A stretch of 64,000 nucleotides of DNA from Patescibacteria group bacterium (GTDB taxonomy: Bacteria > Patescibacteriota > Minisyncoccia > Phycocordibacterales > UBA12079): positions 11,677 to 75,676 of the forward strand of contig JAYEKM010000008.1 in assembly GCA_034661035.1 (NCBI GenBank). Reading direction: 5' to 3'. Positions 1 to 64,000 of the stretch are shown here, in pieces. A program made the position numbers and the translations under genes. Every line of letters starts with the position of its first letter. The stretch's first letter is position 1. A model generated the notes under the pieces. It saw only the letters and a list, made by a program, of their open reading frames with translations, ran no database searches and was not told where the DNA came from.

Positions 1-1050
1 CCAGTTCATATAGATAACGAATCCCCTTTCTGTTTGGAGGAGAAAACTTCTACTTTAAAATCATATCTATCTGATAATTTTATAAAAAAAGATTACGGGG
101 TCTCAATGATTTACAATAATCAAAAATCATTAAAAAATAATTCAAAGAAAGAATCTCCAAATTTAAAAAACTTTAGTTTTGATATCGTCGGTATTAAAAA
201 CGGAATTGCTGAAGCAATAATAATCCAAACTGCTATTGTCGCTCTAAGGGAAGAGGGTTTTAAAGATGTCTCTATAGACATAAATAGTATTGGTGATAAA
301 GAGTCTTTTACCTTATTTAAGAATGAACTTTTTGATTATTATAAAAAGAGAGTCAGTGAACTGCATCCTAATTGTAGGAAGTTAAGCAAAAAAAATATAT
401 TTAATCTGTTAACCTGTGAACATGAGGAATGCCGATCACTGAAGGTCAACGCCCCCAAATCAATTTATTTTCTGTCAGAAAACAGCCAGAGGCATTTAAA
501 AGAAATCTTGGAACACTTAGAGTCATCTGGAATCACATATTGTATTAATGATTCGTTAATAAGTTCTGGTAATCACTTTTCAAAAGTAATTTTTGAGATA
601 AAAAGTAAAGATGATAAAAAAGATAAAGAAATCTTATTAGGAAAAGGAGGTCGCTATGACGAACTAGCCAGAAAGATAATTAAGAGAAAAGAGTTAACTG
701 CTGTAGGTGTATCCCTTAGAATAGAAAAAATCAAAGATAAACAAACCAAGCTTCCTTCTGAGAAAAAACCTAAATTTTACTTTATCCAATTTGGACCAAA
801 AGCAAAACTACAGAGCCTTTCTTTAATAGAATTACTTAGACAATCAGGATTAGTAATAAAACAAAACTTATATATGAATAAGTTCTCTGAACAAATAGAA
901 GTAGCTAAAAGATCAGATATACCTTACGCAATAATCCTAGGTCAAAAAGAAGCCTCTGATGACACTGTTATAGTAAAAGACTTAAGAAAAGCCTCTCAAG
1001 AGATCATACCTACATGTAGTCTCCTTCCTTATCTAAGGCAATTGAAATAA
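1..1050 (+). CDS. hisS: histidyl-tRNA synthetase, 5' end cut by window edge
   Basis: Frame open from nt 1 (TTG at 34 is not the true start). Class II motif 3 'LGKGGRYDEL', then an anticodon-binding-type C-terminal domain. Confidence 0.7.
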   Translation, partial: PVHIDNESPFCLEEKTSTLKSYLSDNFIKKDYGVSMIYNNQKSLKNNSKKESPNLKNFSFDIVGIKNGIAEAIIIQTAIVALREEGFKDVSIDINSIGDKESFTLFKNELFDYYKKRVSELHPNCRKLSKKNIFNLLTCEHEECRSLKVNAPKSIYFLSENSQRHLKEILEHLESSGITYCINDSLISSGNHFSKVIFEIKSKDDKKDKEILLGKGGRYDELARKIIKRKELTAVGVSLRIEKIKDKQTKLPSEKKPKFYFIQFGPKAKLQSLSLIELLRQSGLVIKQNLYMNKFSEQIEVAKRSDIPYAIILGQKEASDDTVIVKDLRKASQEIIPTCSLLPYLRQLK

Positions 1051-1092
1051 ACATACATTGCATTTTAGGCAAAGAAATGTTATTTTATAGCC

Positions 1093-1329
1093 ATGATAAA
1101 TATAGAAGTAACTAAGAATAACAATGAGAACGACATGAGTATCATGCGTCGTTTTACTAAAAGAGTACGTAATGCAGGAATCCTTCCTAGAGTCCGTTCC
1201 ATTCGTTATAACAACAGAACTACATCAAAATATATAAAGAAGAAAGAAGCTCTAAAGAAAATTGAAAAGAGAGAGGAGATAAAAAAATTAATAAAATTGG
1301 GCAAAATGCCAGAAAACAGATTACGCTAA
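1093..1329 (+). CDS. rpsU: 30S ribosomal protein S21
   Basis: 78 aa; MINIEV..MRRFTKRVRNAGIL matches the S21 pattern (E. coli MPVIKV..LRRFKRSCEKAGVL); Lys/Arg-rich tail. Confidence 0.85.
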   Translation: MINIEVTKNNNENDMSIMRRFTKRVRNAGILPRVRSIRYNNRTTSKYIKKKEALKKIEKREEIKKLIKLGKMPENRLR

Positions 1330-1342
1330 CTAGAAATTAAAT

Positions 1343-1370
1343 AGGTGAGCTCTCAGCTCACCTATTTTTA
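1343..1370 (+). terminator. rho-independent terminator after rpsU
   Basis: AGGTGAGCT-CTC-AGCTCACCT hairpin followed by ATTTTTAT. Confidence 0.7.
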
Positions 1371-1388
1371 TGTATAAAGTAATTTCCC

Positions 1389-1760
1389 ATGGACATAAAA
1401 AATAATACAAGAAAAAATAATCCTTCGGTTCAATTCGACAAGATAAAAGAATCTGTCCTAGGTAAAAAATATGAACTTAGTTTAGTTTTTATTGGTGACA
1501 AATTATCTCTAAAATTAAATAAGAAATATCGTAAGATTAATAAGCCAACAAACATTTTAACCTTTCCTCTTTCCAAAAATGAAGGTGAAATCTTTATAAA
1601 CCTAGGGTTATCAAAAAAACAATCCATCAAATTTGGCAGAAAATATGACGATTTTATAGGTTTTCTGTTTATCCACGGTTTACTCCATTTGAAAGGTTAC
1701 GAACATAGTAGTAAAATGGAGGTAGAGGAAAAAAAAATACGGAGAAGATTTAATCTCTAA
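1389..1760 (+). CDS. ybeY: rRNA maturation endoribonuclease YbeY
   Basis: 123 aa with zinc-binding motif HGLLHLKGYEH near the C-terminus. Confidence 0.85.
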   Translation: MDIKNNTRKNNPSVQFDKIKESVLGKKYELSLVFIGDKLSLKLNKKYRKINKPTNILTFPLSKNEGEIFINLGLSKKQSIKFGRKYDDFIGFLFIHGLLHLKGYEHSSKMEVEEKKIRRRFNL

Positions 1761-1873
1761 TTTTTTATTCCTAAAAAGGATTCTATTAAAGACAAAAAAA
1801 TCTGTTTATCTTTTTTGTGTTTAATATTTTTATGAATTAAATTATTAACTTATCCTCTGTCTTTAAATTTATT

Positions 1874-3049
1874 GTGACAAGAAAAATAACCACAGGAATA
1901 GATATAGGAACTTACCAAATAAAAGTGGTTATTACTGAATTGGTAAAAGACAAAAATGGAAGAAGTTTCCCTCAAATTATTGGAAGAGGTTTATGCCGAT
2001 CAAGAGGTTTGAGAAATGGGTATATCATAAATAAAGGAGAAGTAACCGAAAGTATATTACAAGCGGTTAGCCAAGCAGAAGAAACAGCTAATGTAAGAAT
2101 TAAAAAAGCTATTATTTCCATAGGAGGAGAAGGGTTAGAAGGAATTCGGGCAAAAGGAACAACCGTCATAACAAGAGCTGACTCAGAAATCACACAACTT
2201 GATGTGGAAAATGCTATTAAAGAAAGCCAGGAAAACGCTCCCTTATTAAATAAAAAAATAATCCATATAGCCACCTATGGTTTTAGTATTGATAATAGAA
2301 AAGTTTTAGGTGACCCTGTTGGTATGAAAGGAGAAAAACTAAAAGTAGAATCCCTTTTTATCGTGTGTTTAGAACAACACTATAATAACCTCATCCAAAC
2401 AGTTGAGGATGCTCAGATAGAAGTTGAGGGAGATATTGTTGCTTCCCCTATTGCAGGTAGTTGTGTTACCTTAACCAAAACTCAAAAAATAGCTGGTTGT
2501 GTTTTAGCTGACATTGGAGCTGAAACAATATCTATCGTGGTATTTGAGAACAACCTTCCTATTTCACTAGAGACTTTCCCAATGGGGTCAACAAACATAA
2601 CCCACGATATAGCCCTTGGACTCAGAATCGATTTAAGTGAAGCTGAAAAGATAAAGCATGGAGTAATGACATCAACCATTTACTCACAAAGAGAACTAGA
2701 CGAAATCATAACAGCACGTCTTGAAGATATTTTTGTTCTAATAGAAAATCATTTAAAAAAAATAAATAGAAACGGTTTACTGCCAGCAGGTATTATAATT
2801 TCAGGAGGAGGCTCTGGAATGACAACTATAAACGAATTAGCAAAAGCTTCTCTTAATCTTCCTTCAAAGATTGCTAATCTATATTTTTTGAGTTCAAATC
2901 GTGACAGAATTCAAGACTCAACATGGGCAGTCGCCTGCGGACTCTGTTTGGCTGGTTCAACTATGGAAGAAGATTCCTTTTCTGTACCAAAATTAGCAAA
3001 AAACATAAAAGATCGAGGTAAAAAATGGATTAAACAATTCTTTGTATAG
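1874..3049 (+). CDS. ftsA: cell division protein FtsA
   Basis: GTG start; actin-like ATPase N-terminus TGIDIGTYQIKVV; directly upstream of ftsZ. Confidence 0.85.
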   Translation: MTRKITTGIDIGTYQIKVVITELVKDKNGRSFPQIIGRGLCRSRGLRNGYIINKGEVTESILQAVSQAEETANVRIKKAIISIGGEGLEGIRAKGTTVITRADSEITQLDVENAIKESQENAPLLNKKIIHIATYGFSIDNRKVLGDPVGMKGEKLKVESLFIVCLEQHYNNLIQTVEDAQIEVEGDIVASPIAGSCVTLTKTQKIAGCVLADIGAETISIVVFENNLPISLETFPMGSTNITHDIALGLRIDLSEAEKIKHGVMTSTIYSQRELDEIITARLEDIFVLIENHLKKINRNGLLPAGIIISGGGSGMTTINELAKASLNLPSKIANLYFLSSNRDRIQDSTWAVACGLCLAGSTMEEDSFSVPKLAKNIKDRGKKWIKQFFV

Positions 3050-3141
3050 TTCCAGTTTTTCTGATAATATTATAATATATTATAAATATAGGGTTTGATT
3101 TAAAGGTCAAAGATTAAATTATCAACAATAAAAGAAACAAT

Positions 3142-4344
3142 ATGCCAAAAATAAATACAGCTGTTGAAGCATTCGCTAGGATAAAGATCATCGGAGTTGG
3201 TGGCGCAGGAAAAAATGCTACAAACTATATGATTAAATCAAAAGTTCAAGGAGTTGAATTTGTTGTAATCAATACAGATGCTCAAGATTTACACCATTCC
3301 TTGGCAAAAAAGAAAATCCATATTGGCAAAAACCTTACCAGTGGTTTAGGAGCTGGTATGGACCCTGACTTGGGGAAAAGAGCTGCTGAAGAAACAGCTG
3401 AAGAAATTCAAGATATTCTAAAAGGTTCAAATATGGTTTTCCTTACTGCTGGATTTGGAGGAGGAACAGGAACGGGAGCTACTCCTATCGTTGCCAAAAT
3501 TGCCAAAGATTTAGGTATATTAACAGTAGCCGTTGTAACAAAACCATTTTCTTTTGAAGGAGCTAGGAGAACTGAGATTGCAAAACAAGGACTTGAAAAG
3601 CTAAAACAAGAGGTTGATGCTCTTATTATGATACCAAATGACCGTATCTTAAATGTTGCCCCAGAAGGAACCACTATGGAAGATGCTTTTGCAATGAGTG
3701 ATAGAATTTTAAAAGAAGCGGTTGAGGGTATTTCTGATCTAATTACCGTACCAGGTAGAATTAATGTTGACTTCGCTGATATCTTAGCTGTCATGAGTAA
3801 CGCCGGTTCAGCTCTTATGGGAATTGGAAAAGCTACTGGTGAAAAACGTGCCGAGGAAGCAGCAAGAGCTGCTATTAACTCACCTCTTCTTGATATTTCT
3901 ATTGATGGAGCTAAAGGTGTCTTACTATCAGTAGCAGGTGGTGATGACCTAACTATTAACGAAATCCAAGACGCTGCTAAGATTGTAACTGAATCAATTG
4001 ATACAGATGCAAAAGTTATCTTTGGAACCTCAAGGACTGATAAACTAAAGAAAGATGAAATTAAAGTAACTGTAATAGCAACGGGTTTTAAAGACCCTAC
4101 GGGAAATGGAAATAGACTTTTCCAAAGAAACATAAAGGATGAGAAGGATGAAGAGGTAAAAAAAGAAAGTAAAGGCGGTATCTTTGGGGGTTCATCAAAC
4201 AAAAAAGAGAAAGAGGAAGTAAAGGAAGTAAAGAAAGAGAAAAAGGAGGAACCTAAACCAAAACCTAATGTTATAATCCCTGAGGATGATGAAGATGATA
4301 CTTGGGATTCTATCCCCTCCTTTTTAAAGAGAACTAAAAAATAA
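3142..4344 (+). CDS. ftsZ: cell division GTPase FtsZ
   Basis: IGVGGAGKNA and tubulin signature GGGTGTGATP; KE-rich C-terminal linker. Confidence 0.95.
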   Translation: MPKINTAVEAFARIKIIGVGGAGKNATNYMIKSKVQGVEFVVINTDAQDLHHSLAKKKIHIGKNLTSGLGAGMDPDLGKRAAEETAEEIQDILKGSNMVFLTAGFGGGTGTGATPIVAKIAKDLGILTVAVVTKPFSFEGARRTEIAKQGLEKLKQEVDALIMIPNDRILNVAPEGTTMEDAFAMSDRILKEAVEGISDLITVPGRINVDFADILAVMSNAGSALMGIGKATGEKRAEEAARAAINSPLLDISIDGAKGVLLSVAGGDDLTINEIQDAAKIVTESIDTDAKVIFGTSRTDKLKKDEIKVTVIATGFKDPTGNGNRLFQRNIKDEKDEEVKKESKGGIFGGSSNKKEKEEVKEVKKEKKEEPKPKPNVIIPEDDEDDTWDSIPSFLKRTKK

Positions 4345-4348
4345 ACCT

Positions 4349-5263
4349 ATGTACGATTTAGCTATCATCGGAGGTGGGCCAGCTGGAGTAGCTGCTGGTG
4401 TTTATGCTTCTAGAAAAAAAATTAAAACAGTCCTATTTGCGGAAAGTTTTGGCGGACAGAGTGTCGGCTCGTCAAAAATAGAAAACTGGATAGGAACCGT
4501 GGCTATCTCTGGCCCAGAATTAGCCAAGAATCTTGAAGATCATCTAAGAGCTTATTCTGCTGATATTGTTGATATAAAAAAAGAAGTGGTAGAAAAAATC
4601 GAGCAACAATCACCAGACTTGTTTAAAATCAAAACAAACCAACAAGAATATTCCGTTAAGGCTATCCTGATAGCAACTGGTAGTTCTAGAAAGAAATTAA
4701 CCTGTTTGGGAGCTGAAAAGTTTGAGGGAAAAGGATTAGTTTACTGTGCAACTTGTGACGGACCTCTTTTTACAGGAAAAGATGTCGTTATCATCGGAGG
4801 AGGTAATTCTGCTTTTGAATCAGCTTCTCAACTTCTAGCCTATGCTAAAAGTGTTACCCTACTCAATCGATCAGAAAAATTTAAAGCTGATGAAGTGACA
4901 ATCCAAAAAATGTCTACAATTGAAAATCTTAATTTAGTTATTAACTCTCAAATTAAAGAAATAAAAGGAGATAATTTTATTAAATCAATTATCTATGAAA
5001 ACACGAAAACTAACGAGGAAAAAGAAATACCTGTAGAAGGTGTTTTTGTTGAAGTTGGTTCATCTCCAACAACAGAATTTATTGATTTTATTGATAAAAA
5101 TGAGCATGAAGCCATAATAGTAGATCCAATGACACAAACAACCTCTGTAGAAGGAATTTGGGCTGCTGGAGACTGTACTCACGGACTATATCACCAGAAC
5201 TGTATCGCTGTTGGCGACGGAATCAAAGCCTTAGAAAATATCTATTCTTGGCTACAAAAATAA
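4349..5263 (+). CDS. trxB: thioredoxin-disulfide reductase
   Basis: FAD site IIGGGPAGVAAG and redox-active CATCDG motif. Confidence 0.9.
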   Translation: MYDLAIIGGGPAGVAAGVYASRKKIKTVLFAESFGGQSVGSSKIENWIGTVAISGPELAKNLEDHLRAYSADIVDIKKEVVEKIEQQSPDLFKIKTNQQEYSVKAILIATGSSRKKLTCLGAEKFEGKGLVYCATCDGPLFTGKDVVIIGGGNSAFESASQLLAYAKSVTLLNRSEKFKADEVTIQKMSTIENLNLVINSQIKEIKGDNFIKSIIYENTKTNEEKEIPVEGVFVEVGSSPTTEFIDFIDKNEHEAIIVDPMTQTTSVEGIWAAGDCTHGLYHQNCIAVGDGIKALENIYSWLQK

Positions 5264-5290
5264 AAACTGCTTAATAAGCAGTTTTTATTT
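5262..5290. terminator. bidirectional hairpin terminator between trxB (+) and a membrane gene (-)
   Basis: AAAACTGCTTA/TAAGCAGTTTT hairpin with A-run 5' and T-run 3'. Confidence 0.6.
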
Positions 5291-5305
5291 TAATATTTTT
5301 TATAA

Positions 5306-6001
5306 TTAAGTTTCCTTAGGCTCCTCTTTTTCTAATCTTTTATCTTCTTTTGTAACTATAGTTTCAATTACTTTTTTCTTTGTATGAAAATTCATTAGAG
5401 AAAATGTAACCATTCCAGCAAAGATTATACCGACAATGTTTAAACCAAATAAAATCAAAGCATTCGTCATCATTGTCCAACTCATTTCAGCCAAACCGAT
5501 GCCAATCAGAGCAATTGGAGGAATTAAAGCTACAGCAATAGCCACACCAGGTAAAGTCTCATTTAGTTTAGGTTTAATAAGAGCAAAGGTTGCCGCAAAT
5601 CCAGCTACTACTGACACAGCCACGTATAGGAGAGAAGGGTTTGAACTTACAACTAAATTCTCTGGTATTTTGCCAGCTCCAAAAATAAGAGTAGCTACAG
5701 CTGATACTCCTACACCGACAGTTAGCGATTTAACTATAGTTTGAATAGACCTTCTTATTAATTTTGAATCAGCAATAGTAATACCCAAAGATAAACTCAG
5801 TATAGGAGAAAGTAATGGAGCAATTAACATACTTCCAATTACAATAGCAACATTTCCTAATAAAACACCAAAAACAGCAGTTAAAACAGACAATGCCATC
5901 ATGAGAAAAAAGTCCTGACTGGGAGTACTTTGAGTTATTAATTTCTCAACAGCGTCAGCCTTATCCCTCTCTTCCAAACCATTAAATATAAATAATCTCA
6001 T
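5306..6001 (-). CDS. integral membrane protein (DUF389/TIGR00341-like guess)
   Basis: 231 aa with about 6 hydrophobic helices; the family assignment is from memory only. Confidence 0.35.
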   Translation of the reverse strand: MRLFIFNGLEERDKADAVEKLITQSTPSQDFFLMMALSVLTAVFGVLLGNVAIVIGSMLIAPLLSPILSLSLGITIADSKLIRRSIQTIVKSLTVGVGVSAVATLIFGAGKIPENLVVSSNPSLLYVAVSVVAGFAATFALIKPKLNETLPGVAIAVALIPPIALIGIGLAEMSWTMMTNALILFGLNIVGIIFAGMVTFSLMNFHTKKKVIETIVTKEDKRLEKEEPKET

Positions 6002-6180
6002 ATAAACAACATTATAACTTATCTTAAGAACTGCGCAAATTTTTTACTCGGAATACAAGATTAGGTCACTCTCATGGATATTTATTTCCCCACCCAATGT
6101 GGGTCATAAATATCTCATTCCCTTGACCTCCACTCGGCTGTTCCGACTTCGCTTTGCTTCGTCGGGCTTCGCACAGCCTT

Positions 6181-6321
<141 letters not shown>

Positions 6322-6370
6322 AAATATTTTTTACTCAATACTGTGTATATAATTTTTAACTCATCATAAG

Positions 6371-6434
6371 TTCTACCAATCCCGACGATTCTGTCGGGAC
6401 CCCGACGCCGTCGAGGCTGAGCTAACCGTCCCCT
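6371..6434 (-). pseudogene. tRNA-Val 5' fragment interrupted by a 37-nt GC-rich hairpin insert (pseudo-tRNA)
   Basis: The minus strand reads GGGGACGGTTAGCTCAG-[CCTCGACGGCGTCGGGGTCCCGACAGAATCGTCGGGA]-TTGGTAGA and then diverges. No anticodon or T arm follows. Confidence 0.45.
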
Positions 6435-6474
6435 TATTTTTTAATTATATACTATTTGAGAGTTTAGTTACAAA

Positions 6475-6549
6475 TGGTGACCCTACCGGGAATCGAACCC
6501 GGATTACCAGCTTGAAAAGCTGATGTCCTAACCATTAGACGATAGGGCC
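6475..6549 (-). tRNA. tRNA-Glu (anticodon TTC), CCA encoded
   Basis: GGCCCTATCGTCTAATGGTTAGGAC-A-TCAGC-TTTTCAA-GCTGG..CCGGGTTCGATTCCCGG-TAGGGTC-ACCA. Confidence 0.85.
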
Positions 6550-6619
6550 TTATAATTAGGAATATTATACTAATTTTTGTCAAAAAAGCAAAAAAATGTT
6601 AGATTATCCTTAGTATATT

Positions 6620-6699
6620 GGAGGTGTGGCTGAGTGGACGAAAAGCAAACTGCTTTGCTTTTCATCTGAACAAAGTGAAGTGGCAAACACTCAGCCACA
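6620..6699 (+). other. duplicated tRNA-Ser 5' 20-22-mer fused to a long hairpin (pseudo-tRNA or structured element)
   Basis: tattGGAGGTGTGGCTGAGTGG is repeated exactly at 6742. Here TGTGGCTGAGTG pairs with CACTCAGCCACA about 50 nt downstream, there is no T arm, and a T-rich tract follows. Confidence 0.4.
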
Positions 6700-6745
6700 T
6701 ATTTCTGAAACATTTTTTGTTTTGGACGACAATACAAAGTTTATT

Positions 6746-6832
6746 GGAGGTGTGGCTGAGTGGTTGAAGGCACCGCTTTCGAAAAGCGGCATGCGGGAAA
6801 CCGTATCAGGGGTTCGAATCCTCTCGCCTCCG
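6746..6832 (+). tRNA. tRNA-Ser (anticodon CGA), type II with long variable arm
   Basis: GGAGGTG..CCGCT-TTCGAAA-AGCGG-CATGCGGGAAACCGTATC-AGGGGTTCGAATCCTCT-CGCCTCC-G. Confidence 0.85.
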
Positions 6833-6869
6833 CACAAAAAAAGAGTCTAAATTATAATATTCAACTAGC

Positions 6870-6898
6870 TTGACAAGTACAAGTTAGTACTGTTAAAT
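6870..6898 (+). promoter_or_regulatory. sigma70-like promoter (TTGACA-17-TTAAAT)
   Basis: cTTGACAagtacaagttagtactgTTAAATat; the spacer is partly palindromic (AGTAC..GTACT). Confidence 0.45.
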
Positions 6899-6904
6899 AT
6901 AGTT

Positions 6905-7105
6905 ATATGCAATATTTGCACCAAAAGCTGAATAAAAACATCACAGCAAACACAGCTTTGCTTGGTTTTCCTATGTCTGTCCACACAAAGAAAACCAATA
7001 AATTTTTATTCAGCCGCGGTAATTCTATCTCTCCACCTAGATTTTAAACAAGAAAACTAGAACCTAGAAATCCCTCTGCTGAATAAAAGCAGAGGGTTTT
7101 TATTT
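6905..7105 (+). ncRNA. candidate structured leader (riboswitch/attenuator) or sRNA upstream of the GNAT gene
   Basis: Runs from the promoter to an intrinsic terminator. GCTGAATAAAA occurs at 6927 and in the terminator (7078), and its complement sits at 7003, allowing alternative pairing. Confidence 0.35.
7072..7105 (+). terminator. rho-independent terminator
   Basis: CCCTCTGCT-GAATAAA-AGCAGAGGG followed by TTTTTATTT. Confidence 0.75.
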
Positions 7106-7146
7106 AGCAAAAATTATTGTTCTTTAAAAAAGAAAGGAGAAAAATC

Positions 7147-7740
7147 ATGTCCGAACAAAAAAGCCAACCTATCGTTTTCCTAAAAAGTAATCGTGTCATT
7201 CTTCGCCCAGTATTAAAAGAGGATATTCCCTCTCTAACAAAGTGGGTCAATGACCCTGAAATTTTACCTTTCCTTGGCAGGTATCTGCCTGTCATGGAAG
7301 CAGACGAGGAAGAGTGGTTCAATAACCTCCACAAAAGAAAGCCTAACCATATTGTTCTCGCAATTATTGCTGACGAAAAAATAATTGGTACAATGGGTCT
7401 TCACAGGATCAGTATGAAGGATCGAGTAGCTACAACAGGAGCTCTTATTGGAGAAAAAGATTATTGGGGAAAAGGTTATGGAAGCGAGGCAAAAATGATT
7501 TTGTTAGACTATGCCTTTAACACCCTCAACCTACGCAAAATATGTTCTTTTGTTATAGCCTTCAACGAACGAAGTTATAAATATAGCCTAAAATGTGGTT
7601 ATAAGGAAGAAGGTAGACAAAGAAAACATATTTACAGATTCGGAAAATATTGGGACCAAATTTTTCTTGCTGTCTTTAAAGAGGACTGGTTACCTCTTTG
7701 GAAAGAATTTTCCAAAGAACACAATATCACCAACCTCTAA
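7147..7740 (+). CDS. GNAT family N-acetyltransferase (RimJ/RimL-like)
   Basis: AGGAG 7 nt upstream of ATG 7147. Acetyl-CoA-binding-like region IGTMGLHRI..GEKDYWGKGYGSEA. Confidence 0.75.
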   Translation: MSEQKSQPIVFLKSNRVILRPVLKEDIPSLTKWVNDPEILPFLGRYLPVMEADEEEWFNNLHKRKPNHIVLAIIADEKIIGTMGLHRISMKDRVATTGALIGEKDYWGKGYGSEAKMILLDYAFNTLNLRKICSFVIAFNERSYKYSLKCGYKEEGRQRKHIYRFGKYWDQIFLAVFKEDWLPLWKEFSKEHNITNL

Positions 7741-7746
7741 AAACAG

Positions 7747-7783
7747 AATGGGTTTTTGCTGTAAAGCAAAAACCCATTTTTTA
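7747..7783 (+). terminator. rho-independent terminator
   Basis: AATGGGTTTTTGCT-GTAA-AGCAAAAACCCATT followed by TTTTTATT. Confidence 0.75.
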
Positions 7784-7824
7784 TTCACATAGATATCTCT
7801 TATTTTTTATGATAAATTAAACTA

Positions 7825-8235
7825 ATGAAAATATTTATAATTTCTAGCAAGAATTTTTACGAAAAAATTCCTGAAATAAAAGAACAGTTGGAAAAAAATG
7901 GAAATATTATTTCTTTACCTAATTGTTTTGATGCCCCTGAAACTGAAGCCAAATATAGGGATTTAGGAAAAAAAGAACACTCTAAGTGGAAATCTGAGAT
8001 GATTTGTCATAGTGTAGATGTAATCAAGGATAATAATGCCGTCTTAGTCTTAAATTTAGAAAAAAATGGTATTAAAAATTACATCGGAGGAGCTACATTT
8101 CTCGAAATGTATGATGCTTTCCGCCTTGGTAAAAAAATATTTCTATATAATCCTGTCCCCGAAGGGATGCTATATGATGAGATAATTGGTTTTAATCCAA
8201 TTGTTATAAACCAAGATTTAAATTTAATTAAATGA
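7825..8235 (+). CDS. hypothetical protein (possibly nucleoside 2-deoxyribosyltransferase-like Rossmann fold)
   Basis: 136 aa; stop overlaps the tsaD start by 4 nt; the fold guess is weak. Confidence 0.4.
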   Translation: MKIFIISSKNFYEKIPEIKEQLEKNGNIISLPNCFDAPETEAKYRDLGKKEHSKWKSEMICHSVDVIKDNNAVLVLNLEKNGIKNYIGGATFLEMYDAFRLGKKIFLYNPVPEGMLYDEIIGFNPIVINQDLNLIK

Positions 8236-9476
8236 AAATATTATCAATAGAAACTAGTTGTGACGAAACTGCTATCAGTATTTTAGAAGCTGAGGGTTCT
8301 TTCGGAGACAAAAACAACCCGCCCAAATTTAAGATTTTAGCTGATAATTTAATCTCTCAAATTGATATTCACAAAGAATACGGGGGTGTCTTCCCTGCTC
8401 TTGCAAAAAGAGAACATTCCAAAAATCTTATCCCCCTCTTAGCCAAATCACTGGAAGAAGCCTCTCTGGCTGTTCCAACTAATAATTCATTTGATAAAGG
8501 ACCAATCAAAAAAATTCTAGAAAGAGAACCCGAGCTAACTAAGTTATTTTTAGAATATATTCCAACCATTAAAATTCCTGAAATAGATGCTATCGCTGTT
8601 ACCCAAGGACCAGGACTTGAACCTGCTCTATGGGTTGGAATTAATTTTGCCAAAGCCCTATCTTTAGTTTGGAATAAACCACTTATTCCAGTTAATCATA
8701 TGGAAGGGCACCTCGTCGCTTCGCTCCTCAAGTCAAAAGTCAAAAGTCAAAAGTCAAAAGTAATTAAATTTCCTGCCATTGGACTACTAATATCTGGCGG
8801 GCATACAGAACTTATATTAATAAAAAAATGGGGTCAATATGAAAAAATTGGTCAAACCTTGGACGATGCGGTAGGTGAAGCTTTTGATAAAGTAGCTAGA
8901 ATGATGGATCTGCCCTACCCTGGCGGACCAGAAATTTCTAAACTAGCTCAAACAAATAGAAACTACACTTCCGGAGGTCCGACCTCCGGAAGTGTAGAGA
9001 TTGGACCTCCACAGGTTAAATTACCAAGGCCTATGTTAAACACCAATGATTTCAATTTTTCATTTTCTGGTTTGAAAACAGCCGTCTTATATCTAATCAA
9101 AAATCTAAAAAAAGAAAACAGTTGGGAAGAATTACCGATCGAAGTCAAACAAAAAATTGCACTTGAATTTGAAGACGCTGTGATTGAAATTTTGCTTAAA
9201 AAAACCAGGACTGCGATTGAAAAATATAATGCTAAAACATTAATCTTAGGAGGTGGTGTTGTTGCTAACTCTCAAATCCGCCAAACCTTCCAATCACTTG
9301 GAGGTCCAACCTCCAAGTTAGAAGTTTCGATGCCAGAAATAGAATTTTCAACCGATAATGCTGTGATGATTGGCATTGCTGGTTATTTTAGATATCTTCA
9401 GCAAAAAGAAAAAGGTCAGTTGCAAACTGCAACCGACCTTCTTGAACTCCCAGCTGATGGAAATTTAGAGTTCTAG
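8232..9476 (+). CDS. tsaD: tRNA N6-adenosine threonylcarbamoyltransferase TsaD (Kae1/YgjD)
   Basis: N-terminal SIETSCDETAISIL and metal-binding H..H region; carries unusual in-frame repeat insertions. Confidence 0.9.
   Translation: MKILSIETSCDETAISILEAEGSFGDKNNPPKFKILADNLISQIDIHKEYGGVFPALAKREHSKNLIPLLAKSLEEASLAVPTNNSFDKGPIKKILEREPELTKLFLEYIPTIKIPEIDAIAVTQGPGLEPALWVGINFAKALSLVWNKPLIPVNHMEGHLVASLLKSKVKSQKSKVIKFPAIGLLISGGHTELILIKKWGQYEKIGQTLDDAVGEAFDKVARMMDLPYPGGPEISKLAQTNRNYTSGGPTSGSVEIGPPQVKLPRPMLNTNDFNFSFSGLKTAVLYLIKNLKKENSWEELPIEVKQKIALEFEDAVIEILLKKTRTAIEKYNAKTLILGGGVVANSQIRQTFQSLGGPTSKLEVSMPEIEFSTDNAVMIGIAGYFRYLQQKEKGQLQTATDLLELPADGNLEF
8730..8762 (+). repeat. heptanucleotide tandem repeat (AAGTCAA)x4.7 inside tsaD
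   Basis: aagtcaa aagtcaa aagtcaa aagtcaa aagta encodes KSKVKSQKSKV. Confidence 0.9.
8963..8997. repeat. 35-bp perfect GC-rich palindrome inside the tsaD coding sequence
   Basis: CTACACTTCCGGAGGTC-C-GACCTCCGGAAGTGTAG encodes ..TSGGPTSGSV.. Confidence 0.9.
9297..9317. repeat. 21-bp perfect palindrome inside tsaD, same core as 8963
   Basis: CTTGGAGGTCCAACCTCCAAG encodes LGGPTSK; core GGAGGTCCRACCTCC. Confidence 0.9.
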
Positions 9477-9698
9477 ACCTTCCTCACAAATTTCAGTATA
9501 CCGCCGAAACATCGTTTCTGTCTCCTCATCTAACTTTATAAAGCCTTGACCAAACGGATGAAAACCAACCCCTTGCATCTTTTCTTTAATTTCTTCCTTT
9601 AATTTTAACAGCTCACCATTGTTTACCTCAAACCTGTCGAAATCAGGGTGTTTAAGATATGGCGAAATCAGATTACTGGCATCTTTTAAAAATAACAT
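9465..9698 (-). CDS. hypothetical small protein (77 aa)
   Basis: Strong SD on the minus strand (TAAGGAGGTAGAAAC-ATG); lies between tsaD and valS; no recognised family. Confidence 0.4.
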   Translation of the reverse strand: MLFLKDASNLISPYLKHPDFDRFEVNNGELLKLKEEIKEKMQGVGFHPFGQGFIKLDEETETMFRRYTEICEEGLEL

Positions 9699-9819
9699 GT
9701 TTCTACCTCCTTATTATTTGAGTTATTTAAGAACTTCGGCCTACCGCAAATATTATCTAAAATACCGAACAAAAGCAACAGTTTTGGAAAATAACCTCTC
9801 TGTATGTTATTATAATCCC

Positions 9820-11955
9820 ATGCACGAAAAATTTCTAAAACCTTATCAACCAAAAGAGTTTGAGGAAAAAATATATCAAATCTGGGAAGATAGTGGATAT
9901 TTTAACCCAGATAATCTGCCTGAGAGGCATCAAAACCCGTTCACTATAATTATGCCGCCACCCAATGCTAATGGCTCTCTTCATTGTGGGCATGCTCTTT
10001 TTGTTGCTCTAGAAGATTTAATGATTCGTTACAAAAGAATGCAAGGATTCAAAGCTCTCTGGTTGCCTGGAGCAGATCATGCTGGTTTTGAAACTCAAGT
10101 AGTTTATGAAAAAAAATTAGAAAAAGAAGGCCGATCTCGTTTTAAAATGGATCCCAAAGAACTCTACGACGAGATTATGCAATTTACCTTAGATAATAAA
10201 AGTTTTATGGAGGGGCAGGTTCGTTCTTTAGGAGCTTCTTGTGATTGGTCAAGAGAAAGATTTACCTTGGAGCCAGAGATTATAAAAACAGTCAACGAAA
10301 CCTTCAAACAACTTTCTGATGATAAATTACTTTACAGAGGGGAAAGGATCGTTAATTGGTGTTCCAAGCACCAGACTTCCCTCTCCGAGCTAGAAACTGA
10401 ATCAATCGAACAAGAAGATAAATTCTACACTTTCCAATACGGTCCATTTCAGATAGGAACAACTCGCCCAGAAACAAAATTTGGTGATAAATACGTCGTA
10501 GTCCACCCTGATGATGACAGATATAAAGAGTACAAACACGGACAAAAATTCGAACTAGAATGGATAAATGGTCCAGTTACAGCCACCTTAATTAAAGACG
10601 ACGTTATAGATATGGAATTTGGAACAGGGGCAATGACAATTACTCCTTGGCACGACCCAGTAGACTTTGAAATCGCCCAAAGACATGATTTAGATTATGA
10701 ACAAATCATCAATTTTTACGGAAAGATGCTACCCATTGCTGGGCCAGAATTTGAGGGAAAAAATATTAAAGATGCAAGAGAGTTGGTAGTAAAGAAATTA
10801 GAAGAGAAAAACTTGATGGTTAAAATTGAAGAAAATTTTAAACACTCCGTAAAAGTTTGCTACAAATGCAATCGCCCAATAGAACCTCAAGTTAAAGCTC
10901 AGTGGTTTATAAAAATGGAATCATTAGCTGAAAAAGCTTTAGCCGCTGTTGTAAAAGGCGATGTTAAGTTTGTTACAGAAAGGCATGAAAAAATATTTAA
11001 ACATTGGATGAAAAATATCAATGATTGGAATATTTCAAGACAAATCATTTGGGGAATTCCTATTCCAGCCAAGATATGTCAGAAATGTAACGAAGGAGTT
11101 GTTGATTTAGATAATTCTGTTTCAGAATGTCCAAAATGTAGTGGGGAGATGGAACAAGACAATGATACTTTTGATACTTGGTTTTCTTCAGGGCAATGGC
11201 CTTTTGCAACCTTAAATTTTCCAGAAGGTCAAGATTTTAAAGAATTCTACCCTACTGATATTATGGAAACTGGTCACGATATTATCTTCTTCTGGGTAGC
11301 TAGAATGATTATGCTAGGAATTTACAAAACAGGGAAAGTACCTTTCCAGACTATCTATTTACACGGAATGGTTCGCGACGGTAAAGGCAAAAAAATGTCT
11401 AAGTCTAAAGGTAATGTTCTCAACCCTCTTGAGTTGAGCGGAAAATATGGAACAGATGCTTTACGAATGTCCTTACTTGTTGGGAACACCCCTGGGACAG
11501 ACATGAATTTATCTGAAGAAAAAATTAAAGCTTACAAAAAATTCGCTAATAAATTGTGGAACATCACTCGTTTTATTTTAGACAACACAAAAGAGATCGG
11601 CGAAATAGATTTAAATAGCGAACAATTAGGTGAATTAAGAAAATCAAACCCTGAACTGAAGAAACTTGAAGAAATAATAACTGACATTACTGAGGATATG
11701 GAAAATTATCGTTTCTATTTAGCTAGTGAGAAAATTTACCACTATACGTGGCACGAATTTGCTGATAAAATAATAGAAGAGAGTAAACAAGATTTAGATA
11801 AAGAAGAAACTCAATTAATGTTATTGGATATATTGCAAAATATTCTAAAAATATTACATCCTTTTATGCCTTTCGTTACAGAAGAGATTTGGTCAGAATT
11901 ACCAATCAAAGATAAAAAACTGTTACTTATTGAAAATTGGCCCACCTTTAATTAA
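9820..11955 (+). CDS. valS: valyl-tRNA synthetase (compact form)
   Basis: HIGH-type PPPNANGSLHCGHA, KMSKSKGNV and TWFSSGQWPFATLNFPE. The ORF 5' extension to 9619 is likely untranslated; ATG 9820 is in frame. Confidence 0.85.
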   Translation: MHEKFLKPYQPKEFEEKIYQIWEDSGYFNPDNLPERHQNPFTIIMPPPNANGSLHCGHALFVALEDLMIRYKRMQGFKALWLPGADHAGFETQVVYEKKLEKEGRSRFKMDPKELYDEIMQFTLDNKSFMEGQVRSLGASCDWSRERFTLEPEIIKTVNETFKQLSDDKLLYRGERIVNWCSKHQTSLSELETESIEQEDKFYTFQYGPFQIGTTRPETKFGDKYVVVHPDDDRYKEYKHGQKFELEWINGPVTATLIKDDVIDMEFGTGAMTITPWHDPVDFEIAQRHDLDYEQIINFYGKMLPIAGPEFEGKNIKDARELVVKKLEEKNLMVKIEENFKHSVKVCYKCNRPIEPQVKAQWFIKMESLAEKALAAVVKGDVKFVTERHEKIFKHWMKNINDWNISRQIIWGIPIPAKICQKCNEGVVDLDNSVSECPKCSGEMEQDNDTFDTWFSSGQWPFATLNFPEGQDFKEFYPTDIMETGHDIIFFWVARMIMLGIYKTGKVPFQTIYLHGMVRDGKGKKMSKSKGNVLNPLELSGKYGTDALRMSLLVGNTPGTDMNLSEEKIKAYKKFANKLWNITRFILDNTKEIGEIDLNSEQLGELRKSNPELKKLEEIITDITEDMENYRFYLASEKIYHYTWHEFADKIIEESKQDLDKEETQLMLLDILQNILKILHPFMPFVTEEIWSELPIKDKKLLLIENWPTFN

Positions 11956-11960
11956 TTTCT

Positions 11961-12671
11961 ATGTTAAAAGAAACAACTATTTTTTATACCATCATAGGAG
12001 GATTACTCCCTGTACTTATTTGGCTTTGGTTTTGGTTAAGAGAAGATAAACTTCACCCAGAACCACGTAAATATATTTTTTTGGCTTTCATCTTCGGAAT
12101 AATTTCAGCCTTATTAGTCCTACCTGTAGAAGAATTCCTTGCAAAATTCTTACCAGTAGCTGGGATAATCCCAATCATTGTCTTTTCCTTTGCTGAAGAG
12201 ATATTTAAGTATTTTGGGGCTTATTTTAGCTCTTTAAGAAAGAAATATATGGATGAACCTATTGATGCTGTCATTTATATGATAACAATAGCCCTTGGAT
12301 TCGCTGCTTTAGAAAATACATTATTCTTGATGCACTCAATAAAAATAACAGGGGGTGATATTTCTCAGGCCTTCTTAGTAGGTAATATGAGATTCATCGG
12401 TGCTACCCTACTTCACACTATTTCGTCTGGTGTTATTGGTTTATTCATAGCTCTATCTTTTTACAAAAGACAAGCCCTTAAAAAAAGATATCTGCTAACA
12501 GGTATAACTCTTTCCGTTGCATTGCATAGTTTTTTTAATTTTTTTATAATTAAAGCAAAGGGAGGTGAAATGTTCTTCATGTTCATAATGATTTGGATAG
12601 TTGCTATTTTATTAATATTCCTTTTCGAGGTTGTTAAAAAAATAAAAAGAAAAAAACGGTTGGCTAAGTAA
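11961..12671 (+). CDS. PrsW-family intramembrane metalloprotease
   Basis: Multi-TM protein with motifs AEEIFKY (EExxK), GFAALEN (GFAxxEN) and LLHTISSG (His). Confidence 0.55.
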   Translation: MLKETTIFYTIIGGLLPVLIWLWFWLREDKLHPEPRKYIFLAFIFGIISALLVLPVEEFLAKFLPVAGIIPIIVFSFAEEIFKYFGAYFSSLRKKYMDEPIDAVIYMITIALGFAALENTLFLMHSIKITGGDISQAFLVGNMRFIGATLLHTISSGVIGLFIALSFYKRQALKKRYLLTGITLSVALHSFFNFFIIKAKGGEMFFMFIMIWIVAILLIFLFEVVKKIKRKKRLAK

Positions 12672-12735
12672 ATCAAATCGTCATAAAAACACATTATTAT
12701 AATCTTTTTTTATAAATACTCATTAAAAAAATAAT

Positions 12736-13191
12736 ATGAAATCATTTTTTGACAAATTAACAGGAACTGTTGATGTAGAACAAGAACCTGAAAACTTCAC
12801 TAATCTGAAGGTAAATGATGAGAGTCAACAGGATGAAAAATCATCTACATGGGAAGAAGAGGAAAACGAAGGAGAACTCTCAGTCGATGTCTATGACGAT
12901 AAAGATCAAATAGTCGTTAAAACCATGGTGGCTGGAGTAAGGCCAGAAGATTTGGACATATCTATCACAAGAGACATGGTTATTATCAAAGGAGTTCGTT
13001 CAGAAGAAAAGGAAATTTCTAAAAATGATTATTACCACCAAGAACTATATTGGGGTTCTTTCACAAGAACCATTATGCTACCAACAGAAATTGATATAGA
13101 GGAATCAAAAGCTACTGAAAAGTATGGACTACTGATATTAGAATTACCTAAAATAGACAAAGAAAGAAAAACCAAACTAATAGTGAAATAA
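12736..13191 (+). CDS. Hsp20/alpha-crystallin small heat shock protein
   Basis: Alpha-crystallin domain ending GLLILELPK; acidic N-terminus. Confidence 0.85.
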   Translation: MKSFFDKLTGTVDVEQEPENFTNLKVNDESQQDEKSSTWEEEENEGELSVDVYDDKDQIVVKTMVAGVRPEDLDISITRDMVIIKGVRSEEKEISKNDYYHQELYWGSFTRTIMLPTEIDIEESKATEKYGLLILELPKIDKERKTKLIVK

Positions 13192-13197
13192 AAAAAG

Positions 13198-13228
13198 AGG
13201 TTGTATTTATACAACCTCTTTTTTTATC
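13198..13228. terminator. bidirectional terminator between hsp20 (+) and mltG (-)
   Basis: AGAGGTTGTAT-TT-ATACAACCTCT flanked by an A-run and a T-run. Confidence 0.7.
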
Positions 13229-13236
13229 TAAAAACT

Positions 13237-14310
13237 TTAATACAAATACTGACGTTTATTACTTTTATGCTGATCAAAATCAACAGCATAATGCATATTC
13301 CCATAATCATCTGATAGATAAAAGAGATAATCGGAACCAACTGGTGTAACTGTCGCTAACAGTGACCATAAACTTGGATTGGCAATCGGTCCTATTGGAA
13401 GGCCTTTATTAGTGTACGTATTATAAGGAGATTCAACCTTTAAATCTTCTAAACTCAGCTGATAAGTGTTTTTTCCTATAATATAAGGAAAGACTGCGTC
13501 AACTTGAAGAGGCATACCAATCTCAATTCTCTTCCATAAAATTCCAGCTATCACCCTCTTAGATTTCAAGGTCCTAGCTTCTTTTTCTAAGATAGAAGCC
13601 ATAATTACAATGTCCTTTATATCCATACCTGAAGCTTCTATTTGCTCAGAAATCTCTTCAATTTTATTATAAAAATTTTCTTTCATGGTAGTGATAACAG
13701 CTTCTGGTGTAACTGTAGGTAAAAAATAATAGGTATCAGGGAATAAAAAACCTTCTTCAGCTTGAGCCACTTCTATAAATTCTTCCTTATCAAATTCTGG
13801 GAATTTATCATTAAGTAAATTTGCCATATCAAAAATAGTTAAACCTTCCACAAACATTATTTTCGTCGGAGTAATACCATAAATAGCAGAAGTAGTTCTC
13901 CATAAAACTTTAACTACTGAGCATCTTTCTTCAAAAAAATAATCCCCAGCCATAACACTACGGTCGTTCATCAATACTTTAGCTAAACCACTAAACACTG
14001 AAGCTGATTTAATTACGTGTTTTTCCTCTAGAACAGCAGCAACCTCATTAAGGGTCATCCCTTCTTCAACTCTAATAATAGACCCCACAGGAAAATCGCC
14101 TGGAGATAATATTAAAGAAAAATAAAGGAAAGACAATGACACAACACTAAAAGCTGTTAAGTTAGTTCTCAGCTTAATCTTGGGCAGTTTCCTAAGAACA
14201 GAAATTTTTATGTAATTTAGGAAAGTCGCTACCTTACGGAAACTTCCGATAAAAAAGTTTTTCAAAAGAATTTTACTATTCCTTGGATTATAGTTATTTA
14301 GGTTAAACAT
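13237..14310 (-). CDS. mltG: endolytic murein transglycosylase MltG (YceG family)
   Basis: N-terminal TM segment, EEGFLFPDTYYF motif and YceG-like fold. Confidence 0.8.
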   Translation of the reverse strand: MFNLNNYNPRNSKILLKNFFIGSFRKVATFLNYIKISVLRKLPKIKLRTNLTAFSVVSLSFLYFSLILSPGDFPVGSIIRVEEGMTLNEVAAVLEEKHVIKSASVFSGLAKVLMNDRSVMAGDYFFEERCSVVKVLWRTTSAIYGITPTKIMFVEGLTIFDMANLLNDKFPEFDKEEFIEVAQAEEGFLFPDTYYFLPTVTPEAVITTMKENFYNKIEEISEQIEASGMDIKDIVIMASILEKEARTLKSKRVIAGILWKRIEIGMPLQVDAVFPYIIGKNTYQLSLEDLKVESPYNTYTNKGLPIGPIANPSLWSLLATVTPVGSDYLFYLSDDYGNMHYAVDFDQHKSNKRQYLY

Positions 14311-14313
14311 AAA

Positions 14314-15570
14314 TTAAATAGGTAAATTGGTAGGTGCTTCCGCTTTCTTTGACATTAAACGAGAGAAAGTAGGTGTTTGGATTACACCACCTGGGAAATG
14401 ATAAATGGTTGCTAACTCTTCTGTATTTAACACAAAAGGACGGTACTCCCTTGAAAGAGCTCTTCTCTTGAAAGAATTAAAAATACCTCTTTTCAGCCTA
14501 TTAACCCTCATATTTTTGTAATCCTGCCAAGGATAATCAAAACTTGTCGCCATAGAAAGACCAAATTGGTTAAGGTCAAGAGAATTAAATTGTTTAAAGG
14601 CCCCTAAAAGACCCATAATATTAATAGCATCAAATTTATCACTTTCTGATAAATAAATTGCTCTAATATTACAATCAAAACTTAATTTGGAAATACCCCT
14701 TTCTATAGCAGAAACAACCGACAACTCCCCCTTGGTCATTATACGATAACCTTTACTTGGATCCTTTTCGTCAACTAAGACCTTCTCCACTAAATCTTTA
14801 ACCTCGGCCTGACCTTGAGCCCTCCAATCTTCTTTACCAGAGAATTCCATCTTTTTAAACTTATCTTTCCATTTTAATTTTTTAACTCTTTCTTTTTTAT
14901 GAGCTCTCACAAGAATTTGAAACCAGACCTGTTGACCAGACCCAACTGCTCCCAAAAATTCTAAAATAGGACTAAGAGGATCAGTTTTCTCCTCCTCCTT
15001 AATTCCTTCTGTTTCCAGACGATAATCTACATAAGTTTTAATAGGATAAAAATCATCTTTCTTTAATTTATATTCACAACCCCAGAGTGACAACTTATCA
15101 GGACTATATTTAACAAATTTTGTATAATCAACCACTTCACTAACTTCTATATCTGGGTACTGAGCATAGATTTGAGCTTCTACTAAATTTTTCCAAAATT
15201 TTCTTGTCCAGATAAAAAATTTAACATCTCCCTCTAAAGACACCATTTCCAAAGAAAAAACAGGTCTTTCTGAACCTTTAATATACTTATGTATAAAAGT
15301 ACCTTCACCGATAGTTTGATTTAAAGCATTTAGAAAAAGCTCCATAGCTAAAGGAGTCTTTTTAATTTCATTAGGTAGCTTAACCTCAATAAGGACATAC
15401 TCCTGATTTACATTAAATTTCATCTTTATGTAATAAATCCAAACATGCCAAAGAACATAAACTAAAACAACCGGTAACCAAATTGGTAGGAAGAAATATA
15501 AATTATTTAAAACAGTTGCTACTAACCACTGAAACGATGATGGAAAAGAAGCTAATAAACTATCTATCAT
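14314..15570 (-). CDS. hypothetical membrane-anchored protein (418 aa)
   Basis: Two N-terminal TM helices then a large soluble domain; no family recognised. Confidence 0.5.
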   Translation of the reverse strand: MIDSLLASFPSSFQWLVATVLNNLYFFLPIWLPVVLVYVLWHVWIYYIKMKFNVNQEYVLIEVKLPNEIKKTPLAMELFLNALNQTIGEGTFIHKYIKGSERPVFSLEMVSLEGDVKFFIWTRKFWKNLVEAQIYAQYPDIEVSEVVDYTKFVKYSPDKLSLWGCEYKLKKDDFYPIKTYVDYRLETEGIKEEEKTDPLSPILEFLGAVGSGQQVWFQILVRAHKKERVKKLKWKDKFKKMEFSGKEDWRAQGQAEVKDLVEKVLVDEKDPSKGYRIMTKGELSVVSAIERGISKLSFDCNIRAIYLSESDKFDAINIMGLLGAFKQFNSLDLNQFGLSMATSFDYPWQDYKNMRVNRLKRGIFNSFKRRALSREYRPFVLNTEELATIYHFPGGVIQTPTFSRLMSKKAEAPTNLPI

Positions 15571-15631
15571 TAGATTATATTTTACTATAAAACATAGGAG
15601 TAAGAAAACCCCTAACTGTATAAAAAACTAT

Positions 15632-16654
15632 TTAGGAGATGTGGTATAAACCATCTTTATTTTTCTTGAAAAAATCTGAATTTTGTAAGTTTACCACTAC
15701 AGTATTACCTTTAACGTACCTTTCTTTTAGAACTTTATCTATAATTTCATCCTTAGAAAGTGGTCCTTCTTTCTCTAGAATATTTCTAATAACGTCTCTG
15801 ACGATACCTTCTGTATATCCCCATTCTGATAAAGCGTAAAGTCCTCTTCCAACCAAAACAAATCTCTCATCTTTAATCAATTCGTTATGACAAGTAGCCA
15901 CATGGACTTTCTTATTGAAATGTTTTTGAATCATATTAGCAACTTCTTTAAAGTGCATAGGTGAACCATTTTGTCTTACTACTAGATAAGCATGACTACG
16001 GATACCCTTAACCTTAACATCTGGTGACTTTGATAATCCCCACTCATCGAAAGGATTCTTATCAATTACCTTAGATAAAGATAACCATCTCTTAGCATAT
16101 TCTTCGTTTTGAGCTTTTAATTTAGCGTTCTTATAAACCAGAGAAATAACTTCACTTTCAGGAAGTAATTTATCTACATCAAATTCTTTGTGTAATTTCT
16201 TTAAGATAGTAAGAACGTCTTTAGACAATTTTTTGTCTACAAACCACCTACTCTTAAATTCTGTATTTTCTTTTTCCTTCACAAAAGAATCTCCTAAAAT
16301 TAGGAGTAACAACAGATGATTTTGAACTTGTTTATCACTGGAAAGATGATTAAGTAATTCATCTTCAGCCACGATAGCTCCAAGTGAATTTATTACATCA
16401 ACTAGTTCATTAAGAACAGCTTCCGTTTCAGTGCTTCTGAAATTATCGGACTTCTTGATGTTCTTCAAGGAATAATTTTCTATTTGTCTTACCCTTTCCC
16501 TTGTAACTCCGTATTGTTTTCCAATAGCATCCAAAGTATTCTTTTTGGCACCTTTATCCAAGCCGTATCTACGGATAATTATATCTTGAGACCTTTCAGG
16601 TAAGTCAACAAGAAGTTTCTTGCTTATTTGTTTTGGATTAAATTTTATTGTCAT
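15632..16654 (-). CDS. sigma-70 region-4-like HTH plus C-terminal HARE-HTH domain protein
   Basis: N-terminal TLDAIGKQYGVTRERVRQIE (sigma70 region 4); C-terminal FKEVANMIQ..VHVATCHNELIKDERFVLVGRGLYALSEWGY (HARE-HTH/delta-like winged helix). Confidence 0.55.
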   Translation of the reverse strand: MTIKFNPKQISKKLLVDLPERSQDIIIRRYGLDKGAKKNTLDAIGKQYGVTRERVRQIENYSLKNIKKSDNFRSTETEAVLNELVDVINSLGAIVAEDELLNHLSSDKQVQNHLLLLLILGDSFVKEKENTEFKSRWFVDKKLSKDVLTILKKLHKEFDVDKLLPESEVISLVYKNAKLKAQNEEYAKRWLSLSKVIDKNPFDEWGLSKSPDVKVKGIRSHAYLVVRQNGSPMHFKEVANMIQKHFNKKVHVATCHNELIKDERFVLVGRGLYALSEWGYTEGIVRDVIRNILEKEGPLSKDEIIDKVLKERYVKGNTVVVNLQNSDFFKKNKDGLYHIS

Positions 16655-16779
16655 ATTATTTCTAGTAAATCCTGTTTATCCTTAAATAAACCTTTAATTT
16701 TGTGATTTAGCTAGCATTTAAAGTATATCTATTTTTAGCATTTTTTTAGAAAAAAGTCAAATTTTGGACAATCTAAACC

Positions 16780-19161
16780 TCAAATAACTATATTAAAAAT
16801 CTTGTTTTTTATATAAATACTCTTTTTAACCTCTTGACCGTCCAACCACTTTTGAACCCGTAAATCTGAGAGGACTTTGTCTTTTACCTCCTTCTCGGAA
16901 TCCTCGTCCCTAACCTCAATTTCAGCCCTTACTTTACCGTTTATTTGAACAGCTACTGTGTAAAGATCATCCTTAGCTAGCTTCTCGTCATAGGCTGGCC
17001 ACTTTTCCAGATGGATAGAAGAATCATGACCTAGGCTATTCCAAATCTCTTCTGTTATGTGAGGTGTAAATGGTGATAATATCCTCAAAAACTTTTCAAA
17101 ATCTTTTTGAGAGATCTGAGAAGTTTTTACCACCTTCATGAATTTCATCATTTCAGAAACAGCCGTATTATATTTCAATCCATTGATATCATTTCCAACT
17201 TTTCTGATAGTCTTATGTAAAACGTTCTGAACTTCTTGAGAAGTCGTTTCTTCTAATTTTTCTCTTTGATAAAAAACTTTTTCCAAAAACCGATAGACTC
17301 CAACAATATTATCTTCATTCCACATTACTTCATCCTCCAAAGGTGTTGCAAAAAGTATGTAAGTTCTAACCGAGTCTGCACCAAATCTTTCTACCATCTC
17401 ATTAGGATTCACTACATTCCCTTTTGACTTAGACATTTTCTTCCCTTCTCCATCTAGAATCATCCCTTGATGTCTTAATTTCAAAAAAGGTTCATTGAAA
17501 TCTAACAATCCAATTTTGTTCATCGCTTTAACAAAAAATCGTGAAAATAAAAGATGCATATAAGTATGTTCTGCTCCACCAATATACAAATCAACCGGCA
17601 ACCATTTTTTACGATCTTCCGAACAAAATTCTCTTTCATTATGAACATCAGGATATCTCAAAAAATACCATGACGAATCTACAAAAGTATCCATCGTATC
17701 AAACTCTGGTGTCCAACCTTTCCCAAAAATTTTTTCTGTCCTCTCTCTCAATTCTTTTGATTTTTCTAGAGGTGATTTTCCTGATGGAATAAAGTCAACG
17801 TCGGTTGGCAATAACCAAGGTAAGTGTTCTTCTGGAATTAATTTAGCTTCTCCTTCTGGTGAATAAACAATTGGAATTGGGCAACCCCAATACCTTTGAC
17901 GAGACATAGACCAATCCCTAAGGCGATAATTAGAAGTCGATTCTCCTTCTACAAATTCTGTAATTTTTTGTTTAGCTTCTTCAGAAGTCATTCCATCAAA
18001 TTGAGTAGAGTTTACCAAAACTCCATCACCAGAATAAGATTCTTCTTTTATATCTCCACCAGAGATAACTTCTCTTATATCCAAACCAAATTTGGTAGCA
18101 AATTCAAAATCTCTTTCATCATGAGCGGGGACAGCCATGATTGCCCCAGTTCCATAACCACTTAAAACATAATCAGCAATAAAAATAGGGATTTCTTCTT
18201 TATTAGCTGGATTAGTAGCAAAAATTCCCTCTAACTTTACTCCTGTTTTATCTTTAGCTTCAATTCTATCCATTTCAGTCTTACTCTGAGCTTCTTTGAT
18301 GTATTTTTCTACTTCTTCCCAATTCTCAACTTTTTCTTTTAAATCTTGAACTAATTGGTGCTCAGGAGCCAATACCATATAAGTCGCTCCGAATAATGTA
18401 TCTGGGCGAGTAGTAAATACCTCTATTTCTTTTTCAACTTTAGACTTTGGACTTTGGACTTTAAAGACTATTTTTGCCCCTTCTGACTTTCCAATCCAAT
18501 TTTTTTGATTTTTTTTCGTATGTTCTGGCCAATCAACAATATCTAAATCATTAATCAGGTCGTCAGCAAATTCTGTAATCTTAAAAAACCAACTTGGAAT
18601 TTCTTTTTGAACAATTTGAGTTCCGCAACGCTCACATTCCCCACCTACTACTTGTTCATTAGCAATACCAGTCTGGCAAGATTCACACCAATTAATTTTA
18701 GAAGTTTTTTTATAAACTAAATCATTTTCAAAAAATTTAATAAACAACCATTGTGTCCACTTATAATATTCTGGTTCATAAGTAACTACTTTTTCATCAA
18801 AATCATATCGTAAACCTAAAAGCTTCATTTGCTTTATATAATTATCAATATTTTTAGCTGTGCTGATCTCAGGGGCAATCCCTGTTTTAATTGCATAGTT
18901 TTCAGCCGGCAAACCAAAAGCATCAAAGCCTTGTGGATGCAAAACATTAAAACCTTGCATGGTCTTAAAACGGGTAAACACGTCACTGGCTGTATAAGAT
19001 TCAGTATGCCCCATATGAAGACCATCTCCTGATGGATAAGGAAACATATCCAACATATAAAATTTTTTCTTAGTATTGTCCTTATCTATATTAACAACTT
19101 GGTTGTCTTCCCAAATCTTTTGCCATTTTTTCTCTATTTTTTTATGGTTATACTTTTCCAT
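16780..19161 (-). CDS. leuS: leucyl-tRNA synthetase
   Basis: MFPYPSGDGLHMGH (HIGH), KMSKSKGNV and the LeuRS-specific GFDAFGLPAE. Confidence 0.95.
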   Translation of the reverse strand: MEKYNHKKIEKKWQKIWEDNQVVNIDKDNTKKKFYMLDMFPYPSGDGLHMGHTESYTASDVFTRFKTMQGFNVLHPQGFDAFGLPAENYAIKTGIAPEISTAKNIDNYIKQMKLLGLRYDFDEKVVTYEPEYYKWTQWLFIKFFENDLVYKKTSKINWCESCQTGIANEQVVGGECERCGTQIVQKEIPSWFFKITEFADDLINDLDIVDWPEHTKKNQKNWIGKSEGAKIVFKVQSPKSKVEKEIEVFTTRPDTLFGATYMVLAPEHQLVQDLKEKVENWEEVEKYIKEAQSKTEMDRIEAKDKTGVKLEGIFATNPANKEEIPIFIADYVLSGYGTGAIMAVPAHDERDFEFATKFGLDIREVISGGDIKEESYSGDGVLVNSTQFDGMTSEEAKQKITEFVEGESTSNYRLRDWSMSRQRYWGCPIPIVYSPEGEAKLIPEEHLPWLLPTDVDFIPSGKSPLEKSKELRERTEKIFGKGWTPEFDTMDTFVDSSWYFLRYPDVHNEREFCSEDRKKWLPVDLYIGGAEHTYMHLLFSRFFVKAMNKIGLLDFNEPFLKLRHQGMILDGEGKKMSKSKGNVVNPNEMVERFGADSVRTYILFATPLEDEVMWNEDNIVGVYRFLEKVFYQREKLEETTSQEVQNVLHKTIRKVGNDINGLKYNTAVSEMMKFMKVVKTSQISQKDFEKFLRILSPFTPHITEEIWNSLGHDSSIHLEKWPAYDEKLAKDDLYTVAVQINGKVRAEIEVRDEDSEKEVKDKVLSDLRVQKWLDGQEVKKSIYIKNKIFNIVI
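18438..18465 (-). repeat. heptanucleotide tandem repeat (AAAGTCC/AAAGTCT) inside leuS
   Basis: + strand ctttaga ctttgga ctttgga ctttaaa; on the coding strand it encodes FKVQSPKSKVE. Same unit family as the tsaD repeat. Confidence 0.85.
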
Positions 19162-19211
19162 TTTTAGTTTAAAGTTACTCTCAATAATATCAAAACAAGT
19201 TTGTTATTACA

Positions 19212-19251
19212 ATACAAAAAAAGAGACCTCGTACAGACAATGTACGAGGTC
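19212..19251 (-). terminator. rho-independent terminator for the small GC-rich gene, just upstream of leuS
   Basis: GACCTCGTACA-TTGTC-TGTACGAGGTC followed on the minus strand by TCTCTTTTTTTG. Confidence 0.65.
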
Positions 19252-19265
19252 AAAAGAGAGAGAAA

Positions 19266-19490
19266 CTACTCGATCTGAAGGATCCAAGGATCCTTCTTAG
19301 GGAAGGTCCGAAAATTACCAAAGTTATGGGCCAACCTGCCCGCAAAAGACCAAAAGCCCTCAAGGCTCTGCGTCATCTTCATCCCAGAAGCAATAACCCC
19401 CAAATTAGCACCCTTTCGGAAAAGGTTAATGGAACCATAGGTACTATTTCCTCTCAATTCATCGCCCGACTGCAATTCAACTTTTGCCAT
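19266..19490 (-). CDS. hypothetical small protein (74 aa), GC-rich gene with strong SD
   Basis: AAGGAGGG-5nt-ATG. MAKVELQSGDEL..ASGMKMT.. has weak, unconvincing similarity to IF-1. Local GC is well above the window average. Confidence 0.45.
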   Translation of the reverse strand: MAKVELQSGDELRGNSTYGSINLFRKGANLGVIASGMKMTQSLEGFWSFAGRLAHNFGNFRTFPKKDPWILQIE

Positions 19491-19589
19491 TTCACCCTCC
19501 TTGTTTGAAAAGAACAACTTAGCCTACCCTTGTAGCAAACTATGTTGAAAACTATATTAGATAAAAATAATTTTGTCAACTCCTGATGT

Positions 19590-20705
19590 TTATATTTTAA
19601 ACTCAATCACATCTCCATCTTGAACAATATAAGTCTTCCCTTCTGTTCTTATTAAACCTTCTTCCCGAGCTTTAGTTCTAGAACCAGATGCTAACAAATC
19701 TTGCCAATTAATGACATCAGCTTTTATAAATTTATCTTTAAAATCTGTATGAATTGCTGTACCAGCTTGAGGTGCAGTTGATTCCTTTTTTGTAGTCCAA
19801 GCTCTAGATTCATCTTCCCCTGTAGTAAAGTAAGTAATCAGATTTAATAATTCATAACCCTTTCTAATTAGAAAATCAATATCATCACAGGAACCTCCTA
19901 ATGTCTGTTTGTAATCAACTTTTTCATCTTCAGACAAACCATTCAATTCATGCTCAACCTGAGCATCAATTTTTATCCATTTGGAACCTTGCCTACCGAC
20001 AGGCAAGTTGCTTTTTTCTAAAAACTGCTCCACTTTCGTCCAACGAGGATCATCTGTCTCATCTAAATTCTTCCCACCCATTTTTTTGTTAAAAGCATAA
20101 AGAATTGGTTTCATGGTTAGAAGATGTAATCCTTTTATAATTTGATACTCTTCTTCGTCTAAATCCAAAGATGAGGCTAACTGACCATCACCAAGAACCT
20201 TTTCAAACTTAAGCAAAACGTTGTTTTCAGAAATAGCAACTTTATCCTGCCTTTTTACATCTCTTGAAAGATTAGCTATTCTCTTTGTAACAGTCTGAAA
20301 ATCTGCCATAACTAACTCTAAGTTGATTACTTCAATATCATCTATAGGACTAATTTTCCCATCTACATGAATAACCTTGTCATCTTCAAAAATTCGCACC
20401 ATTTCAATAATAGCGTCCACCTCTCTAATATTGGCTAAAAACTTATTTCCTAAACCCTCCCCCGAATGTGCTCCTTTAACTAGACCAGCGATATCAACAA
20501 ACTCAATAGCTGCATGGACAGTTTTCACCGAATTAGAGAATTTACTTAATTTATCTAAACGATCATCGGGAACAGAAACAACACCAACCGATGGGTCAAT
20601 TGTGCAAAAAGGATAATTTTCCGCTGATACAGATTTTTCAGTCAAAGCGTTAAAGAGAGTCGACTTACCAACATTGGGTAAACCTACGATACCAATAGAC
20701 AACAT
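19590..20705 (-). CDS. ychF: ribosome-binding ATPase YchF/Ola1
   Basis: GIVGLPNVGKSTLFNALT Walker A, C-terminal TGS domain. Confidence 0.9.
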   Translation of the reverse strand: MLSIGIVGLPNVGKSTLFNALTEKSVSAENYPFCTIDPSVGVVSVPDDRLDKLSKFSNSVKTVHAAIEFVDIAGLVKGAHSGEGLGNKFLANIREVDAIIEMVRIFEDDKVIHVDGKISPIDDIEVINLELVMADFQTVTKRIANLSRDVKRQDKVAISENNVLLKFEKVLGDGQLASSLDLDEEEYQIIKGLHLLTMKPILYAFNKKMGGKNLDETDDPRWTKVEQFLEKSNLPVGRQGSKWIKIDAQVEHELNGLSEDEKVDYKQTLGGSCDDIDFLIRKGYELLNLITYFTTGEDESRAWTTKKESTAPQAGTAIHTDFKDKFIKADVINWQDLLASGSRTKAREEGLIRTEGKTYIVQDGDVIEFKI

Positions 20706-20834
20706 AATTAAAAAAAATTATAGATTTTAAATTATAAATTATAGATTTTTGAATAACTCAATTAGTTGGATTATTCAAAAGCCCTCCTCATAATAGCCAA
20801 TTTAAACATAAAACTCAACTCGAACGTCCCAAAT

Positions 20835-20868
20835 AAAAAACGGAGAGGTTTAACCTCTCCGTTTTTTA
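20835..20868. terminator. bidirectional terminator
   Basis: AAAAAACGGAGAGGTT-TAACCTCTCCGTTTTTT. Confidence 0.7.
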
Positions 20869-20892
20869 TTTACCTATTTTAAAAATTTAAAA

Positions 20893-21240
20893 TTACAATG
20901 ATTTCAAATCTTCAATAGCCTCATCAACACTACTAGCATCTTCACTTGAAGATTCCACTGCAGGTGCACTAGGCATAGGTCGGTTACTTCCTTCAGGTTC
21001 GTTGATTTTCAAATTAACACGAGAATTATTTTTCATTCCAACAACTCTTAAAAGAGTCCTTATGGCCTTAGCTGTGTTTCCACTTTTACCAATAATCTTA
21101 CCCATATCTGCTGGATCAACATCAAGAGTAATTAAAACTCCCATTTCATCTACTTTTCTATCAACTCTTACAGCTTCTGGATTGTCAACTAATTCTTTGA
21201 CAACATATTCCAAAAACTCTACATCTTTAATTTCTGACAT
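20893..21240 (-). CDS. khpA: KH-domain RNA-binding protein (KhpA/YlqC-like)
   Basis: KIIGKSGNTAKAIRTLL KH core; 115 aa. Confidence 0.7.
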   Translation of the reverse strand: MSEIKDVEFLEYVVKELVDNPEAVRVDRKVDEMGVLITLDVDPADMGKIIGKSGNTAKAIRTLLRVVGMKNNSRVNLKINEPEGSNRPMPSAPAVESSSEDASSVDEAIEDLKSL

Positions 21241-21302
21241 AAATATTTATTAACAATAATTCATAATCTTGTAAAACAAAAGCAGTTGTCGACCACTGCT
21301 GA

Positions 21303-21481
21303 GAGTTTGTTCAGGACCTCACCGCAAATTAAAAAATAAATGCTTGTCAACTGAAATTTCGAAATTTTTGCTACAAATTGTCTTCTTTCCCTCAATATAC
21401 TTATGTATGTTTCGTCAAAAAAGATAATTTTCGCTAAAAATTTAGAAAATTTCAGTCAGACATGAGATCCCGAACAAACTC
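21303..21481. repeat. nested imperfect inverted repeats in the khpA/wbaP-like intergenic region
   Basis: Outer GAGTTTGTTCAGGA / TCCCGAACAAACTC; inner CTGAAATTTCGAAATTT / AAATTTAGAAAATTTCAG. Confidence 0.45.
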
Positions 21482-21558
21482 TAAAACAATTTTAACAAGT
21501 TAAAGAAAAAAATCAACACTCTTACTTTATTACGGCTATCGCTTTTTTTGAGAAATAT

Positions 21559-21566
21559 TGTATAAT
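21559..21566 (+). promoter_or_regulatory. extended -10 (TGTATAAT) for the wbaP-like gene
   Basis: TGnTATAAT about 22 nt upstream of AAGGATA-ATG at 21588. Confidence 0.4.
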
Positions 21567-21587
21567 TTCCACCAAATACAAAGGATA

Positions 21588-22940
21588 ATGCTGATTTTAA
21601 ACAAAAAAGAACCGATATTCCTTTTCATTGGCGATATTTTATTTTTTACCATAGCGCTTTGGTTAACTCTTCTCATTCGTTATGCAAAAATACCAAGTCA
21701 AACTTTTTTTACTGATCACCTAGCTCCTTTCTCTATTCTCTTCCTCTTCTGGGCAATTTCTTTCTTTATCGCAGGTCTCTATGAGAGACAAGCCCTAGTT
21801 CAAAGGAGATCTTTTTTCTCAATCATTATTAATACACAAATCGTTAATAGTATCGTTGCTATTATCTTCTTTTACTTTATCCCTATCTTTGGACTTGCCC
21901 CAAAAACTATCATTTTCATATACTTAATTATTTCTCTCATACTAATCCTCATCTGGAGAACTTATATCGTTCCCTCTTTAGGCGTTAAACACAAATTCAA
22001 CGCTATGTTAATTGGAAGAGGGGAAGAAATGAATAAAATCAAAAAAGAAGTAAATAATAATCCTTGGTATAATCTCCAATTCGTTTTAATTATTAACCTA
22101 GACAGAAAATCAAAAATAGATTTCCAAAAAGATATCCTCAACCCTATTTATGAACGCAATGTTTCAACAGTCGTTATGGATTTGAATGATCCAGAATTAC
22201 AAAAAACTGTTCCTTATTTTTACAACCTAATCTTTTCTAAAATTAAGTTTTTAGACATCCATAAAGTTTACGAAGATATTTTTGATAGAATCCCAATCTC
22301 TCTTATCAAATATCACTGGTTCTTAGAAAACATTAATTCTTCAAAAAGACACTTTTATTCTTTTTCCAAGAGATTAATGGATATCGTTATTGCCTTACCT
22401 CTAACCATTATCTTTTTCATAATTTGTCCTTTTATTTGGTTCGCTATGAAAACAGAAGATAAGGGACCTTTATTTTATTTTCCAGAAAGAACAGGTCGGA
22501 ATAACAGTATCATCAAGCTGATAAAATTCCGTACTATGACCCAGACATTAACAGATGCTAGTGATTGGGGAAAAGGTAAAAATAAGATTACTAAAGTAGG
22601 AGGGTTCCTAAGAAAATGGAGAATAGATGAATTACCTCAGGCATTAAATGTTCTGAAAGGTGATATCTCTCTCATCGGACCACGACCAGAATTTATGTCA
22701 GCTGTGGAACAATATGAAAAGAAAATCCCTCATTACGGAATCCGCCATTTAATAAAACCTGGTTTATCTGGCTGGGCTCAAATTTATCACAAAGAAGCTC
22801 CCCGCCACGAAGTTGATATTAAACAAACTAAGATAAAGCTTTCCTATGATCTATTTTACATAAAAAACCAATCATTTTTGATTGATTTAAAAATTGCTTT
22901 AAAAACAATTAAAACTCTTATTTCCCGTAGCGGTTCTTAA
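21588..22940 (+). CDS. polyprenyl-phosphate glycosyl-1-phosphate transferase (WbaP/WcaJ-like bacterial sugar transferase)
   Basis: Multi-TM N-terminus; C-terminal Bac_transf region RLMDIVIALPL..KFRTM..RIDELPQALNVLKGDISLIGPRP. The track ATG at 21558 lies inside the -10, so the in-frame 21588 start is preferred. Confidence 0.8.
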   Translation: MLILNKKEPIFLFIGDILFFTIALWLTLLIRYAKIPSQTFFTDHLAPFSILFLFWAISFFIAGLYERQALVQRRSFFSIIINTQIVNSIVAIIFFYFIPIFGLAPKTIIFIYLIISLILILIWRTYIVPSLGVKHKFNAMLIGRGEEMNKIKKEVNNNPWYNLQFVLIINLDRKSKIDFQKDILNPIYERNVSTVVMDLNDPELQKTVPYFYNLIFSKIKFLDIHKVYEDIFDRIPISLIKYHWFLENINSSKRHFYSFSKRLMDIVIALPLTIIFFIICPFIWFAMKTEDKGPLFYFPERTGRNNSIIKLIKFRTMTQTLTDASDWGKGKNKITKVGGFLRKWRIDELPQALNVLKGDISLIGPRPEFMSAVEQYEKKIPHYGIRHLIKPGLSGWAQIYHKEAPRHEVDIKQTKIKLSYDLFYIKNQSFLIDLKIALKTIKTLISRSGS

Positions 22941-22968
22941 TTTCATCTAAATTAGATTATGTTACAAT

Positions 22969-22992
22969 ATTCACCCTGTTAAATAACTTTAA
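22969..22992 (-). promoter_or_regulatory. copy of the conserved 5' motif TTATTTAAYAGGGTRAAT (minus orientation)
   Basis: tcACCCTGTTAAATAActttaaat. Confidence 0.4.
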
Positions 22993-23159
22993 ATTTTACA
23001 GAAAAATGTTTTATGTATATGTGTTACAATCAAATGAAGACAAAAGGTTTCGTGCAGATTATACAAAAAATTTAAAGTTAAGATTTGACCGTCATAATAA
23101 AAAAATTTTATTTAACAATACAAAAACATACTATGGAAAAACATTTATTAGAAAAAGGG

Positions 23160-23184
23160 TCAAATCTTATTTAATAGGGTAAAT
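23160..23184 (+). promoter_or_regulatory. conserved 5' UTR/promoter module directly abutting the PAP2 start codon
   Basis: TCAAATCTTATTTAATAGGGTAAAT-ATG; 24/25 identical to the module at 27228 on the opposite strand. Confidence 0.5.
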
Positions 23185-23733
23185 ATGAACGAAAATATTT
23201 TTTATTTTTTCAGCAACTTAGTATTTAGAAACGAAATGGTTGATATGTTAATTGTCTTTTTAGCTGATTGGCTTATTTGGTGGATGATCTTTTTTGTGGC
23301 TGTTCTATTTTTTCTAAAAAAAATATCTTTCAAGATAATTTTGAAAATACTAACAGCGACATTAGCCGCTTGGTTAATTTCTAAATTAATTAAGCACTTT
23401 TACTTTAGTCCCCGACCTTTTGTCTTATTAACTGATATAAAAACACTTTTTACTCATGGGCTTAATGATTCTTTCCCGTCTGGTCATACAACTTTTGCAT
23501 TTGCCTTAGCAACAGCTATTTCCCTCTTTTCAAATTGGAAAACCGGTTTATTCTTTTTCGTTAGTGCAATCCTGATTGGACTATCCAGAATTACAGTAGG
23601 AATTCATTGGCCTCTTGATATTTTAGGAGGATTAGTTCTAGGAGTAATAATTTCTTCAATTTTTTATTTTTTGCAAAAAACAAAGGTGAGTCGATTTAAC
23701 GACTCACCTCAGGATAAAACTTCAAATGTTTAA
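23185..23733 (+). CDS. PAP2-family phosphatase (likely undecaprenyl-diphosphate phosphatase)
   Basis: PAP2 motifs PSGHTT and SRITVGIHWPLD. Confidence 0.8.
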   Translation: MNENIFYFFSNLVFRNEMVDMLIVFLADWLIWWMIFFVAVLFFLKKISFKIILKILTATLAAWLISKLIKHFYFSPRPFVLLTDIKTLFTHGLNDSFPSGHTTFAFALATAISLFSNWKTGLFFFVSAILIGLSRITVGIHWPLDILGGLVLGVIISSIFYFLQKTKVSRFNDSPQDKTSNV

Positions 23734-23763
23734 ACATAACAAGAATCCTTTTCTGTTAAAATG

Positions 23764-23886
23764 TTATTGACGTTTGAAAATAACTTTTTCCCCACACTCT
23801 GGGCAAACACAATGTACACATTTATCTTCCTCATGAGATAACACCAAACGAGTATTACATGCTTCACATCTTCTTCTTATAGTCAT
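23764..23886 (-). CDS. hypothetical 40-aa zinc-ribbon protein (below the ORF-track size cutoff)
   Basis: MTIRRRCEACNTRLVLSHEEDKCVHCVCPECGEKVIFKRQ; three CxxC pairs; SD GGGAGG 8 nt upstream. Confidence 0.5.
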   Translation of the reverse strand: MTIRRRCEACNTRLVLSHEEDKCVHCVCPECGEKVIFKRQ

Positions 23887-23973
23887 AGCTCTTTCCTCCC
23901 TATCCCCATGAAAAAATTAAAGATCAACCTAAATTGATTATCTACCTATTTAGATATCTTTCAACTAAAGAAA

Positions 23974-25554
23974 GTGGATAACTACCCGTATTGTTTTTTT
24001 GGATTCAAACAGTTATTCTATATAGCAATGAGAAATACCAAAGAGCTTATATCCTTGTTAGATTCCCCTGATAAAGAAGATCAGAAGATGATCATCAAGG
24101 CTTATGATTTTGCCCAAAAAGCTCACTCAAAACAACTACGTTATTCGGGAGAACCTTACTTTGTCCATTCTTACGAGACAGGGAAAAATTTAGCCTTATT
24201 AGGCATGGGAGCTATTGTCGTTACAGCTGGCTTATTACACGATGTCATAGAAGACGCTGATGTCAGTGAGGATGAAATTGAAAAAGAATTTGGAGAAGAG
24301 ATTCTCTTTCTAATCCAAGGAGTTACCAAGTTGGGTAAAATACGTTTCCGAGGACTAAAAAGACATGCTGAAAGTTTAAGAAAATTATTTGTAGCTTCTT
24401 CTCAAGATATTCGAGTAATCATAATTAAGTTAGCTGACCGTATCCATAATATGGAAACTCTTAAATATGTCCCCGAAGAAAAACAACTTCGTATCGCAAC
24501 CGAAACCCTAGAAATTTTTGCTCCTCTTGCCTACCGTCTAGGTATGGGAATCCTAAACAGACAGCTAGAAGATTTGTCTTTTCCGTTTGTTTATCCTAAA
24601 GAACATACAAGAGTACAGGAGATAATGAAGGAAAAAAATAATGAAGATATTGAACTATTAAAAAAAGTTAGTCAAACTATTATAAAAAGATTAGCTAAGG
24701 AAGGTATCACTAATATTAAAACTAGTTACAGAAAGAAAGGTTCTTATAGTTTATACAAAAAACTTGAAAGAAAAAGTTGGGATGTGAATAAAATCTACGA
24801 TATTTTTGCCTTGAGAATTATTGTTCCCACTGTTAACGACTGTTACAAAGCCCTTGGAATTATCCACGGATTTAGAAGACCGATGCCTGGCAGAATAAAA
24901 GATTACATTGCTTTTTCAAAACCAAATGGTTATCAAAGTATTCATACAACAATTTTCACAAGATTTGGAAATGTTGTAGAGATCCAATTAAGAACTGCTG
25001 AGATGCACGAAAAAGCTGAATATGGAATTGCTTCACATCTATCATACAAGACCAAGAAAATTGGGAATGGGTCAGGTTCATCTCACAATATTTGGATCAA
25101 AAGACTTTTGCCGAATATTAATAAATTAAATAAAAATGGGGGCGACAAAAAAAATGGGGGTTCTGCCGATATCCCTGTTTGGATTAAAAAACTAGCTGAT
25201 AGTCCAAATAACATCCATTCTAAAGAATTTGTAGAAGAGTTAAAAAAAGATTTCTTTGAACATAGAATCTTTATTTTTACCCCTAAAGGGGATGTAATTG
25301 ATTTACCGACTGATTCTAGTCCAATTGATTTTGCTTATGCCATTCACTCTGATATTGGTAACCACATGTCTGAAGCAAAAGTCCATGGCAAATTAGTTTC
25401 TTTAGATACTAAACTACAAAACGGAGATATTGTAGAAATAACAACAAAAAAAGGAAACTCCCCTACCCGTAAATGGTTAAACATGGTAAGAACAACCGAC
25501 GCCAAAAGACATATCAAATCATCTTTAAAAAAACGAGAGGAAGTTAAAAATTAA
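23974..25554 (+). CDS. rel: bifunctional (p)ppGpp synthetase/hydrolase Rel/SpoT homologue (short form, no ACT domain)
   Basis: HD domain LLHDVIEDA, synthetase RIKDYIAFSKPNGYQSIHTTI and a TGS domain. True start may be ATG 24028. Confidence 0.85.
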   Translation: MDNYPYCFFGFKQLFYIAMRNTKELISLLDSPDKEDQKMIIKAYDFAQKAHSKQLRYSGEPYFVHSYETGKNLALLGMGAIVVTAGLLHDVIEDADVSEDEIEKEFGEEILFLIQGVTKLGKIRFRGLKRHAESLRKLFVASSQDIRVIIIKLADRIHNMETLKYVPEEKQLRIATETLEIFAPLAYRLGMGILNRQLEDLSFPFVYPKEHTRVQEIMKEKNNEDIELLKKVSQTIIKRLAKEGITNIKTSYRKKGSYSLYKKLERKSWDVNKIYDIFALRIIVPTVNDCYKALGIIHGFRRPMPGRIKDYIAFSKPNGYQSIHTTIFTRFGNVVEIQLRTAEMHEKAEYGIASHLSYKTKKIGNGSGSSHNIWIKRLLPNINKLNKNGGDKKNGGSADIPVWIKKLADSPNNIHSKEFVEELKKDFFEHRIFIFTPKGDVIDLPTDSSPIDFAYAIHSDIGNHMSEAKVHGKLVSLDTKLQNGDIVEITTKKGNSPTRKWLNMVRTTDAKRHIKSSLKKREEVKN

Positions 25555-25588
25555 AAACCGTGAGGAATTACCCTCACGGTTTTTAATT
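25553..25588. terminator. bidirectional terminator
   Basis: AAAACCGTGAGG-AATTA-CCCTCACGGTTTTT. Confidence 0.7.
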
Positions 25589-25595
25589 TTTAACT

Positions 25596-26222
25596 TTATT
25601 CTTTATCGAAAATTTTTTCAGGATTTTCTAACTTAATTCTTTTGTGATTCTCATAAGTTTCTTTCTTGTCCTTTTCTACTAATTTCAAAACTTTTTCAAC
25701 TAATCTTTTAGGATCAGAATCAAAAACAATATTATCATTTGGCCGATGAGCTTTTTCAATAATAAGTTGGATAATCTCATCTGTGGCCCAATCCCCTTCT
25801 AAAATACCCATTGGTTTTTCATCTTCAAAAGCAATGGTAAATTCGTGGATAGTTCCAACTCTTCCAGCAGAAATAAAAACTGCATCTACTGATTTGGTCA
25901 AAATCAAATCCCTCCCTGGATAACCAAAACCTGTATAAACAATCAAATCCATATACTCGGTCGGTAATTTGTAAGAATGTAAATGTTCATCCTCTGTGTC
26001 AGCAGGTGAGAACCCAATAGACATTCCCCCTTCATTTTTTGCCCCCTTAGCTGCCCACAAAGGCAAGCCTGTAGTAGCTCCTGTAACTAGAATACCTCCT
26101 TGTCTAATAATTTCTTTACCTAATTCTTCTGTCTTTACAACAGCATCTGGAGTTAAATGAGTTGTATCTGCTGAACCAGAGACACAAAGTTTAGGTTTCA
26201 AAAACATTCCTTTATCGTCCAT
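25596..26222 (-). CDS. LOG/TIGR00725-family Rossmann-fold protein
   Basis: VSGSADT..ILVTGATTGLP..ISAGRVGTIHEF pattern. Confidence 0.5.
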   Translation of the reverse strand: MDDKGMFLKPKLCVSGSADTTHLTPDAVVKTEELGKEIIRQGGILVTGATTGLPLWAAKGAKNEGGMSIGFSPADTEDEHLHSYKLPTEYMDLIVYTGFGYPGRDLILTKSVDAVFISAGRVGTIHEFTIAFEDEKPMGILEGDWATDEIIQLIIEKAHRPNDNIVFDSDPKRLVEKVLKLVEKDKKETYENHKRIKLENPEKIFDKE

Positions 26223-26258
26223 AATATTTTTCTTATGAGCAAAGCGAATTAGAAAAAT

Positions 26259-26279
26259 ATTACCCTGTTAAATCAAATT
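26259..26279 (-). promoter_or_regulatory. copy of the conserved TTTAACAGGGTAAT motif upstream of the LOG-like gene
   Basis: attACCCTGTTAAATcaaatt, about 35 nt upstream of the start. Confidence 0.4.
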
Positions 26280-26388
26280 TTGTAAAAATTTGATTCATTT
26301 GAGTTTTAAAAACTCAAATGATATTTAATATGGGTTATTCCAAAAAACTACTAAGCTCCTATTTATAATCTATAATTAAATTTAAGTT

Positions 26389-26431
26389 AAAAGTCTATAA
26401 AGGCCAACGTCTATAAAGTCTTTATAAAACC
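26389..26431. repeat. IVS-like repeat arm (left), overlaps the 3' end of the four-helix-bundle gene
   Basis: aaaaGTCTATAAAGgccaacGTCTATAAAGTCtttataaaacc; supplies codons IKTL and the TAG stop. Confidence 0.6.
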
Positions 26432-26755
26432 TGATAATAATTTCGATATTTCAATCGATAAACTAAAACATTTTTCAAACTGTTCTTTAGATAAATACTT
26501 TAGCTCTAAAGCTAAATAAAGCATCGATCTTACCTCTCCACAGGAACCTTTTGCTATAAATAAAAAATGCTTAAACTCTCTATCCCCCTTCCTCTCAAAT
26601 CCTTCTGCAATATTGTTCATTACTGAAACAGAAGCTCTCTGAATCTGGTCTCTAAAGCTATAGTCCTTAGAATCTGAAAAACTTTTGTAGATACTGATCG
26701 TTAGGGTTCTTGCTTTCTGCCATGATATCATATCTTCAAATTTTTCAATTTTCAT
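26411..26755 (-). CDS. four-helix-bundle protein (23S rRNA intervening-sequence protein family)
   Basis: MKIEKFEDMISWQKARTL..NNIAEGFERKGDREFKHFLFIAKGSCGEVRSMLYLALEL pattern; start trimmed to Met26 of the track ORF. Confidence 0.75.
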   Translation of the reverse strand: MKIEKFEDMISWQKARTLTISIYKSFSDSKDYSFRDQIQRASVSVMNNIAEGFERKGDREFKHFLFIAKGSCGEVRSMLYLALELKYLSKEQFEKCFSLSIEISKLLSGFIKTL

Positions 26756-26800
26756 ACTTTTTACTTTATAGACTTTATGAACTTTCGACTGTAACATCCA
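26756..26800. repeat. IVS-like repeat arm (right), inverted relative to 26389
   Basis: tactttttACTTTATAGACTTTATGAACTTTCGACtgtaac. Confidence 0.6.
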
Positions 26801-27227
26801 TTTTATCAAGTTTACCTTTTTCTGCAACAAAAGACTTATCCTTCCTCAATTTTAAAAGAATGAAATAAGCCAGCAACCAACCCAACATATCCATTAAAAT
26901 ATCCAGACTAGTGTCTAAGTTAAAGTTAGATTGATAAATTGAAGCCTTTGCTAAATATTCAAAAATTTCCCACAAAATACCTACTGTTATTACAAAAAAT
27001 AAGGATGTATAGAATATAGAAAGTTTTTCTTTAATTCTTCTAAAATATTTCGATAGAAAAAAAATATAATAAGAAAGCAAAGCCACCCAAAAACCACCAA
27101 GAAAGTGCATAATTATGTCAAACCACCAAAATTTCCAATATAGGAAAAAGTGGCTAGCAAGAATATTTAAAATAAAGATTATATAAATAAAAACAACCAG
27201 AAAAATTGAAAAAGTTTTTTTGCTCAT
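26775..27227 (-). CDS. hypothetical small membrane protein (about 150 aa, 4 TM)
   Basis: Start trimmed to MSKKTFSIFLVV; the conserved 5' module sits directly upstream. Confidence 0.5.
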   Translation of the reverse strand: MSKKTFSIFLVVFIYIIFILNILASHFFLYWKFWWFDIIMHFLGGFWVALLSYYIFFLSKYFRRIKEKLSIFYTSLFFVITVGILWEIFEYLAKASIYQSNFNLDTSLDILMDMLGWLLAYFILLKLRKDKSFVAEKGKLDKMDVTVESS

Positions 27228-27252
27228 ATTTACCCTGTTAAATAAGATTTGA
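27228..27252 (-). promoter_or_regulatory. conserved 5' UTR/promoter module abutting the start codon of the membrane gene
   Basis: Minus strand reads TCAAATCTTATTTAACAGGGTAAAT-ATG. Confidence 0.5.
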
Positions 27253-27433
27253 TTCTTTTTTTTAATAAGTACCTCTTCATAATGTGTTTTTAAATTACTG
27301 AACAAACTTTCCTTTTACCGCAACCATCAAATCTTAACTTTAAATTTTTTATATAATATAATTTATATAAAACTTTTTATCCTTAGCTGATTATAGCATA
27401 TATACATAGAACATTTTCCGCAAGATTTAAAGT

Positions 27434-27450
27434 TATTTAATAGGGTGAAT
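27434..27450 (+). promoter_or_regulatory. copy of the TTATTTAATAGGGTGAAT motif (plus orientation)
   Basis: About 205 bp from the inverted copy at 27228; second divergent pair. Confidence 0.4.
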
Positions 27451-27472
27451 TATATCACACGGTCAAATAGAA

Positions 27473-27503
27473 ATAAAAAAAAGACCTTTCCGAGGAAAGG
27501 TCC
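27473..27503 (-). terminator. hairpin with T-run on the minus strand (terminator of an unannotated minus-strand transcript?)
   Basis: aaaaaaaa-GACCTTTCC-GAG-GGAAAGGTC, with a GC-rich stretch gagtgggagtctgcggtggcgtggccg to its right. Confidence 0.4.
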
Positions 27504-27714
27504 TAAGGAGAAAAAGAGTGGGAGTCTGCGGTGGCGTGGCCGATGATGTGAAATAACGTAAACTTCTCAAAACTTTTTCGTCCTAAAAATGAACAACTTG
27601 TCTACTATTAGTATAGCAAGGAAACTTAAAAATGCAAGGAAAATTGGATTTAATCTTTAAAAAAGTGGCAAAAATATAAAAAATCAGCTAAGATTAAGAT
27701 TGTTAAATTAAATT

Positions 27715-28542
27715 ATGAACAACCTAAGAACAACAGTAATAAAACCTAAAAAGACTATCAGTTGGGATGACCTTAGAGAAATTTGGAAATATAAAGAATT
27801 ACTTTATTTTTTCACTTGGCGAGACATTAAGGTGAGATATAAGCAAACTGCCATCGGTATTCTCTGGGCCCTTTTCCAACCTTTTATGACAATGGTAGTT
27901 TTTAGTATTTTCTTTGGTGGATTAGCTAAAATGCCTTCCGATGGTATTCCTTATCCAATTTTTGTTTACACCGGACTATTGCTTTGGCAATTCTTTTCAG
28001 GAGCTTTATCAGACACGAGTAATTGTTTAATCAACAATAAAAGTGTCATCACAAAGGTTTACTTCCCACGTCTGCTACTACCGATTTCATCAACCATTAC
28101 AAAATTTGTTGATTTTGGGATAGCTTCTACAATTTTGGTAGGAATGATGATTTACTATCAATACATACCAAACTTAATAGGATTATTAATTTTACCTTTA
28201 CTTCTTCTTATTACTTTTATGGCGTCAGTGGGAGGAGGTTTATTTCTAGCCTCCATTAATGTTAAATATCGTGATGTCCGTTACGCTCTACCTTTTTTCA
28301 TATCAATGATGATGTTCGTCACTCCTGTAATTTATCCAGCTAGTATTGCCGGTAAATACTCTTGGATTTTAGCGCTAAACCCCATGACAGGTGTAATTAA
28401 AGCAGCTAGGGCAGCTATTTTAGGCAATGCCCCCATTAACTGGACCTTATTACTCATCTCTGGAGTAACTTGTCTCATAATACTAATTATTGGTTTTATT
28501 TTCTTCAAAAAAACCGAGAGATACTTCGCAGATATAGTATAA
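27715..28542 (+). CDS. ABC-2 type polysaccharide/teichoic-acid exporter permease (Wzm/TagG-like)
   Basis: 6-TM ABC-2 permease; the N-terminal WRDIKVRYKQTAIGILWALFQP motif is typical of Wzm/KpsM/TagG. Confidence 0.75.
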   Translation: MNNLRTTVIKPKKTISWDDLREIWKYKELLYFFTWRDIKVRYKQTAIGILWALFQPFMTMVVFSIFFGGLAKMPSDGIPYPIFVYTGLLLWQFFSGALSDTSNCLINNKSVITKVYFPRLLLPISSTITKFVDFGIASTILVGMMIYYQYIPNLIGLLILPLLLLITFMASVGGGLFLASINVKYRDVRYALPFFISMMMFVTPVIYPASIAGKYSWILALNPMTGVIKAARAAILGNAPINWTLLLISGVTCLIILIIGFIFFKKTERYFADIV

Positions 28543-28544
28543 AA

Positions 28545-28660
28545 GAGTAAAAAGTCTATAAAGTCCTTAAAGTAGAAAGTAAAAAAAATGGGAAATTGAC
28601 TTCGCCAATTTCCAATTTTTTTACTTTATAGACTTTCGACTTTATAAACTTTCGGCTCTT
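28545..28660. repeat. ORF-less IVS-like palindromic element with a central bidirectional terminator
   Basis: Arms aaaaGTCTATAAAGTCCTTAAAGTAGAAAGT / ACTTTATAGACTTTCGACTTTATAAACTTTCGG; centre A8-GGAAATTG-ACTTCGC-CAATTTCC-T7. Confidence 0.65.
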
Positions 28661-31600
28661 CTTTATAAGCTCTTAAATATAAAACCGGTATCATTACTAG
28701 TGTAACCACAGTCGCAAAAGACAAACCAAAGATAATTGAAAAAGCTAGAGGACCCCAAACAGAGGAAGCAAGAATTAGAGGAGTCATTCCTATAACTGTG
28801 GTTAAAGTGGTAAGGAGCACTGGCCTCAAACGAAGAACTGAAGATTCTATAACGATATCCTTAAGAGGAAGTTCTCTTTTCTCTTTTCTCATGGAGTTCA
28901 TTGTGTCAATTAAGATAATTGCATTATTGACAACAATTCCTGCCAGAGCTATCACACCGATAAAAGAAGGGAAAGAAAAAGTGCTCCCTATTATAGTTAA
29001 TCCAACCAAAACACCAATCAAAGACATCAAGACACCCGCCACTATAAAGAAAGTTTGTCTGAAAGAGTTAAATTGTAATATCAAAACAACAATAACCAAG
29101 ATTAGCCCAGCCACCAAAGCCATCAGCATTTCAGTAAAGGTCTTAGCAATATCTTCATTTTCACCTCCTGTTTTTAACAAAACACCCTCAGGAAGGAAAG
29201 TCTCGTCATCTTTTATAATGGATTGGAATTCTTTATTAATTTCAACAGCATTAGCTCCCTCTTTTAATTGAGATGAAGCGGTAGCAATCCGATCCCCTTC
29301 TTCATGGTTGATAGAAGCATTACTTTTTTGAATTGTCACATCCATCAACGAGCCTAAAAGAATTACTCCATTAGGGGTATTAATTTCCATCTGCCTAATA
29401 GAATCAACTGTAGTCCTTGAAGTTAAATTTGGATCAACATTATCTATATTAAGATTTAGTTTGACCAAAACATCAATATCTTCACCACCTGCTTTTATGG
29501 TGGTTGCGTCTACCCCATAAATAGCTGTCCTTAAAATTGAAGCAACTATTACTGGCGATAAATTACTTTCTGATAATTTAGACCTATCTATTTTCAAAAC
29601 AAATTCTGTAACATTATTTTTCATACTATTGGTTACATCGATTGTTCCAGGAATATTTTTCAAAATATCTTCGGCTTTAACAACAACTCTTTCCAAATCA
29701 TCCAAGTCAGCCCCGAAAAATTTTATTAAAACAGGAGCTCCTGAAGGAGGACCCGAACCAGGCTGAGCAACAGTCACTTTGGCTATTCTAATATCTGCTA
29801 ATTCAAACCTTAAATCTTCTATCAATTCTAGACTGTTTTTTTCTCTATCCTTCTTCAATAGAACAGTGATATTCCCTAACTTTTCGCCAGAACTACTACC
29901 AGAATTACTAAAAGCATTTGAGGAACCAACTGACGTAGCAAATGATTCAATATAAGATTGGTTATATAAAATTTCTTCCACTGCTCTGACAGCCAAATCA
30001 GTTTCTTCTAGAACCGTTCCCTGCAACATTTCTACATCAACATAAATAAACTTAGAATCTTCTGGGGGGAACAAGGAGGTTTTAAGCAAGCCAGTAATTG
30101 GTAAAGAGAAAGAAAGAATTAAAGCAATCACCATCGACCACAAAAATCTTTTTTGAAACTTCTTACTACCTAAAATATATTCTAATTTCTTTTTATACCA
30201 ACCTCTTAATAATTCATTATATTTCTTTTGTTTCTGAAATAATTTACTATTACTATTTCCGTTCCTTTTTAAGACTACTAAAGCAATTAAAGGAACAATA
30301 CCTAAAGCTACAAAAAGTGAAGCAAATAAAACAAAAATTAATGTATAGGGAATTCCCTTAACAAATTCGCCCATAATGCCAGACAAAAAGAATAAAGGAA
30401 AAAAGGCTGCCACTGTAGTCAACGTTCCAGAAGTTAAGGGTATATAAAATTCTTTAATAGTTTTAATAGCTGATTCGTTACCACTCAGTCCTTGTTTAAT
30501 TTTGACGTGCATAGCTTCAGTTACCACAATAGCGGAATCCACCAAAATTCCTACTGCCAAAATCAGAGCAAATAAAGAAATAAAATTAAGAGTGTTACCT
30601 GTAAAATACAAACCTGTAAAAGAAACCAAGAACGAAAGAGGGACTGCTAAACCAGCAATTAAAGATTCTCTCCAACCAATAGCAAAAAATAAGATTAGTG
30701 TAACTAAGAAAACAGTAGCTAATCCCGACATAGATAAATTTCTTAAGTCATCGTTTAAATACTCGGCCATATCGATTGAAATCAATACCTCAGCCCCTTC
30801 CAAAATACCACCTTCCTGCAGTCTAGCTAATTCTTTCTTAACACTTTTTACAATAGTACTGATATCACTCCCCCTCTTCTTAAAGATAGACAATGAAACA
30901 GCTTGCTGAGAAGGTTGCCCATTGACACTAACTCTAGAAAATGAAGATTTTTGACTAACTCCGTCAGAGATAAAAGCCAGATCTCTAACATAAATAATCT
31001 CCCCCCCGATACTTGAAATAGGGATATCTTTAATCTCATTTGAATCAACAAGATCCCCTTTAAATTTTAAAGGATACTTGATTCCTTGTATCTCTATGTC
31101 TCCTATTGGTAAAGAAGAATTAGCTTTAGAGATTGCATTAACAATATCTGTAATTCCTAAACCAAATTTAGAAAGAGCTGATTGGTTTACAACCACCTGA
31201 ACTTCCCTGTCTGAAATTCCACTAATACCTATTTTAGAAACACCATTAACAGACTTTAATTCATCTTTGACGTCTTCGGATAATTTAATAAATTCAGTTA
31301 CCGGTAAATCACTGGAAATAGATAGCATCAGAATAGGTTGATCGGCAAAATTTATATCTGAAATAACTGGGTCTTTAGCTTCACTAGGTAATTCTGATTT
31401 AACTTTATCAACTTCATCTTTTACTTTTTGAATAGATTCCTGGATATCAGCGTCAGCATCAAATTCAACTACTACTGAAGAAAACCCCTCTCCTGAGGTA
31501 GAGGTAATCTTATTTAATGTATCCAAATTGTTAATTAATTGATCTTCTATTTTATCGGTTATCAATCTTTCTGTGTCTAAAGCTGAGGACCCTGGTAAAA

Positions 31601-31751
31601 ATGTAGAAACAATAGCTAAAGGAATTTGTATTTCAGGAGAAGATTCTTTTGTGATATTAACTAAAGAAAAAATCCCTGCCATAATTAAGGAAGAAACTAA
31701 CAATATAGTAAAACTTTTTTTCTTTATAAAAAATATCCAGAAATTTTGCAT
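28626..31751 (-). CDS. RND efflux transporter permease (AcrB/HAE-like)
   Basis: 1041 aa, 12-TM RND architecture, AcrB-like N-terminal pattern. The last codons KVYKVESL-stop lie in the repeat arm. Confidence 0.8.
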   Translation of the reverse strand: MQNFWIFFIKKKSFTILLVSSLIMAGIFSLVNITKESSPEIQIPLAIVSTFLPGSSALDTERLITDKIEDQLINNLDTLNKITSTSGEGFSSVVVEFDADADIQESIQKVKDEVDKVKSELPSEAKDPVISDINFADQPILMLSISSDLPVTEFIKLSEDVKDELKSVNGVSKIGISGISDREVQVVVNQSALSKFGLGITDIVNAISKANSSLPIGDIEIQGIKYPLKFKGDLVDSNEIKDIPISSIGGEIIYVRDLAFISDGVSQKSSFSRVSVNGQPSQQAVSLSIFKKRGSDISTIVKSVKKELARLQEGGILEGAEVLISIDMAEYLNDDLRNLSMSGLATVFLVTLILFFAIGWRESLIAGLAVPLSFLVSFTGLYFTGNTLNFISLFALILAVGILVDSAIVVTEAMHVKIKQGLSGNESAIKTIKEFYIPLTSGTLTTVAAFFPLFFLSGIMGEFVKGIPYTLIFVLFASLFVALGIVPLIALVVLKRNGNSNSKLFQKQKKYNELLRGWYKKKLEYILGSKKFQKRFLWSMVIALILSFSLPITGLLKTSLFPPEDSKFIYVDVEMLQGTVLEETDLAVRAVEEILYNQSYIESFATSVGSSNAFSNSGSSSGEKLGNITVLLKKDREKNSLELIEDLRFELADIRIAKVTVAQPGSGPPSGAPVLIKFFGADLDDLERVVVKAEDILKNIPGTIDVTNSMKNNVTEFVLKIDRSKLSESNLSPVIVASILRTAIYGVDATTIKAGGEDIDVLVKLNLNIDNVDPNLTSRTTVDSIRQMEINTPNGVILLGSLMDVTIQKSNASINHEEGDRIATASSQLKEGANAVEINKEFQSIIKDDETFLPEGVLLKTGGENEDIAKTFTEMLMALVAGLILVIVVLILQFNSFRQTFFIVAGVLMSLIGVLVGLTIIGSTFSFPSFIGVIALAGIVVNNAIILIDTMNSMRKEKRELPLKDIVIESSVLRLRPVLLTTLTTVIGMTPLILASSVWGPLAFSIIFGLSFATVVTLVMIPVLYLRAYKEEPKVYKVESL

Positions 31752-31860
31752 AATAATTGTTTAGTCTAAAGTCCTTAATATCCATAAAGCCGAAAGTGAA
31801 AAATTTGCTTTGCAAATTTTTCTTACCTTATGGGCTTTTGACTTCATAGACTTTCGACTA
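31752..31860. repeat. second ORF-less IVS-like palindromic element between the RND and MFP genes
   Basis: Arms tAGTCTAAAGTCCTTAATATCCATAAAGCCGAAAGTG / GACTTCATAGACTTTCGACT; centre AAATTTGC-TTT-GCAAATTT. Confidence 0.6.
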
Positions 31861-33460
31861 TTTGTCCTTCTTTCAATCCTCTCGCATCTATAACAATTTC
31901 CATATCAGCTGTGACACCTTCTTTTATAATTATTTTTTCTCCTAAGATAGGACCTAAAATTACAGGATGAGAAATCAATTTATTTCCTTCACCCACTGTA
32001 AAAACGGTTGTGTCAGCAGATCCAATCTTTAGAGCTGAAATCGGAACAGAAAGTTCTGTTAATTCTTCTTCAACTTCTTGAAAAATTCTTTCAACCAACA
32101 AAGAAACTGACTGTCCATTAGTCAAAACCATATCTGAATCTTTTAAGGTAACCTCCACTTTTATCTTTTTTGTTTTGTTGTCTATGGCAGGAGCGATATT
32201 TTTAACTTCTCCTTGCCATTTAGAACCAACTAAAACCTTAGAACCAACTTCAACATCATCTCTATCTTCTTCTGTAATATAGGTAACTACCTCTAAAGAT
32301 TTATTATTGGCAATACTTACTACAGGAGTAAAAGCTGAAACAAAATCACCCTTTTCTAAATTAAGGATATTAATAGTTCCACTAATAGAGGCTCTAATAA
32401 TTGTTTTCTCTAAATTAGCGTAAGCTGATTGCAGACCTGCTTCAGCTTGTTTTAATTGAGCTTCTGCTGAGATAACGTCTTCTGATCTCCCCCCTGTTTG
32501 AGCCTGTTCATAATTCAACTCAGCAATTTCAAAGTTTGAGTAAGCCCCATTCAAACTATTCTTAGCTGTAGACAAAGCTGTTGCAGATGTGTTGATCACA
32601 GTTCTGGTTGTACTTATATTAGTTTTCCATGTAGTGATAGTTGTTTCTGATAAGTTTGAAGTCGGAGTTAGGATATTTACAGCCAAAGCTAATTTATCAA
32701 GAAAAACTCTAATGGAATTAATATTTGACTTTCTTTTATCCAATTCCCCTATTAAATCATCTTCTACATCAAATGTAGTTAGTGTATCTGACCACTCCTC
32801 TAACATTTCTTCTAAAAGCAATCTTCTCCACTCAAGATCAATTTCTAATTGAGAATCAACCACAGGGAAAATTACTTGTGGATCATCTCCTCGGGCGTCT
32901 CTAAACATAGCGTCCATTTTATTTCTAATAGAGTCATCAGCTTTAGCAAAAGAATCGTTCAAAGTGTTAACAACTGATATTTTGGTTTCAGTTAAAGTAT
33001 TTTGAACATTATCTAGAGTGGTTTTAAGAATAGAAGTCTGTTCATCTCTACCTCCTTTTTTTATCTTATCTAAACCTGCTTGAGCAACTTCAACACTGGC
33101 CTCTGCTTGAGTCACAGCTGATTTTTGTGTCCAATTGTCTAATTCACCAATAATTTGATTAGACCAAACAGTATCGCCTAATTTTTTGTAAACCCCAATT
33201 ACTTCTCCTGATATTTGAGAATAAATATTAGCAGAAGATTGTGACTGAACTTTTCCTAATAAAGGCAATGGATCTTTATTCAAAGAAAGATTCCTAACTG
33301 ACATAGTAGCAACTTGTCTAACATCAGAAGAATCAATATCTTGATCCCCATTTTCCTGAACAACCAATCTCTGATAAAAGATAATTGTTAAAATAGCTAA
33401 AATAGTGAAAACTATAATAACTTTATTACGACCTAACCCTTTATTTCTTAAATCTAACAT
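31844..33460 (-). CDS. RND efflux periplasmic adaptor (membrane fusion protein, HlyD/AcrA family)
   Basis: N-terminal TM, long coiled-coil, C-terminal beta-barrel-like region. Start trimmed to ATG 33460; the longer ORF would translate the GC palindrome. Confidence 0.65.
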   Translation of the reverse strand: MLDLRNKGLGRNKVIIVFTILAILTIIFYQRLVVQENGDQDIDSSDVRQVATMSVRNLSLNKDPLPLLGKVQSQSSANIYSQISGEVIGVYKKLGDTVWSNQIIGELDNWTQKSAVTQAEASVEVAQAGLDKIKKGGRDEQTSILKTTLDNVQNTLTETKISVVNTLNDSFAKADDSIRNKMDAMFRDARGDDPQVIFPVVDSQLEIDLEWRRLLLEEMLEEWSDTLTTFDVEDDLIGELDKRKSNINSIRVFLDKLALAVNILTPTSNLSETTITTWKTNISTTRTVINTSATALSTAKNSLNGAYSNFEIAELNYEQAQTGGRSEDVISAEAQLKQAEAGLQSAYANLEKTIIRASISGTINILNLEKGDFVSAFTPVVSIANNKSLEVVTYITEEDRDDVEVGSKVLVGSKWQGEVKNIAPAIDNKTKKIKVEVTLKDSDMVLTNGQSVSLLVERIFQEVEEELTELSVPISALKIGSADTTVFTVGEGNKLISHPVILGPILGEKIIIKEGVTADMEIVIDARGLKEGQIVESL

Positions 33461-33475
33461 ATTTTTCTTGTTCGC

Positions 33476-33495
33476 CCTGCCTGCCGGCAGGCAGG
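33476..33495. promoter_or_regulatory. 20-bp perfect GC-rich palindrome 16 nt upstream of the MFP start (candidate operator or 5' hairpin)
   Basis: CCTGCCTGCCGGCAGGCAGG with outer TTCGCCC/GGGCGAA; about 80% GC in a roughly 30% GC genome. Confidence 0.45.
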
Positions 33496-33608
33496 CTTGG
33501 GCGAAATTATATCTACCTTGCAAAAATTACTGGGGTATTATACCAAAAATAAGTGAAAAAGATAGATTTTCTCCTAAAAAATGGTAAAATAACACTTACA
33601 TAAACAAT

Positions 33609-34898
33609 ATGTCTGATCCAAGAGAACCGATGATTTCGGTTAAAAACATCTCTAAAAAGTATAAAATAACCCATCAACAGGGTGGTTATATTGCTATGCG
33701 AGATGTCATGGCAAATATAGCTAAAAAACCCTTTTCTTTCTTAAAAAGAAAGGTTAATAAGATTACAGGAAGAACAACCAGAGAAGACTTTTGGGCCTTA
33801 GAAGACATTAATTTTGATATTTTTAAAGGGGAAGCTGTAGGGATTATTGGTGCAAACGGAGCAGGCAAATCTACCCTTTTAAAAATCTTAACGGGTATTA
33901 CCCCACCCACCACAGGAGAAATAAAGATGTACGGAAAAGTTGCCTCTCTCCTAGAAGTTGGAACGGGATTCCATGGAGAGCTTACAGGAAGAGAAAATAT
34001 TTTTTTAAACGGGGCCATCCTTGGAATGACCAAGGAAGAGATAGCTGAAAAATTTGATGCTATTGTAAGATTTTCTGGTGTTAAAAAATTCATTGATACA
34101 CCTGTTAAAAGATATTCGTCAGGAATGTTAGTCCGTCTAGGTTTCTCGGTCGCAGCTCATATGGAGCCAGATATTCTTTTAGTTGATGAAGTCCTCGCTG
34201 TCGGTGATGCGGAGTTTCAAAAGAAATGCCTTGGTAAGATGGACGAGGTCACCAAAGAAGGAGGTCGTACTATTCTCTTTGTCAGCCATAATATGGCAGC
34301 TATCCAAAATCTCTGCAAAAGGTGTATTCTAATTGAAGAAGGTAAAATTAAAATGATTGGTAAGACAAAAGATGTTATTGATAGATATTTAAAATCTGAA
34401 ATACAAGACAATCCTCAAATTAAGTTTAAACCTGATTTAAATAAAAAAGCTCAAATCTTAGGAATAAAAATGAGGAACGAGAAGAACGAAATAATCAATC
34501 AAATTAATTATCAGGAACATTTTGAAATTGAATTACTAACGGATATCAGAGTTAAAAATAAAACTTATTATATTATAATCATAATTTACAACTCTGTTGG
34601 AAATATAATATTAACAACCACTGATAGAGATTTAGAACAATCTTTTATCAGTCAAATAGACAAAGTTAATAAAGAAAATAAACATTTAATCAGATTTCCA
34701 AATAAATTACTAAAACCAGGACAATATTATATCTCAATAAATTTAACTAGTGATAATCAAGGCGCTATAGACAAGCATAGTTCAGTGCTAAGTTTTAATA
34801 TTATAGACACCATATCTAAAAGATCTAAAGATAATGGTTACCGAGATACTGCTATTGTTGCTCCAGAAATAAACTGGATTTCCAAGGTAGAAAAATAA
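33609..34898 (+). CDS. polysaccharide/teichoic-acid export ABC ATPase (Wzt/TagH/KpsT-like) with a C-terminal substrate-binding-type domain
   Basis: Walker A GANGAGKST, signature YSSGMLVRLGF, Walker B ILLVDE; about 180-aa C-terminal extension. Confidence 0.8.
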   Translation: MSDPREPMISVKNISKKYKITHQQGGYIAMRDVMANIAKKPFSFLKRKVNKITGRTTREDFWALEDINFDIFKGEAVGIIGANGAGKSTLLKILTGITPPTTGEIKMYGKVASLLEVGTGFHGELTGRENIFLNGAILGMTKEEIAEKFDAIVRFSGVKKFIDTPVKRYSSGMLVRLGFSVAAHMEPDILLVDEVLAVGDAEFQKKCLGKMDEVTKEGGRTILFVSHNMAAIQNLCKRCILIEEGKIKMIGKTKDVIDRYLKSEIQDNPQIKFKPDLNKKAQILGIKMRNEKNEIINQINYQEHFEIELLTDIRVKNKTYYIIIIIYNSVGNIILTTTDRDLEQSFISQIDKVNKENKHLIRFPNKLLKPGQYYISINLTSDNQGAIDKHSSVLSFNIIDTISKRSKDNGYRDTAIVAPEINWISKVEK

Positions 34899-34902
34899 AA
34901 TT

Positions 34903-35640
34903 ATGAAAAAATTAGCAATTATCCCCGCTAGAGGCGGGTCAAAAAGATTGAAGAACAAAAACAGACTCCTATTAAGTGGGAAACCTTTAGTTGTTTATAC
35001 AATAGAGTCAGCAATTAAAAGTAAACTATTTGATAAAATTATTCTTTCAACTGATGATGAAAAAATCGCTAAAATAGGTAAAGATTTAGGGATATCAATA
35101 TATTATCGACCCAAAAAATATGCATCTGACACCGCCACAGTAATTCAAGCTCTCGTTGAATTAATGGAAACTTTTGAAAAAAATGGTGAAAAATATGATG
35201 TTGTTTGTCAAATGCTCCCAACTTGCCCTTTTAGAGATTTTGAAGACATTAAAAAAGGAATACAATTATTGGATAAAAAAACAGATTCTGTCATAAGTAT
35301 TTCCACCTATAATTTCCCTTTACCAAAATCACTAAGCAAAAAAGGAGACTTTATAAAACCATATTGGCCTAATTCTCCATTTTTAACAGGAAAAACAAGA
35401 ACACAGGATCAACAAATCTTTTATCATGATAATGGAGCCTTCTATATATCTTGGTGGGAATCAATAAAAAAATATAAAACTTTCTATAAAGGAGAAATAA
35501 AAGGGTATGAGATAAATCATCTAAAAACTATTGATATAGATAATAAACTTGATTTTGAAATGGCAGAAATAATATTAACACATGTTAAAGACAATAAAAA
35601 TCAATCGGAAATTAAAAAACTTTTGTCTCATTTAATTTAA
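34903..35640 (+). CDS. CMP-nonulosonic acid synthetase family cytidylyltransferase (NeuA/PseF/LegF-like)
   Basis: N-terminal AIIPARGGSKRLKNKN. Confidence 0.75.
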   Translation: MKKLAIIPARGGSKRLKNKNRLLLSGKPLVVYTIESAIKSKLFDKIILSTDDEKIAKIGKDLGISIYYRPKKYASDTATVIQALVELMETFEKNGEKYDVVCQMLPTCPFRDFEDIKKGIQLLDKKTDSVISISTYNFPLPKSLSKKGDFIKPYWPNSPFLTGKTRTQDQQIFYHDNGAFYISWWESIKKYKTFYKGEIKGYEINHLKTIDIDNKLDFEMAEIILTHVKDNKNQSEIKKLLSHLI

Positions 35641-35647
35641 TAAATTT

Positions 35648-37582
35648 ATGACCCAGTCAAAAACAAAAATCGAAAAATTATTTGATACCGATAATAAATC
35701 AACTTACATTATAAGCGAAATTGGGATAAACCATAACGGATCTCTCAAAACTGCTCTAGAACTTATTAAAGCTTCAAAAGAAGCAGGGGTAGATGCTGTT
35801 AAATTTCAGAAAAGGAATCTTAAAAAAATATATTCTGATGGTATTTTAAACAATCCAAATAATGCTGAGTGGAATTTTGATTATTTAATACCTCTTCTAA
35901 AAGAAATAGAATTATCAAAACAAGATTACAAAGTAATAAAAAAAACTTGCGATGAATTAAGCCTTGATTTAATAATAACACCTTTTGATGAAGATTCAGC
36001 TGAATTTGTTCATAAATTAGGTGTAGTTGCATACAAAATATCCTCTTCGGACATGACTAATTTTAACTTGATAAAAAAATGTGCTTCTTACAATTTACCG
36101 CTAATCATTTCAACTGGAATGTGGGACAAAAAAGATATCCAGAAATGTGTCAATTTTTATAAAAATAATAATATTAACTATGCTTTGTTATTAACAAATT
36201 CAACCTACCCAGCTCCATACGAATCAACACATTTAAAATTTATAGAGGAATTAAAAAAGATGAGTAATATAGTAGGTTACTCTGGACATGAGAGAGGTAT
36301 TTTTATTCCTGTCGCTGCTGTAGCCTTAGGGGCAAAAATAATAGAAAAACATATTACTTTCAGTAGAAATGATTATATAAAGGTAGGAAATAAACTCAGA
36401 CAACAACAAAAAGGTCCTGACCATAAAGCATCTCTCCTCCCTGAGGAATTTACTGAAATGGTAAATAATATAAGAAACTTAGAAAAATCACTCCAAAGAG
36501 ATAAGGACATAAATCAAGCTGAAAAATTAAATAGGGAGGCTTTCGCTAAATCAGCAACAGCAAAACATTTTCTGAAAAAAGGACATATTCTAACCGAAAG
36601 CGATATAATTTTTAGAGCCCCTGGTAAAGGTATATTTCCTCACGAAATAAATGAATACATTAAAAAGAAATTAACAAAAGATGTATTAAAAGATAAATAT
36701 ATCTCTAAAAATGATTTTAAAAATAACCTGTCAACAAAAGGATGGGAGAAATTTAATTTTTCGCAAAAATGGGGATTGAAATGTCGATTTCATGACTATG
36801 AAAAGTTAAAACAAATAAAACCCCCTGTTTTAGAATTTCATTTTTCTGACACTGATTTAGATGTTAGCTTTGATGAGGGGAATAATGAATCTGAGTTGAT
36901 AGTGCATGCTCCTGAAATAGTAGACAGAAAACTTATAAATTTTTGTTCTAATGATCCAGAAATTGTTAACATGTCAATAAAAACAATTCAAAAAACAATA
37001 GATAAAGCTACAAAACTTGGGAAAAAGTGGACCAAGGCAAAGACAAAGTTAGTAATTCATCTCGGAGGAATGCAGTTGAATAAATCAACTAATAAAAATA
37101 TATATACTGAATGCTTAAATAATGCTATAAATAATTTCAGTAAACTAAAATATTCACCAGATGATATAGAGATACTACCTGAAAATTTACCATCGAGACC
37201 ATGGTACCTTAACGGAGAATGGTATCAATATGGATTCACTCGAGCAGAAGATATGCTAAAATTTTGCAAACACTTTAATTTAGGAATGACCTTTGATATA
37301 TGCCATGCGGCCTTATATTGTAACAACGAGAAAGAGAGTTTGGTAGATTACGCAAAAAAAATAAGGCTGATAACTAAACATATACATATATCAGACGCAA
37401 AAGGAACTAGCGGTGAAGGAATCCAAATAAATAAAGGAGAGATAAATTTTAAAGAAGTTCTTGATGTCTTCAAAAATAAAAATTTTTCTTGGGTAACAGA
37501 AATATGGAGCGGTCATTTACACGAAGGGATTGAAACTTATAAAGCACTACTAAAATTAGAAAAATTCAATGAAATTTTATAG
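35648..37582 (+). CDS. NeuB-like sialic/nonulosonic acid synthase fused to a xylose-isomerase-like TIM-barrel (sugar-phosphate isomerase/epimerase) domain
   Basis: N-terminal IISEIGINHNGSLKTALELIKASKEAGVDAVKFQK (NeuB/PseI/LegI). The C-terminal roughly 300 aa has ..FDICHAALY..HIHISD.. of the AP-endonuclease-2/xylose isomerase-like fold. 644 aa against about 340 for NeuB. Confidence 0.7.
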   Translation: MTQSKTKIEKLFDTDNKSTYIISEIGINHNGSLKTALELIKASKEAGVDAVKFQKRNLKKIYSDGILNNPNNAEWNFDYLIPLLKEIELSKQDYKVIKKTCDELSLDLIITPFDEDSAEFVHKLGVVAYKISSSDMTNFNLIKKCASYNLPLIISTGMWDKKDIQKCVNFYKNNNINYALLLTNSTYPAPYESTHLKFIEELKKMSNIVGYSGHERGIFIPVAAVALGAKIIEKHITFSRNDYIKVGNKLRQQQKGPDHKASLLPEEFTEMVNNIRNLEKSLQRDKDINQAEKLNREAFAKSATAKHFLKKGHILTESDIIFRAPGKGIFPHEINEYIKKKLTKDVLKDKYISKNDFKNNLSTKGWEKFNFSQKWGLKCRFHDYEKLKQIKPPVLEFHFSDTDLDVSFDEGNNESELIVHAPEIVDRKLINFCSNDPEIVNMSIKTIQKTIDKATKLGKKWTKAKTKLVIHLGGMQLNKSTNKNIYTECLNNAINNFSKLKYSPDDIEILPENLPSRPWYLNGEWYQYGFTRAEDMLKFCKHFNLGMTFDICHAALYCNNEKESLVDYAKKIRLITKHIHISDAKGTSGEGIQINKGEINFKEVLDVFKNKNFSWVTEIWSGHLHEGIETYKALLKLEKFNEIL

Positions 37583-37609
37583 TTATATAAAGCAATAAAT
37601 TAAATAAAT

Positions 37610-38572
37610 ATGAACTTAAAAAAAATAAAAAGTGATATAAAAGGGCCTGTCTTTCCAATTATTACTCCATTTACAAAAAAACATGGGGTAGACTATAAGA
37701 AGGTAAGAGAATACATAGATTTTTTATATCAAGGCGGTGCTAGAATTTTTCATGTCATGGTTCATTCCAGCAGAATTGGACTTCTGTCTGAAAAGGAGAT
37801 TATCAAGTTAAATAAAACTGTTACAAATCATACAAAATCAAAATATAAAGATTGTATTGTAATTGCAAGTGGACCAATTATAGGGTCTACTCGTCTTAAT
37901 ATTAAGATAGCAGAGGAAGCTGAAAAAGCAGGGGCAGATATAATAGGAATAATTTTTTCCGAAAGATATTACTTTAAAGATCAAATCGTAAAATATTACA
38001 AAGAAATAGCTACCAGAGTAAAGATAGGGATTCTTATTCATGAAGAACAATTAAATTCAATTCACGGAACTAAAAAAGCTCAATTTCCTCTTGATGTCCT
38101 TGATAAAATTGCTGGTATAAAAAACGTAGTTGCAATTAAAGAAGATTCAAAAAATCATGAATTTAGCTTAAAAACTATTAAATTGCTAAAAGAAAGACTC
38201 GCTATCATTGTTTCAGGAGCTGCAAAAAAACAATTCTTGGCAAGTGCTCCATATGGCTGTCACGCTTATCTAGTTGGGGTTGGTAATTTTGCCCCGTTAG
38301 TAGCCACACAATTTTACAAATATTATTTAGAAGGTAATTTAGAAATGTGTAATGAAATAATAAATGAAATAGAAACACCGTTTCTTCAAATTGCAAAAGA
38401 ATTAGGTTGGCATATCGGGTTAAAATCAGCCATGGAAATAACCAGGGTTATGAACAGAGATGAGAGACCACCATTAGAAAAATTATCTTTAACTCAACAT
38501 AAAAAAATAGAAAGTGTTTTGAAACAGATACAAAATAAATCTATCTGGAAAAAAGTGAATAAACAAAAATGA
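37610..38572 (+). CDS. DapA/NanA-family class I aldolase
   Basis: Dihydrodipicolinate synthase family fold with a candidate Schiff-base Lys in VVAIKEDS. Confidence 0.6.
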   Translation: MNLKKIKSDIKGPVFPIITPFTKKHGVDYKKVREYIDFLYQGGARIFHVMVHSSRIGLLSEKEIIKLNKTVTNHTKSKYKDCIVIASGPIIGSTRLNIKIAEEAEKAGADIIGIIFSERYYFKDQIVKYYKEIATRVKIGILIHEEQLNSIHGTKKAQFPLDVLDKIAGIKNVVAIKEDSKNHEFSLKTIKLLKERLAIIVSGAAKKQFLASAPYGCHAYLVGVGNFAPLVATQFYKYYLEGNLEMCNEIINEIETPFLQIAKELGWHIGLKSAMEITRVMNRDERPPLEKLSLTQHKKIESVLKQIQNKSIWKKVNKQK

Positions 38573-40080
38573 AATTAAAACAAGCCACAGAGATAATAAT
38601 TGATATTGAAAATTTAGTCCCTGTAGACCAAATAGAATTTAAGGATATCAAAATATGGCCATTGATTAGATCTGAAATATGGAAACAGCTAACCAACCCT
38701 GTAAAAGAAAGAAGTTCCTTAGAAAGTTCAGCGTCAACTAACAAAAATTATTTCGAAAAAATTATTTCGAAAATATTAAGAGTATTCACTTACACAAAAT
38801 ATTCTCTTTTCAAAAAAAAACAAAAACAAAAACAAGTTATCTTTCTTCCTTCCCCTAACAACAGATGGGAAAAAGTTAACGGGCAATATCTTAAACCTTT
38901 TTCTAATAGTTTACAGGACATTTTGAGAGAAATGAAAATTAAATCTATCATACTTAATTATTCGTCAACAAATCCTAAACCTCTCTACGGAAATTTTTAT
39001 CATATACGAAAAGAAATTGAACATGCTCATTCAACACAAAGAATATTACTGCTTCTGGAAAAAATCTTTAATTTAAACAAAAAACCAAGTAAAGTTTACC
39101 ACTGGGACACATTGATTAAATTTATTAGTTTTAAATATCCTATTTTATCATTAGATAAACAGTCTATAATTGATCAAACAAATAACATAATTTCTTATGA
39201 AAAAATATTCAAAAAAATATTCAAAAAGATCAAACCAAAATTATGCTTTTTAATATGCTATTATTGTCCAATAAACATGGGTTATATAAAAGCGTGTAGA
39301 TCATTAGGGATAAAAAGTGTTGAAATCCAACATGGACAACAAGGTGATTTTCATGGAATGTACACCCATTGGACCAAATTACCTCAAAACGGTTATGAAC
39401 TTCTCCCTTCACATTGGTGGAGTTGGGGAAATAAATCTGCGGAACGAATTAATAATTGGTCTAAAACAGTACACCCCGAACATCAGGCCATTGTAGGAGG
39501 AAATCCATGGATAGCTAAAAATATCAATCAAGATTATAAAATAGATGACACTTATATTGATAAATTAGAAAAGATATTGACATTAAAAAATAAAATTAAT
39601 GTTTTGGTTGCATTACAGCCAATTGAAATACCGATAAGTAATACTCTTTTTGAAGCAATTAAGAATTCCCCTTCAAAAATTAACTGGCTTATCAGACTAC
39701 ATCCAGCAATGAGTAAACAAAAAAATGAAATTGAACAATTCCTTAAAAAAACTAACAACAAAAATATTGATATTGATTATAATTATAAAATACCATTATT
39801 TAATATTCTAAAAAGAGTTGATTTTCTTATCACACCATGGTCATCAATAGCATATGAAGCACTTTTATTTAAAGTTCACCCAATCATTATTCACCCAAAC
39901 GGAAAAGATACTTTTACTGAATATATAAACGAAGGATTGTTTACTTACGCCGATTCTTCACAGAAAATAATAAATGTAATAGAAACAAATAAAAATAAAT
40001 TTATATTTAATGAAAAACAATATTATATAGAGATAGATATATTTAAAATAAAAAATTTATTAAAAAAAATAATAAAATAA
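38569..40080 (+). CDS. hypothetical protein, possibly capsule-polysaccharide biosynthesis/glycosyltransferase-like
   Basis: 503 aa; weak resemblance to capsule polysaccharide biosynthesis families; contains an A9(CAAAAA)n tract. Confidence 0.4.
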   Translation: MKLKQATEIIIDIENLVPVDQIEFKDIKIWPLIRSEIWKQLTNPVKERSSLESSASTNKNYFEKIISKILRVFTYTKYSLFKKKQKQKQVIFLPSPNNRWEKVNGQYLKPFSNSLQDILREMKIKSIILNYSSTNPKPLYGNFYHIRKEIEHAHSTQRILLLLEKIFNLNKKPSKVYHWDTLIKFISFKYPILSLDKQSIIDQTNNIISYEKIFKKIFKKIKPKLCFLICYYCPINMGYIKACRSLGIKSVEIQHGQQGDFHGMYTHWTKLPQNGYELLPSHWWSWGNKSAERINNWSKTVHPEHQAIVGGNPWIAKNINQDYKIDDTYIDKLEKILTLKNKINVLVALQPIEIPISNTLFEAIKNSPSKINWLIRLHPAMSKQKNEIEQFLKKTNNKNIDIDYNYKIPLFNILKRVDFLITPWSSIAYEALLFKVHPIIIHPNGKDTFTEYINEGLFTYADSSQKIINVIETNKNKFIFNEKQYYIEIDIFKIKNLLKKIIK

Positions 40081-40081
40081 A

Positions 40082-41782
40082 ATGGAAACAGCACCAATTA
40101 CATTGTTTGTATATAATCGCCCAAAGCATACAAAAAAAACAGTGGAGGCTTTGCAAAAAAATTTTCTTTCAAAAGAAAGCACTCTTTTTATATTTTCTGA
40201 TGGATATAAAAATAAAAATGATAAAAAAAACGTTGCAAAAGTAAGAAATTACTTAAAAACAATTTCTGGTTTTAGGAAAATTACGATAATTGAAAGAAAT
40301 AAGAACTTTGGTTTATCAAAATCAATTATTTTAGGAGTAACGGAAATCATAAATAAATACAAAAAAATTATTGTACTAGAAGACGATTTAGTCACATCCC
40401 CTTATTTTTTAAGCTACATGAATAAAGGTCTTGCCTTGTATAAAGAAGAAGGTGATGTAATCAGTATACATGGTTATATCTACCCCATGAAAGGTAAATT
40501 TCCCGAAACTTTTTTTATTAAGGGGGCAGATTGTTGGGGATGGGCAACATGGAAGAGAGGGTGGGATATTTTTAATCCTGACGGAAAAAAATTATTAGAA
40601 GGACTAAAAACAAAAAAACTATCCAAACAATTTGATTTTGACAGAAATTATAATTATACTAAAATGCTAAGAAATCAAATTGACAAAAAAAATGATTCTT
40701 GGGCGATTAGATGGTACGCGTCTGCTTTTTTATCCAATAAATTAACCCTTTATCCAAAAAAATCTCTTGTGCAAAATATAGGGATAGACGATAGCGGAAC
40801 TCATTGTAAAAATTCTACAACTTATAAAGTATCTCTCTCAAATAAAGAAATTACTGTAAAAAAAATACCCATAATAGAAAATAAAAAAGTTAGAAAAAAA
40901 ATTATAAAATATTTCAAATCTGTTAGAAAAAATTCTTTTTATTCTTTTCTTAAAAAAATAAGAATAGTTTTAATAAAAATCTTAAAAAATATTACCCCTC
41001 CAATCATATTAAAAATTTCCAAAAAAAAGCCTAAATATGGATTTTTTGGTAATTATAAAACGTGGAAAGAGGCTCTGAAAAGGTCAGGTGGGTATGATGA
41101 TGAAAAAATTTTAGAAAAAGTGAAAGAATCATTACTCAAGATAAAAAATAGGGAAGCTGTTTACGAAAGAGATTCTTTTTTGTTTAATAAAACACAATAC
41201 TCATGGCCTATCACGACATCTCTTCTTTGGGTAAAATCACAAAATAATGATGACACCTTAAACATAATAGATTTTGGAGGATCTTTAGGAAGTAGTTATT
41301 ATCAAAATAAGAAATTCTTAGATTACATAAAAAATTTGAGATGGAACATCATTGAACAGAAAAATTTTGTTCAATGTGGAAAAGAATATTTTCAGGATAA
41401 TCAGTTAAAATTTTATAAAAATATAGACGATTGTTTGAAGGAAACAAAACCTGACACTATCTTAATTTCTAGCACCATTCAGTATCTAGAAAACCCTTAT
41501 AAATTTTTACAAAAAATTATAAATTACAATTTTAAATTTATAATCTTTGATAGAACAACCTTCTTAAAAAAGAACAGTGGCGAAAGAATAACTATACAAA
41601 AAGTAAGTCCGAAAATTTATGATGCTAGCTACCCAACATGGTTTTTGAATGAGCAAAAATTTTTAGAAATTTTAAACAATAAGTACAACTTAATAGAAGA
41701 TTTTTTATCTCTTCCAAACGAAATAATACTTGGGGACAAAACAAAAGCAGTAGAAAAAGGTTTTATATTCAAAAGAAAATAA
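40082..41782 (+). CDS. GT-A-type glycosyltransferase fused to a C-terminal TIGR04325-like methyltransferase domain
   Basis: N-terminal ITLFVYNRP..VLEDDL (DxD-like). C-terminal IIDFGGSLGSSYYQN.. resembles sugar O-methyltransferases of the TIGR04325 type. Confidence 0.45.
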   Translation: METAPITLFVYNRPKHTKKTVEALQKNFLSKESTLFIFSDGYKNKNDKKNVAKVRNYLKTISGFRKITIIERNKNFGLSKSIILGVTEIINKYKKIIVLEDDLVTSPYFLSYMNKGLALYKEEGDVISIHGYIYPMKGKFPETFFIKGADCWGWATWKRGWDIFNPDGKKLLEGLKTKKLSKQFDFDRNYNYTKMLRNQIDKKNDSWAIRWYASAFLSNKLTLYPKKSLVQNIGIDDSGTHCKNSTTYKVSLSNKEITVKKIPIIENKKVRKKIIKYFKSVRKNSFYSFLKKIRIVLIKILKNITPPIILKISKKKPKYGFFGNYKTWKEALKRSGGYDDEKILEKVKESLLKIKNREAVYERDSFLFNKTQYSWPITTSLLWVKSQNNDDTLNIIDFGGSLGSSYYQNKKFLDYIKNLRWNIIEQKNFVQCGKEYFQDNQLKFYKNIDDCLKETKPDTILISSTIQYLENPYKFLQKIINYNFKFIIFDRTTFLKKNSGERITIQKVSPKIYDASYPTWFLNEQKFLEILNNKYNLIEDFLSLPNEIILGDKTKAVEKGFIFKRK

Positions 41783-41786
41783 ATTT

Positions 41787-42788
41787 ATGTTAAATTTTTG
41801 TACTTTATTTGATAGAAACTATTTTTATAAAGGGTTAACAATGTATAATTCTTTAAAGAATAGCTGTAATGAAGATTTTAGTCTTTGGATTTTATGTATG
41901 GACAATATTACCTATAACCTTCTGAAAAAAATGGATCTGCCAAATATAAAATTAATTACTTTGCAAGAATTTGAAACCTTAGAATTACTTAAACTAAAAA
42001 AAGAAAGAAGCTTATCAGAATATTCCTGGACATGTGCTTCTAATTTTGTCTGGTTTCTCTTGCAAAAACATAACCAAATAAAAACAATAATTTATTTAGA
42101 CGCTGATATTTATTTTTTCAATAGTCCTAGTATTTTAATCGAAGAATTAAGAGACAAGGATGTTATAATAACTGAACATCGTTACACCAAAAAATACAAT
42201 CAGACAGTCACCAGCGGAAAATATTGTGTTCAATTTATGGTTTTTAAAAATAATCTAAATGGATTAAAAATTCTTAATTGGTGGCGTAAAAAATGTCTTA
42301 ATTGGTGTCCAAATTCTATTAACAATGCCAGTTTTAATGATCAAAAATATTTAGATGATTGGCCAATTCGTTTTAAAAAAATTCACGAATTACAACACCT
42401 AGGGGGGGGTGTGGCCCCTTGGAATGTTCAACAATATATATTTTTTAATAAAAATTCTGTAATTATCGGAAAAGAAAAAGTCTCAAATAAACAATTCCCC
42501 TTGGTATTTTATCACTTTCATGATTTTTATTTAATATCCAGAAATAAATATTACTGTTGTAAAAATTATGCATTAAGTAAAAATATTAAAAAAAATATTT
42601 ATGAACCATACTTTAAAAATCTTCAGAATAGTATATTATCAACTAAAATTATAAATCCAAAATTTAACTTTGGTTTTAGAGATATCAACCTCAAAATCAC
42701 TCATAGACTATATACCTATATAATTAAAAACTATTATTTTAAAAAAATATATAAAAAATATGAACGGAAATATAAAAATAAAAGTTAG
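41787..42788 (+). CDS. GT8-like nucleotide-diphospho-sugar transferase
   Basis: LFDRNYFYKGLTMYNSL and YLDADIYF (DxD) resemble LgtC/GT8; contains the G8 homopolymer. Confidence 0.5.
   Translation: MLNFCTLFDRNYFYKGLTMYNSLKNSCNEDFSLWILCMDNITYNLLKKMDLPNIKLITLQEFETLELLKLKKERSLSEYSWTCASNFVWFLLQKHNQIKTIIYLDADIYFFNSPSILIEELRDKDVIITEHRYTKKYNQTVTSGKYCVQFMVFKNNLNGLKILNWWRKKCLNWCPNSINNASFNDQKYLDDWPIRFKKIHELQHLGGGVAPWNVQQYIFFNKNSVIIGKEKVSNKQFPLVFYHFHDFYLISRNKYYCCKNYALSKNIKKNIYEPYFKNLQNSILSTKIINPKFNFGFRDINLKITHRLYTYIIKNYYFKKIYKKYERKYKNKS
42402..42409. repeat. poly-G8 homopolymer inside the GT8-like gene (candidate phase-variation tract)
   Basis: acctaGGGGGGGGtgtggcc encodes HLGGGVAPW; a G8 run is exceptional in a roughly 30% GC genome. 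Confidence 0.9.
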
Positions 42789-43188
42789 ACATTCAAGAAT
42801 TATAAAATTACAATCTTACAATGATTTTCCTGATGGGAATCTAGTTATTGCTGAATCAAAAAAAAATATTCCTTTCGAAATCAAGAGAGTGTATTTTATA
42901 AATAATTTATTTAATAATGAAGCGATCCGAGGAAAACATGCTCATAAAAAATTAAAACAGGTTATCTTTTGTATCAATGGTCATTTCACTTTACATTTGG
43001 ACGATGGAAAAAACAAGCAGAAAATTACACTGAATGATCCGTCATGTGGTATTTATCTTGGGTCAAAATTATGGCATACAATGAATAATTTTTCATCTGA
43101 CTGTGTTATATTAGTTTTAGCTGAAGATTATTATGATGAAAAAGATTATATCAGAAATTATGATAATTTTTTAAAATACACAAAATAA
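42760..43188 (+). CDS. sugar 3,4-ketoisomerase, cupin fold (FdtA/QdtA/WxcM-like)
   Basis: RGKHAHKKLKQ (RGxHAH cupin motif); about 140 aa. Confidence 0.6.
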   Translation: MNGNIKIKVRHSRIIKLQSYNDFPDGNLVIAESKKNIPFEIKRVYFINNLFNNEAIRGKHAHKKLKQVIFCINGHFTLHLDDGKNKQKITLNDPSCGIYLGSKLWHTMNNFSSDCVILVLAEDYYDEKDYIRNYDNFLKYTK

Positions 43189-43190
43189 AT

Positions 43191-44282
43191 ATGAAAATTC
43201 CTTTTTTTGACTATAAAAGACAGCTAAAAATTCTAAGGTTAGAAATAGACCAATGTATTAAAAATGTTTTAAATTCAGGAAAATTAATTTTAGGGGATGA
43301 GGTAAGTAAATTTGAAAATAATTTTGCCAATTTTATTGGAACTAAATATGCAATAGGAGTAAATTCAGGAACTGATGCAATCAAAATAGCTCTTAAAGCC
43401 TTGGGAGTTAAAAAAGATGATGAAATAATAACGGTAGCCAACACAGCAATCCCAACGATAAGTGCGATAAGAGAAGTTGGAGCAATACCTAAATTTATTG
43501 ATATAAAAGATAATTTTACGATGGATGAAAATAAAATAGAAGAAAAAATAACAAAAAAGACAAAAATTATCCTACCTGTACATTTACATGGACAACCATG
43601 TAATATGAAAAAAATTGTTGAAATCGCAAAAAAGTACAAGATTAAAGTAATAGAAGACTGTGCTCAGTCCCATGGTGCAATCTTAGAAAATAAAATAGTA
43701 GGAAGTTTTGGAAATATAAGCTGTTTTAGTTTTTACCCAACCAAAAATTTAGGAGCTTACGGTGATGCTGGAATAATTTTAACTTCCGATAAAAAATTAT
43801 TTAATAGATGCAAGATGTTAAGAACTTATGGAATAAGAGATAAATATTATTCTTATATTGAAGGATATAATAGCAGACTGGATGAAATACAGGCAGGAAT
43901 ATTAAATGTAAAGATAAATTATCTAAATAAATGGAATAACAATCGTCGTCAAATTGCTAAATACTATTTGAGTAATATTAAAAATAATAAAATTAAATTA
44001 CCAAAAATAAAATATTTAGAGAATCATGTTTTCCATCTTTTCGTTATAAGAACCAGTCAAAGAAAAAAACTTACTGAATATTTACTTAAACATAATATTG
44101 GATATGGGATTCACTATGAATTCCCTATCCATCTACAAACTGCTTATAATTTTTTAAATTACAAAAAAGGAAGCTTACCAATCACAGAAAAATTTTCTAA
44201 ACAAATTATATCATTACCTATATTCCCAGAATTAACAAAAAAAGAAGTTGAATATGTAACAAATGTTATAAATAAATTCTAA
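43191..44282 (+). CDS. DegT/DnrJ/EryC1/StrS family sugar aminotransferase (FdtB/QdtB-like)
   Basis: PLP-dependent fold; ..AIGVNSGTDAIKIAL.. and the catalytic Lys region FSFYPTKNLGAYGDAG. Confidence 0.85.
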   Translation: MKIPFFDYKRQLKILRLEIDQCIKNVLNSGKLILGDEVSKFENNFANFIGTKYAIGVNSGTDAIKIALKALGVKKDDEIITVANTAIPTISAIREVGAIPKFIDIKDNFTMDENKIEEKITKKTKIILPVHLHGQPCNMKKIVEIAKKYKIKVIEDCAQSHGAILENKIVGSFGNISCFSFYPTKNLGAYGDAGIILTSDKKLFNRCKMLRTYGIRDKYYSYIEGYNSRLDEIQAGILNVKINYLNKWNNNRRQIAKYYLSNIKNNKIKLPKIKYLENHVFHLFVIRTSQRKKLTEYLLKHNIGYGIHYEFPIHLQTAYNFLNYKKGSLPITEKFSKQIISLPIFPELTKKEVEYVTNVINKF

Positions 44283-44303
44283 AACTTATTCATAAAAATA
44301 TAA

Positions 44304-45023
44304 ATGAAAAATAGAATAATGAACATAATTTTAAATATAAAATTCAAAAAAGAATTTGAATTATTTGAAAAACTATCTAATAAAGATAACAGATTTGATA
44401 TTGACTGGGAGAATAGAAAATACCATGCAAATGATAATACAGAAAAAACCAAGTTTGATTCTCATTATATCTATCATCCAGCATGGGCTGCGAGAATTTT
44501 GGCACAAACAAAACCAAAAAAACACATCGATATATCCTCTACTCTACATTTTTGTTCGGTTGTTTCAGCTTTTATACCAATAGAATTTTATGATTATAGA
44601 CCAGCAAATATTAATTTAAATAATTTAACTTCAAAAAAAGCTAATATCAATTCCCTTCCTTTTACAGATAATAGCGTTAAATCCCTGTCTTGTATGCATA
44701 CAGTTGAACACATAGGATTAGGTAGATATGGTGATGAAATTGATCCAAACGGAGATTTGAAGGCAATAAGTGAGTTAAAAAGAGTTCTTGCTATAGAAGG
44801 AAATCTATTATTTGTTGTACCTGTTGGGAAGCCAAAAATTGTATTTAATGCACATAGAATATATTCTTATAACCAAATAATAGAATATTTCAAAGATTTT
44901 AAATTACAGAACTTTTCATTAATAACGGATAAAGGCCAATTTATTTTTAATTCAAATAAAGAAAATACCGATAATCAAAAATATGGTTGTGGGTGTTTTT
45001 GGTTTAAAAAAACAAAATTATGA
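44304..45023 (+). CDS. DUF268-like SAM-dependent methyltransferase
   Basis: Class I methyltransferase fold of the type found in O-antigen clusters; low-confidence family call. Confidence 0.45.
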   Translation: MKNRIMNIILNIKFKKEFELFEKLSNKDNRFDIDWENRKYHANDNTEKTKFDSHYIYHPAWAARILAQTKPKKHIDISSTLHFCSVVSAFIPIEFYDYRPANINLNNLTSKKANINSLPFTDNSVKSLSCMHTVEHIGLGRYGDEIDPNGDLKAISELKRVLAIEGNLLFVVPVGKPKIVFNAHRIYSYNQIIEYFKDFKLQNFSLITDKGQFIFNSNKENTDNQKYGCGCFWFKKTKL

Positions 45024-45922
45024 TAATAGTAAAAATAATGGGAGGAGTAGGTAATCAAATGTTCCAATATGCTCTAGGAAAAAACTTGTCTTTCTTAAAA
45101 AACGTAGACGTAAAATTTGACATTACTTGGTTTGATAAATTTGAAAAAGATACTGTCCCTCGTTATTACAGCTTACAAGAATTTAACATTACTGAAAAGA
45201 TAGCAACCAAAAAAGAAATAGGGAAAATGGAAAAATATAAAAAAATTAACGGTAGACGTAATTTTTTACACAATTTTTTCATAGCTAATGATTCTATTTA
45301 CGTAAGAGAGAGAAGTACTAATTTCGATAAAAGAATATTAGAGGTAAAAGATAATACATATTTGTATGGTTATTGGCAAAGCGAAAAATATTTTAAAAAT
45401 GTGAGAGATATAGTTCGTAAAGAATTTGTTCTTAAAAACAAACCTAGTAATAACTTTAAAGAAAGTATTAAATTGATAAATGAATTTGATAATAATTCTG
45501 TATCAATACATATAAGACGTGGTGATTATACTCTTAATAAGATTAAAAAAACAATAGGACTATGCCCCTTAGATTATTATTATAAAGCAATCAAATTTAT
45601 TAAAAAAAATATTAAAAATCCTATGTTTTTTATATTTACAGATGATGTTGAATGGGTTAAAAAAAATTTAAGAATAAATGACTCTATAAAATTTATTTCC
45701 AGAAGCAAGGTGATAAGTACAGAAAGTAAAAATAAAGACTATGAAGAACTAATCTTAATGAGTAGATGTAAAAATAATATTATAGCAAACAGTTCTTTTG
45801 GTTGGTGGGGAGCTTGGTTAAATAATAATCCTAATAAAATTGTTATTACTCCAAAACAGTGGTTTAAAAAACAAACAATGAACTCAGATGATATCCCTTT
45901 AAAATCTTGGTTAAGAATTTAA
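45020..45922 (+). CDS. alpha-1,2-fucosyltransferase (GT11 family)
   Basis: N-terminal GGVGNQMFQYALGK, the GT11 (FutC/WbsJ-type) signature. Confidence 0.75.
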   Translation: MIIVKIMGGVGNQMFQYALGKNLSFLKNVDVKFDITWFDKFEKDTVPRYYSLQEFNITEKIATKKEIGKMEKYKKINGRRNFLHNFFIANDSIYVRERSTNFDKRILEVKDNTYLYGYWQSEKYFKNVRDIVRKEFVLKNKPSNNFKESIKLINEFDNNSVSIHIRRGDYTLNKIKKTIGLCPLDYYYKAIKFIKKNIKNPMFFIFTDDVEWVKKNLRINDSIKFISRSKVISTESKNKDYEELILMSRCKNNIIANSSFGWWGAWLNNNPNKIVITPKQWFKKQTMNSDDIPLKSWLRI

Positions 45923-45933
45923 AATTATATGAT

Positions 45934-46968
45934 ATGAAAACGAGATTAAAAAATCCAAAAGTTACTGTTATAATGCCAGTTTATAATAGTGAGAAATATT
46001 TAAGAAAAGCTATTGAAAGTATTCTTAATCAGACTTTTACTGATTTTGAATTTTTAATTATTAACGATGGGTCAACAGACAGTAGTGAAGAAATAATTAA
46101 ATCTTATGATGACCCAAGAATTAAATTCATAAATAATCAAAAAAATATAGGAGTTGCAAAATCATCAAATATTGGCCTAAATTCAGCAAGGGGAGAATAC
46201 ATAGCCAAAATGGATTCTGACGATATAAGTCTTCCGAAAAGGTTAGAAATTCAGGTTAATTTTATGGATAAAAATTATAAAGTTGGGGCTATAGGAGGAT
46301 GGGTTAAAATAATAGGAAAAAAATTTAAAAAATATATTAAGACACCCTGCAATTTTGAAAAAATAAAAGCGACAATTCTATTTAAAAATGTATTAGCTAA
46401 TCCAACAGCAATGATACGAAGTTCTGTGCTAACTAAACATAAAATAAGATACAATGAAAGTCTAAGACTTTCTGAAGATTATGATATGTGGACAAAAATT
46501 ATTAGGTATTCCCCTATCATAAACCTAAATAAAATCTTGTTATTCTATAGAATTCATCCAAAAAGTGTTAGTAGATTATACTCCGATGTTCAAACAAAAA
46601 AATCATCTGAAATAAAATTAAAACAATTAGAAAATTTAAAAATTATACCGACAGAGGAAGAAAAGAATTTGCATATAAATACTTATAAACCAAGGGGTTT
46701 TGAAATAAGTAATTTTCTAAATAAGAAAGAGGCTTGGTTATTAAAACTGGTAAATCAAAATAAAAAAGTTGACTATGTGAAAGAATCTTACTTTTTAAAG
46801 ATTGTAGGGAAACAATGGCTTTTAGCATGTAGCGTAAATGCAAATTATGATTTTAAAATTTTTAAGCTATTTTGGAAATCTGATTTAAGAAAGAAACTAG
46901 ATTGGACTGATATAGAAAACTGGAAAATTTTAACTCGTTTTTTCTTCAAATGTTTACTGAAAAACTAA
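45934..46968 (+). CDS. family 2 glycosyltransferase
   Basis: VTVIMPVYNSEKYLRKAIESILNQTFTDFEFLIINDGSTD and a DSDD motif; the alternative start at 45907 overlaps the GT11 end. Confidence 0.75.
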   Translation: MKTRLKNPKVTVIMPVYNSEKYLRKAIESILNQTFTDFEFLIINDGSTDSSEEIIKSYDDPRIKFINNQKNIGVAKSSNIGLNSARGEYIAKMDSDDISLPKRLEIQVNFMDKNYKVGAIGGWVKIIGKKFKKYIKTPCNFEKIKATILFKNVLANPTAMIRSSVLTKHKIRYNESLRLSEDYDMWTKIIRYSPIINLNKILLFYRIHPKSVSRLYSDVQTKKSSEIKLKQLENLKIIPTEEEKNLHINTYKPRGFEISNFLNKKEAWLLKLVNQNKKVDYVKESYFLKIVGKQWLLACSVNANYDFKIFKLFWKSDLRKKLDWTDIENWKILTRFFFKCLLKN

Positions 46969-47888
46969 ATATTTTTAGTTTTAGGATACTTCTTAAGCTT
47001 TAAAATTCTGAATAACTTATATCCAAACCCCGATAAAAACATACTCAGATAATGAGCAAAAACAGAAACCTTAAATTCCATTTGATAAACTTTTTTAAAA
47101 ATTTCTTTAGCTTTTTTGTATTGACCATCATTTCTGTAATATTTTCCTAACATAAGTAAATGTTTAGCTAAAACTTTAGGTCTTTCTTCAAATTCCTTCT
47201 TAAATTTATTTAAGATCATCTCTCTCCCTTTTATTCTTCTATCTAAATTTTTTCCCATTTGTTGATGGTCTAAGGACATCACCCGAACCAACGGTTTGTT
47301 TATACCGATGCCTTTATATTTATTTGCTATTCTAATAATCCACTCAATATCAGTATGACTCGGGAACAATTCATCCATATAACCAATATCTTCAAATACC
47401 TTCTTCTTCACCATTAAAGTCACGGCAAGGAAACCACTGAATTTAGCTAATGCCCTCTCATAATAATTGTCCATTCCGCTTGGAACAATAGAATCAATAG
47501 CCCCATGTTCATAAACCTGAGTAACAGCAGTAAAACAAAAACCAGCCTCCTGATTTTTTTCAAAAGCATCAATTTGTAATCTCAATTTCTCTGGGAACCA
47601 AGTGTCATCATCGTCAAGAAAAGCAACAAATTCCCCTCTTGCATTTTTCATTCCAATATTTTTACCACCAGCACAATCCGTATTTTTATCATTCTGAATA
47701 TATCTAATCCTTGAGTCATTAAAATTTTCCACTATATCCTTAGCAGGAATTTTAACTCCATTATCAACCACGATAAGCTCAAAATCAGTAAAAGTTTGAT
47801 TTAAGACACTTTGAATAGACTCTTTAACAAAATCAGGTCTATTATATGTTACAATCACCGCTGTAACTTTAGGTTTTAAATTATCCAT
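46965..47888 (-). CDS. family 2 glycosyltransferase
   Basis: VTAVIVTYNRPDFV..SVLNQTFTDFELIVVDNG, FLDDDD. Confidence 0.75.
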   Translation of the reverse strand: MDNLKPKVTAVIVTYNRPDFVKESIQSVLNQTFTDFELIVVDNGVKIPAKDIVENFNDSRIRYIQNDKNTDCAGGKNIGMKNARGEFVAFLDDDDTWFPEKLRLQIDAFEKNQEAGFCFTAVTQVYEHGAIDSIVPSGMDNYYERALAKFSGFLAVTLMVKKKVFEDIGYMDELFPSHTDIEWIIRIANKYKGIGINKPLVRVMSLDHQQMGKNLDRRIKGREMILNKFKKEFEERPKVLAKHLLMLGKYYRNDGQYKKAKEIFKKVYQMEFKVSVFAHYLSMFLSGFGYKLFRILKLKKYPKTKNI

Positions 47889-48606
47889 TATGTTTTTCCA
47901 AAATTAAAGTATAACCATTTCTTGTATATTTATAAAAACCAAGTAAAGAGATTATTTTTCTTATTACTTTCATAAATAAACTAACTATAAAATATTTTGA
48001 ACCCCATTCCGAATCCGGAAGATCCCTTGTATATCGGTAAACTAATTCTTTGACTATATACTTATCTGAAATAAAACCGCCGTCAGCCCCTGCAATCGTC
48101 TTTTTATTCCCCTTTTCGCTTTCCCTGCACATATAGTTGATAATCCCCTCGGGGCCATAAGGTCTAATATGGGCAAGACCTTCATAGAACCTGTAGTCTA
48201 ACAACGGAGCACTTATAACCAAGATTCCATTTTTCTCCAAAACCCTATCTATTTCCCTTAGAAAAACAAAAAAATCTTCCGTATTAAGGTGTTCTATCAA
48301 ATGACTACAATGAATAAAATTGACCGCATTATTATTAAAAGGCAATTTATCTGGAGCCTTATAGAGCACAGAATTTTCAACTTTTTTGAGAACTTCTGGG
48401 TCAGCATCCAAAAGAAAAACATTTTTATATTTACTTCTTAGATTTAAATAGTCTGCAAAAAAACCATACCCACTACCGATGTCAACAACTACCCCTTCAT
48501 CATCTTTTGATAAATATTTTCCAGCTAAATCATAAAAAAACGGTCTCTTATTAGTCGCGTACTTATTTCTTTCTTTTATTTTTTGTATAAAATTTTTATT
48601 TTTCAC
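47881..48606 (-). CDS. class I SAM-dependent methyltransferase
   Basis: VVDIGSGYGFFADYL SAM-binding motif I. Confidence 0.65.
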   Translation of the reverse strand: MKNKNFIQKIKERNKYATNKRPFFYDLAGKYLSKDDEGVVVDIGSGYGFFADYLNLRSKYKNVFLLDADPEVLKKVENSVLYKAPDKLPFNNNAVNFIHCSHLIEHLNTEDFFVFLREIDRVLEKNGILVISAPLLDYRFYEGLAHIRPYGPEGIINYMCRESEKGNKKTIAGADGGFISDKYIVKELVYRYTRDLPDSEWGSKYFIVSLFMKVIRKIISLLGFYKYTRNGYTLILEKHNG

Positions 48607-48613
48607 GATATTC

Positions 48614-49345
48614 TTATTTTGGGTTAACTCTTGTTTTGTGTTGCTTATGCAAAAAGTATTTATTTCTTCTAGAATCTCCTTTCATATACACAAAATCTAA
48701 CTTACTTCTCCAAGCTGAATAATTAAAACTTAATTGGTCTCGACGACTATTGTTTTCGATCTCATTCCACCAAATATTCATTGTGTTAATGATATCTTTT
48801 TCATTATGTCTTCTCAAAATTACCATGCTGGAAACCAAGCCGTTGTGTTCTGGATACCCTTCATTTCTATACTTTTCAATCTGATTTTTTATTAAATTAG
48901 AATCATCTTTATAATTACCTTCATTGTTCATTTGGATAAGTTTTTCCGCTTCAGTATATATACAATCATAACATTGATTTTTATCTTTTTTCCAAAAAAG
49001 CTTAAAAAATCTTCTTGTTAATTGAGTATGGTCAAAAATTGTCAAATTTACTTTTGATAAGTATTTTTTTATTAACTGGTTAACATCCCCTCTGACAACC
49101 ATGTTTCCATCTACCCAAACACTATATTCATATTTTGGTAAAAATTTATGAGGTAACACTTTATACATTCTCGCATTTCTAACAGGATCATTAAAAGTTT
49201 GTTCAACTTTTCTTACTTCCCAAATATCAGACTGAAAATCGCTGTCAGTAAAACATATAAAATCACAGTTATCGGGAATAAATTCTGGCTCAGTTAAATT
49301 ATCTTTTCCACCAAAAATAGCTGTATAAATTACTGTTTTATTCAT
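48614..49345 (-). CDS. DUF616/TOD1-like glycosyltransferase-domain protein
   Basis: VIYTAIFGGKDNL..FICFTD pattern typical of DUF616. Confidence 0.55.
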   Translation of the reverse strand: MNKTVIYTAIFGGKDNLTEPEFIPDNCDFICFTDSDFQSDIWEVRKVEQTFNDPVRNARMYKVLPHKFLPKYEYSVWVDGNMVVRGDVNQLIKKYLSKVNLTIFDHTQLTRRFFKLFWKKDKNQCYDCIYTEAEKLIQMNNEGNYKDDSNLIKNQIEKYRNEGYPEHNGLVSSMVILRRHNEKDIINTMNIWWNEIENNSRRDQLSFNYSAWRSKLDFVYMKGDSRRNKYFLHKQHKTRVNPK

Positions 49346-50474
49346 GTTTATTTATAAAATTTAAAATATTCTGAGCTCTTTTGTCCCAAGTATAATTTTG
49401 AACATCAGAGTAAGCCTGTTGTGATATTCTATCAGCTTTATCCTTATTTTGTAATATGTCTTTAATTCCTTTTATCAGACTTCCCACATTATCAGGCTGA
49501 ATAAACAAACAGTTGCCATCATTTAATACTTCTCTCATTGCGGGTAAGTCCGAGGCTACGATAGGTCTTTTACTCGCCATATACTCAAACATTTTCATTG
49601 GTGAAGTATAGTAGGTATGATACTGAAATTTAGAATAATTCATGATTAAAACATCTGAGGCCCTATAACTATAGATAACTTTATCATATGGTAAATGGGC
49701 TATTATTTTATAGTCTTCTTTAGATATTCTGGAATCTTCTAATAACTTTTTTACTTTACTCACATTATCTTCGCCAACACCAACAATCAAAAGAAAAGAA
49801 TCTTTTTTTCTAATAAAAACTTCTGGGAAAGCCTTAATTAAATCATCAACCCCTTTATTTCCTTTTCCAAAGGTTACATATTTACCAATGTATCCGATAA
49901 TATTTTTGTCTTGAGGTAAGTTTAATTTATTTCTTGCCTCTTTTTGGGGAATCTTAATATTAAATTTATTTAGATCAACAGCGTCAGAAGCCACTAAAAT
50001 TTTATCTGATAAGACACCATTTTCAATTAAGTCTTTTTTAAGAAAACTAGTGATAGCCACAACCTTGAAAATTCTTTTAAAAATTATTTTGTGAAAAAAT
50101 GTAATTTTTTTTGGAAAATTATGAATTTCATAGATAAAGTTTTTAAAAAATAAACCTGTCAACTGCTCTCTAGTATAAACAAAATCATACCTCTGAGAAA
50201 AAAGGTAAGCTCTTATTTTTAACAGATAAAGTAAAGTCTGTGCAAGAAAACCAATTTTACCAAGCCATAATAAACTTGGTCTGGAAATTTCTTTAATTTT
50301 GAAATTAGCTTTAATATTATAAAATTTAAACAAATTAACTTTGTCTTTTTGTTTAGGAACAATTAACTCTACCTCAACACCCTTATCCGCAAAAGCTTTG
50401 CACATCTGAGTAATCTGAATTCCAAGAGCGTTTTTAGTAGGGATATTATAACTAGATAAATAAATTACCTTCAT
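49338..50474 (-). CDS. family 4 glycosyltransferase
   Basis: GT-B/GT4 C-terminal signature SPMKMFEYMASKRPIVASDLPAMREV. Confidence 0.75.
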   Translation of the reverse strand: MKVIYLSSYNIPTKNALGIQITQMCKAFADKGVEVELIVPKQKDKVNLFKFYNIKANFKIKEISRPSLLWLGKIGFLAQTLLYLLKIRAYLFSQRYDFVYTREQLTGLFFKNFIYEIHNFPKKITFFHKIIFKRIFKVVAITSFLKKDLIENGVLSDKILVASDAVDLNKFNIKIPQKEARNKLNLPQDKNIIGYIGKYVTFGKGNKGVDDLIKAFPEVFIRKKDSFLLIVGVGEDNVSKVKKLLEDSRISKEDYKIIAHLPYDKVIYSYRASDVLIMNYSKFQYHTYYTSPMKMFEYMASKRPIVASDLPAMREVLNDGNCLFIQPDNVGSLIKGIKDILQNKDKADRISQQAYSDVQNYTWDKRAQNILNFINKHE

Positions 50475-51145
50475 TATTTTGTTATATTAATCAAATCATG
50501 ATAATAACTGTCCCCTTCCCATTCTTTTAACTTTTTTTCTGGATATTTAAAATCAGAAATATTTTCAGCAACGATATAAATATGTGGTGAAAAAACTGAA
50601 GTAAATATTTTATCTAAAAGTTTTGAACCAAATACAAAAGACTTAATCTCTTTTATCTCCCAACCAGCTCTTTCAACCGTTAATTCTAAGCTTTTTTTTG
50701 TGAAAAAATTAATGTGATTACTAGCTAGCGACCCTCTGAATTTGTTTAAACTTAATAAAAAATTAAATTTAGGAATAATAGGAACTCCTAGAATCAAAGT
50801 CGTATCTTTCTTAGCTATTTTTTTTAATTTTATTAAAAAAGAGTGAGGAGACAAAAGATGTTCAAATAAATTATTAGCCCAAACAATTTCAAAGTCGCTG
50901 TCTATGTTTAGTTGATCTATTAATTCAGCATTACCTAAAACAATATTTCTATTATTCTCTTTTCCAAAATCCACTTCTTCTTGTGTTGTTGTAATACCCA
51001 AACTTTTTTCTCCAAAATTATCCAAGAAATCACCATTTCCACAGCCAATATCTAAAAGTTTTTTATTACTTAAATCAAAACTATTCAATATCCGATTAAA
51101 AGTTTTTGATTTTTTAACTTTATTTAAGCTTTCTTGTACTTCCAT
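50474..51145 (-). CDS. class I SAM-dependent methyltransferase
   Basis: LLDIGCGNGDFL motif I; paralogue of the adjacent gene. Confidence 0.65.
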   Translation of the reverse strand: MEVQESLNKVKKSKTFNRILNSFDLSNKKLLDIGCGNGDFLDNFGEKSLGITTTQEEVDFGKENNRNIVLGNAELIDQLNIDSDFEIVWANNLFEHLLSPHSFLIKLKKIAKKDTTLILGVPIIPKFNFLLSLNKFRGSLASNHINFFTKKSLELTVERAGWEIKEIKSFVFGSKLLDKIFTSVFSPHIYIVAENISDFKYPEKKLKEWEGDSYYHDLINITK

Positions 51146-51146
51146 A

Positions 51147-51791
51147 TTATTTTTTTCTTATTTTTATTATAGATTGAAAAACGAAAACCTTCGGAAATAT
51201 TTTACTTAAAAATTGAGGGATTTTTGGATGCATAAGATTATTCTGTTCAGTCACTTTAAAACCATTCTCTCTGACAAAATTAAGGAGAGAACTATGAGAG
51301 AAAAAATGAACATGTCCTTTATCAAAAACACCTGTTTCGGTATAATCAAATTTACCAAAAAACATTTTAAACCTATTAGAAAATACCAAAAAGTTTGGGG
51401 TGGTTATTACAGCAAAACCATCATCGTTTAGAACTCTTTTAATTTTTTTAATAACCTTTTTTGGATTAAACAAATGTTCAATAACTTCTGTTATTAAAAC
51501 AATATCAAAATAATTATCATCAAAAGGGATTTTTTCTTCTTGAACATCTAGAGATATAGCTTCATCTAATTTTTTCCTAGCTTCTTTGATTTGATTCTCT
51601 GAAATATCAATACCAACTACTTTATTAGCCTCTTTCTCTTTAAACTTAGAACCTAAATAACCATCGGCACAACCAATATCCAAAATTCTTTTGCTTTTTA
51701 CATCACCACACAATTCTAAAACTCTTCTTTCTCGAGAAAAACTTACTTCATAACCTATATCTTTATTATAGTGATCTTTATATATATTCAT
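51147..51791 (-). CDS. class I SAM-dependent methyltransferase
   Basis: ILDIGCADGYLG motif I. Confidence 0.7.
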   Translation of the reverse strand: MNIYKDHYNKDIGYEVSFSRERRVLELCGDVKSKRILDIGCADGYLGSKFKEKEANKVVGIDISENQIKEARKKLDEAISLDVQEEKIPFDDNYFDIVLITEVIEHLFNPKKVIKKIKRVLNDDGFAVITTPNFLVFSNRFKMFFGKFDYTETGVFDKGHVHFFSHSSLLNFVRENGFKVTEQNNLMHPKIPQFLSKIFPKVFVFQSIIKIRKK

Positions 51792-51793
51792 AA

Positions 51794-52843
51794 TTATTTA
51801 ACCAAATTTTCAGCAATTTCCTTTACTTTCTTGCCTAAAATAGACACTTTTACCTCTTTAGTAAATTTATTGTAACTATTTTGAGCCAAATAATCCATCT
51901 TTTCAGGATTACCTTTTAAATCTAAGATGGCTTTAGCTAATTCTTCAGAATTGGCAGTTGGAATCAACAATAAATCATTGTCACCAAATAACTCTCTGAC
52001 AGCAACAGTATCAGCTGTTATTAATGGTTTTTTTAAAGCAACAGCATCAAAAACTTTATTTGGTATAACTCTTCTTGTTTTTTCTGTATTTCCAAAAATA
52101 CCTAAGCAAATGTCCGATTGTGATATTAACTCTAATAATTCTGTATAAGAAACATCATCAATAAAATTAATATTAGAGAAATTTTTATTCTTATAATTTC
52201 TCTTTATCTTTGAACCGACAATGTTAAATTGGATATTTTTGTCACTCTGCAACTTCTCGGCTGCTCCCAATATATATTTGATACCTTGCAACGGAATAAG
52301 AAACCCATAAAAAATTATGGAGAATTTATTACTATTTATTTTTCTAGAAAAAGAAAAATTTTCAGCGGAGGAACCAACAAAAATTCTTGTAAATTTTTCT
52401 TTTTTTAAGCCAAATTCCTCAACAAAATACTTAATATGTTCATTAGTATCTAAAATAACTTTGTCTGCTAGTTTACAAGACAGTTTATCCATAAACCAAA
52501 AATATTTTGCCTTTAAACTTCCTTTCTTAGTGTTTTTTCTATCAAAGACAGTGGAGTCATAAATAGAGACAAAAGCGTCAAAAATAATGGATTTCCTCGT
52601 CAAAAATTTAGCCAGAACAGCCGAATGCCATCCGGGGAAAGCAACAAATAGTACATCATAATCTTTTCTGATTTTCCAATGTCGTCTAATTAAATCGAAG
52701 TATTTCTTAATCCCCTTCAGCTCTGTACGGCACTCAATCACTTTTACATCATTTTCTTTTAAACCCTGAATAAGCACCCTGTTACGAGAATAATTTGGAT
52801 CGTAGATCCCAAAAAAACAAATTGTTAAATTTTTATTTTCCAT
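51794..52843 (-). CDS. glycosyltransferase (GT-B fold, GT4-like)
   Basis: C-terminal GT-B nucleotide-binding half, ..FGNTEKTRRVIPNKVFDAVALKKPLITADT.. Confidence 0.55.
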   Translation of the reverse strand: MENKNLTICFFGIYDPNYSRNRVLIQGLKENDVKVIECRTELKGIKKYFDLIRRHWKIRKDYDVLFVAFPGWHSAVLAKFLTRKSIIFDAFVSIYDSTVFDRKNTKKGSLKAKYFWFMDKLSCKLADKVILDTNEHIKYFVEEFGLKKEKFTRIFVGSSAENFSFSRKINSNKFSIIFYGFLIPLQGIKYILGAAEKLQSDKNIQFNIVGSKIKRNYKNKNFSNINFIDDVSYTELLELISQSDICLGIFGNTEKTRRVIPNKVFDAVALKKPLITADTVAVRELFGDNDLLLIPTANSEELAKAILDLKGNPEKMDYLAQNSYNKFTKEVKVSILGKKVKEIAENLVK

Positions 52844-52844
52844 C

Positions 52845-53900
52845 TTATTTTTGATAGATAAAGATAATTTTTTTAATAAGGTCCTCTAGATTGTGACTCC
52901 TTTCAACCTCTTTTCTTAAATCTAATTTAATTTTTTCCTTTTCGTGTTCAGACAGATTAATTATTCCTATTATTTTTTGTGATAAATCAGAGCTATCTTT
53001 TAATTTAAAGAATAATTTATCTTGGTGGACACCAAAAACATTCTTTGATGAATCATTACTAGAAATTGTTATTAAGCCACAGGACATAGCTTCCAAGATA
53101 GTTTTGTCTAAACTGCCCGTATGACTAGTATTTACAAATAAGTTAGACTCTTGCAAATAATTAACAATATTATTTGTAGGGACTGGGCCAATAAAATTTA
53201 TTACCTCTTCTAAGCCGTCATTTTTAACTTTCTTTTTTAAGCTTTCCAAGTATTTTTCTTGACCTGCTTTACCCACACCCCCAATAATATCTAATTCAAT
53301 TTTTGAATTATATTTTTGCAAGATTTTTATTGCGTCAATTAATGTCTCATAATCTTTGATAGGAGAAATCCTACCAACGGTAACAACCCGAAAGGCCTTA
53401 TTTTTAATAAGGCTATCTTTACTTATAAATTGTTCTACATCAATTCCATGCCCTGTGATATTTAATTTCTTAGTTTTCAAACGAAACGATTCGGGAGTAG
53501 CTGAAAAAATAATATAAGTTAATTTTTCGGCCAATCTTAGCTTTAAATCGACACTTTTATGCATATACCAAAGTCCTATCTTTTTACCCATTAAACGCCA
53601 AAATAAGCCTCCTAGAACAATATACTCCGGGTTCATATGAACAAAGACGTTATCGTAATTTTTTCGTTCAGACCAAATATACTTATAAAAATTAAAAGCA
53701 TACTTAAGGCGTGATTTCCCCTGTTCCTTTCCTAAGGATAAGACTTTCACATTATTAGGTAAGTCGTAATCCCTTGCCTCTAAGGCTATTACGATTACCT
53801 GTTCACAGTGTTTTGCAAATTCATTAACCCACCCATGAAAAAAACCGAGGACACCATCATCATTTTTATCTACTTTTTGTGTAAGTATTAATAGTTTCAT
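52845..53900 (-). CDS. family 4 glycosyltransferase
   Basis: NTSHTGSLDKTILEAMSCGLITISS (E-x7-E region). Confidence 0.75.
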   Translation of the reverse strand: MKLLILTQKVDKNDDGVLGFFHGWVNEFAKHCEQVIVIALEARDYDLPNNVKVLSLGKEQGKSRLKYAFNFYKYIWSERKNYDNVFVHMNPEYIVLGGLFWRLMGKKIGLWYMHKSVDLKLRLAEKLTYIIFSATPESFRLKTKKLNITGHGIDVEQFISKDSLIKNKAFRVVTVGRISPIKDYETLIDAIKILQKYNSKIELDIIGGVGKAGQEKYLESLKKKVKNDGLEEVINFIGPVPTNNIVNYLQESNLFVNTSHTGSLDKTILEAMSCGLITISSNDSSKNVFGVHQDKLFFKLKDSSDLSQKIIGIINLSEHEKEKIKLDLRKEVERSHNLEDLIKKIIFIYQK

Positions 53901-54160
53901 ATTTTAGAATTAATGAAATACGATTTGAGCCTATTTTGTAAAAACATTCTACCATGGTAAGTCTTCAAATACTTCTCTCTTTTTATAGCATCATCTTCAT
54001 CTAAACATGATTCATAATACAATAAAATTAAAGGTTTTCTATGTTTAGTTGAATTCACCAGACCTGTATTATGTTGCTCAAATCTTAATTTTAAATTTTT
54101 TGTAGCTCCTGTATACCATTTACCATCTTTTTCGCTTTGTATTATGTGAGTATATATCAT
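53897..54160 (-). CDS. small GIY-YIG nuclease-domain protein (87 aa)
   Basis: MIYTHIIQSEKDGKWYTGATKNLKLRFEQH..LLYYESCLDEDDAIKREKYLK. Its ends overlap both neighbouring GT4 genes by 4 nt. Confidence 0.7.
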   Translation of the reverse strand: MIYTHIIQSEKDGKWYTGATKNLKLRFEQHNTGLVNSTKHRKPLILLYYESCLDEDDAIKREKYLKTYHGRMFLQNRLKSYFINSKI

Positions 54161-55311
54161 AAAGTCTCTAACGGGACTAGTATATTATTTATCGTTCGGA
54201 ACCAAGCATCCTGTAAAATTTTAAGAACCTCATCTTCAGTTTGAGACATCTTCCTCGAATAATCATTATAAGCTTTCTGCTCAAACTCCCTCAACAAATC
54301 AGGATATTGCTGAGCTTTAATAATATTCTCAACCAAACATTCTTTATCTCCAACACTACATAAAAATGCATTATTGCTACTCAAAACTTCTCCGACAATT
54401 CCCACTTTAGTAGTTAAAATTGGACAATGAGAAAGAACTGCCTCGCTTAAGGTTAAACCATAACCCTCATAATCAGAAGTTGAAAGAAATAAATCAGCCG
54501 TTTTATAATAAGTAATTGGATCACCTACCCATTTCTTAAAAATTATATTTTCTTCTAGACCAGCTCTTCTAGCTTGTTGTTTTAATGTTTTACGGAGAGA
54601 ACCTTCCCCCACAATAACCAAGCCTGTTTTAGGGAATATTTTAACAACTTTTTTCATGGCTGAAATAGCCATAGAAATATTTTTTTCTTTTTCTAAACGA
54701 CTCATCATAACCATAATAAATTTAAATTGAGGATATCTTTCTTTTAAATTAAAACTAGGAGTAAAAACCTGGATAAAAGTAGGGCTAGTAAAAATAGGGA
54801 GAACAGTAACTTTAGTCTGTAATTCCTCAGACAGCGAAGACTTAATTCTTTTAGAAACAACTCTAATGTGATCAGCCTTGGATAGTAAAAAAGTAGACAT
54901 CCAAGATCTAATCCTATTAGTGAAAGAATGTCTTATAAAATAATGATTAAAAATATCAGTATGAATCTGAAGTTCCAATTTAGCCTTTAGTTTTTTAACT
55001 ATCCTCCAAGCAATAAACCCTGTTTCGTAAGGGTCTTGAGCTGTTACTAAATCAACATCCTTTAATTTGGTAGCAATTTTTATTGCATTTAAAATATAAT
55101 GAAATTTATTTCGTGAGTTGGTGGGGTAAACAATAACTTTTTCGCTTATTTTTATCTTTTTTTTATTTGGGATATCTTTTGACTGTTTATTCAAAACAAT
55201 TATGTGGAGTTCGCCTACTATCGTGCCATAGTTAACCATTCTCCGACAAACAGAGCTACTTTCTTCAAATATTTTTTTGTCAGTGCTAATCATTAAAATT
55301 TTCATATTCAT
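54157..55311 (-). CDS. family 4 glycosyltransferase
   Basis: STSDYEGYGLTLSEAVLSHCPILTTKVG. Confidence 0.75.
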   Translation of the reverse strand: MNMKILMISTDKKIFEESSSVCRRMVNYGTIVGELHIIVLNKQSKDIPNKKKIKISEKVIVYPTNSRNKFHYILNAIKIATKLKDVDLVTAQDPYETGFIAWRIVKKLKAKLELQIHTDIFNHYFIRHSFTNRIRSWMSTFLLSKADHIRVVSKRIKSSLSEELQTKVTVLPIFTSPTFIQVFTPSFNLKERYPQFKFIMVMMSRLEKEKNISMAISAMKKVVKIFPKTGLVIVGEGSLRKTLKQQARRAGLEENIIFKKWVGDPITYYKTADLFLSTSDYEGYGLTLSEAVLSHCPILTTKVGIVGEVLSSNNAFLCSVGDKECLVENIIKAQQYPDLLREFEQKAYNDYSRKMSQTEDEVLKILQDAWFRTINNILVPLETL

Positions 55312-55372
55312 TGACTTTTTTTTTGTTTAATATATTATATTAGTAATCATTATGAAAAGCGTCGTCAAAGGG

Positions 55373-55900
55373 CTAGTCCCGCGAAGGCGCTTTTTGTTTT
55401 TCTAGCTTCTTTAATTCACTCCTCACATCTTCCAAATACTGAATTGCTCTTTTCCAACCGCAAGCTTTTCTTAACAGAAAAGAAGTTTTCTTTCTATTAG
55501 GACTTAAAGCAACCTTGAATTTATTTTTGTTTTCTAAATATTTAACTAAACTAGCGAAATCTCCATCACTCGTTATTAAAATAGCATTATCATATTCTAA
55601 CAACAAATCAACAGTTGTTAATGTTAAGTCAACGTCAACATTACCTTTTGGTTTCCCATTACTTTTTTTTGAAATTTCTTTAAAAGAAATTTCAAAGCCA
55701 GCATTTCTTAACAAGGAATAAAATTTTTCATTTTCTTTTATGTACCCTATAAACCAAAAAGCTTTAACAACTTTATACTTATCTTTTAAATAAATTCTTA
55801 ATTTAAAAATATCTACCGCCCAACCATCATCTTTCGTACCAAGATACAAGTTCTGAGCATCTATAAAAGCATAATTATTTTCTTTGTTTTTATTTTTCAT
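55373..55900 (-). CDS. NYN-domain (LabA-like PIN-fold) protein, paralogue 1
   Basis: NNYAFIDAQNL..NVDVDLTL..ILITSDGDFASLV; the C-terminus and stop sit in a GC-rich hairpin. Confidence 0.7.
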   Translation of the reverse strand: MKNKNKENNYAFIDAQNLYLGTKDDGWAVDIFKLRIYLKDKYKVVKAFWFIGYIKENEKFYSLLRNAGFEISFKEISKKSNGKPKGNVDVDLTLTTVDLLLEYDNAILITSDGDFASLVKYLENKNKFKVALSPNRKKTSFLLRKACGWKRAIQYLEDVRSELKKLEKQKAPSRD

Positions 55901-57086
55901 ATTTTTTAAGAGCCTCTTCTACAGAATTTGCTACAATAAGCCCCTCCCCTTTTTCAAACTCTTTCTTACTTTCCATTAATTCTGAATGGAAAATATCTTC
56001 TATCAAAAGTTTTTCTAAATTATCTAAAGTATTTTGAATGGAAAATTGTTTTGATTTTTCGTAAGCGTTTTGGATAATCCCTTGTCTAAAAAGATCATTC
56101 TTTAAGACTTTAAAAATAGCTTTTTTCAAAGCTTCTTTGTCATTAGGCTCAACCAAAATCCCTTCTACATTATTTTCAATCAATTCAGGTAAAGAACAGA
56201 TATTAGTAGTAATCACGGGCAAACCTAAAGTCATTGCTTCCACAGTATCAAAAGAAAAACTTTCCCAATTAGTATTGAAAACAAAAATATCAGCCAATTG
56301 TTTTTGTTTTAATAATTCTTCTCTAGTTAGTTGCCCTGTCAAAATAACTTTTCCCTGCAAACCTAACCTTTCGATTGTTTCTTCTAATTCTTCTTTTTGA
56401 GGGCCACCTCCAACAATAACTAATTTAACTTCTGGAATTTCTTGCAAAATATTCGGCATCGTTTCAATCAACACTTTAAAGCCTTTCCAAGGTACAAGTC
56501 TCCCCACAGATAACAACACATTACTTTCGACTTTATGGACTTTATGAACTTTTAACTCGTTTATTTCTATCCCGTTATAAATTACCTTAATTTTTTCAGG
56601 AGCAATCCCCCAATTCACAATAACTTGTTTAAAGTAATGACTAGGAACAATAATTTTATCAGCCTGTTTAACTACACAAAATTGAATTTTCTTAAAAAAC
56701 CGAACTTTTAAGCCATAGTTATTTCTCGTAGAGAAAGTATCTAAATCATCTTTTACACCAAACCTCTGAACCCCTTGCTCCCATGCATAATCACCAGCAA
56801 TCCTAATGAAAAACTTTTTCCTTAAAAATTTGTTAGCTAACATAGTCGGCAAACCAACACTCACTGGATCTTGAGCATAAATAACATCAACCCCCTTAGC
56901 TCTTTTAAGAATTTTGAAAAAATAAATAATATGACGAATAATTTTTGGTAAATTCCTAACTTCACCAAAAGAAAGGACCACCACTTCAATCCCCCTTTTT
57001 GGTAATTCATCAAAAAGAAGCTTTGAATAAGTAGCCGGTCCACCAATATCCGGCGGGTATATTCCTGTTGTAATTAAAATTCTCAT
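55890..57086 (-). CDS. family 4 glycosyltransferase
   Basis: FNTNWESFSFDTVEAMTLGLPVITT; AAGGAG SD. Confidence 0.75.
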   Translation of the reverse strand: MRILITTGIYPPDIGGPATYSKLLFDELPKRGIEVVVLSFGEVRNLPKIIRHIIYFFKILKRAKGVDVIYAQDPVSVGLPTMLANKFLRKKFFIRIAGDYAWEQGVQRFGVKDDLDTFSTRNNYGLKVRFFKKIQFCVVKQADKIIVPSHYFKQVIVNWGIAPEKIKVIYNGIEINELKVHKVHKVESNVLLSVGRLVPWKGFKVLIETMPNILQEIPEVKLVIVGGGPQKEELEETIERLGLQGKVILTGQLTREELLKQKQLADIFVFNTNWESFSFDTVEAMTLGLPVITTNICSLPELIENNVEGILVEPNDKEALKKAIFKVLKNDLFRQGIIQNAYEKSKQFSIQNTLDNLEKLLIEDIFHSELMESKKEFEKGEGLIVANSVEEALKKYEK

Positions 57087-57152
57087 ATATTTAACTTGAC
57101 TTTTTTACTCCTTAAGATAATATTAAACTAATCACCAACGGAAAAGATTACC

Positions 57153-57683
57153 CTACAAGGTTTCGTCCTTGTAGGGCCTTTTCTTTTTATAAGAAAGCTT
57201 CTTATCTAAATTGTTCATAAACCTTAAATATGGTCTAACTATTTTAAATCTCAAAAGAGCAGAAAATTTAAAGAAGTTCGGAATCAAAACCGCTTTTAGC
57301 TTATTCTGTTCTAATAGATATTTGACCAAACAATAAAAATCCCCATCTCCACTTATAATTATTGCTTTATCAAAATTAGGATATTCAATCATTGTTTGTA
57401 ATACTAACTCAGCATCAACGTTCCCTTTAGTAGTTCCATCCTTATATCCCAAAGTTGGTTTAAAAACACAAATAAAGCCAGCTTCTTGTAAGAACTTATA
57501 TAAATCATTATTTCCCTCTACGAAACCAATAAATAGAAAAGCTTTATTAATCTTATATTTTTCTTTCAGATAAACACGAAACCTAGCAAAGTCCAATTTC
57601 CAACCTAAAGACTGAATACTTAAATTTAAGTTCTGGCTATCTATAAAAGCATAATTATTTTTTTTATCTTTCTTTTGCATCAT
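57153..57683 (-). CDS. NYN-domain (LabA-like PIN-fold) protein, paralogue 2
   Basis: NNYAFIDSQNL..NVDAELVL..IIISGDGDFYCLV; about 45% identical to paralogue 1; the C-terminus overlaps hairpin CCCTACAAGG-N6-CCTTGTAGGG. Confidence 0.7.
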   Translation of the reverse strand: MMQKKDKKNNYAFIDSQNLNLSIQSLGWKLDFARFRVYLKEKYKINKAFLFIGFVEGNNDLYKFLQEAGFICVFKPTLGYKDGTTKGNVDAELVLQTMIEYPNFDKAIIISGDGDFYCLVKYLLEQNKLKAVLIPNFFKFSALLRFKIVRPYLRFMNNLDKKLSYKKKRPYKDETL

Positions 57684-58881
57684 ATAATTTTTCTCTGTTG
57701 GTAAAAAGAATCATTTCTTTCATCTCCCGTGCGATCTTCTCCCAGTCATACTCTTTTACGACCATTTGATAAGCTTGTTTTACGACGCGATCTCTAAGGT
57801 CTTGGTTGCCAAGTAAAAATTTCACTTTTTCAGCAATTGATTCTGGATCTTTAACCTGACAAAACAAACCCGTCTCATTATCTTTTAGAAAATCAGGGAT
57901 TCCTCCAACAGAAGTCGCAATGACAGGTGTTTTGGTTATCATAGCCTCCAAAAAAGAATTACCTAACCCCTCTGACAAAGAAGGTCTAATAAAGATATCT
58001 GAGATTTTCAAGTATTTAACTAGTTCATCCTGTTTGATATAAGAAATAAAAATAACCCTGTCTTCCAAGTTTCTTTCCGTTGTTATTTTTTCTAAATTTG
58101 TTTTATCTTCTCCATCCCCTATTAAAATAAGTTTGATATTATCTGGCAAATAGGTCAGCGCCTTAATTAAATAATCTAAACCATTCTTGTAAGTCAGTCT
58201 ACCTGTGTGGATTATAAACCTATCTTCCAATTGTTTACCTAGCTCTTGTTCAAGTTTTCTTAGATCTTTTATTGAAGATGTTTGTGAAAATACTTTTATA
58301 TCAACCCCGTTAGGAATAACCTCAATCGGGCATTGAGCCCCCAAAGTCTTCGCCCAATCAGCCAAATAATTACTAATACATTGAATTTGATCAGCTCTTT
58401 TGAAGATATTCTCAAACTGACCTTTTATAAATTTAGTTCTTTTCTGAATATATTTTTGACTATCACCCTCTTGTAAAGTAAGTAAGAAAGGAACTTGTGG
58501 ATTACTTTTTTTAAATTTTGATGCAGCTAATCCCGCGTAACTTGCCATAATCGCCCAAATTGAATCATAATTCCCTTGTTTATTTAGTTTTTTTGCCATA
58601 TATTGACCAAAAAAAGCAAAGAATACCTTGTCAACCATCGGATGACCTATACCCACTCTAAAGACAGTTATATTGCCAATTTTCTCCTTCTGAGCAAGAT
58701 TTTTATCCATTTTAGCCGTTATCATATGAAATTCAATATCAGTTAATCTGTCTGTTATTTCTTTAACAGCTACTTCTGCCCCTCCCACAAAAGGATAATA
58801 GGCAGTCGAAAACATAAGTACTTTCTTAGACATATTATTATTGTAACAGAAAACCTTAAGTTTAGAAGAATTATTATTCAT
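57664..58881 (-). CDS. family 4 glycosyltransferase
   Basis: RPSLSEGLGNSFLEAMITKTPVIATSVGG; the likely start is the internal MSKKVLMFSTAYYP. Confidence 0.75.
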   Translation of the reverse strand: MNNNSSKLKVFCYNNNMSKKVLMFSTAYYPFVGGAEVAVKEITDRLTDIEFHMITAKMDKNLAQKEKIGNITVFRVGIGHPMVDKVFFAFFGQYMAKKLNKQGNYDSIWAIMASYAGLAASKFKKSNPQVPFLLTLQEGDSQKYIQKRTKFIKGQFENIFKRADQIQCISNYLADWAKTLGAQCPIEVIPNGVDIKVFSQTSSIKDLRKLEQELGKQLEDRFIIHTGRLTYKNGLDYLIKALTYLPDNIKLILIGDGEDKTNLEKITTERNLEDRVIFISYIKQDELVKYLKISDIFIRPSLSEGLGNSFLEAMITKTPVIATSVGGIPDFLKDNETGLFCQVKDPESIAEKVKFLLGNQDLRDRVVKQAYQMVVKEYDWEKIAREMKEMILFTNREKLYDAKER

Positions 58882-60328
58882 CTAATTTAGTAGCAAAAAC
58901 AACTCCGGTGATGGCTAAAGAAACAATTCCCATCAAAGAAATCGTCCACTTATTGATAAGAGGTTCATCAAAATCATCAACAGGGACTTGTTGCTGAAGA
59001 TCAGATGAAGTTGCTGTCTCTGTTTTATCTTCTAGAATTACCTCTCCATCTTCTTCTGGCTCAACCTCTTCAATTAATGGTTTTGTGGCTTTATTAATAT
59101 TTGCTACTTGAGGAACAACAGGAATCGGAACAACGATTTTTTGATCTATCACAGACTCTTTCCTATAATCGAAAGCTATACTACCATTTGGGTATAACAA
59201 TTGAATATCGTCACCTTCTTTTGGAAAAAGATTAGTAACATGACTTGATAATTTTAATTGATTATCAGCTAACATTATTGTATTTTTGGGAAATGTCCAA
59301 AAATTATCACCGACCTTTAATCTCCACCAAGATAAGTTTAATTCATACTGCGAAGGATTATTAATGTTTACAAAAGAATTGGAATCGTCAAACAAAACAT
59401 CTTTGATAAAAACTCCTGAAGAAATTACTTTTGTTTTAACCCTGTCCATAGCCGAATGTTTCCCTGAAGAAACCTCTAGGGTAATTAAATATTCACCTGG
59501 ATATTGAAAAGCGTGTAAAACATTTTGACCAGCAACCCTTGAACCATCACCAAAAGACCAACTGTACTTAGCATTCTCAATAGGTTGGTTTTCTAATCCA
59601 AGAGATTCCCCTTTAAACATAAAGTCTGCCCCTGCAATAGGAATATCTTGAAAAGAAATAATATGAGCCTTAATCTGACTAACAAAAAGAATACTACCAG
59701 ACCCTAGATCTAAACCTTGATCTTCTTGCTCACTAGGAGGAATTATTTCATCGTTTTCCTCAACAGGTTCATCTGGTTGGTTTCCTCCATTTGTACAAGC
59801 TGGAGTAGGAGTACCGGATTGCCAAGTCGAATCAATTTTTTGTAGTGAGTCACCATCACCGTTAGCTCCCCATTCTGATAAGTAATCTACACTGTCAACA
59901 TCAATCAATTCATCATCCCTTAAAATTAAACCTTCGCCAGAATTAGAAAGAGAAAAAGCTGAATCAAAAACTAAACCAGAAAAATTAGGATAATCTACCT
60001 CAAATTTTTCAAAGTTATCAATAATCAATGCATAAGTTTTAGTAGGTAAAACAAGAGAATCCCCTTCAATAATTGACTTTATTCTATGGTTAGTTTCTGC
60101 CTCAAACACCTTCCAGCCTGAAAGATCAACATCCTCTGTAGTTGTATTATAAATTTCAATCCATTCCCTCCCACTATCGCTACCTTCTAAATTGTACATT
60201 ACTTCTGTTATTTCAATTTGGGAAAAAACAAAACTAGGAGACAAAAATAAAACAGACAAAGCAGTTACTAAAAGTAACTGCTTTGTCTGTTTTAAATTTT
60301 TATTTATTCTCATCTGGCTTCTTAACAT
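58874..60328 (-). CDS. secreted lamin-tail-domain (LTD) + PKD-domain protein with C-terminal membrane anchor
   Basis: Signal peptide; LTD ITEVMYNLEGSDSGREWIEIYN..LSGW; PKD YSWSFGDGS..HAFQYPGEYLITLEV; C-terminal TM WTISLMGIVSLAITGVVF. Confidence 0.7.
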   Translation of the reverse strand: MLRSQMRINKNLKQTKQLLLVTALSVLFLSPSFVFSQIEITEVMYNLEGSDSGREWIEIYNTTTEDVDLSGWKVFEAETNHRIKSIIEGDSLVLPTKTYALIIDNFEKFEVDYPNFSGLVFDSAFSLSNSGEGLILRDDELIDVDSVDYLSEWGANGDGDSLQKIDSTWQSGTPTPACTNGGNQPDEPVEENDEIIPPSEQEDQGLDLGSGSILFVSQIKAHIISFQDIPIAGADFMFKGESLGLENQPIENAKYSWSFGDGSRVAGQNVLHAFQYPGEYLITLEVSSGKHSAMDRVKTKVISSGVFIKDVLFDDSNSFVNINNPSQYELNLSWWRLKVGDNFWTFPKNTIMLADNQLKLSSHVTNLFPKEGDDIQLLYPNGSIAFDYRKESVIDQKIVVPIPVVPQVANINKATKPLIEEVEPEEDGEVILEDKTETATSSDLQQQVPVDDFDEPLINKWTISLMGIVSLAITGVVFATKLDE

Positions 60329-62012
60329 ATAACATTTTCTCTAAAACATCCTTGGGTATTTCTTTCGTCTTATCATTCACATGTTCATTTTTGTATTTTC
60401 TTTGGTTAAATTTTTGTTGAGGTACAGATTTCAAATCTTTTTTATCAAAAACTTTTTTTACTTCTTCTTTATCTTCCCCCCGAAAATTTTGAATGGCATT
60501 AGATAAAGCTTTTTTCAAAGCATTTCCATTGTTATTCTCAAGAGTTTTCTTCTCTTTCCTGAAAGTAACATTATTAATTCTTTGGTAATCTTTTCTACCT
60601 TTTAAATCATTCAAACTGAGAGAGGGAGAGTTCTTAGATTCGTTTTTTTGGAATGAACGTTTGTCATTTTTTTGAGGTTCTCCTATCGGGGATTCCCCTT
60701 TCTTCTGACTTTGTAAATTGCTTTGATTATGCCATTCAGATATTTTTTTCTCTACCTGTTCCTTTGGTTGAGTAAATTGTTTTCTAGAGAACTCTATAAC
60801 CTCATCTTTAAAAGAAAGAGTTGGTTTTTTAATAGGAGGCAAAGTTCTAGCAGAAAAAGGAGTAGAACTAATCCCGTCTATCATCAACTTCAAATAAATT
60901 TGAGCAAAGCCTAAATTAACAATATCCTCAACTAAAAACTCAGGAGAAAACTCCTTTTCTAGTAACTCCGCATCTGTAGCTCCTACTCTAAAAGCAACCA
61001 TTGTCCCCACATTACCAAAAACAGCCGCGTGCACTTTCTCTGGCATCTGCTCTATGTATTGATGGGCAATAGTAAGATTTAACTTATATTTTCTTGCTTG
61101 AGATAAAATATCAGCAAAAGAATCATTTGCTAAATTCTGAAACTCATCAATATACAAATAAAAATTAGGTAATTTGGCCAACTCATTTTGACTAACATCA
61201 GCTCTACTCATCGCTGCTAAATATATCTTTGTAGTTAGCATGGAACCTAATAAATCAGCGTTGGCTTCCCCTACTTGTCCAATGGACAAATTAACTAAAA
61301 GTATTTTTTTATTATCTATAACATCACGAAAATTAAAAGATGATTTTTCTTGTCCGATTATATTTCTTATCAAAGGATTTGATGTAAATTGACCCACTTT
61401 ATTTAAAATAGCAGCATAGGCATCCCTTCTATACCTATCATCCCACCCAGCAAATTCTTCAGTCCAAAAAGCTTTTACTGACGGATCTGTAATGTTATTT
61501 ACTACCTTTTTACGGTATTTTGCATCCGTGAAAATCTTAGTCATTCCCAACATGGTCGATCCGGGGTACTCTAAAAGAGCCAACAAAGTATTGTTAGTAA
61601 TGTGTTCCATACGATCGGAAAAAGTATCTTCTCCCCAAATCTTCTTAAAAGCAGATAAAAGCCCTTGAGCTACTAAATGTCTTTTGTCTGGACCAACGTC
61701 CTCCATAACGTTAAAAGAGATCGGATTATTTACATCAAAAGGAGCAAAATAAATCACATCTTCAATTCTGTTTTCAGGAACATAGTCTAAAAACTTTTTG
61801 ACAGACAGTCCATGTGGGTCAATAAAACAAATCCCATTTCCACTCTGAATATCTTGAACTGCCATGTTTTCTAACATAGTAGACTTCCCCATACCAGTTT
61901 TCCCAATAACATAAAAATGTCTAGTTCTATCGGAAGCTTTTATTCCAAAAGAAGTTCGCTTATTACGACGGTCTATCCCGGCAAAATATGTAATTGGATT
62001 TTTTTCTTCCAT
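60300..62012 (-). CDS. VirD4/TraG/HerA-type P-loop ATPase (AAA_10/DUF87-like) with a disordered K/E-rich tail
   Basis: Walker A HFYVIGKTGMGKST, Walker B-like FYLYIDEF; about 150-aa low-complexity C-terminus. Confidence 0.5.
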   Translation of the reverse strand: MEEKNPITYFAGIDRRNKRTSFGIKASDRTRHFYVIGKTGMGKSTMLENMAVQDIQSGNGICFIDPHGLSVKKFLDYVPENRIEDVIYFAPFDVNNPISFNVMEDVGPDKRHLVAQGLLSAFKKIWGEDTFSDRMEHITNNTLLALLEYPGSTMLGMTKIFTDAKYRKKVVNNITDPSVKAFWTEEFAGWDDRYRRDAYAAILNKVGQFTSNPLIRNIIGQEKSSFNFRDVIDNKKILLVNLSIGQVGEANADLLGSMLTTKIYLAAMSRADVSQNELAKLPNFYLYIDEFQNLANDSFADILSQARKYKLNLTIAHQYIEQMPEKVHAAVFGNVGTMVAFRVGATDAELLEKEFSPEFLVEDIVNLGFAQIYLKLMIDGISSTPFSARTLPPIKKPTLSFKDEVIEFSRKQFTQPKEQVEKKISEWHNQSNLQSQKKGESPIGEPQKNDKRSFQKNESKNSPSLSLNDLKGRKDYQRINNVTFRKEKKTLENNNGNALKKALSNAIQNFRGEDKEEVKKVFDKKDLKSVPQQKFNQRKYKNEHVNDKTKEIPKDVLEKMLYVKKPDENK

Positions 62013-62034
62013 TCTTATTATTATAAGTTATTTA

Positions 62035-63240
62035 TCAATTTGGTAGAAGTGCTCCAGTTGTATATCTATTACTTGCAGACCAAAGCATCCAGCTATCTAA
62101 ACCAGCGTCATAGGTAGCATTAATCTGAGCACGAACTTCTGCTGGTCCATAATCAGCTCCTAAATCAAAATCTTGTAACCAAGGTCTCAATTTTTTAGGG
62201 TCCATACCAGCATTTTTAGCCTTTATTACCGCTTTATCCATTGAGTATTTCACCACTTCATACGGATAAGCAGCTGGGTTATCTAGGCCGATGAAATTTT
62301 TTGGATAATGGGAGGGATAGACCATTGGAGCAATAAAATCAAAAGAAGGTAGAGCATACTCCAGAATTTGTCCAATATTTAAATCATCATCATTCGTGGT
62401 TACCATACCAAATAAATCAGCAGATAAAACAAGGTCCAAGTCACTTAACTCAGCGTCTAAATAGGTAAAAAATTCACGTAATATTTTTGCCTTACCAGTA
62501 TCTACATCAGCAATAATTCTTTCTTCACTAAAAGGATAATAAATCTCAGACATATCTCCGTCCGAAGGAAAGCGAATATAATCAAAATTAATTTCATCAA
62601 AACCAATTTGGTATGAATATCTTGCTAAATCAATTATGTACTCCCAAACTTCAATGGAACCAGCATCCAACCAACTAATTCCTTTATAGTCTTTCCAAAT
62701 ATCACCGTCCTTCGATTTTTTTACGGCTAAGTCAGGGCGTTGCTCCACAAGATGAGGGTCTTGAAAGACAGAGATTCTACCAATCACATAAATATTTTTA
62801 CTATGTAAATATTCCAAAAATTCTTTTATATCTGGAATACGATTGATGGGAGCGTCGTACCTTTCTAAATTTTCATCGCCCTGAATCATAAAAGAAATTT
62901 GTCCCGTATAATCTTTGATATCTATGATTATGGAATTTATTTCTGTATTATCAACAATCTTGACCAAATTATCCCTAATATTTTTTGTACCAGCTACCCA
63001 ACTGGTCATGTAAATAGTCTTAACTTGCTCAGGTAAAGAGATGTGAGAAACCACCTCAGCTTCTTCTTCTCCAGCTACCTCTATCATTGAAGCTTCATTA
63101 AAAAAATTTATCGTAGAAACTGTGCCATAAACAATAAAAAACCCTGTCATTAGAAAACAGAGAAGAACACCACTTATTGTTATTTTTAAAATTTTTAGTT
63201 TATTATTCTTCTTTGGTTGTACAGTCATCATTTTCCACAT
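62035..63240 (-). CDS. membrane-anchored putative glycoside-hydrolase-like TIM-barrel protein (DUF4015-like)
   Basis: N-terminal TM; IIIDIKDYTG..YVIGRISVFQD.. pattern recalled for DUF4015. Confidence 0.4.
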   Translation of the reverse strand: MWKMMTVQPKKNNKLKILKITISGVLLCFLMTGFFIVYGTVSTINFFNEASMIEVAGEEEAEVVSHISLPEQVKTIYMTSWVAGTKNIRDNLVKIVDNTEINSIIIDIKDYTGQISFMIQGDENLERYDAPINRIPDIKEFLEYLHSKNIYVIGRISVFQDPHLVEQRPDLAVKKSKDGDIWKDYKGISWLDAGSIEVWEYIIDLARYSYQIGFDEINFDYIRFPSDGDMSEIYYPFSEERIIADVDTGKAKILREFFTYLDAELSDLDLVLSADLFGMVTTNDDDLNIGQILEYALPSFDFIAPMVYPSHYPKNFIGLDNPAAYPYEVVKYSMDKAVIKAKNAGMDPKKLRPWLQDFDLGADYGPAEVRAQINATYDAGLDSWMLWSASNRYTTGALLPN

Positions 63241-63421
63241 AGACGTTATCTTGTAATTCTTCTTGTTTGTCTGTAACTAAACTTACTTTTCTAGAAAGAT
63301 AAAGTGACTGCACCAAAATAAGTAATCCTAGAATAGGGTAAATGAAGATGTCCCACGTGTTAGGAAACCCTAAAAATGGGAATAAAATCACTAAAAAACC
63401 TAAAATTGATAACCTTTTCAT
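63203..63421 (-). CDS. hypothetical small membrane protein (72 aa)
   Basis: Two hydrophobic helices; overlaps the downstream gene start; may be spurious. Confidence 0.3.
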   Translation of the reverse strand: MKRLSILGFLVILFPFLGFPNTWDIFIYPILGLLILVQSLYLSRKVSLVTDKQEELQDNVYVENDDCTTKEE

Positions 63422-63422
63422 C

Positions 63423-63540
63423 CCGTTAGAGATAGCTTACCCTAAAGCAAGCGATCTTAGATTAACTGATAATTTTCTAATTTCCCGTTCTTCATTTAAA
63501 TAAAGGTAAACCTGAATTTTCTTATCAAATCTCTAACGGG
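63423..63540. repeat. 14-bp perfect inverted repeat pair about 90 bp apart
   Basis: ATCCCGTTAGAGAT ... ATCTCTAACGGGAT. Confidence 0.6.
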
Positions 63541-63561
63541 ATTCATTATTTGTATTATACT

Positions 63562-64000
63562 TTATTTTCCTTGAATCACAAAAACAAACTCCCCTTTTAC
63601 CTTTGATAGATTATTACTGAAATAATCCATGACTTCTGAGATATTTCCTGAAACAATTTCTTCGTAAATTTTTGTAAGTTCTTTAGCAACAACAATTTTT
63701 TTCTTATCACTTCCTTCTACTTCATTTAACAAATCCTTCAACAATTCTAAAGTTTTCAAGACACGATGAGGTGACTCATAAAAAACAACTGTTCTTTCAG
63801 AGTTGATAGCTTCCATTAATAACGTCTGACGACCTTTTTTGTGAGGTAAAAAGCCTAAAAATAAAAACTGGTCTGCTGACAAACCACTCCCTGACAAAGC
63901 TGTGATAAGCGCTGAAGGCCCTGGAACTGGGATAACATTCACATTATCCTTTAATTTTTCTTTTACTTCAGTAATTAACAGAAAACCAGGATCGGAGATA
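63562..64000 (-). CDS. rsmI: 16S rRNA (cytidine1402-2'-O)-methyltransferase RsmI, 5' end beyond window
   Basis: Frame is open to the window edge (..ISDPGFLLITEVKEKLKDNVNVIPVPGPSALITALSGSGL..); tetrapyrrole-methylase fold with LFLGFLPHKKGRQ. Confidence 0.75.
   Translation of the reverse strand, partial: ISDPGFLLITEVKEKLKDNVNVIPVPGPSALITALSGSGLSADQFLFLGFLPHKKGRQTLLMEAINSERTVVFYESPHRVLKTLELLKDLLNEVEGSDKKKIVVAKELTKIYEEIVSGNISEVMDYFSNNLSKVKGEFVFVIQGK

Follow-up and report, generated by a model that had tools for sequence, protein, structure and literature searches.

Predicted NYN-small RNA modules and a putative homing-type GIY-YIG cassette as accessory insertions in a glycan operon of Patescibacteria

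Three small nuclease genes situated in a conserved glycan operon of Patescibacteria are accessory insertions, variably present among close relatives, and not working parts of the operon. Two of them encode LabA-like NYN nucleases and are each accompanied by a predicted small-RNA gene; the third encodes a GIY-YIG nuclease. With moderate confidence, the NYN and RNA pairs are interpreted as toxin-antitoxin-like accessory modules and the GIY-YIG gene as a homing-type mobile cassette. The conserved convergent small-RNA gene predicted next to nearly every NYN gene of this subfamily had been overlooked in the initial annotation, the observations of which are confirmed and the interpretation of which is partly supported.

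In the window (i.e., the whole stretch of 64,000 nucleotides that was analysed), the operon runs from an LTD/PKD protein gene through the glycosyltransferase (GT) genes GT_d, GT_c, GT_b and GT_a to GT_e and onward. The three nuclease ORFs exist, all on the minus strand, in the following arrangement:

57664..58881, minus strand: GT_d, GT4 glycosyltransferase, first GT of the backbone; Pfam Glycos_transf_1 (151 bits) and Glyco_transf_4
57153..57683, minus strand: NYN2, gene for a 176-aa LabA-like NYN (PIN-fold) nuclease with intact acidic active site; Pfam NYN, 47.7 bits
55890..57086, minus strand: GT_c, GT4 glycosyltransferase (Pfam)
55373..55900, minus strand: NYN1, gene for a 175-aa LabA-like NYN nuclease; Pfam NYN, 73.8 bits
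54157..55311, minus strand: GT_b, GT4 glycosyltransferase (Pfam)
53897..54160, minus strand: gene for an 87-aa GIY-YIG nuclease that comprises just the catalytic domain; Pfam GIY-YIG, 54.7 bits
52845..53900, minus strand: GT_a, glycosyltransferase; Pfam Glycos_transf_1, 87 bits

All three nuclease scores exceed the Pfam gathering cut-offs (NYN 24.2 bits, GIY-YIG 22.6 bits), such that the domain assignments of the initial annotation hold. The two NYN proteins, described there as about 45% identical paralogs, share 46% identity (81/176, E 4e-46) and the common motif NNYAFID(A/S)QNL. Concerning the active site, D89, D112 and D114 are invariant in an alignment of 35 sequences, which bears out the presumed conservation of the catalytic Asp residues, and D14 and N17 are found in at least 90% of the sequences; NYN1 furthermore matches PDB 2QIP (E 5.5e-13). 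The term tandem GT4-NYN modules suggests a duplicated unit, but identity between the neighbouring GT4 genes reaches only 23-27%, compared to 46% for the NYN genes, and the arrangement is not a tandem duplication of a GT-NYN pair. NYN2 overlaps the 3' end of GT_d by 20 nt, and the start of NYN1 overlaps the stop of GT_c by 11 nt. The window shows no obvious separate promoter for either NYN gene, each of which overlaps the GT gene preceding it, and co-transcription with the operon is probable here.

The operon backbone is well conserved among relatives (compared loci bear L numbers), with GT_d orthologs of 67-72% identity in L002, L091, L094 and L106. In the close relative L094, the succession GT_d-GT_c-GT_b-GT_a is found at 65-80% identity with ATGA-overlapping junctions and with none of the three nuclease genes. 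Such ATGA junctions exist in many relatives and represent the ancestral state. Among the 80 loci of the GT_a junction table, 75 lack an NYN module; L091, L092 and L094, the closest relatives, belong to these 75. Given these loci and the empty operon of L094, the nuclease genes are not a universally conserved operon part. Moreover, where orthologs of the NYN genes exist, their position differs: NYN1 orthologs (71-91% identity; L002, L006, L010) are situated directly upstream of GT_a and not of GT_b, L002 and L006 thus having the gene at b|a where the window has it at c|b, and NYN2 orthologs (81-87% identity; L093, L106, L169) likewise immediately 5' of GT_a, i.e., at b|a in L093 and L106 versus d|c in the window. 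NYN1 and its L002 ortholog are 91% identical, compared to 49-73% for the flanking GTs. In L006, 41 nt of the GT_a 5' end are repeated directly on either side of the NYN module. Of the three roles that the initial annotation had offered, selfish GIY-YIG or NYN insertion is the supported one.

Concerning the 3' ends of the NYN genes, the initial annotation had described each as ending inside a GC-rich hairpin. Their position in or at a hairpin stands; however, these are not simple hairpins but, as judged from sequence and structure conservation, the predicted terminators of a conserved convergent small-RNA gene of about 55-65 nt, which combines a sigma-70 promoter with a hairpin bearing a UUCG-type loop:

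55311..55401, plus strand: predicted small-RNA gene 1, convergent to NYN1; full-length match to covariance model R1, 56.4 bits, E 5.5e-8
57096..57190, plus strand: predicted small-RNA gene 2, convergent to NYN2; full-length match to R1, 57.2 bits, E 3.8e-8

These are the only two R1 copies in the window, and both adjoin NYN genes. The promoter-like plus-strand site of gene 1 consists of a -35 box TTGACT (55311-55316), which abuts the GT_b start codon, and a -10 box TATTAT (55333-55338), with a predicted start near 55345; in the hairpin (about 55352-55397), which is followed by a U-run, the apical part includes the stop codon of NYN1. L002 has a near-identical flank, and conservation of this flank extends to L006, L010 and L012. 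Gene 2 possesses a plus-strand site with TTGACT (57096-57101), TAATAT (57118-57123) and a predicted start near 57130, then a 5' tail AAUCACC and a hairpin (about 57141-57184) with the loop GGUUUCGUCC, which includes the NYN2 stop codon and is again followed by a U-run. At NYN1, the hairpin folds weakly on the minus strand, which carries the NYN gene (-12.5 kcal/mol, z -1.9), and better on the plus strand (-18.1 kcal/mol, z -2.6). The NYN2 hairpin is strong (11 bp, -23.3 kcal/mol, z -6.5), and a fold of -22.4 kcal/mol (z -5.7) was obtained for small-RNA gene 2.

Across the 83 sequences searched, R1 found 88 full-length copies, nearly all at the 3' end of an NYN gene and convergent to it. Exceptions are L022, L056, L073 and L023; in L023 the RNA gene is tandem to the NYN gene, and in L022 an orphan RNA is kept beside a decayed NYN gene. 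The small RNA matches no Rfam 15 family, and no R1 copy adjoins the distant NYN homologs (27-32% identity) of alphaproteobacterial plasmids. With the hairpin loop alone as anchor, TTGAC occurs on the antisense strand 63-73 nt from the loop at 55 of 61 NYN loci (shuffles expect 1.45, maximum 5), and 54 of these 55 also exhibit TAnnnT at a spacing of 16-18 nt, 23 with an extended -10. In the hairpin alignment, 91.1% of cells pair, whereas shuffles reach 75.4% and slid controls 47-59%; double-change cells number 231 versus 62, and compensatory changes are found in 17 of 17 pairs. The excess of G-U/U-G over A-C/C-A combinations (149 versus 32) assigns the structure to the antisense transcript. Relative to the hairpin, the stop codon of NYN is upstream in 23 cases and downstream in 7, while 19 cases have it within the 5' arm, 2 within the apical part and 10 within the 3' arm; as the hairpin is thus either read in any of the three frames or not part of the ORF, it is conserved at the RNA and not at the protein level. 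Loop, stem and the 5' tail (A)GAAUCAC are kept across phyla, and no cognate-specific complementarity was found between this tail and the NYN 5' region (-8.93 versus -8.92 kcal/mol).

The context of the modules points to toxin-antitoxin systems. The NYN subfamily comprises at least 574 species-level loci, 80 of which were examined for neighbours. Multiple copies are found at several loci, L052 with four NYN genes and three RNA copies beside a SocA/Panacea antitoxin gene. At the same junctions, other relatives carry PemK/MazF, RHH-RelE or GIY-YIG genes. PemK/MazF toxins are situated there in L002, L092, L096, L117 and L177, and L091 possesses a pair of an RHH antitoxin and a RelE/YafQ-like gene, a remnant of which is fused to GT_c in the window: the last 36 or so codons of GT_c (about 55893-56000) are 78% identical over 36 aa to the C-terminal half of L091:3105-3338 (RHH_1, 31.2 bits), which is followed in L091 by a frameshifted RelE/YafQ-like ORF. 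No protein antitoxin was found with the junction PemK genes; they possess a conserved convergent promoter-plus-hairpin small RNA (predicted) of their own, a parallel case in a bona fide toxin family.

In the reading that we favour, each NYN module would consist of a LabA-like, PIN-fold, metal-dependent ribonuclease gene and a small RNA of about 55-65 nt, transcribed toward it on the opposite strand from a strong sigma-70 promoter. Both transcripts would share a bidirectional terminator hairpin, often including the last NYN codons and the stop. From the sequences we infer that the small RNA is expressed, that the NYN protein is toxic, and how the RNA would restrain it as an antitoxin: loop-loop pairing between the complementary terminator hairpins, via the YUNR-type UUCG loop, might come first and be succeeded by a duplex over the NYN 3' end leading to cleavage or to a non-stop mRNA. 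Cis-antisense action alone needs no conserved RNA sequence, yet loop, stem and tail are conserved; a possible alternative route, direct binding of the RNA to the NYN protein, would account for this conservation across phyla.

Among known systems, this layout appears most similar to the par locus of plasmid pAD1 of Enterococcus faecalis (Fst mRNA RNA I, antitoxin RNA II; Fst/Ldr type I family). Likenesses are the convergent promoters, the shared bidirectional intrinsic terminator, complementary stem-loops that can kiss, and a YUNR-type loop, the U-turn of which begins the interaction of the complementary loops in par (PMC7472228); the RNA is also of similarly short, antitoxin-like size (about 40-65 nt). 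Despite this similarity there are some differences: the par toxin is a 33-aa membrane peptide, whereas the putative toxin here is a 175-aa NYN nuclease; direct repeats for a second 5'-end pairing region are lacking here; the YUNR-like UUCG is found on the small RNA and not on the mRNA; and the sequence of the RNA is kept across phyla.

One point against the toxin-antitoxin-like reading is that a type I toxin is as a rule a small membrane peptide, unlike the 175-aa nuclease proposed here. Nuclease-type toxins checked by a small antisense RNA, a combination resembling the present one, are SymE/SymR and RalR/RalA of E. coli, to our knowledge confined to enterobacteria; SymR, however, overlaps the symE 5' end, and the folds of SymE and RalR are unrelated to NYN. 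In type III systems (ToxIN, CptIN, TenpIN), a structured RNA neutralises an endoribonuclease by binding it, which would explain the RNA conservation seen here; their antitoxins are same-strand tandem repeats that precede the toxin and are processed by it, whereas here a single convergent RNA gene is situated downstream and the toxin fold differs. VapC of the type II VapBC systems is, similarly, a small PIN-superfamily metal-dependent RNase of accessory modules, often in several copies; its protein antitoxin VapB is encoded upstream, whereas no antitoxin ORF accompanies NYN. In B. subtilis, the type I systems txpA/RatA and bsrG/SR4 possess 3'-overlapping antisense RNAs that act like SR6 of yonT/SR6. 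Overlap with the toxin mRNA 3' end is common to these and the present modules, but the B. subtilis toxins are small peptides, and the overlap there covers 75-120 nt versus essentially the terminator hairpin here. SR6 is described as promoting degradation of the yonT toxin mRNA (PMC5848175). NYN constitutes a different branch of the PIN-like superfamily from VapC, and the bacterial LabA-like group is described as functionally unstudied (PMC5499597). LabA and VPA0982 (PDB 2QIP; group NYN.COG1432) agree with the proteins studied in Pfam family, fold and conserved acidic residues; they differ in having no known RNA partner.

It is conceivable, though we think it unlikely, that NYN protein and small RNA form a non-toxic housekeeping pair with the RNA as cis-antisense regulator or as substrate or cofactor of an RNA-processing enzyme, the module being patchy because it is dispensable. 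Recognition by a specific protein would fit the strong conservation of loop, stem and tail, the tandem arrangement of L023 shows that antisense overlap is not obligatory, and cyanobacterial LabA is a regulator (PMC5499597). On the other hand, such a pair does not readily explain the multi-copy loci and the clustering with a toxin-antitoxin gene in L052, the known toxins taking the module's place at identical junctions, the same gene-plus-convergent-RNA layout in PemK toxins, and the survival of orphan RNA copies after NYN decay.

A reading of the nucleases as anti-phage defence genes of a variable surface-glycan locus, i.e., a defence island linked to receptor variation, is compatible with the toxin-antitoxin-like one, not exclusive of it, as toxin-antitoxin modules commonly have a role in abortive infection; we nevertheless rate it as rather improbable. 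Both NYN proteins weakly match the PADLOC model "LabA-like NYN family nuclease" (26.6 and 25.8 bits), but only over the NYN domain of this model, which is 310 aa long, and PADLOC gave no match for the GIY-YIG or PemK proteins. Equally, the Pfam GT4-conflict matches of GT_b (38 bits) and GT_d (29.9 bits; cut-off 26), with GT_c just under (24.1 bits), are far exceeded by the generic Glycos_transf_1 matches. Neither further defence genes in the locus nor NYN2 homologs in phage records were found.

It is improbable that the element lacks a functional small RNA and is instead an intrinsic terminator working in both directions, combined with a conserved DNA site at the end of a mobile NYN cassette, e.g., a protein-binding operator or a site of recombination or insertion. 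The element does form the exact right-hand boundary of sequence conservation, abutting the start codon of the next gene, A and T runs border its stem on either side, and DnaA-box-like sites lie just outside the element in 18 of 86 flanks, an enrichment over the roughly 2% expected. However, a promoter with conserved -35 box, spacer length and -10 box stands at a constant distance from the hairpin, the G-U/A-C asymmetry argues for selection on a one-strand transcript and not on duplex DNA, and inverted repeats, target-site duplications and a conserved left end were looked for in the NYN modules and not found.

That the NYN nucleases are dedicated processors of the GT polycistron, cutting at the hairpins to set GT stoichiometry, as the initial annotation had considered, might be suggested by their co-orientation and overlap with the upstream GTs, by hairpins placed between GT cistrons and by NYN1-type genes beside GT_a in L002, L006, L010 and L012, but is highly improbable and largely refuted by distribution, a GT being found within two genes of NYN at only 3 of 80 species-level loci, the module missing from most GT_a loci, and hairpin and small RNA accompanying NYN in unrelated contexts and phyla.

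The GIY-YIG gene, on the reading that we hold to be the somewhat better one overall, is an element distinct in kind from the toxin-antitoxin-like NYN modules, i.e., a homing-type mobile cassette targeting the GT_a 5' end. Its reported 4-nt overlaps with both neighbouring GT4 genes are real (ATGA on each side), and residues Y3, Y16, R26, H30 and E62, each conserved in 95% or more of 118 homologs, are present in it. As a comparison with the cassettes of L091 (type A) and of L135, L103 and L177 (type B) shows, the gene is a chimera of a type A cassette (the first 20 or so codons and the left flank) and a type B cassette (the rest). Type A cassettes are flanked by a 12-bp inverted repeat, of which the window holds one arm:

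54164..54175, minus strand: CCCGTTAGAGAC, left arm of the inverted repeat

The right arm is absent in the window. The GIY ORF of L091 is bracketed by CCCGTTAGAGAC...GTCTCTAACGGG, and L155 and L158 possess CCCGTTAGAGAA...TTCTCTAACGGG. The GT_b C-terminus (..VPLETL*) runs through the left arm because the ancestral stop was lost; in L091 the same sequence, CCCGTTAGAGACCTT, falls after the GT_b stop. Type B cassettes are situated inside GT_a and bring along a substitute for its first 22 codons; no published description of such an arrangement was found. The gene is absent from L002, L006, L094 and L106. Similar to the free-standing homing endonucleases of T4-like phages (Seg GIY-YIG, Mob HNH) and to intronless homing (reviews PMC2988022 and PMC2790892), a small nuclease ORF lies between or within conserved genes, is patchy in close relatives and has chimeric, co-converted flanks; it differs in comprising only an 87-aa catalytic domain with no DNA-binding domain, and in its bacterial chromosome host.

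Duplications of the GT_a 5' end (41 nt and 66 nt) flank cassettes in L006, L135, L103 and L177, and on this evidence and that of the 80-locus junction table the GT_a 5' end is the recurrent insertion site for NYN-small RNA modules, GIY-YIG cassettes and PemK genes in relatives. The NYN1-type module is found beside GT_a across lineages down to 71% protein identity, a persistence that also fits some local function. In the window, small autonomous nuclease modules occupy three junctions of the glycan operon.

The three nuclease-fold genes that the initial annotation had placed within the glycosyltransferase (GT) operon are all present with the features described, and each of them lies far above the curated cut-off of its Pfam family:

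55373-55900, minus strand: NYN1, PF01936 (NYN), 73.8 bits (cut-off 24.2)
57153-57683, minus strand: NYN2, PF01936 (NYN), 47.7 bits (cut-off 24.2)
53897-54160, minus strand: GIY-YIG gene, PF01541, 54.7 bits (cut-off 22.6)

Among the structures in the PDB, NYN matches entry 2QIP (E 5.5e-13). Concerning the active sites, the acidic metal-binding residues D89, D112 and D114 are invariant among 35 NYN sequences, while for D14 and N17 conservation amounts to 90% or more; these five residues define the NYN active site and all of them are kept in both NYN1 and NYN2. Equally, the catalytic residues Y3, Y16, R26, H30 and E62 (at least 95% conserved among 118 homologs) are all kept in the GIY-YIG protein of the window, the gene of which shares an ATGA overlap with its neighbour on each side. 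The six ORFs flanking the nuclease genes are GT4/Glycos_transf_1 enzymes according to Pfam. Tandem duplication of a GT-NYN unit was rejected, as the GTs are only 23-27% identical compared with 46% between NYN1 and NYN2. The bacterial LabA-like group, to which the NYN proteins belong, is reported as unstudied, and no PF01936 protein as characterised as a nuclease (PMC5499597).

Comparison of the 3' flanks of NYN genes, first among close relatives and then in 80 species-representative genomes found with an NYN profile, revealed an element of around 95 nt downstream of nearly every NYN gene. On the strand opposite to NYN, it begins with TTGAC(A/T), followed after 16-18 nt by (TGn)TAnnnT. Within the 30-37 nt or so that separate the end of this -10 box from the hairpin loop, transcription is predicted to begin, followed by a tail containing (A)GAAUCAC and by the 5' stem arm; the hairpin itself (AAAAGCACC-UC-UUAAGG-UUUCGU-CCUUAA-GC-GGUGCUUUU) passes into a U-run. 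The element thus combines a predicted sigma-70 promoter, a 5' tail of few nucleotides and a terminator of the intrinsic type, i.e., the putative gene of a small RNA of around 55-65 nt converging on NYN. A covariance model of it (R1) yielded 88 full-length copies in 83 sources, and its only matches within the window are the following (56-57 bits):

55311-55401, plus strand: predicted small-RNA gene converging on NYN1
57096-57190, plus strand: predicted small-RNA gene converging on NYN2

In an unbiased promoter test that was anchored on the loop only, TTGAC was found at a distance of 63-73 nt in 55 of 61 loci (1.45 expected), and all but one of these 55 also possess a correctly spaced -10 box. 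Within the hairpin, 91.1% of the alignment cells are able to pair, compared with 75.4% in shuffled and 47-59% in slid controls; compensatory cells number 231 versus 62, and double changes occur at all 17 pairs. G-U pairs clearly exceed A-C pairs (149 versus 32), which indicates that the structure under selection is that of the antisense transcript. In the first copy of the window, the predicted fold likewise reaches -18.1 kcal/mol on the antisense strand versus -12.5 kcal/mol on the NYN strand. In agreement with the earlier observation, the stop codons of both NYN genes are spanned by a hairpin; on the NYN strand, that of NYN2 is strong (z -6.5), that of NYN1 weak (z -1.9).

Several other explanations of the hairpin were considered. 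Conservation by way of the protein C-terminus is ruled out, since the NYN stop codon is situated before, inside or after the hairpin: where the ORF extends into the hairpin, each of the three frames occurs, and elsewhere the hairpin is not part of the ORF. An end of a transposon or of an IS200/605-like element was rejected as well, because neither a conserved left end nor inverted repeats nor a transposase were found in the comparison of NYN modules between loci, and the sequence upstream of NYN is unrelated. A known RNA family was likewise dismissed: a search of Rfam 15 gave no relevant match at E<=1 for window positions 53000-59000 and none at gathering score for 10 loci. A variable guide in the 5' tail is not found either; the tail is conserved, and RNA-guided targeting of diverse sequences is therefore unsupported. 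As far as the titles and abstracts retrieved from the NYN/LabA literature go, none describes such an RNA partner. The conserved convergent small RNA associated with NYN, which has no Rfam family, is a new result, and on the evidence of comparative sequence analysis it defines a putative toxin-antitoxin-like module.

The NYN subfamily concerned (at least 574 loci in GTDB) is found mainly in Patescibacteria, to which the metagenome-assembled genome of the window belongs, but also in metagenome-assembled genomes labelled as Acidobacteria, Gemmatimonadota, Rokubacteria, Omnitrophota, Chloroflexota and, in one case, Woesearchaeota (a DPANN archaeon). The R1 element is specific to this subfamily and absent beside distant NYN homologs on alphaproteobacterial plasmids, which are only 27-32% identical, and a search of phages gave no NYN homologs; plasmids and phages of cultivated hosts were therefore discarded as experimental handles. 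Most of the apparent orphan copies of the RNA turned out to be artefacts of a simple ORF caller, as tblastn showed intact adjacent NYN genes. In locus L022 (as all loci with such labels, from another genome), an R1 RNA is retained beside a decayed NYN gene; it is regarded as an orphan copy, and a partnership with PemK was rejected here, given that a distinct convergent RNA of their own accompanies PemK genes.

Some variation in this layout exists. L023 (2186-2781) is the sole locus of 88 in which the small-RNA gene (2687-2781, plus strand) lies in tandem to NYN and not convergent with it, which suggests that the RNA may act without antisense overlap. Additional small-RNA copies without an additional NYN gene occur as a tandem pair in L056 (1291-1498) and immediately upstream of NYN in L073 (5879-5972). 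Furthermore, DnaA-box-like sites (TTATCCACA / TGTGGATAA, at most one mismatch) occur in 18 of 86 flanks, the flank being the 60 nt adjoining the -35 box on the side away from the small RNA (around 2% expected), often 10-15 nt from the -35 box, e.g., in L025, L034, L044, L052, L057, L071, L075, L076, L078, L080, L084 and L086, though not at the two copies of the window.

Concerning the established types of toxin-antitoxin (TA) systems, a type II (VapBC-like) arrangement is not seen, as no small ORF is conserved beside NYN and sequence upstream of it shows no relationship from one locus to the next. Instead of the tandem-repeat RNA of type III systems, upstream and on the same strand, a single RNA gene is usually found downstream in convergent orientation. 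With type I systems, the module shares a predicted antisense-RNA gene that overlaps the 3' end of NYN and has its own promoter and terminator, as judged from the conserved sigma-70 promoter, its constant spacing to the covarying terminator hairpin and the strand asymmetry; however, in place of a small hydrophobic peptide, NYN is a nuclease of 175-176 aa with a soluble-looking sequence. Among known systems, the par locus of pAD1 comes closest in architecture; there, convergent promoters produce the toxin mRNA and an antitoxin RNA of around 40 nt, both sharing a bidirectional terminator, and complementary loops begin pairing by a YUNR U-turn (PMC7472228). In comparison to par, the loop of the NYN small RNA (UUUCGU) contains the YUNR-like UUCG, and the overlap covers the last NYN codons. 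Given this loop and this overlap, the RNA is proposed to restrain the NYN RNase.

The small RNA would hold NYN in check in one of two ways. As an antisense RNA, it might pair with the NYN mRNA at its 3' end, which would lead to cleavage of the duplex or to a non-stop message; a second, par-like pairing of the 5' tail with the NYN translation start was discarded, as cognate and non-cognate duplex energies were equal. Alternatively, the small RNA might bind the NYN protein directly, for which speak the conservation of the RNA sequence across phyla, the lack of a second pairing region and the tandem orientation in L023. NYN toxicity, expression of the RNA and the mode of inhibition are what we infer here.

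The same layout is found for a bona fide toxin family. PemK/MazF-like genes at junctions of the GT operon lack a protein antitoxin gene, and directly 3' of them lies a conserved convergent promoter with hairpins that is particular to PemK genes. This element consists of TTGAC/TTGCnT, a spacer of 17 nt and TATnAn, followed downstream by AGUAUAnAU..CCUUnGGG.UCGCC and a covarying hairpin:

L002, 7640-7735: PemK element; toxin gene at the GT_d/GT_c junction
L092, 4895-5000: PemK element; toxin gene at the GT_b/GT_a junction
L096, 4929-5000: PemK element; toxin gene at a GT operon junction
L117, 3734-3800: PemK element; toxin gene at the GT_c/GT_b junction
L177, 455-600: PemK element; toxin gene at a GT operon junction
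L022, 2047-2145: PemK element

It may represent a second family of RNA antitoxins. Tentatively, and as a possibility rather than the probable outcome, we propose that a large bacterial NYN (LabA-like) subfamily together with its convergent RNA of around 60 nt constitutes a new RNA-antitoxin TA class (a hybrid of par-like and type III-like systems with an RNase of the PIN superfamily as toxin), that a PemK/MazF-RNA class exists in parallel, and that both, like the GIY-YIG cassettes that enter a GT gene and bring a replacement 5' end, favour ATGA junctions within a surface-glycan operon.

The backbone of this operon (LTD-GT_d-GT_c-GT_b-GT_a-GT_e, beginning with the gene of an LTD/PKD protein) is widely conserved, usually with ATGA overlaps at its junctions. 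The initial annotation had offered a role of the nucleases in processing of the polycistron; this is not supported, and a general functional link between NYN and GTs was rejected, as only 3 of 80 species-level loci have a GT no more than two genes away from NYN. The selfish insertion it had likewise considered is supported by the relatives: L094 possesses the backbone at 65-80% identity without NYN and GIY-YIG genes, and the RNA element is present in only 5 of 80 metagenomic loci picked by their GT_a homolog. Furthermore, the junctions occupied differ. Genes of the NYN1 type (85-91% identical) occupy the GT_b/GT_a junction of L002 and L006, yet the GT_c/GT_b junction of the window; those of the NYN2 type (85-87% identical) occupy the GT_b/GT_a junction of L093 and L106, yet the GT_d/GT_c junction of the window. 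The module of L006 is flanked by a direct repeat of 41 nt of the GT_a 5' end, the sole locus with such a repeat.

As a rule, a -10 box belonging to the NYN gene itself is situated near its start codon, preceded by sequence unrelated between loci. In the window, each NYN gene seems to share a transcript with the GT upstream of it, such that expression of GT_c and GT_b would depend on read-through or on weak promoters in 60-nt spacers. As each module places a predicted bidirectional terminator between GT genes, the terminators brought along probably re-partition transcription of the operon. The strongest terminator-like match of the scan is a perfect 20-bp palindrome at window positions 60248-60294 (AAAACAGACAAAGCAGTTAC-loop-GTAACTGCTTTGTCTGTTTT) within the 5' part of the LTD/PKD gene; it lies a short way downstream of the 29 nt (60300-60328) by which this gene overlaps the 3' end of a TrwB-like ATPase gene.

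Other genes were found at the same junctions. At the site of NYN2 in the window and of PemK in L002, L006 carries an HD_4 (RelA/SpoT-type HD) gene of 179 aa (5140-5679), followed by two reverse-strand ORFs without Pfam match, and in L093 an IS200-like Y1 transposase (RAYT-like, 240 aa, 3564-4286) is situated between GT_b and the NYN2-type module. At the GT_c/GT_b junction of L091, an RHH (CopG) antitoxin gene (3105-3338) is followed by a frameshifted RelE/YafQ-like ORF, the place of which is occupied by NYN1 in the window. Over approximately its last 36 codons (55893-56000, minus strand), GT_c of the window shares 78% identity with the C-terminal half of this antitoxin; GT_c is thus fused to a toxin-antitoxin remnant. 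Its extension is not a by-product of NYN insertion but the remnant of an RHH antitoxin gene, which is also present in L106 and L091. In L052 (5995-10142), a SocA/Panacea antitoxin gene, an ORF of 107 aa, four NYN genes (one frameshifted) and three small-RNA copies are assembled within 4 kb.

The GIY-YIG gene belongs to a very large family (more than 2400 clusters), the proteins of which consist of the catalytic domain only (84-87 aa). Its members are found in unrelated contexts; some loci carry two of them, and in some cases ParE or HicAB modules are adjacent. Two types of cassettes were distinguished. Type A (L091, 4725-5004; L155, 7900-8180; L158) is intergenic, and the arms of a 12-bp inverted repeat flank it (CCCGTTAGAGAC...GTCTCTAACGGG). 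Type B (L135, 5001-5430; L103, 5000-5440; L177, 560-1000) lies inside GT_a after codon 22 (..CAYGGG|TGG), where the upstream GT_a remnant of 66 nt is closed by a stop borne by the cassette (CCTGCCCGATGA) and a diverged replacement copy of the 22 codons (74-83% identical to the remnant) keeps GT_a intact. The gene of the window is a chimera of both types and retains only the left repeat arm (54164-54175), now translated as the C-terminus of GT_b. The chimera and the replaced 66-nt 5' ends of GT_a are consistent with co-conversion. At the GT_a 5' end, the GIY-YIG gene is present in the window, L091, L135, L103 and L177 and absent from L094, L002, L006 and L106. Such patchy presence at a fixed site, as known from free-standing homing endonucleases, fits a putative homing-type mobile cassette, the protein of which (87 aa in the window, the catalytic domain alone) lacks a DNA-binding domain; its match to TIGR01453 (group I intron endonuclease) remains far below the cut-off (16 versus 56 bits). 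Elsewhere in the window, a second GIY-YIG-like ORF (23006-23176, plus strand) encodes 58 aa, shares 33% identity with the first and scores 18 bits in Pfam, below the cut-off; by its appearance, it is a truncated gene of this kind.

The nuclease genes inside biosynthetic operons of these genomes are to be regarded as mobile passengers and not as components of the pathway. There are thousands of LabA-like NYN proteins in bacteria, and no function has been established for them; for a large subfamily, an RNA partner that is dedicated and conserved in structure now offers a first concrete lead that can be tested. To our knowledge, RNA-antitoxin systems and regulatory RNAs are almost unknown in the Candidate Phyla Radiation. 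If the toxin-antitoxin reading is true, RNA-antitoxin systems would extend to nucleases of the PIN superfamily as well as to the Candidate Phyla Radiation, and the parallel of PemK and its RNA would mean that an RNA can serve as the antitoxin for a toxin family classically assigned to type II.

Follow-up and report, generated by a model that had tools for sequence, protein, structure and literature searches.

Type IV coupling proteins, among them TrwB of R388, VirD4, TraD/TraG, DotL and Cag-beta, combine a RecA-like domain bearing Walker A and B motifs with an inserted all-alpha domain, and many of them end in a disordered C-terminal tail. Homologues of these proteins are widespread in Patescibacteria. 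A recent survey (Quinonero-Coronel et al. 2025, PMC12102498) counts 5,713 VirD4-type homologues in 2,918 of 3,035 genomes of the phylum, with only 148 of the homologues near virB4, and its authors hold exaptation of these "orphan" homologues possible. Related motors include the VirB4 ATPases (TrwK of R388 and VirB3-VirB4 fusions) and the HerA/FtsK translocases, the latter sharing the ASCE P-loop superfamily with the ATPase described here.

The DNA analysed (hereafter, the window) is a 64-kb stretch of a Patescibacteria (Paceibacteria-type) chromosome. Near one end are three minus-strand genes encoding a DUF4015 protein, a P-loop ATPase and a secreted protein with a lamin-tail domain (LTD) and a PKD domain. 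The existence, coordinates and shared strand of these genes, as given in a first-pass annotation, agree with the list of open reading frames (Table 1). They are transcribed in the order DUF4015, ATPase, LTD/PKD and then GT4, the first gene of a glycosyltransferase run. Spacing is tight throughout, with a 22-nt gap between DUF4015 and ATPase, a 29-nt overlap between ATPase and LTD/PKD, and an 8-nt overlap between LTD/PKD and GT4. The trio was originally placed downstream of the glycosyltransferase genes on the same strand; the strand is correct, but since every gene is on the minus strand, the trio is in fact upstream, where a large glycan gene cluster, spanning 21.5 to 58.9 kb of the window, has its 5' end.

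Table 1. Features of the window, with coordinates counted from its first nucleotide
Feature	Position	Strand	Basis
MltG/YceG endolytic transglycosylase	13237..14310	-	Pfam YceG 2e-65; TIGR00247 7e-51
Stand-alone DUF8128 (PF26449) protein, 418 aa	14314..15570	-	precomputed Pfam assignment
Sigma-70 region-4 HTH + RNAP-delta-like HARE-HTH protein, 340 aa	15632..16654	-	Pfam, NCBIfam
GT4 glycosyltransferase, 405 aa, first of the minus-strand GT run	57664..58881	-	Pfam Glycos_transf_1 3e-44
LTD/PKD surface protein, 484 aa	58874..60328	-	Pfam
Terminator-like hairpin, 27-nt arms and U-tract	60243..60299	-	folding, shuffles, covariation
Soluble TrwB/VirD4-type P-loop ATPase, 570 aa	60300..62012	-	Pfam, NCBIfam, alignments, AF2 model, Foldseek
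Membrane-anchored extracytoplasmic DUF4015 protein, 401 aa	62035..63240	-	PF13200
Small two-TM protein, 72 aa, acidic C-terminus, VYVEND motif	63203..63421	-	ORF; TM scan

The initial description of the ATPase as a coupling-protein/HerA-type P-loop enzyme with a disordered, K-rich tail is borne out by Pfam, alignments and a predicted structure. Its Walker A (GKTGMGKST, aa 37-45) and Walker B (YIDEF, aa 287-291, with D289/E290) motifs are invariant in an alignment of 79 homologues. Pfam matches include TrwB_AAD_bind (2e-9, above cutoff) and TraG-D_C (1.5e-5), while DUF87 falls under its cutoff. The core (aa 1-430), with AF2 pLDDT values mostly >85, comprises the nucleotide-binding domain and the all-alpha domain, the latter corresponding to a helical block at approximately aa 111-233 of the model. 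The tail (aa ~431-570) contains 29 K, 12 E and 17 N, has a pLDDT <50 indicative of disorder, and retains the short motifs SLxDL, LKxALS and a C-terminal EVPExVL. The best Foldseek match of the model is TrwB deltaN70 (E 6e-13, TM 0.61, ~415 aligned columns), followed by DotL/IcmO, HerA (a significant match) and Cag-beta. No VirB4 chain occurs among the top 50 fold matches; the protein is closer to the TrwB type, which has an all-alpha domain, than to VirB4. Likeness to HerA extends to the weak DUF87 match and to PADLOC (mad8 1e-13, weak HerA). In contrast to HerA-NurA and the defence-associated HerA proteins, no NurA, Sir2 or DUF4297 partner is found near the gene, and a HerA-based or MADS defence system was rejected since the mad8/HerA similarity of the ATPase is isolated, with no other mad partner present. 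Also ruled out was a competence or pilus ATPase of the PilB/PilT/ComGA/GspE family, as the protein has no Pfam match to T2SSE (PF00437) and the window has no pilus genes or pilin motif.

More than 8000 homologues of the ATPase exist; the best 120, at 52-100% identity, are from Patescibacteria and are named T4SS DNA-binding domain-containing proteins. This is the same NCBI product name as that of the orphan homologues in PMC12102498, and the ATPase is almost certainly one of them. Several properties set it apart from canonical coupling proteins. For instance, a hydrophobic-segment scan of its 570 residues detected no TM segment, and it has no relaxase or Mpf genes nearby in the window. Moreover, identity is at a housekeeping level (52-80%) across the class, with only 15-16% identity to TrwB.

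Where a membrane anchor might come from is suggested by more distant relatives. Homologues at 45-52% identity, in other lineages including Berkelbacteria-named genomes, carry an N-terminal extension of 350-440 aa and form single proteins of 950-1350 aa. These fused forms begin with a TM helix or hairpin, continue with DUF8128, and also carry the TrwB/VirD4-type nucleotide-binding and all-alpha domains. The sole match of the extension in the window is the stand-alone DUF8128 protein, whose gene is ~45 kb from that of the ATPase. PF26449 is assigned to this exact protein and to its best 120 homologues; likewise, all of the best 120 relatives of one fused protein (P0212) have PF26449, and most also have PF10412 or PF01935. 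When the two halves are concatenated, they are collinear with five fused proteins (E = 0) and meet at the linker. The sequences show that the gene is split in Paceibacteria, this genome included, exactly at the inter-domain linker. A similar split occurs in GCA_900089805.1, where the two genes share a strand and have ~61 kb between them. Both halves are also matched by a single profile, PHROG 5156 (positions 68-366 and 402-818), which includes gp156 of Bacillus phage G and SPO1-like phage proteins, and tblastn detects genes of 23-28% identity in large Bacillus myophages. Unlike the pair in the window, members of PHROG 5156 are viral, single-polypeptide and only distantly related, and their function is unknown.

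The DUF8128 protein has TM helices at its N-terminus (aa ~2-55), followed by a predicted cytoplasmic alpha+beta domain. It has no sequence-level match to any PDB chain. The best fold match of its model is VirB4 (TrwK), with low TM-scores of ~0.33 and 7-8% identity, and the match appears to fall in the N-terminal domain of TrwK. Because of this match, the pair looks like a split machine composed of a VirB4-N-domain-like anchor and a VirD4-like motor. The CagE_TrbE_VirB and AAA_10 profiles match neither half, and no VirB3, VirB6 or VirB8 genes neighbour them in the window. The anchor would be supplied in trans by DUF8128, or in cis in the fused relatives, and its cytoplasmic domain of ~350 aa is absent from canonical coupling proteins. 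A full-text literature search for DUF8128 or PF26449 returned no paper, and the occurrence of a TM+DUF8128 module on distant relatives but as a separate gene here appears to be a new finding. The available part of PMC12102498 describes neither this module, nor the split and fused architectures, nor the neighbouring gene considered next.

A gene for a sigma-r4/HARE-HTH protein lies directly upstream of the DUF8128 or fused gene in all seven loci inspected, and is the only neighbour common to the split and fused lineages. The encoded protein could be a DNA-binding adaptor or regulator. One distant fused relative adjoins a Replic_Relax gene, an integrase and an excisionase-type HTH. These neighbours, together with plasmid and phage relatives, are counted for a DNA-transfer ancestry.

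From the sequence comparisons, the best-supported partner of the ATPase is the DUF8128 membrane protein rather than the adjacent LTD/PKD protein. We regard it as slightly better than an even chance that the ATPase serves as the cytoplasmic motor in a bipartite machine widespread in Patescibacteria, with membrane-anchored DUF8128 as the other half. Such a machine is probably a membrane-docked substrate translocase. By analogy with TrwB and HerA, the ATPase would form a RecA-like ring, dock at the membrane through DUF8128 and draw on NTP hydrolysis to translocate a polymer, for which nucleic acid is the likeliest candidate. It may serve as a distant coupling protein of a Patescibacteria T4SS, or have been exapted for a housekeeping role. 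In Southlakia, a t4cp homologue is reported to be dispensable for epibiotic growth (PMC12102498), which would fit poorly with such a role at the core of the cell if that homologue is orthologous to this gene. A more specific version, which we put forward tentatively and consider doubtful, is that TM+DUF8128 and the TrwB-like ATPase, along with the sigma-r4/HARE-HTH protein, make up a dedicated, vertically inherited nucleic-acid translocase that is architecturally intermediate between VirB4 and VirD4 and could serve in DNA or RNA import or export. If so, it could move the DNA or RNA on which nucleotide-auxotrophic, epibiont Patescibacteria depend; a 2026 preprint (10.64898/2026.06.21.733656) reports the uptake route of host RNA as unresolved.

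The genes that surround the two halves allow for other roles. In 80 related loci, the conserved core is DUF4015-ATPase-GT4, and an epimerase, GT2, GtrA and MurD are additional recurrent neighbours; no relaxase or VirB gene family is among these, nor in the window. DUF4015 precedes the ATPase on its strand in 58 of 64 Paceibacteria loci, and de novo clustering places it there in 64 of 80; this adjacency could reflect a real functional link. The protein itself matches PF13200 over nearly the whole profile (E 6e-97, positions 2-313 of 313) as well as the uncharacterized protein of PDB 4S1A (E 4e-43), and has one N-terminal TM segment (aa 15-44, N-in), in keeping with its earlier description as a membrane-anchored, TIM-barrel-like protein. 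PF13200 belongs to the glycoside-hydrolase-like TIM barrels, with putative catalysis. Downstream, a GT4 orthologue (38-73% identity) is found in 47 of 57 loci; the GT4 protein has no specific NCBIfam equivalog.

This neighbourhood suggests that the split ATPase could act in envelope or cell-wall glycan biogenesis, energising export or remodelling with DUF4015 and GT4 while the DUF8128 anchor acts with MltG. Envelope enzymes do adjoin both halves in Paceibacteria, as MltG/YceG is located 3 nt downstream of DUF8128, an arrangement repeated in L087, L088 and L093. The size of the nearby glycan cluster, the other conserved neighbours listed above and a Peptidase_M23 gene close to one fused gene are further points in its favour. 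However, the envelope neighbours are not retained in the fused lineages, MltG/YceG being kept in Paceibacteria only, and the sigma-r4/HARE-HTH gene alone is constant. Furthermore, the housekeeping gene for RsmI is equally syntenic with the ATPase across the 80 loci, and the presence of envelope genes needs no explanation beyond inherited gene order. Nor is any TrwB/HerA-type ATPase known to export glycans, and we judge a glycan role to be unlikely.

The first-pass annotation had proposed that the three adjacent genes could be part of a DNA-uptake or attachment apparatus. In its envelope-spanning form, the ATPase would power the apparatus, LTD/PKD would bind DNA or the host surface, and DUF4015 would open the wall. 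The parts described at the outset for the LTD/PKD protein are confirmed: it has a signal peptide (hydrophobic segment at aa 16-38), LTD, PKD and a C-terminal TM anchor (aa 460-483). Between PKD and the anchor come another LTD-like domain and an acidic, Pro-rich stalk. LTD (PF00932) is matched at aa 36-149 (E 7e-21, 75.1 bits; cutoff 34.3), with a second, weaker stretch, and an orthologue shows LTD-PKD-LTD. PKD (PF18911/PF00801) is matched at aa 251-301 by PKD_4 (E 1e-10, 41.8 bits; cutoff 27) and PKD (E 3e-8, 33.8 bits; cutoff 23.5), and this region also matches the PKD domains of the collagenases ColG and ColH. Like ExeM nuclease, with its N-terminal LTD, and ColG/ColH, the protein is built from Ig-like beta-sandwich modules and is secreted or anchored. 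Unlike them, it lacks a nuclease, protease or other catalytic domain and is tail-anchored by its C-terminal TM.

Tight same-strand packing, the DUF4015-ATPase adjacency and the consistent +1 position of LTD/PKD whenever it is present all accord with a three-gene apparatus, as do a type-IV-pilin-like gene found between DUF4015 and ATPase in 8 of the 80 loci and membership of the ATPase in a family that moves DNA in conjugation. Nevertheless, the LTD/PKD gene is an optional, lineage-restricted insert. Of the 57 related loci whose downstream sequence is long enough, only 18 have it, always between ATPase and GT4, and on the ATPase tree it is scattered patchily, clade by clade; in the roughly two-thirds of loci without it, GT4 directly follows the ATPase. 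In the lineage of this genome, the gene body is also parted from the ATPase by a covarying terminator-like hairpin, which starts immediately behind the stop codon of the ATPase gene and lies inside the signal-peptide codons of LTD/PKD. The MFE of this hairpin is -33.8 kcal/mol (z -11.4), and none of 200 shuffles folds as well. Sequence at the same position differs in L002-L005 and L008, yet 15 of 22 pairs stay paired via double changes. In addition, neither DUF4015 nor LTD adjoins the gene in fused-form lineages, and the whole 64-kb window is free of prepilin motifs and of genes for pili, competence or VirB proteins. The proposal is therefore unsupported, and we rate such an apparatus as quite improbable. 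LTD/PKD is a surface-displayed Ig-like protein and DUF4015 an extracytoplasmic, glycan hydrolase-like enzyme, and for both, the adjacent envelope/glycan genes are a better fit than a dedicated apparatus shared with the ATPase.

Still less probable is an FtsK-like housekeeping DNA pump, in which a membrane-anchored translocase would serve to segregate the chromosome or clear it at division. For a coupling protein the sequence is unusually well conserved, both within the class and relative to the fused forms, and the chromosomal, syntenic location, the membrane anchor with a disordered segment, and DNA-binding HTH and cell-wall genes as neighbours would all fit. Against this, the FtsK_SpoIIIE match in Pfam is non-significant, no FtsK gamma domain is matched in Pfam or NCBIfam, and the fold search ranks coupling proteins, not FtsK, highest.

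A remnant or component of anti-phage defence or of a mobile element, comprising a HerA-like ATPase, NYN nucleases and conflict-type GT4 enzymes, is very hard to credit: the PADLOC matches of the ATPase and of an NYN LabA-like protein (1e-6), the GT4-conflict Pfam matches, the interleaving of NYN and GIY-YIG genes with GT4 genes, and the phage and plasmid relatives are outweighed by near-universal occurrence in the phylum (PMC12102498), stable chromosomal synteny amid housekeeping genes, a window free of integrase and transposase, and blank PADLOC results for LTD, DUF4015 and DUF8128.

The gene for the small two-TM protein overlaps the start of DUF4015 by 38 nt, and a homologue occupies position -2 or -3 in 33 of the 80 related loci.

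From 53.9 to 64 kb, every ORF of the window is encoded on the minus strand, which places the trio of DUF4015, ATPase and LTD/PKD genes at the 5′ end of the glycosyltransferase (GT) genes, and not downstream of the GT operon as the first-pass annotation had it. The trio itself is real, and each domain originally named from the sequence was recovered by Pfam search. The signal peptide and C-terminal anchor of the LTD/PKD protein were confirmed by hydropathy scan, the DUF4015-like protein proved to be membrane-anchored as proposed, and the K-rich tail of the ATPase (29 K, 12 E and 17 N in residues 431–570) is indeed disordered in its AF2 model. A 22-nt gap lies 5′ of the ATPase gene, which overlaps the LTD/PKD gene by 29 nt; the latter overlaps the first GT4 gene by 8 nt. 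The small two-TM protein found at the start of DUF4015 had no family match; 33 of the 80 related loci encode it at this position as well.

Genes of the trio and their immediate neighbors, in the direction of transcription
Feature	Position in window	Strand	Remarks
RsmI methyltransferase, C-terminal part	63942-63562	-	First in transcription direction
72-aa two-TM membrane protein	63421-63203	-	Conserved acidic C-terminus (VYVEND); overlaps DUF4015 start
DUF4015 protein	63240-62035	-	Pfam DUF4015 6e-97; one N-terminal TM (hydropathy scan)
ATPase	62012-60300	-	Pfam TrwB_AAD_bind 2e-9, TraG-D_C 1.5e-5; no TM (hydropathy scan)
LTD/PKD protein	60328-58874	-	Pfam LTD 7e-21, PKD_4 1e-10; signal peptide and C-terminal anchor (hydropathy scan)
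GT4 glycosyltransferase run interleaved with NYN-domain genes	3′ of LTD/PKD gene	-	

The core of the ATPase (residues 1–430) shows exceptional conservation, and its Walker A and B motifs are invariant in alignments of homologues. Among 50%-identity representatives, 21,262 relatives were found at E<=1e-3, of which 5,646 remain at E<=1e-30; the best 120 of >8000 matches are 52–100% identical. The closest relatives derive from Pacebacteria/Parcubacteria-type MAGs, and one NCBI-named protein is 100% identical. Since sequence searches of the PDB yielded only P-loop-level matches to TrwB and DotL (E ~0.01), a structure model was required. The core of this model has a pLDDT mostly >85. The model matches TrwB deltaN70 best (E 6e-13, TM 0.61, ~415 columns); DotL/IcmO, HerA and Cag-beta rank next. 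Together with the Pfam matches, this upholds the original assignment to the coupling-protein type. As modeled, the protein is of the TrwB/VirD4 type and shares the all-alpha domain of that group, but lacks its N-terminal membrane anchor. Such genes are abundant in these bacteria. PMC12102498 counts 5,713 VirD4-type homologues across 2,918 of 3,035 Patescibacteria genomes, with just 148 located near virB4. Thousands of these “orphan” coupling-protein homologues thus lie outside the T4SS cluster and have no assigned role, and the authors regard exaptation as possible. The ATPase gene is a member of this known and widespread group. In Southlakia, the sole genetically tractable species, the T4SS is essential, and its gene cluster is without a recognisable coupling protein (PMC10633639).

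A putative partner emerged from the longer relatives of the ATPase. Relatives at 45–52% identity are 750–1350 aa long, with the ATPase starting at about residue 300–470 and the N-terminal extension opening with one or two TM helices. These extensions had no match in the copy of Pfam searched, which was without the PF26449 model. When they were searched against the window, exactly one match was obtained, a 418-aa ORF at 14314-15570 that aligned over its full length (E 4e-46 to 8e-34) and is DUF8128 (PF26449), a name taken from precomputed annotations. The concatenated DUF8128 and ATPase sequences produce a single collinear alignment of 810–857 aa with five fused proteins, at 38–41% identity, and the break between the halves falls exactly at the linker (“...APTNLPI*”, then “MEEKNPITYF...”). 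PHROG 5156 spans both halves independently (positions 68–366 and 402–818). The best 120 relatives of the fused protein P0212 all contain PF26449, in most cases together with PF10412 or PF01935; those among them with names belong to Berkelbacteria or unclassified Patescibacteria. These four lines of evidence tie the DUF8128 and ATPase halves together. The same split, with the same flanking genes, occurs in GCA_900089805.1, where the two genes lie ~61 kb apart on the same strand; DUF8128 was found within 8 kb of the ATPase in none of the 80 loci.

The DUF8128 model (pLDDT 82, pTM 0.78) consists of long N-terminal helices (residues 2–55) followed by an alpha+beta domain. Its best 11 Foldseek matches are all chains of TrwK, the VirB4 protein of R388 (E 8e-4 to 1e-2, TM ~0.33), while a profile search of PDB sequences returned nothing even at E 10. 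Because DUF8128 lacks a P-loop and its strands are predicted to pair as beta-hairpins, not in the RecA-type pattern, the match is attributed to the VirB4 N-terminal domain. With TM-scores this low and aligned ranges that were deduced, the resemblance is proposed with moderate confidence. If it holds, the fused protein would consist of a TM segment resembling VirB3, a module resembling the VirB4 N-domain and a motor of VirD4-like type. A literature search for DUF8128 or PF26449 found nothing, and the split architecture, the VirB4-like partner and a constant HARE-HTH neighbor appear to be previously undescribed.

This neighbor, a sigma-70 region 4 plus RNAP-delta-like HARE-HTH gene, lies directly upstream of the DUF8128 or fused gene in all seven loci inspected (the window and related loci L087, L093, L083, L084, L091 and L092). 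In three of the four fused-form loci (L084, L091 and L092), a second DUF8128 + T4SS-DNA_transf paralogue is located two genes upstream. The conserved cluster in these loci (L084, 1263-13237; L091, 1-10444; L092, 1-10087) encodes, in order, an uncharacterised protein of ~950–1160 aa, DUF5663, an uncharacterised protein of 350–600 aa, DUF8128 + T4SS-DNA_transf (~850 aa), an uncharacterised protein of ~170 aa, sigma-r4/HARE-HTH, and DUF8128 + TrwB-like ATPase. It could represent a dedicated multi-component system.

Conservation around the ATPase itself was assessed in the 80 related loci, drawn from species-representative genomes, by tblastn and de novo neighbor clustering. Of the 64 loci with sufficient sequence, 58 have DUF4015 upstream in the same orientation, and an orthologue of the first GT4 was recovered 3′ of the ATPase in 47 of 57. 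Only 18 of 57 loci carry the LTD/PKD gene, always between ATPase and GT4; elsewhere, GT4 follows the ATPase directly. The conserved core is therefore DUF4015-ATPase-GT4, and the LTD/PKD gene is a lineage-restricted insert, with a clade-wise, patchy distribution on the ATPase tree that co-varies with upstream RsmI. Further recurrent neighbors are an epimerase, GT2, GtrA, MurD and, in eight loci, a type-IV-pilin-like gene. The latter (~150 aa; prepilin motif FTLIELLVV) interrupts the DUF4015-ATPase pair, as in L014 (6717-7148), and recurs in L023, L036, L038, L057, L065, L076 and L079, mostly within one ATPase-tree clade. DUF4015, GT4, LTD and MltG are neighbors in Paceibacteria only.

The envelope/glycan setting suits both flanking products, the LTD/PKD protein as a tail-anchored, surface-displayed Ig-like protein and the DUF4015 protein as an extracytoplasmic glycoside-hydrolase-like enzyme. 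Literature searches found nothing on “lamin tail domain” with Patescibacteria, and DUF4015 in a single paper, solely as a fusion partner of YkyA. In the window, housekeeping genes including FtsA, FtsZ, TsaD, tRNA synthetases and YchF (1–21 kb) precede a very large surface-glycan cluster (21.5–58.9 kb). By Pfam annotation, the cluster includes an initiating sugar transferase, PAP2, Wzm/Wzt, NeuB with a CMP-sugar gene, many GT2/GT4/GT8/GT11 enzymes, methyltransferases, FdtA and DegT. A role of the ATPase itself in envelope biogenesis would match these surroundings, but the envelope-gene neighbors are not retained in the fused-form lineages, and the reading is considered unlikely. Somewhat less likely again is the three-gene DNA-uptake or surface-attachment apparatus envisaged in the first-pass annotation. 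The genes and domains it invoked exist, but neither conservation nor context supports the trio as such a unit: Pfam annotation of window ORFs of at least 100 aa revealed no pilus, competence or VirB genes, and a scan of all six reading frames of the window revealed no prepilin motif. LTD/PKD and DUF4015 neighbors should thus not be taken as parts of a secretion or competence system.

The analysis establishes the domain identities, the relationship between split and fused forms, the synteny statistics and the hairpin (described below); beyond these, the likeliest mechanism is one in which DUF8128 would anchor the ATPase motor. The ATPase would assemble as a ring, like TrwB and HerA, and would be held at the membrane by DUF8128, whose domain is placed in the cytoplasm because positive residues follow the TM and because it is fused to a cytoplasmic ATPase. 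The ring would move a polymer, most plausibly nucleic acid, and may be the coupling protein of the Patescibacteria T4SS, encoded at a distance from it, or have been exapted for another role. An FtsK-like pump, set beside the TrwB and DotL/IcmO fold matches, is a distinctly improbable alternative.

More distant relatives occur on mobile elements and in phages. A fused protein with two tandem ATPase modules (1227 aa) and a faint DUF8128 match (L085, 10001-14444; L086, 9616-14059) occurs in high-GC (64%), non-CPR sequence on an integrative element, adjoined by a Replic_Relax gene, an integrase and an excisionase-type HTH. Plasmid relatives reach 39% identity, with uninformative genomic contexts (Sulfitobacter, Priestia), and large Bacillus myophages (Bacillus phage G gp156, JN638751.1 91999-93213; SPO1-like phages) encode homologues 23–28% identical. 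These integrative-element, plasmid and phage relatives place the roots of the family in DNA transfer. That the ATPase is itself a defence or mobile-element remnant is highly improbable, and the defence-system reading was rejected.

Patescibacteria account for a large share of bacterial diversity and need hosts for nucleotides and lipids. To our knowledge, the passage of macromolecules across their envelope is little understood. The putative DUF8128 partner, the split/fused pair and the likeness to the VirB4 N-domain render the function of the ATPase testable: DUF8128 and the ATPase form a two-protein target for interaction, localisation and knockout studies, with the HARE-HTH protein as a candidate DNA-binding third component. 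The pair also adds one more data point on the VirB4-VirD4 relationship.

Directly after the ATPase stop codon, and within the signal-peptide codons of the LTD/PKD gene, lies a near-perfect inverted repeat (60243-60299; -33.8 kcal/mol, z = -11.4) whose arms measure 27 nt and which leads into a U-tract. The five closest LTD-carrying loci have hairpins of different sequence at the same position, and 15 of 22 pairs in the alignment are preserved via changes on both sides. This speaks for selection on an RNA or DNA structure, the simplest candidate being an intrinsic terminator or attenuator, and against a plain co-expression of the ATPase and LTD genes. In the full set of 80 loci, a terminator test 3′ of the ATPase stop gave 31% versus 18% of tested sequence windows at <= -20 kcal/mol; with this modest enrichment, the claim is confined to the window's own sub-lineage.

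Several other features of the glycan cluster merit mention. The GT4 genes have no specific NCBIfam equivalog that would name their substrate. They alternate one by one with a pair of NYN-domain (LabA-like) paralogues and a small GIY-YIG gene (57153-57683, 55373-55900 and 53897-54160, all minus strand). Mobile or selfish nucleases are one possible reading of these genes, RNA-processing factors another; NYN orthologues in loci L004 and L005 are 79–83% identical and more conserved than their neighbors. The cluster of this presumed single-membrane bacterium also encodes a 1041-aa AcrB-type RND pump together with a HlyD-type adaptor (28626-33523, minus strand). A RelA/SpoT gene (HD, synthetase and TGS; 23974-25554, plus strand) lies between the initiating sugar transferase/PAP2 and Wzm/Wzt genes, and a gene assigned to PF05635, the family of 23S rRNA intervening-sequence proteins (26411-26830, minus strand), occurs in a window that is itself without rRNA.
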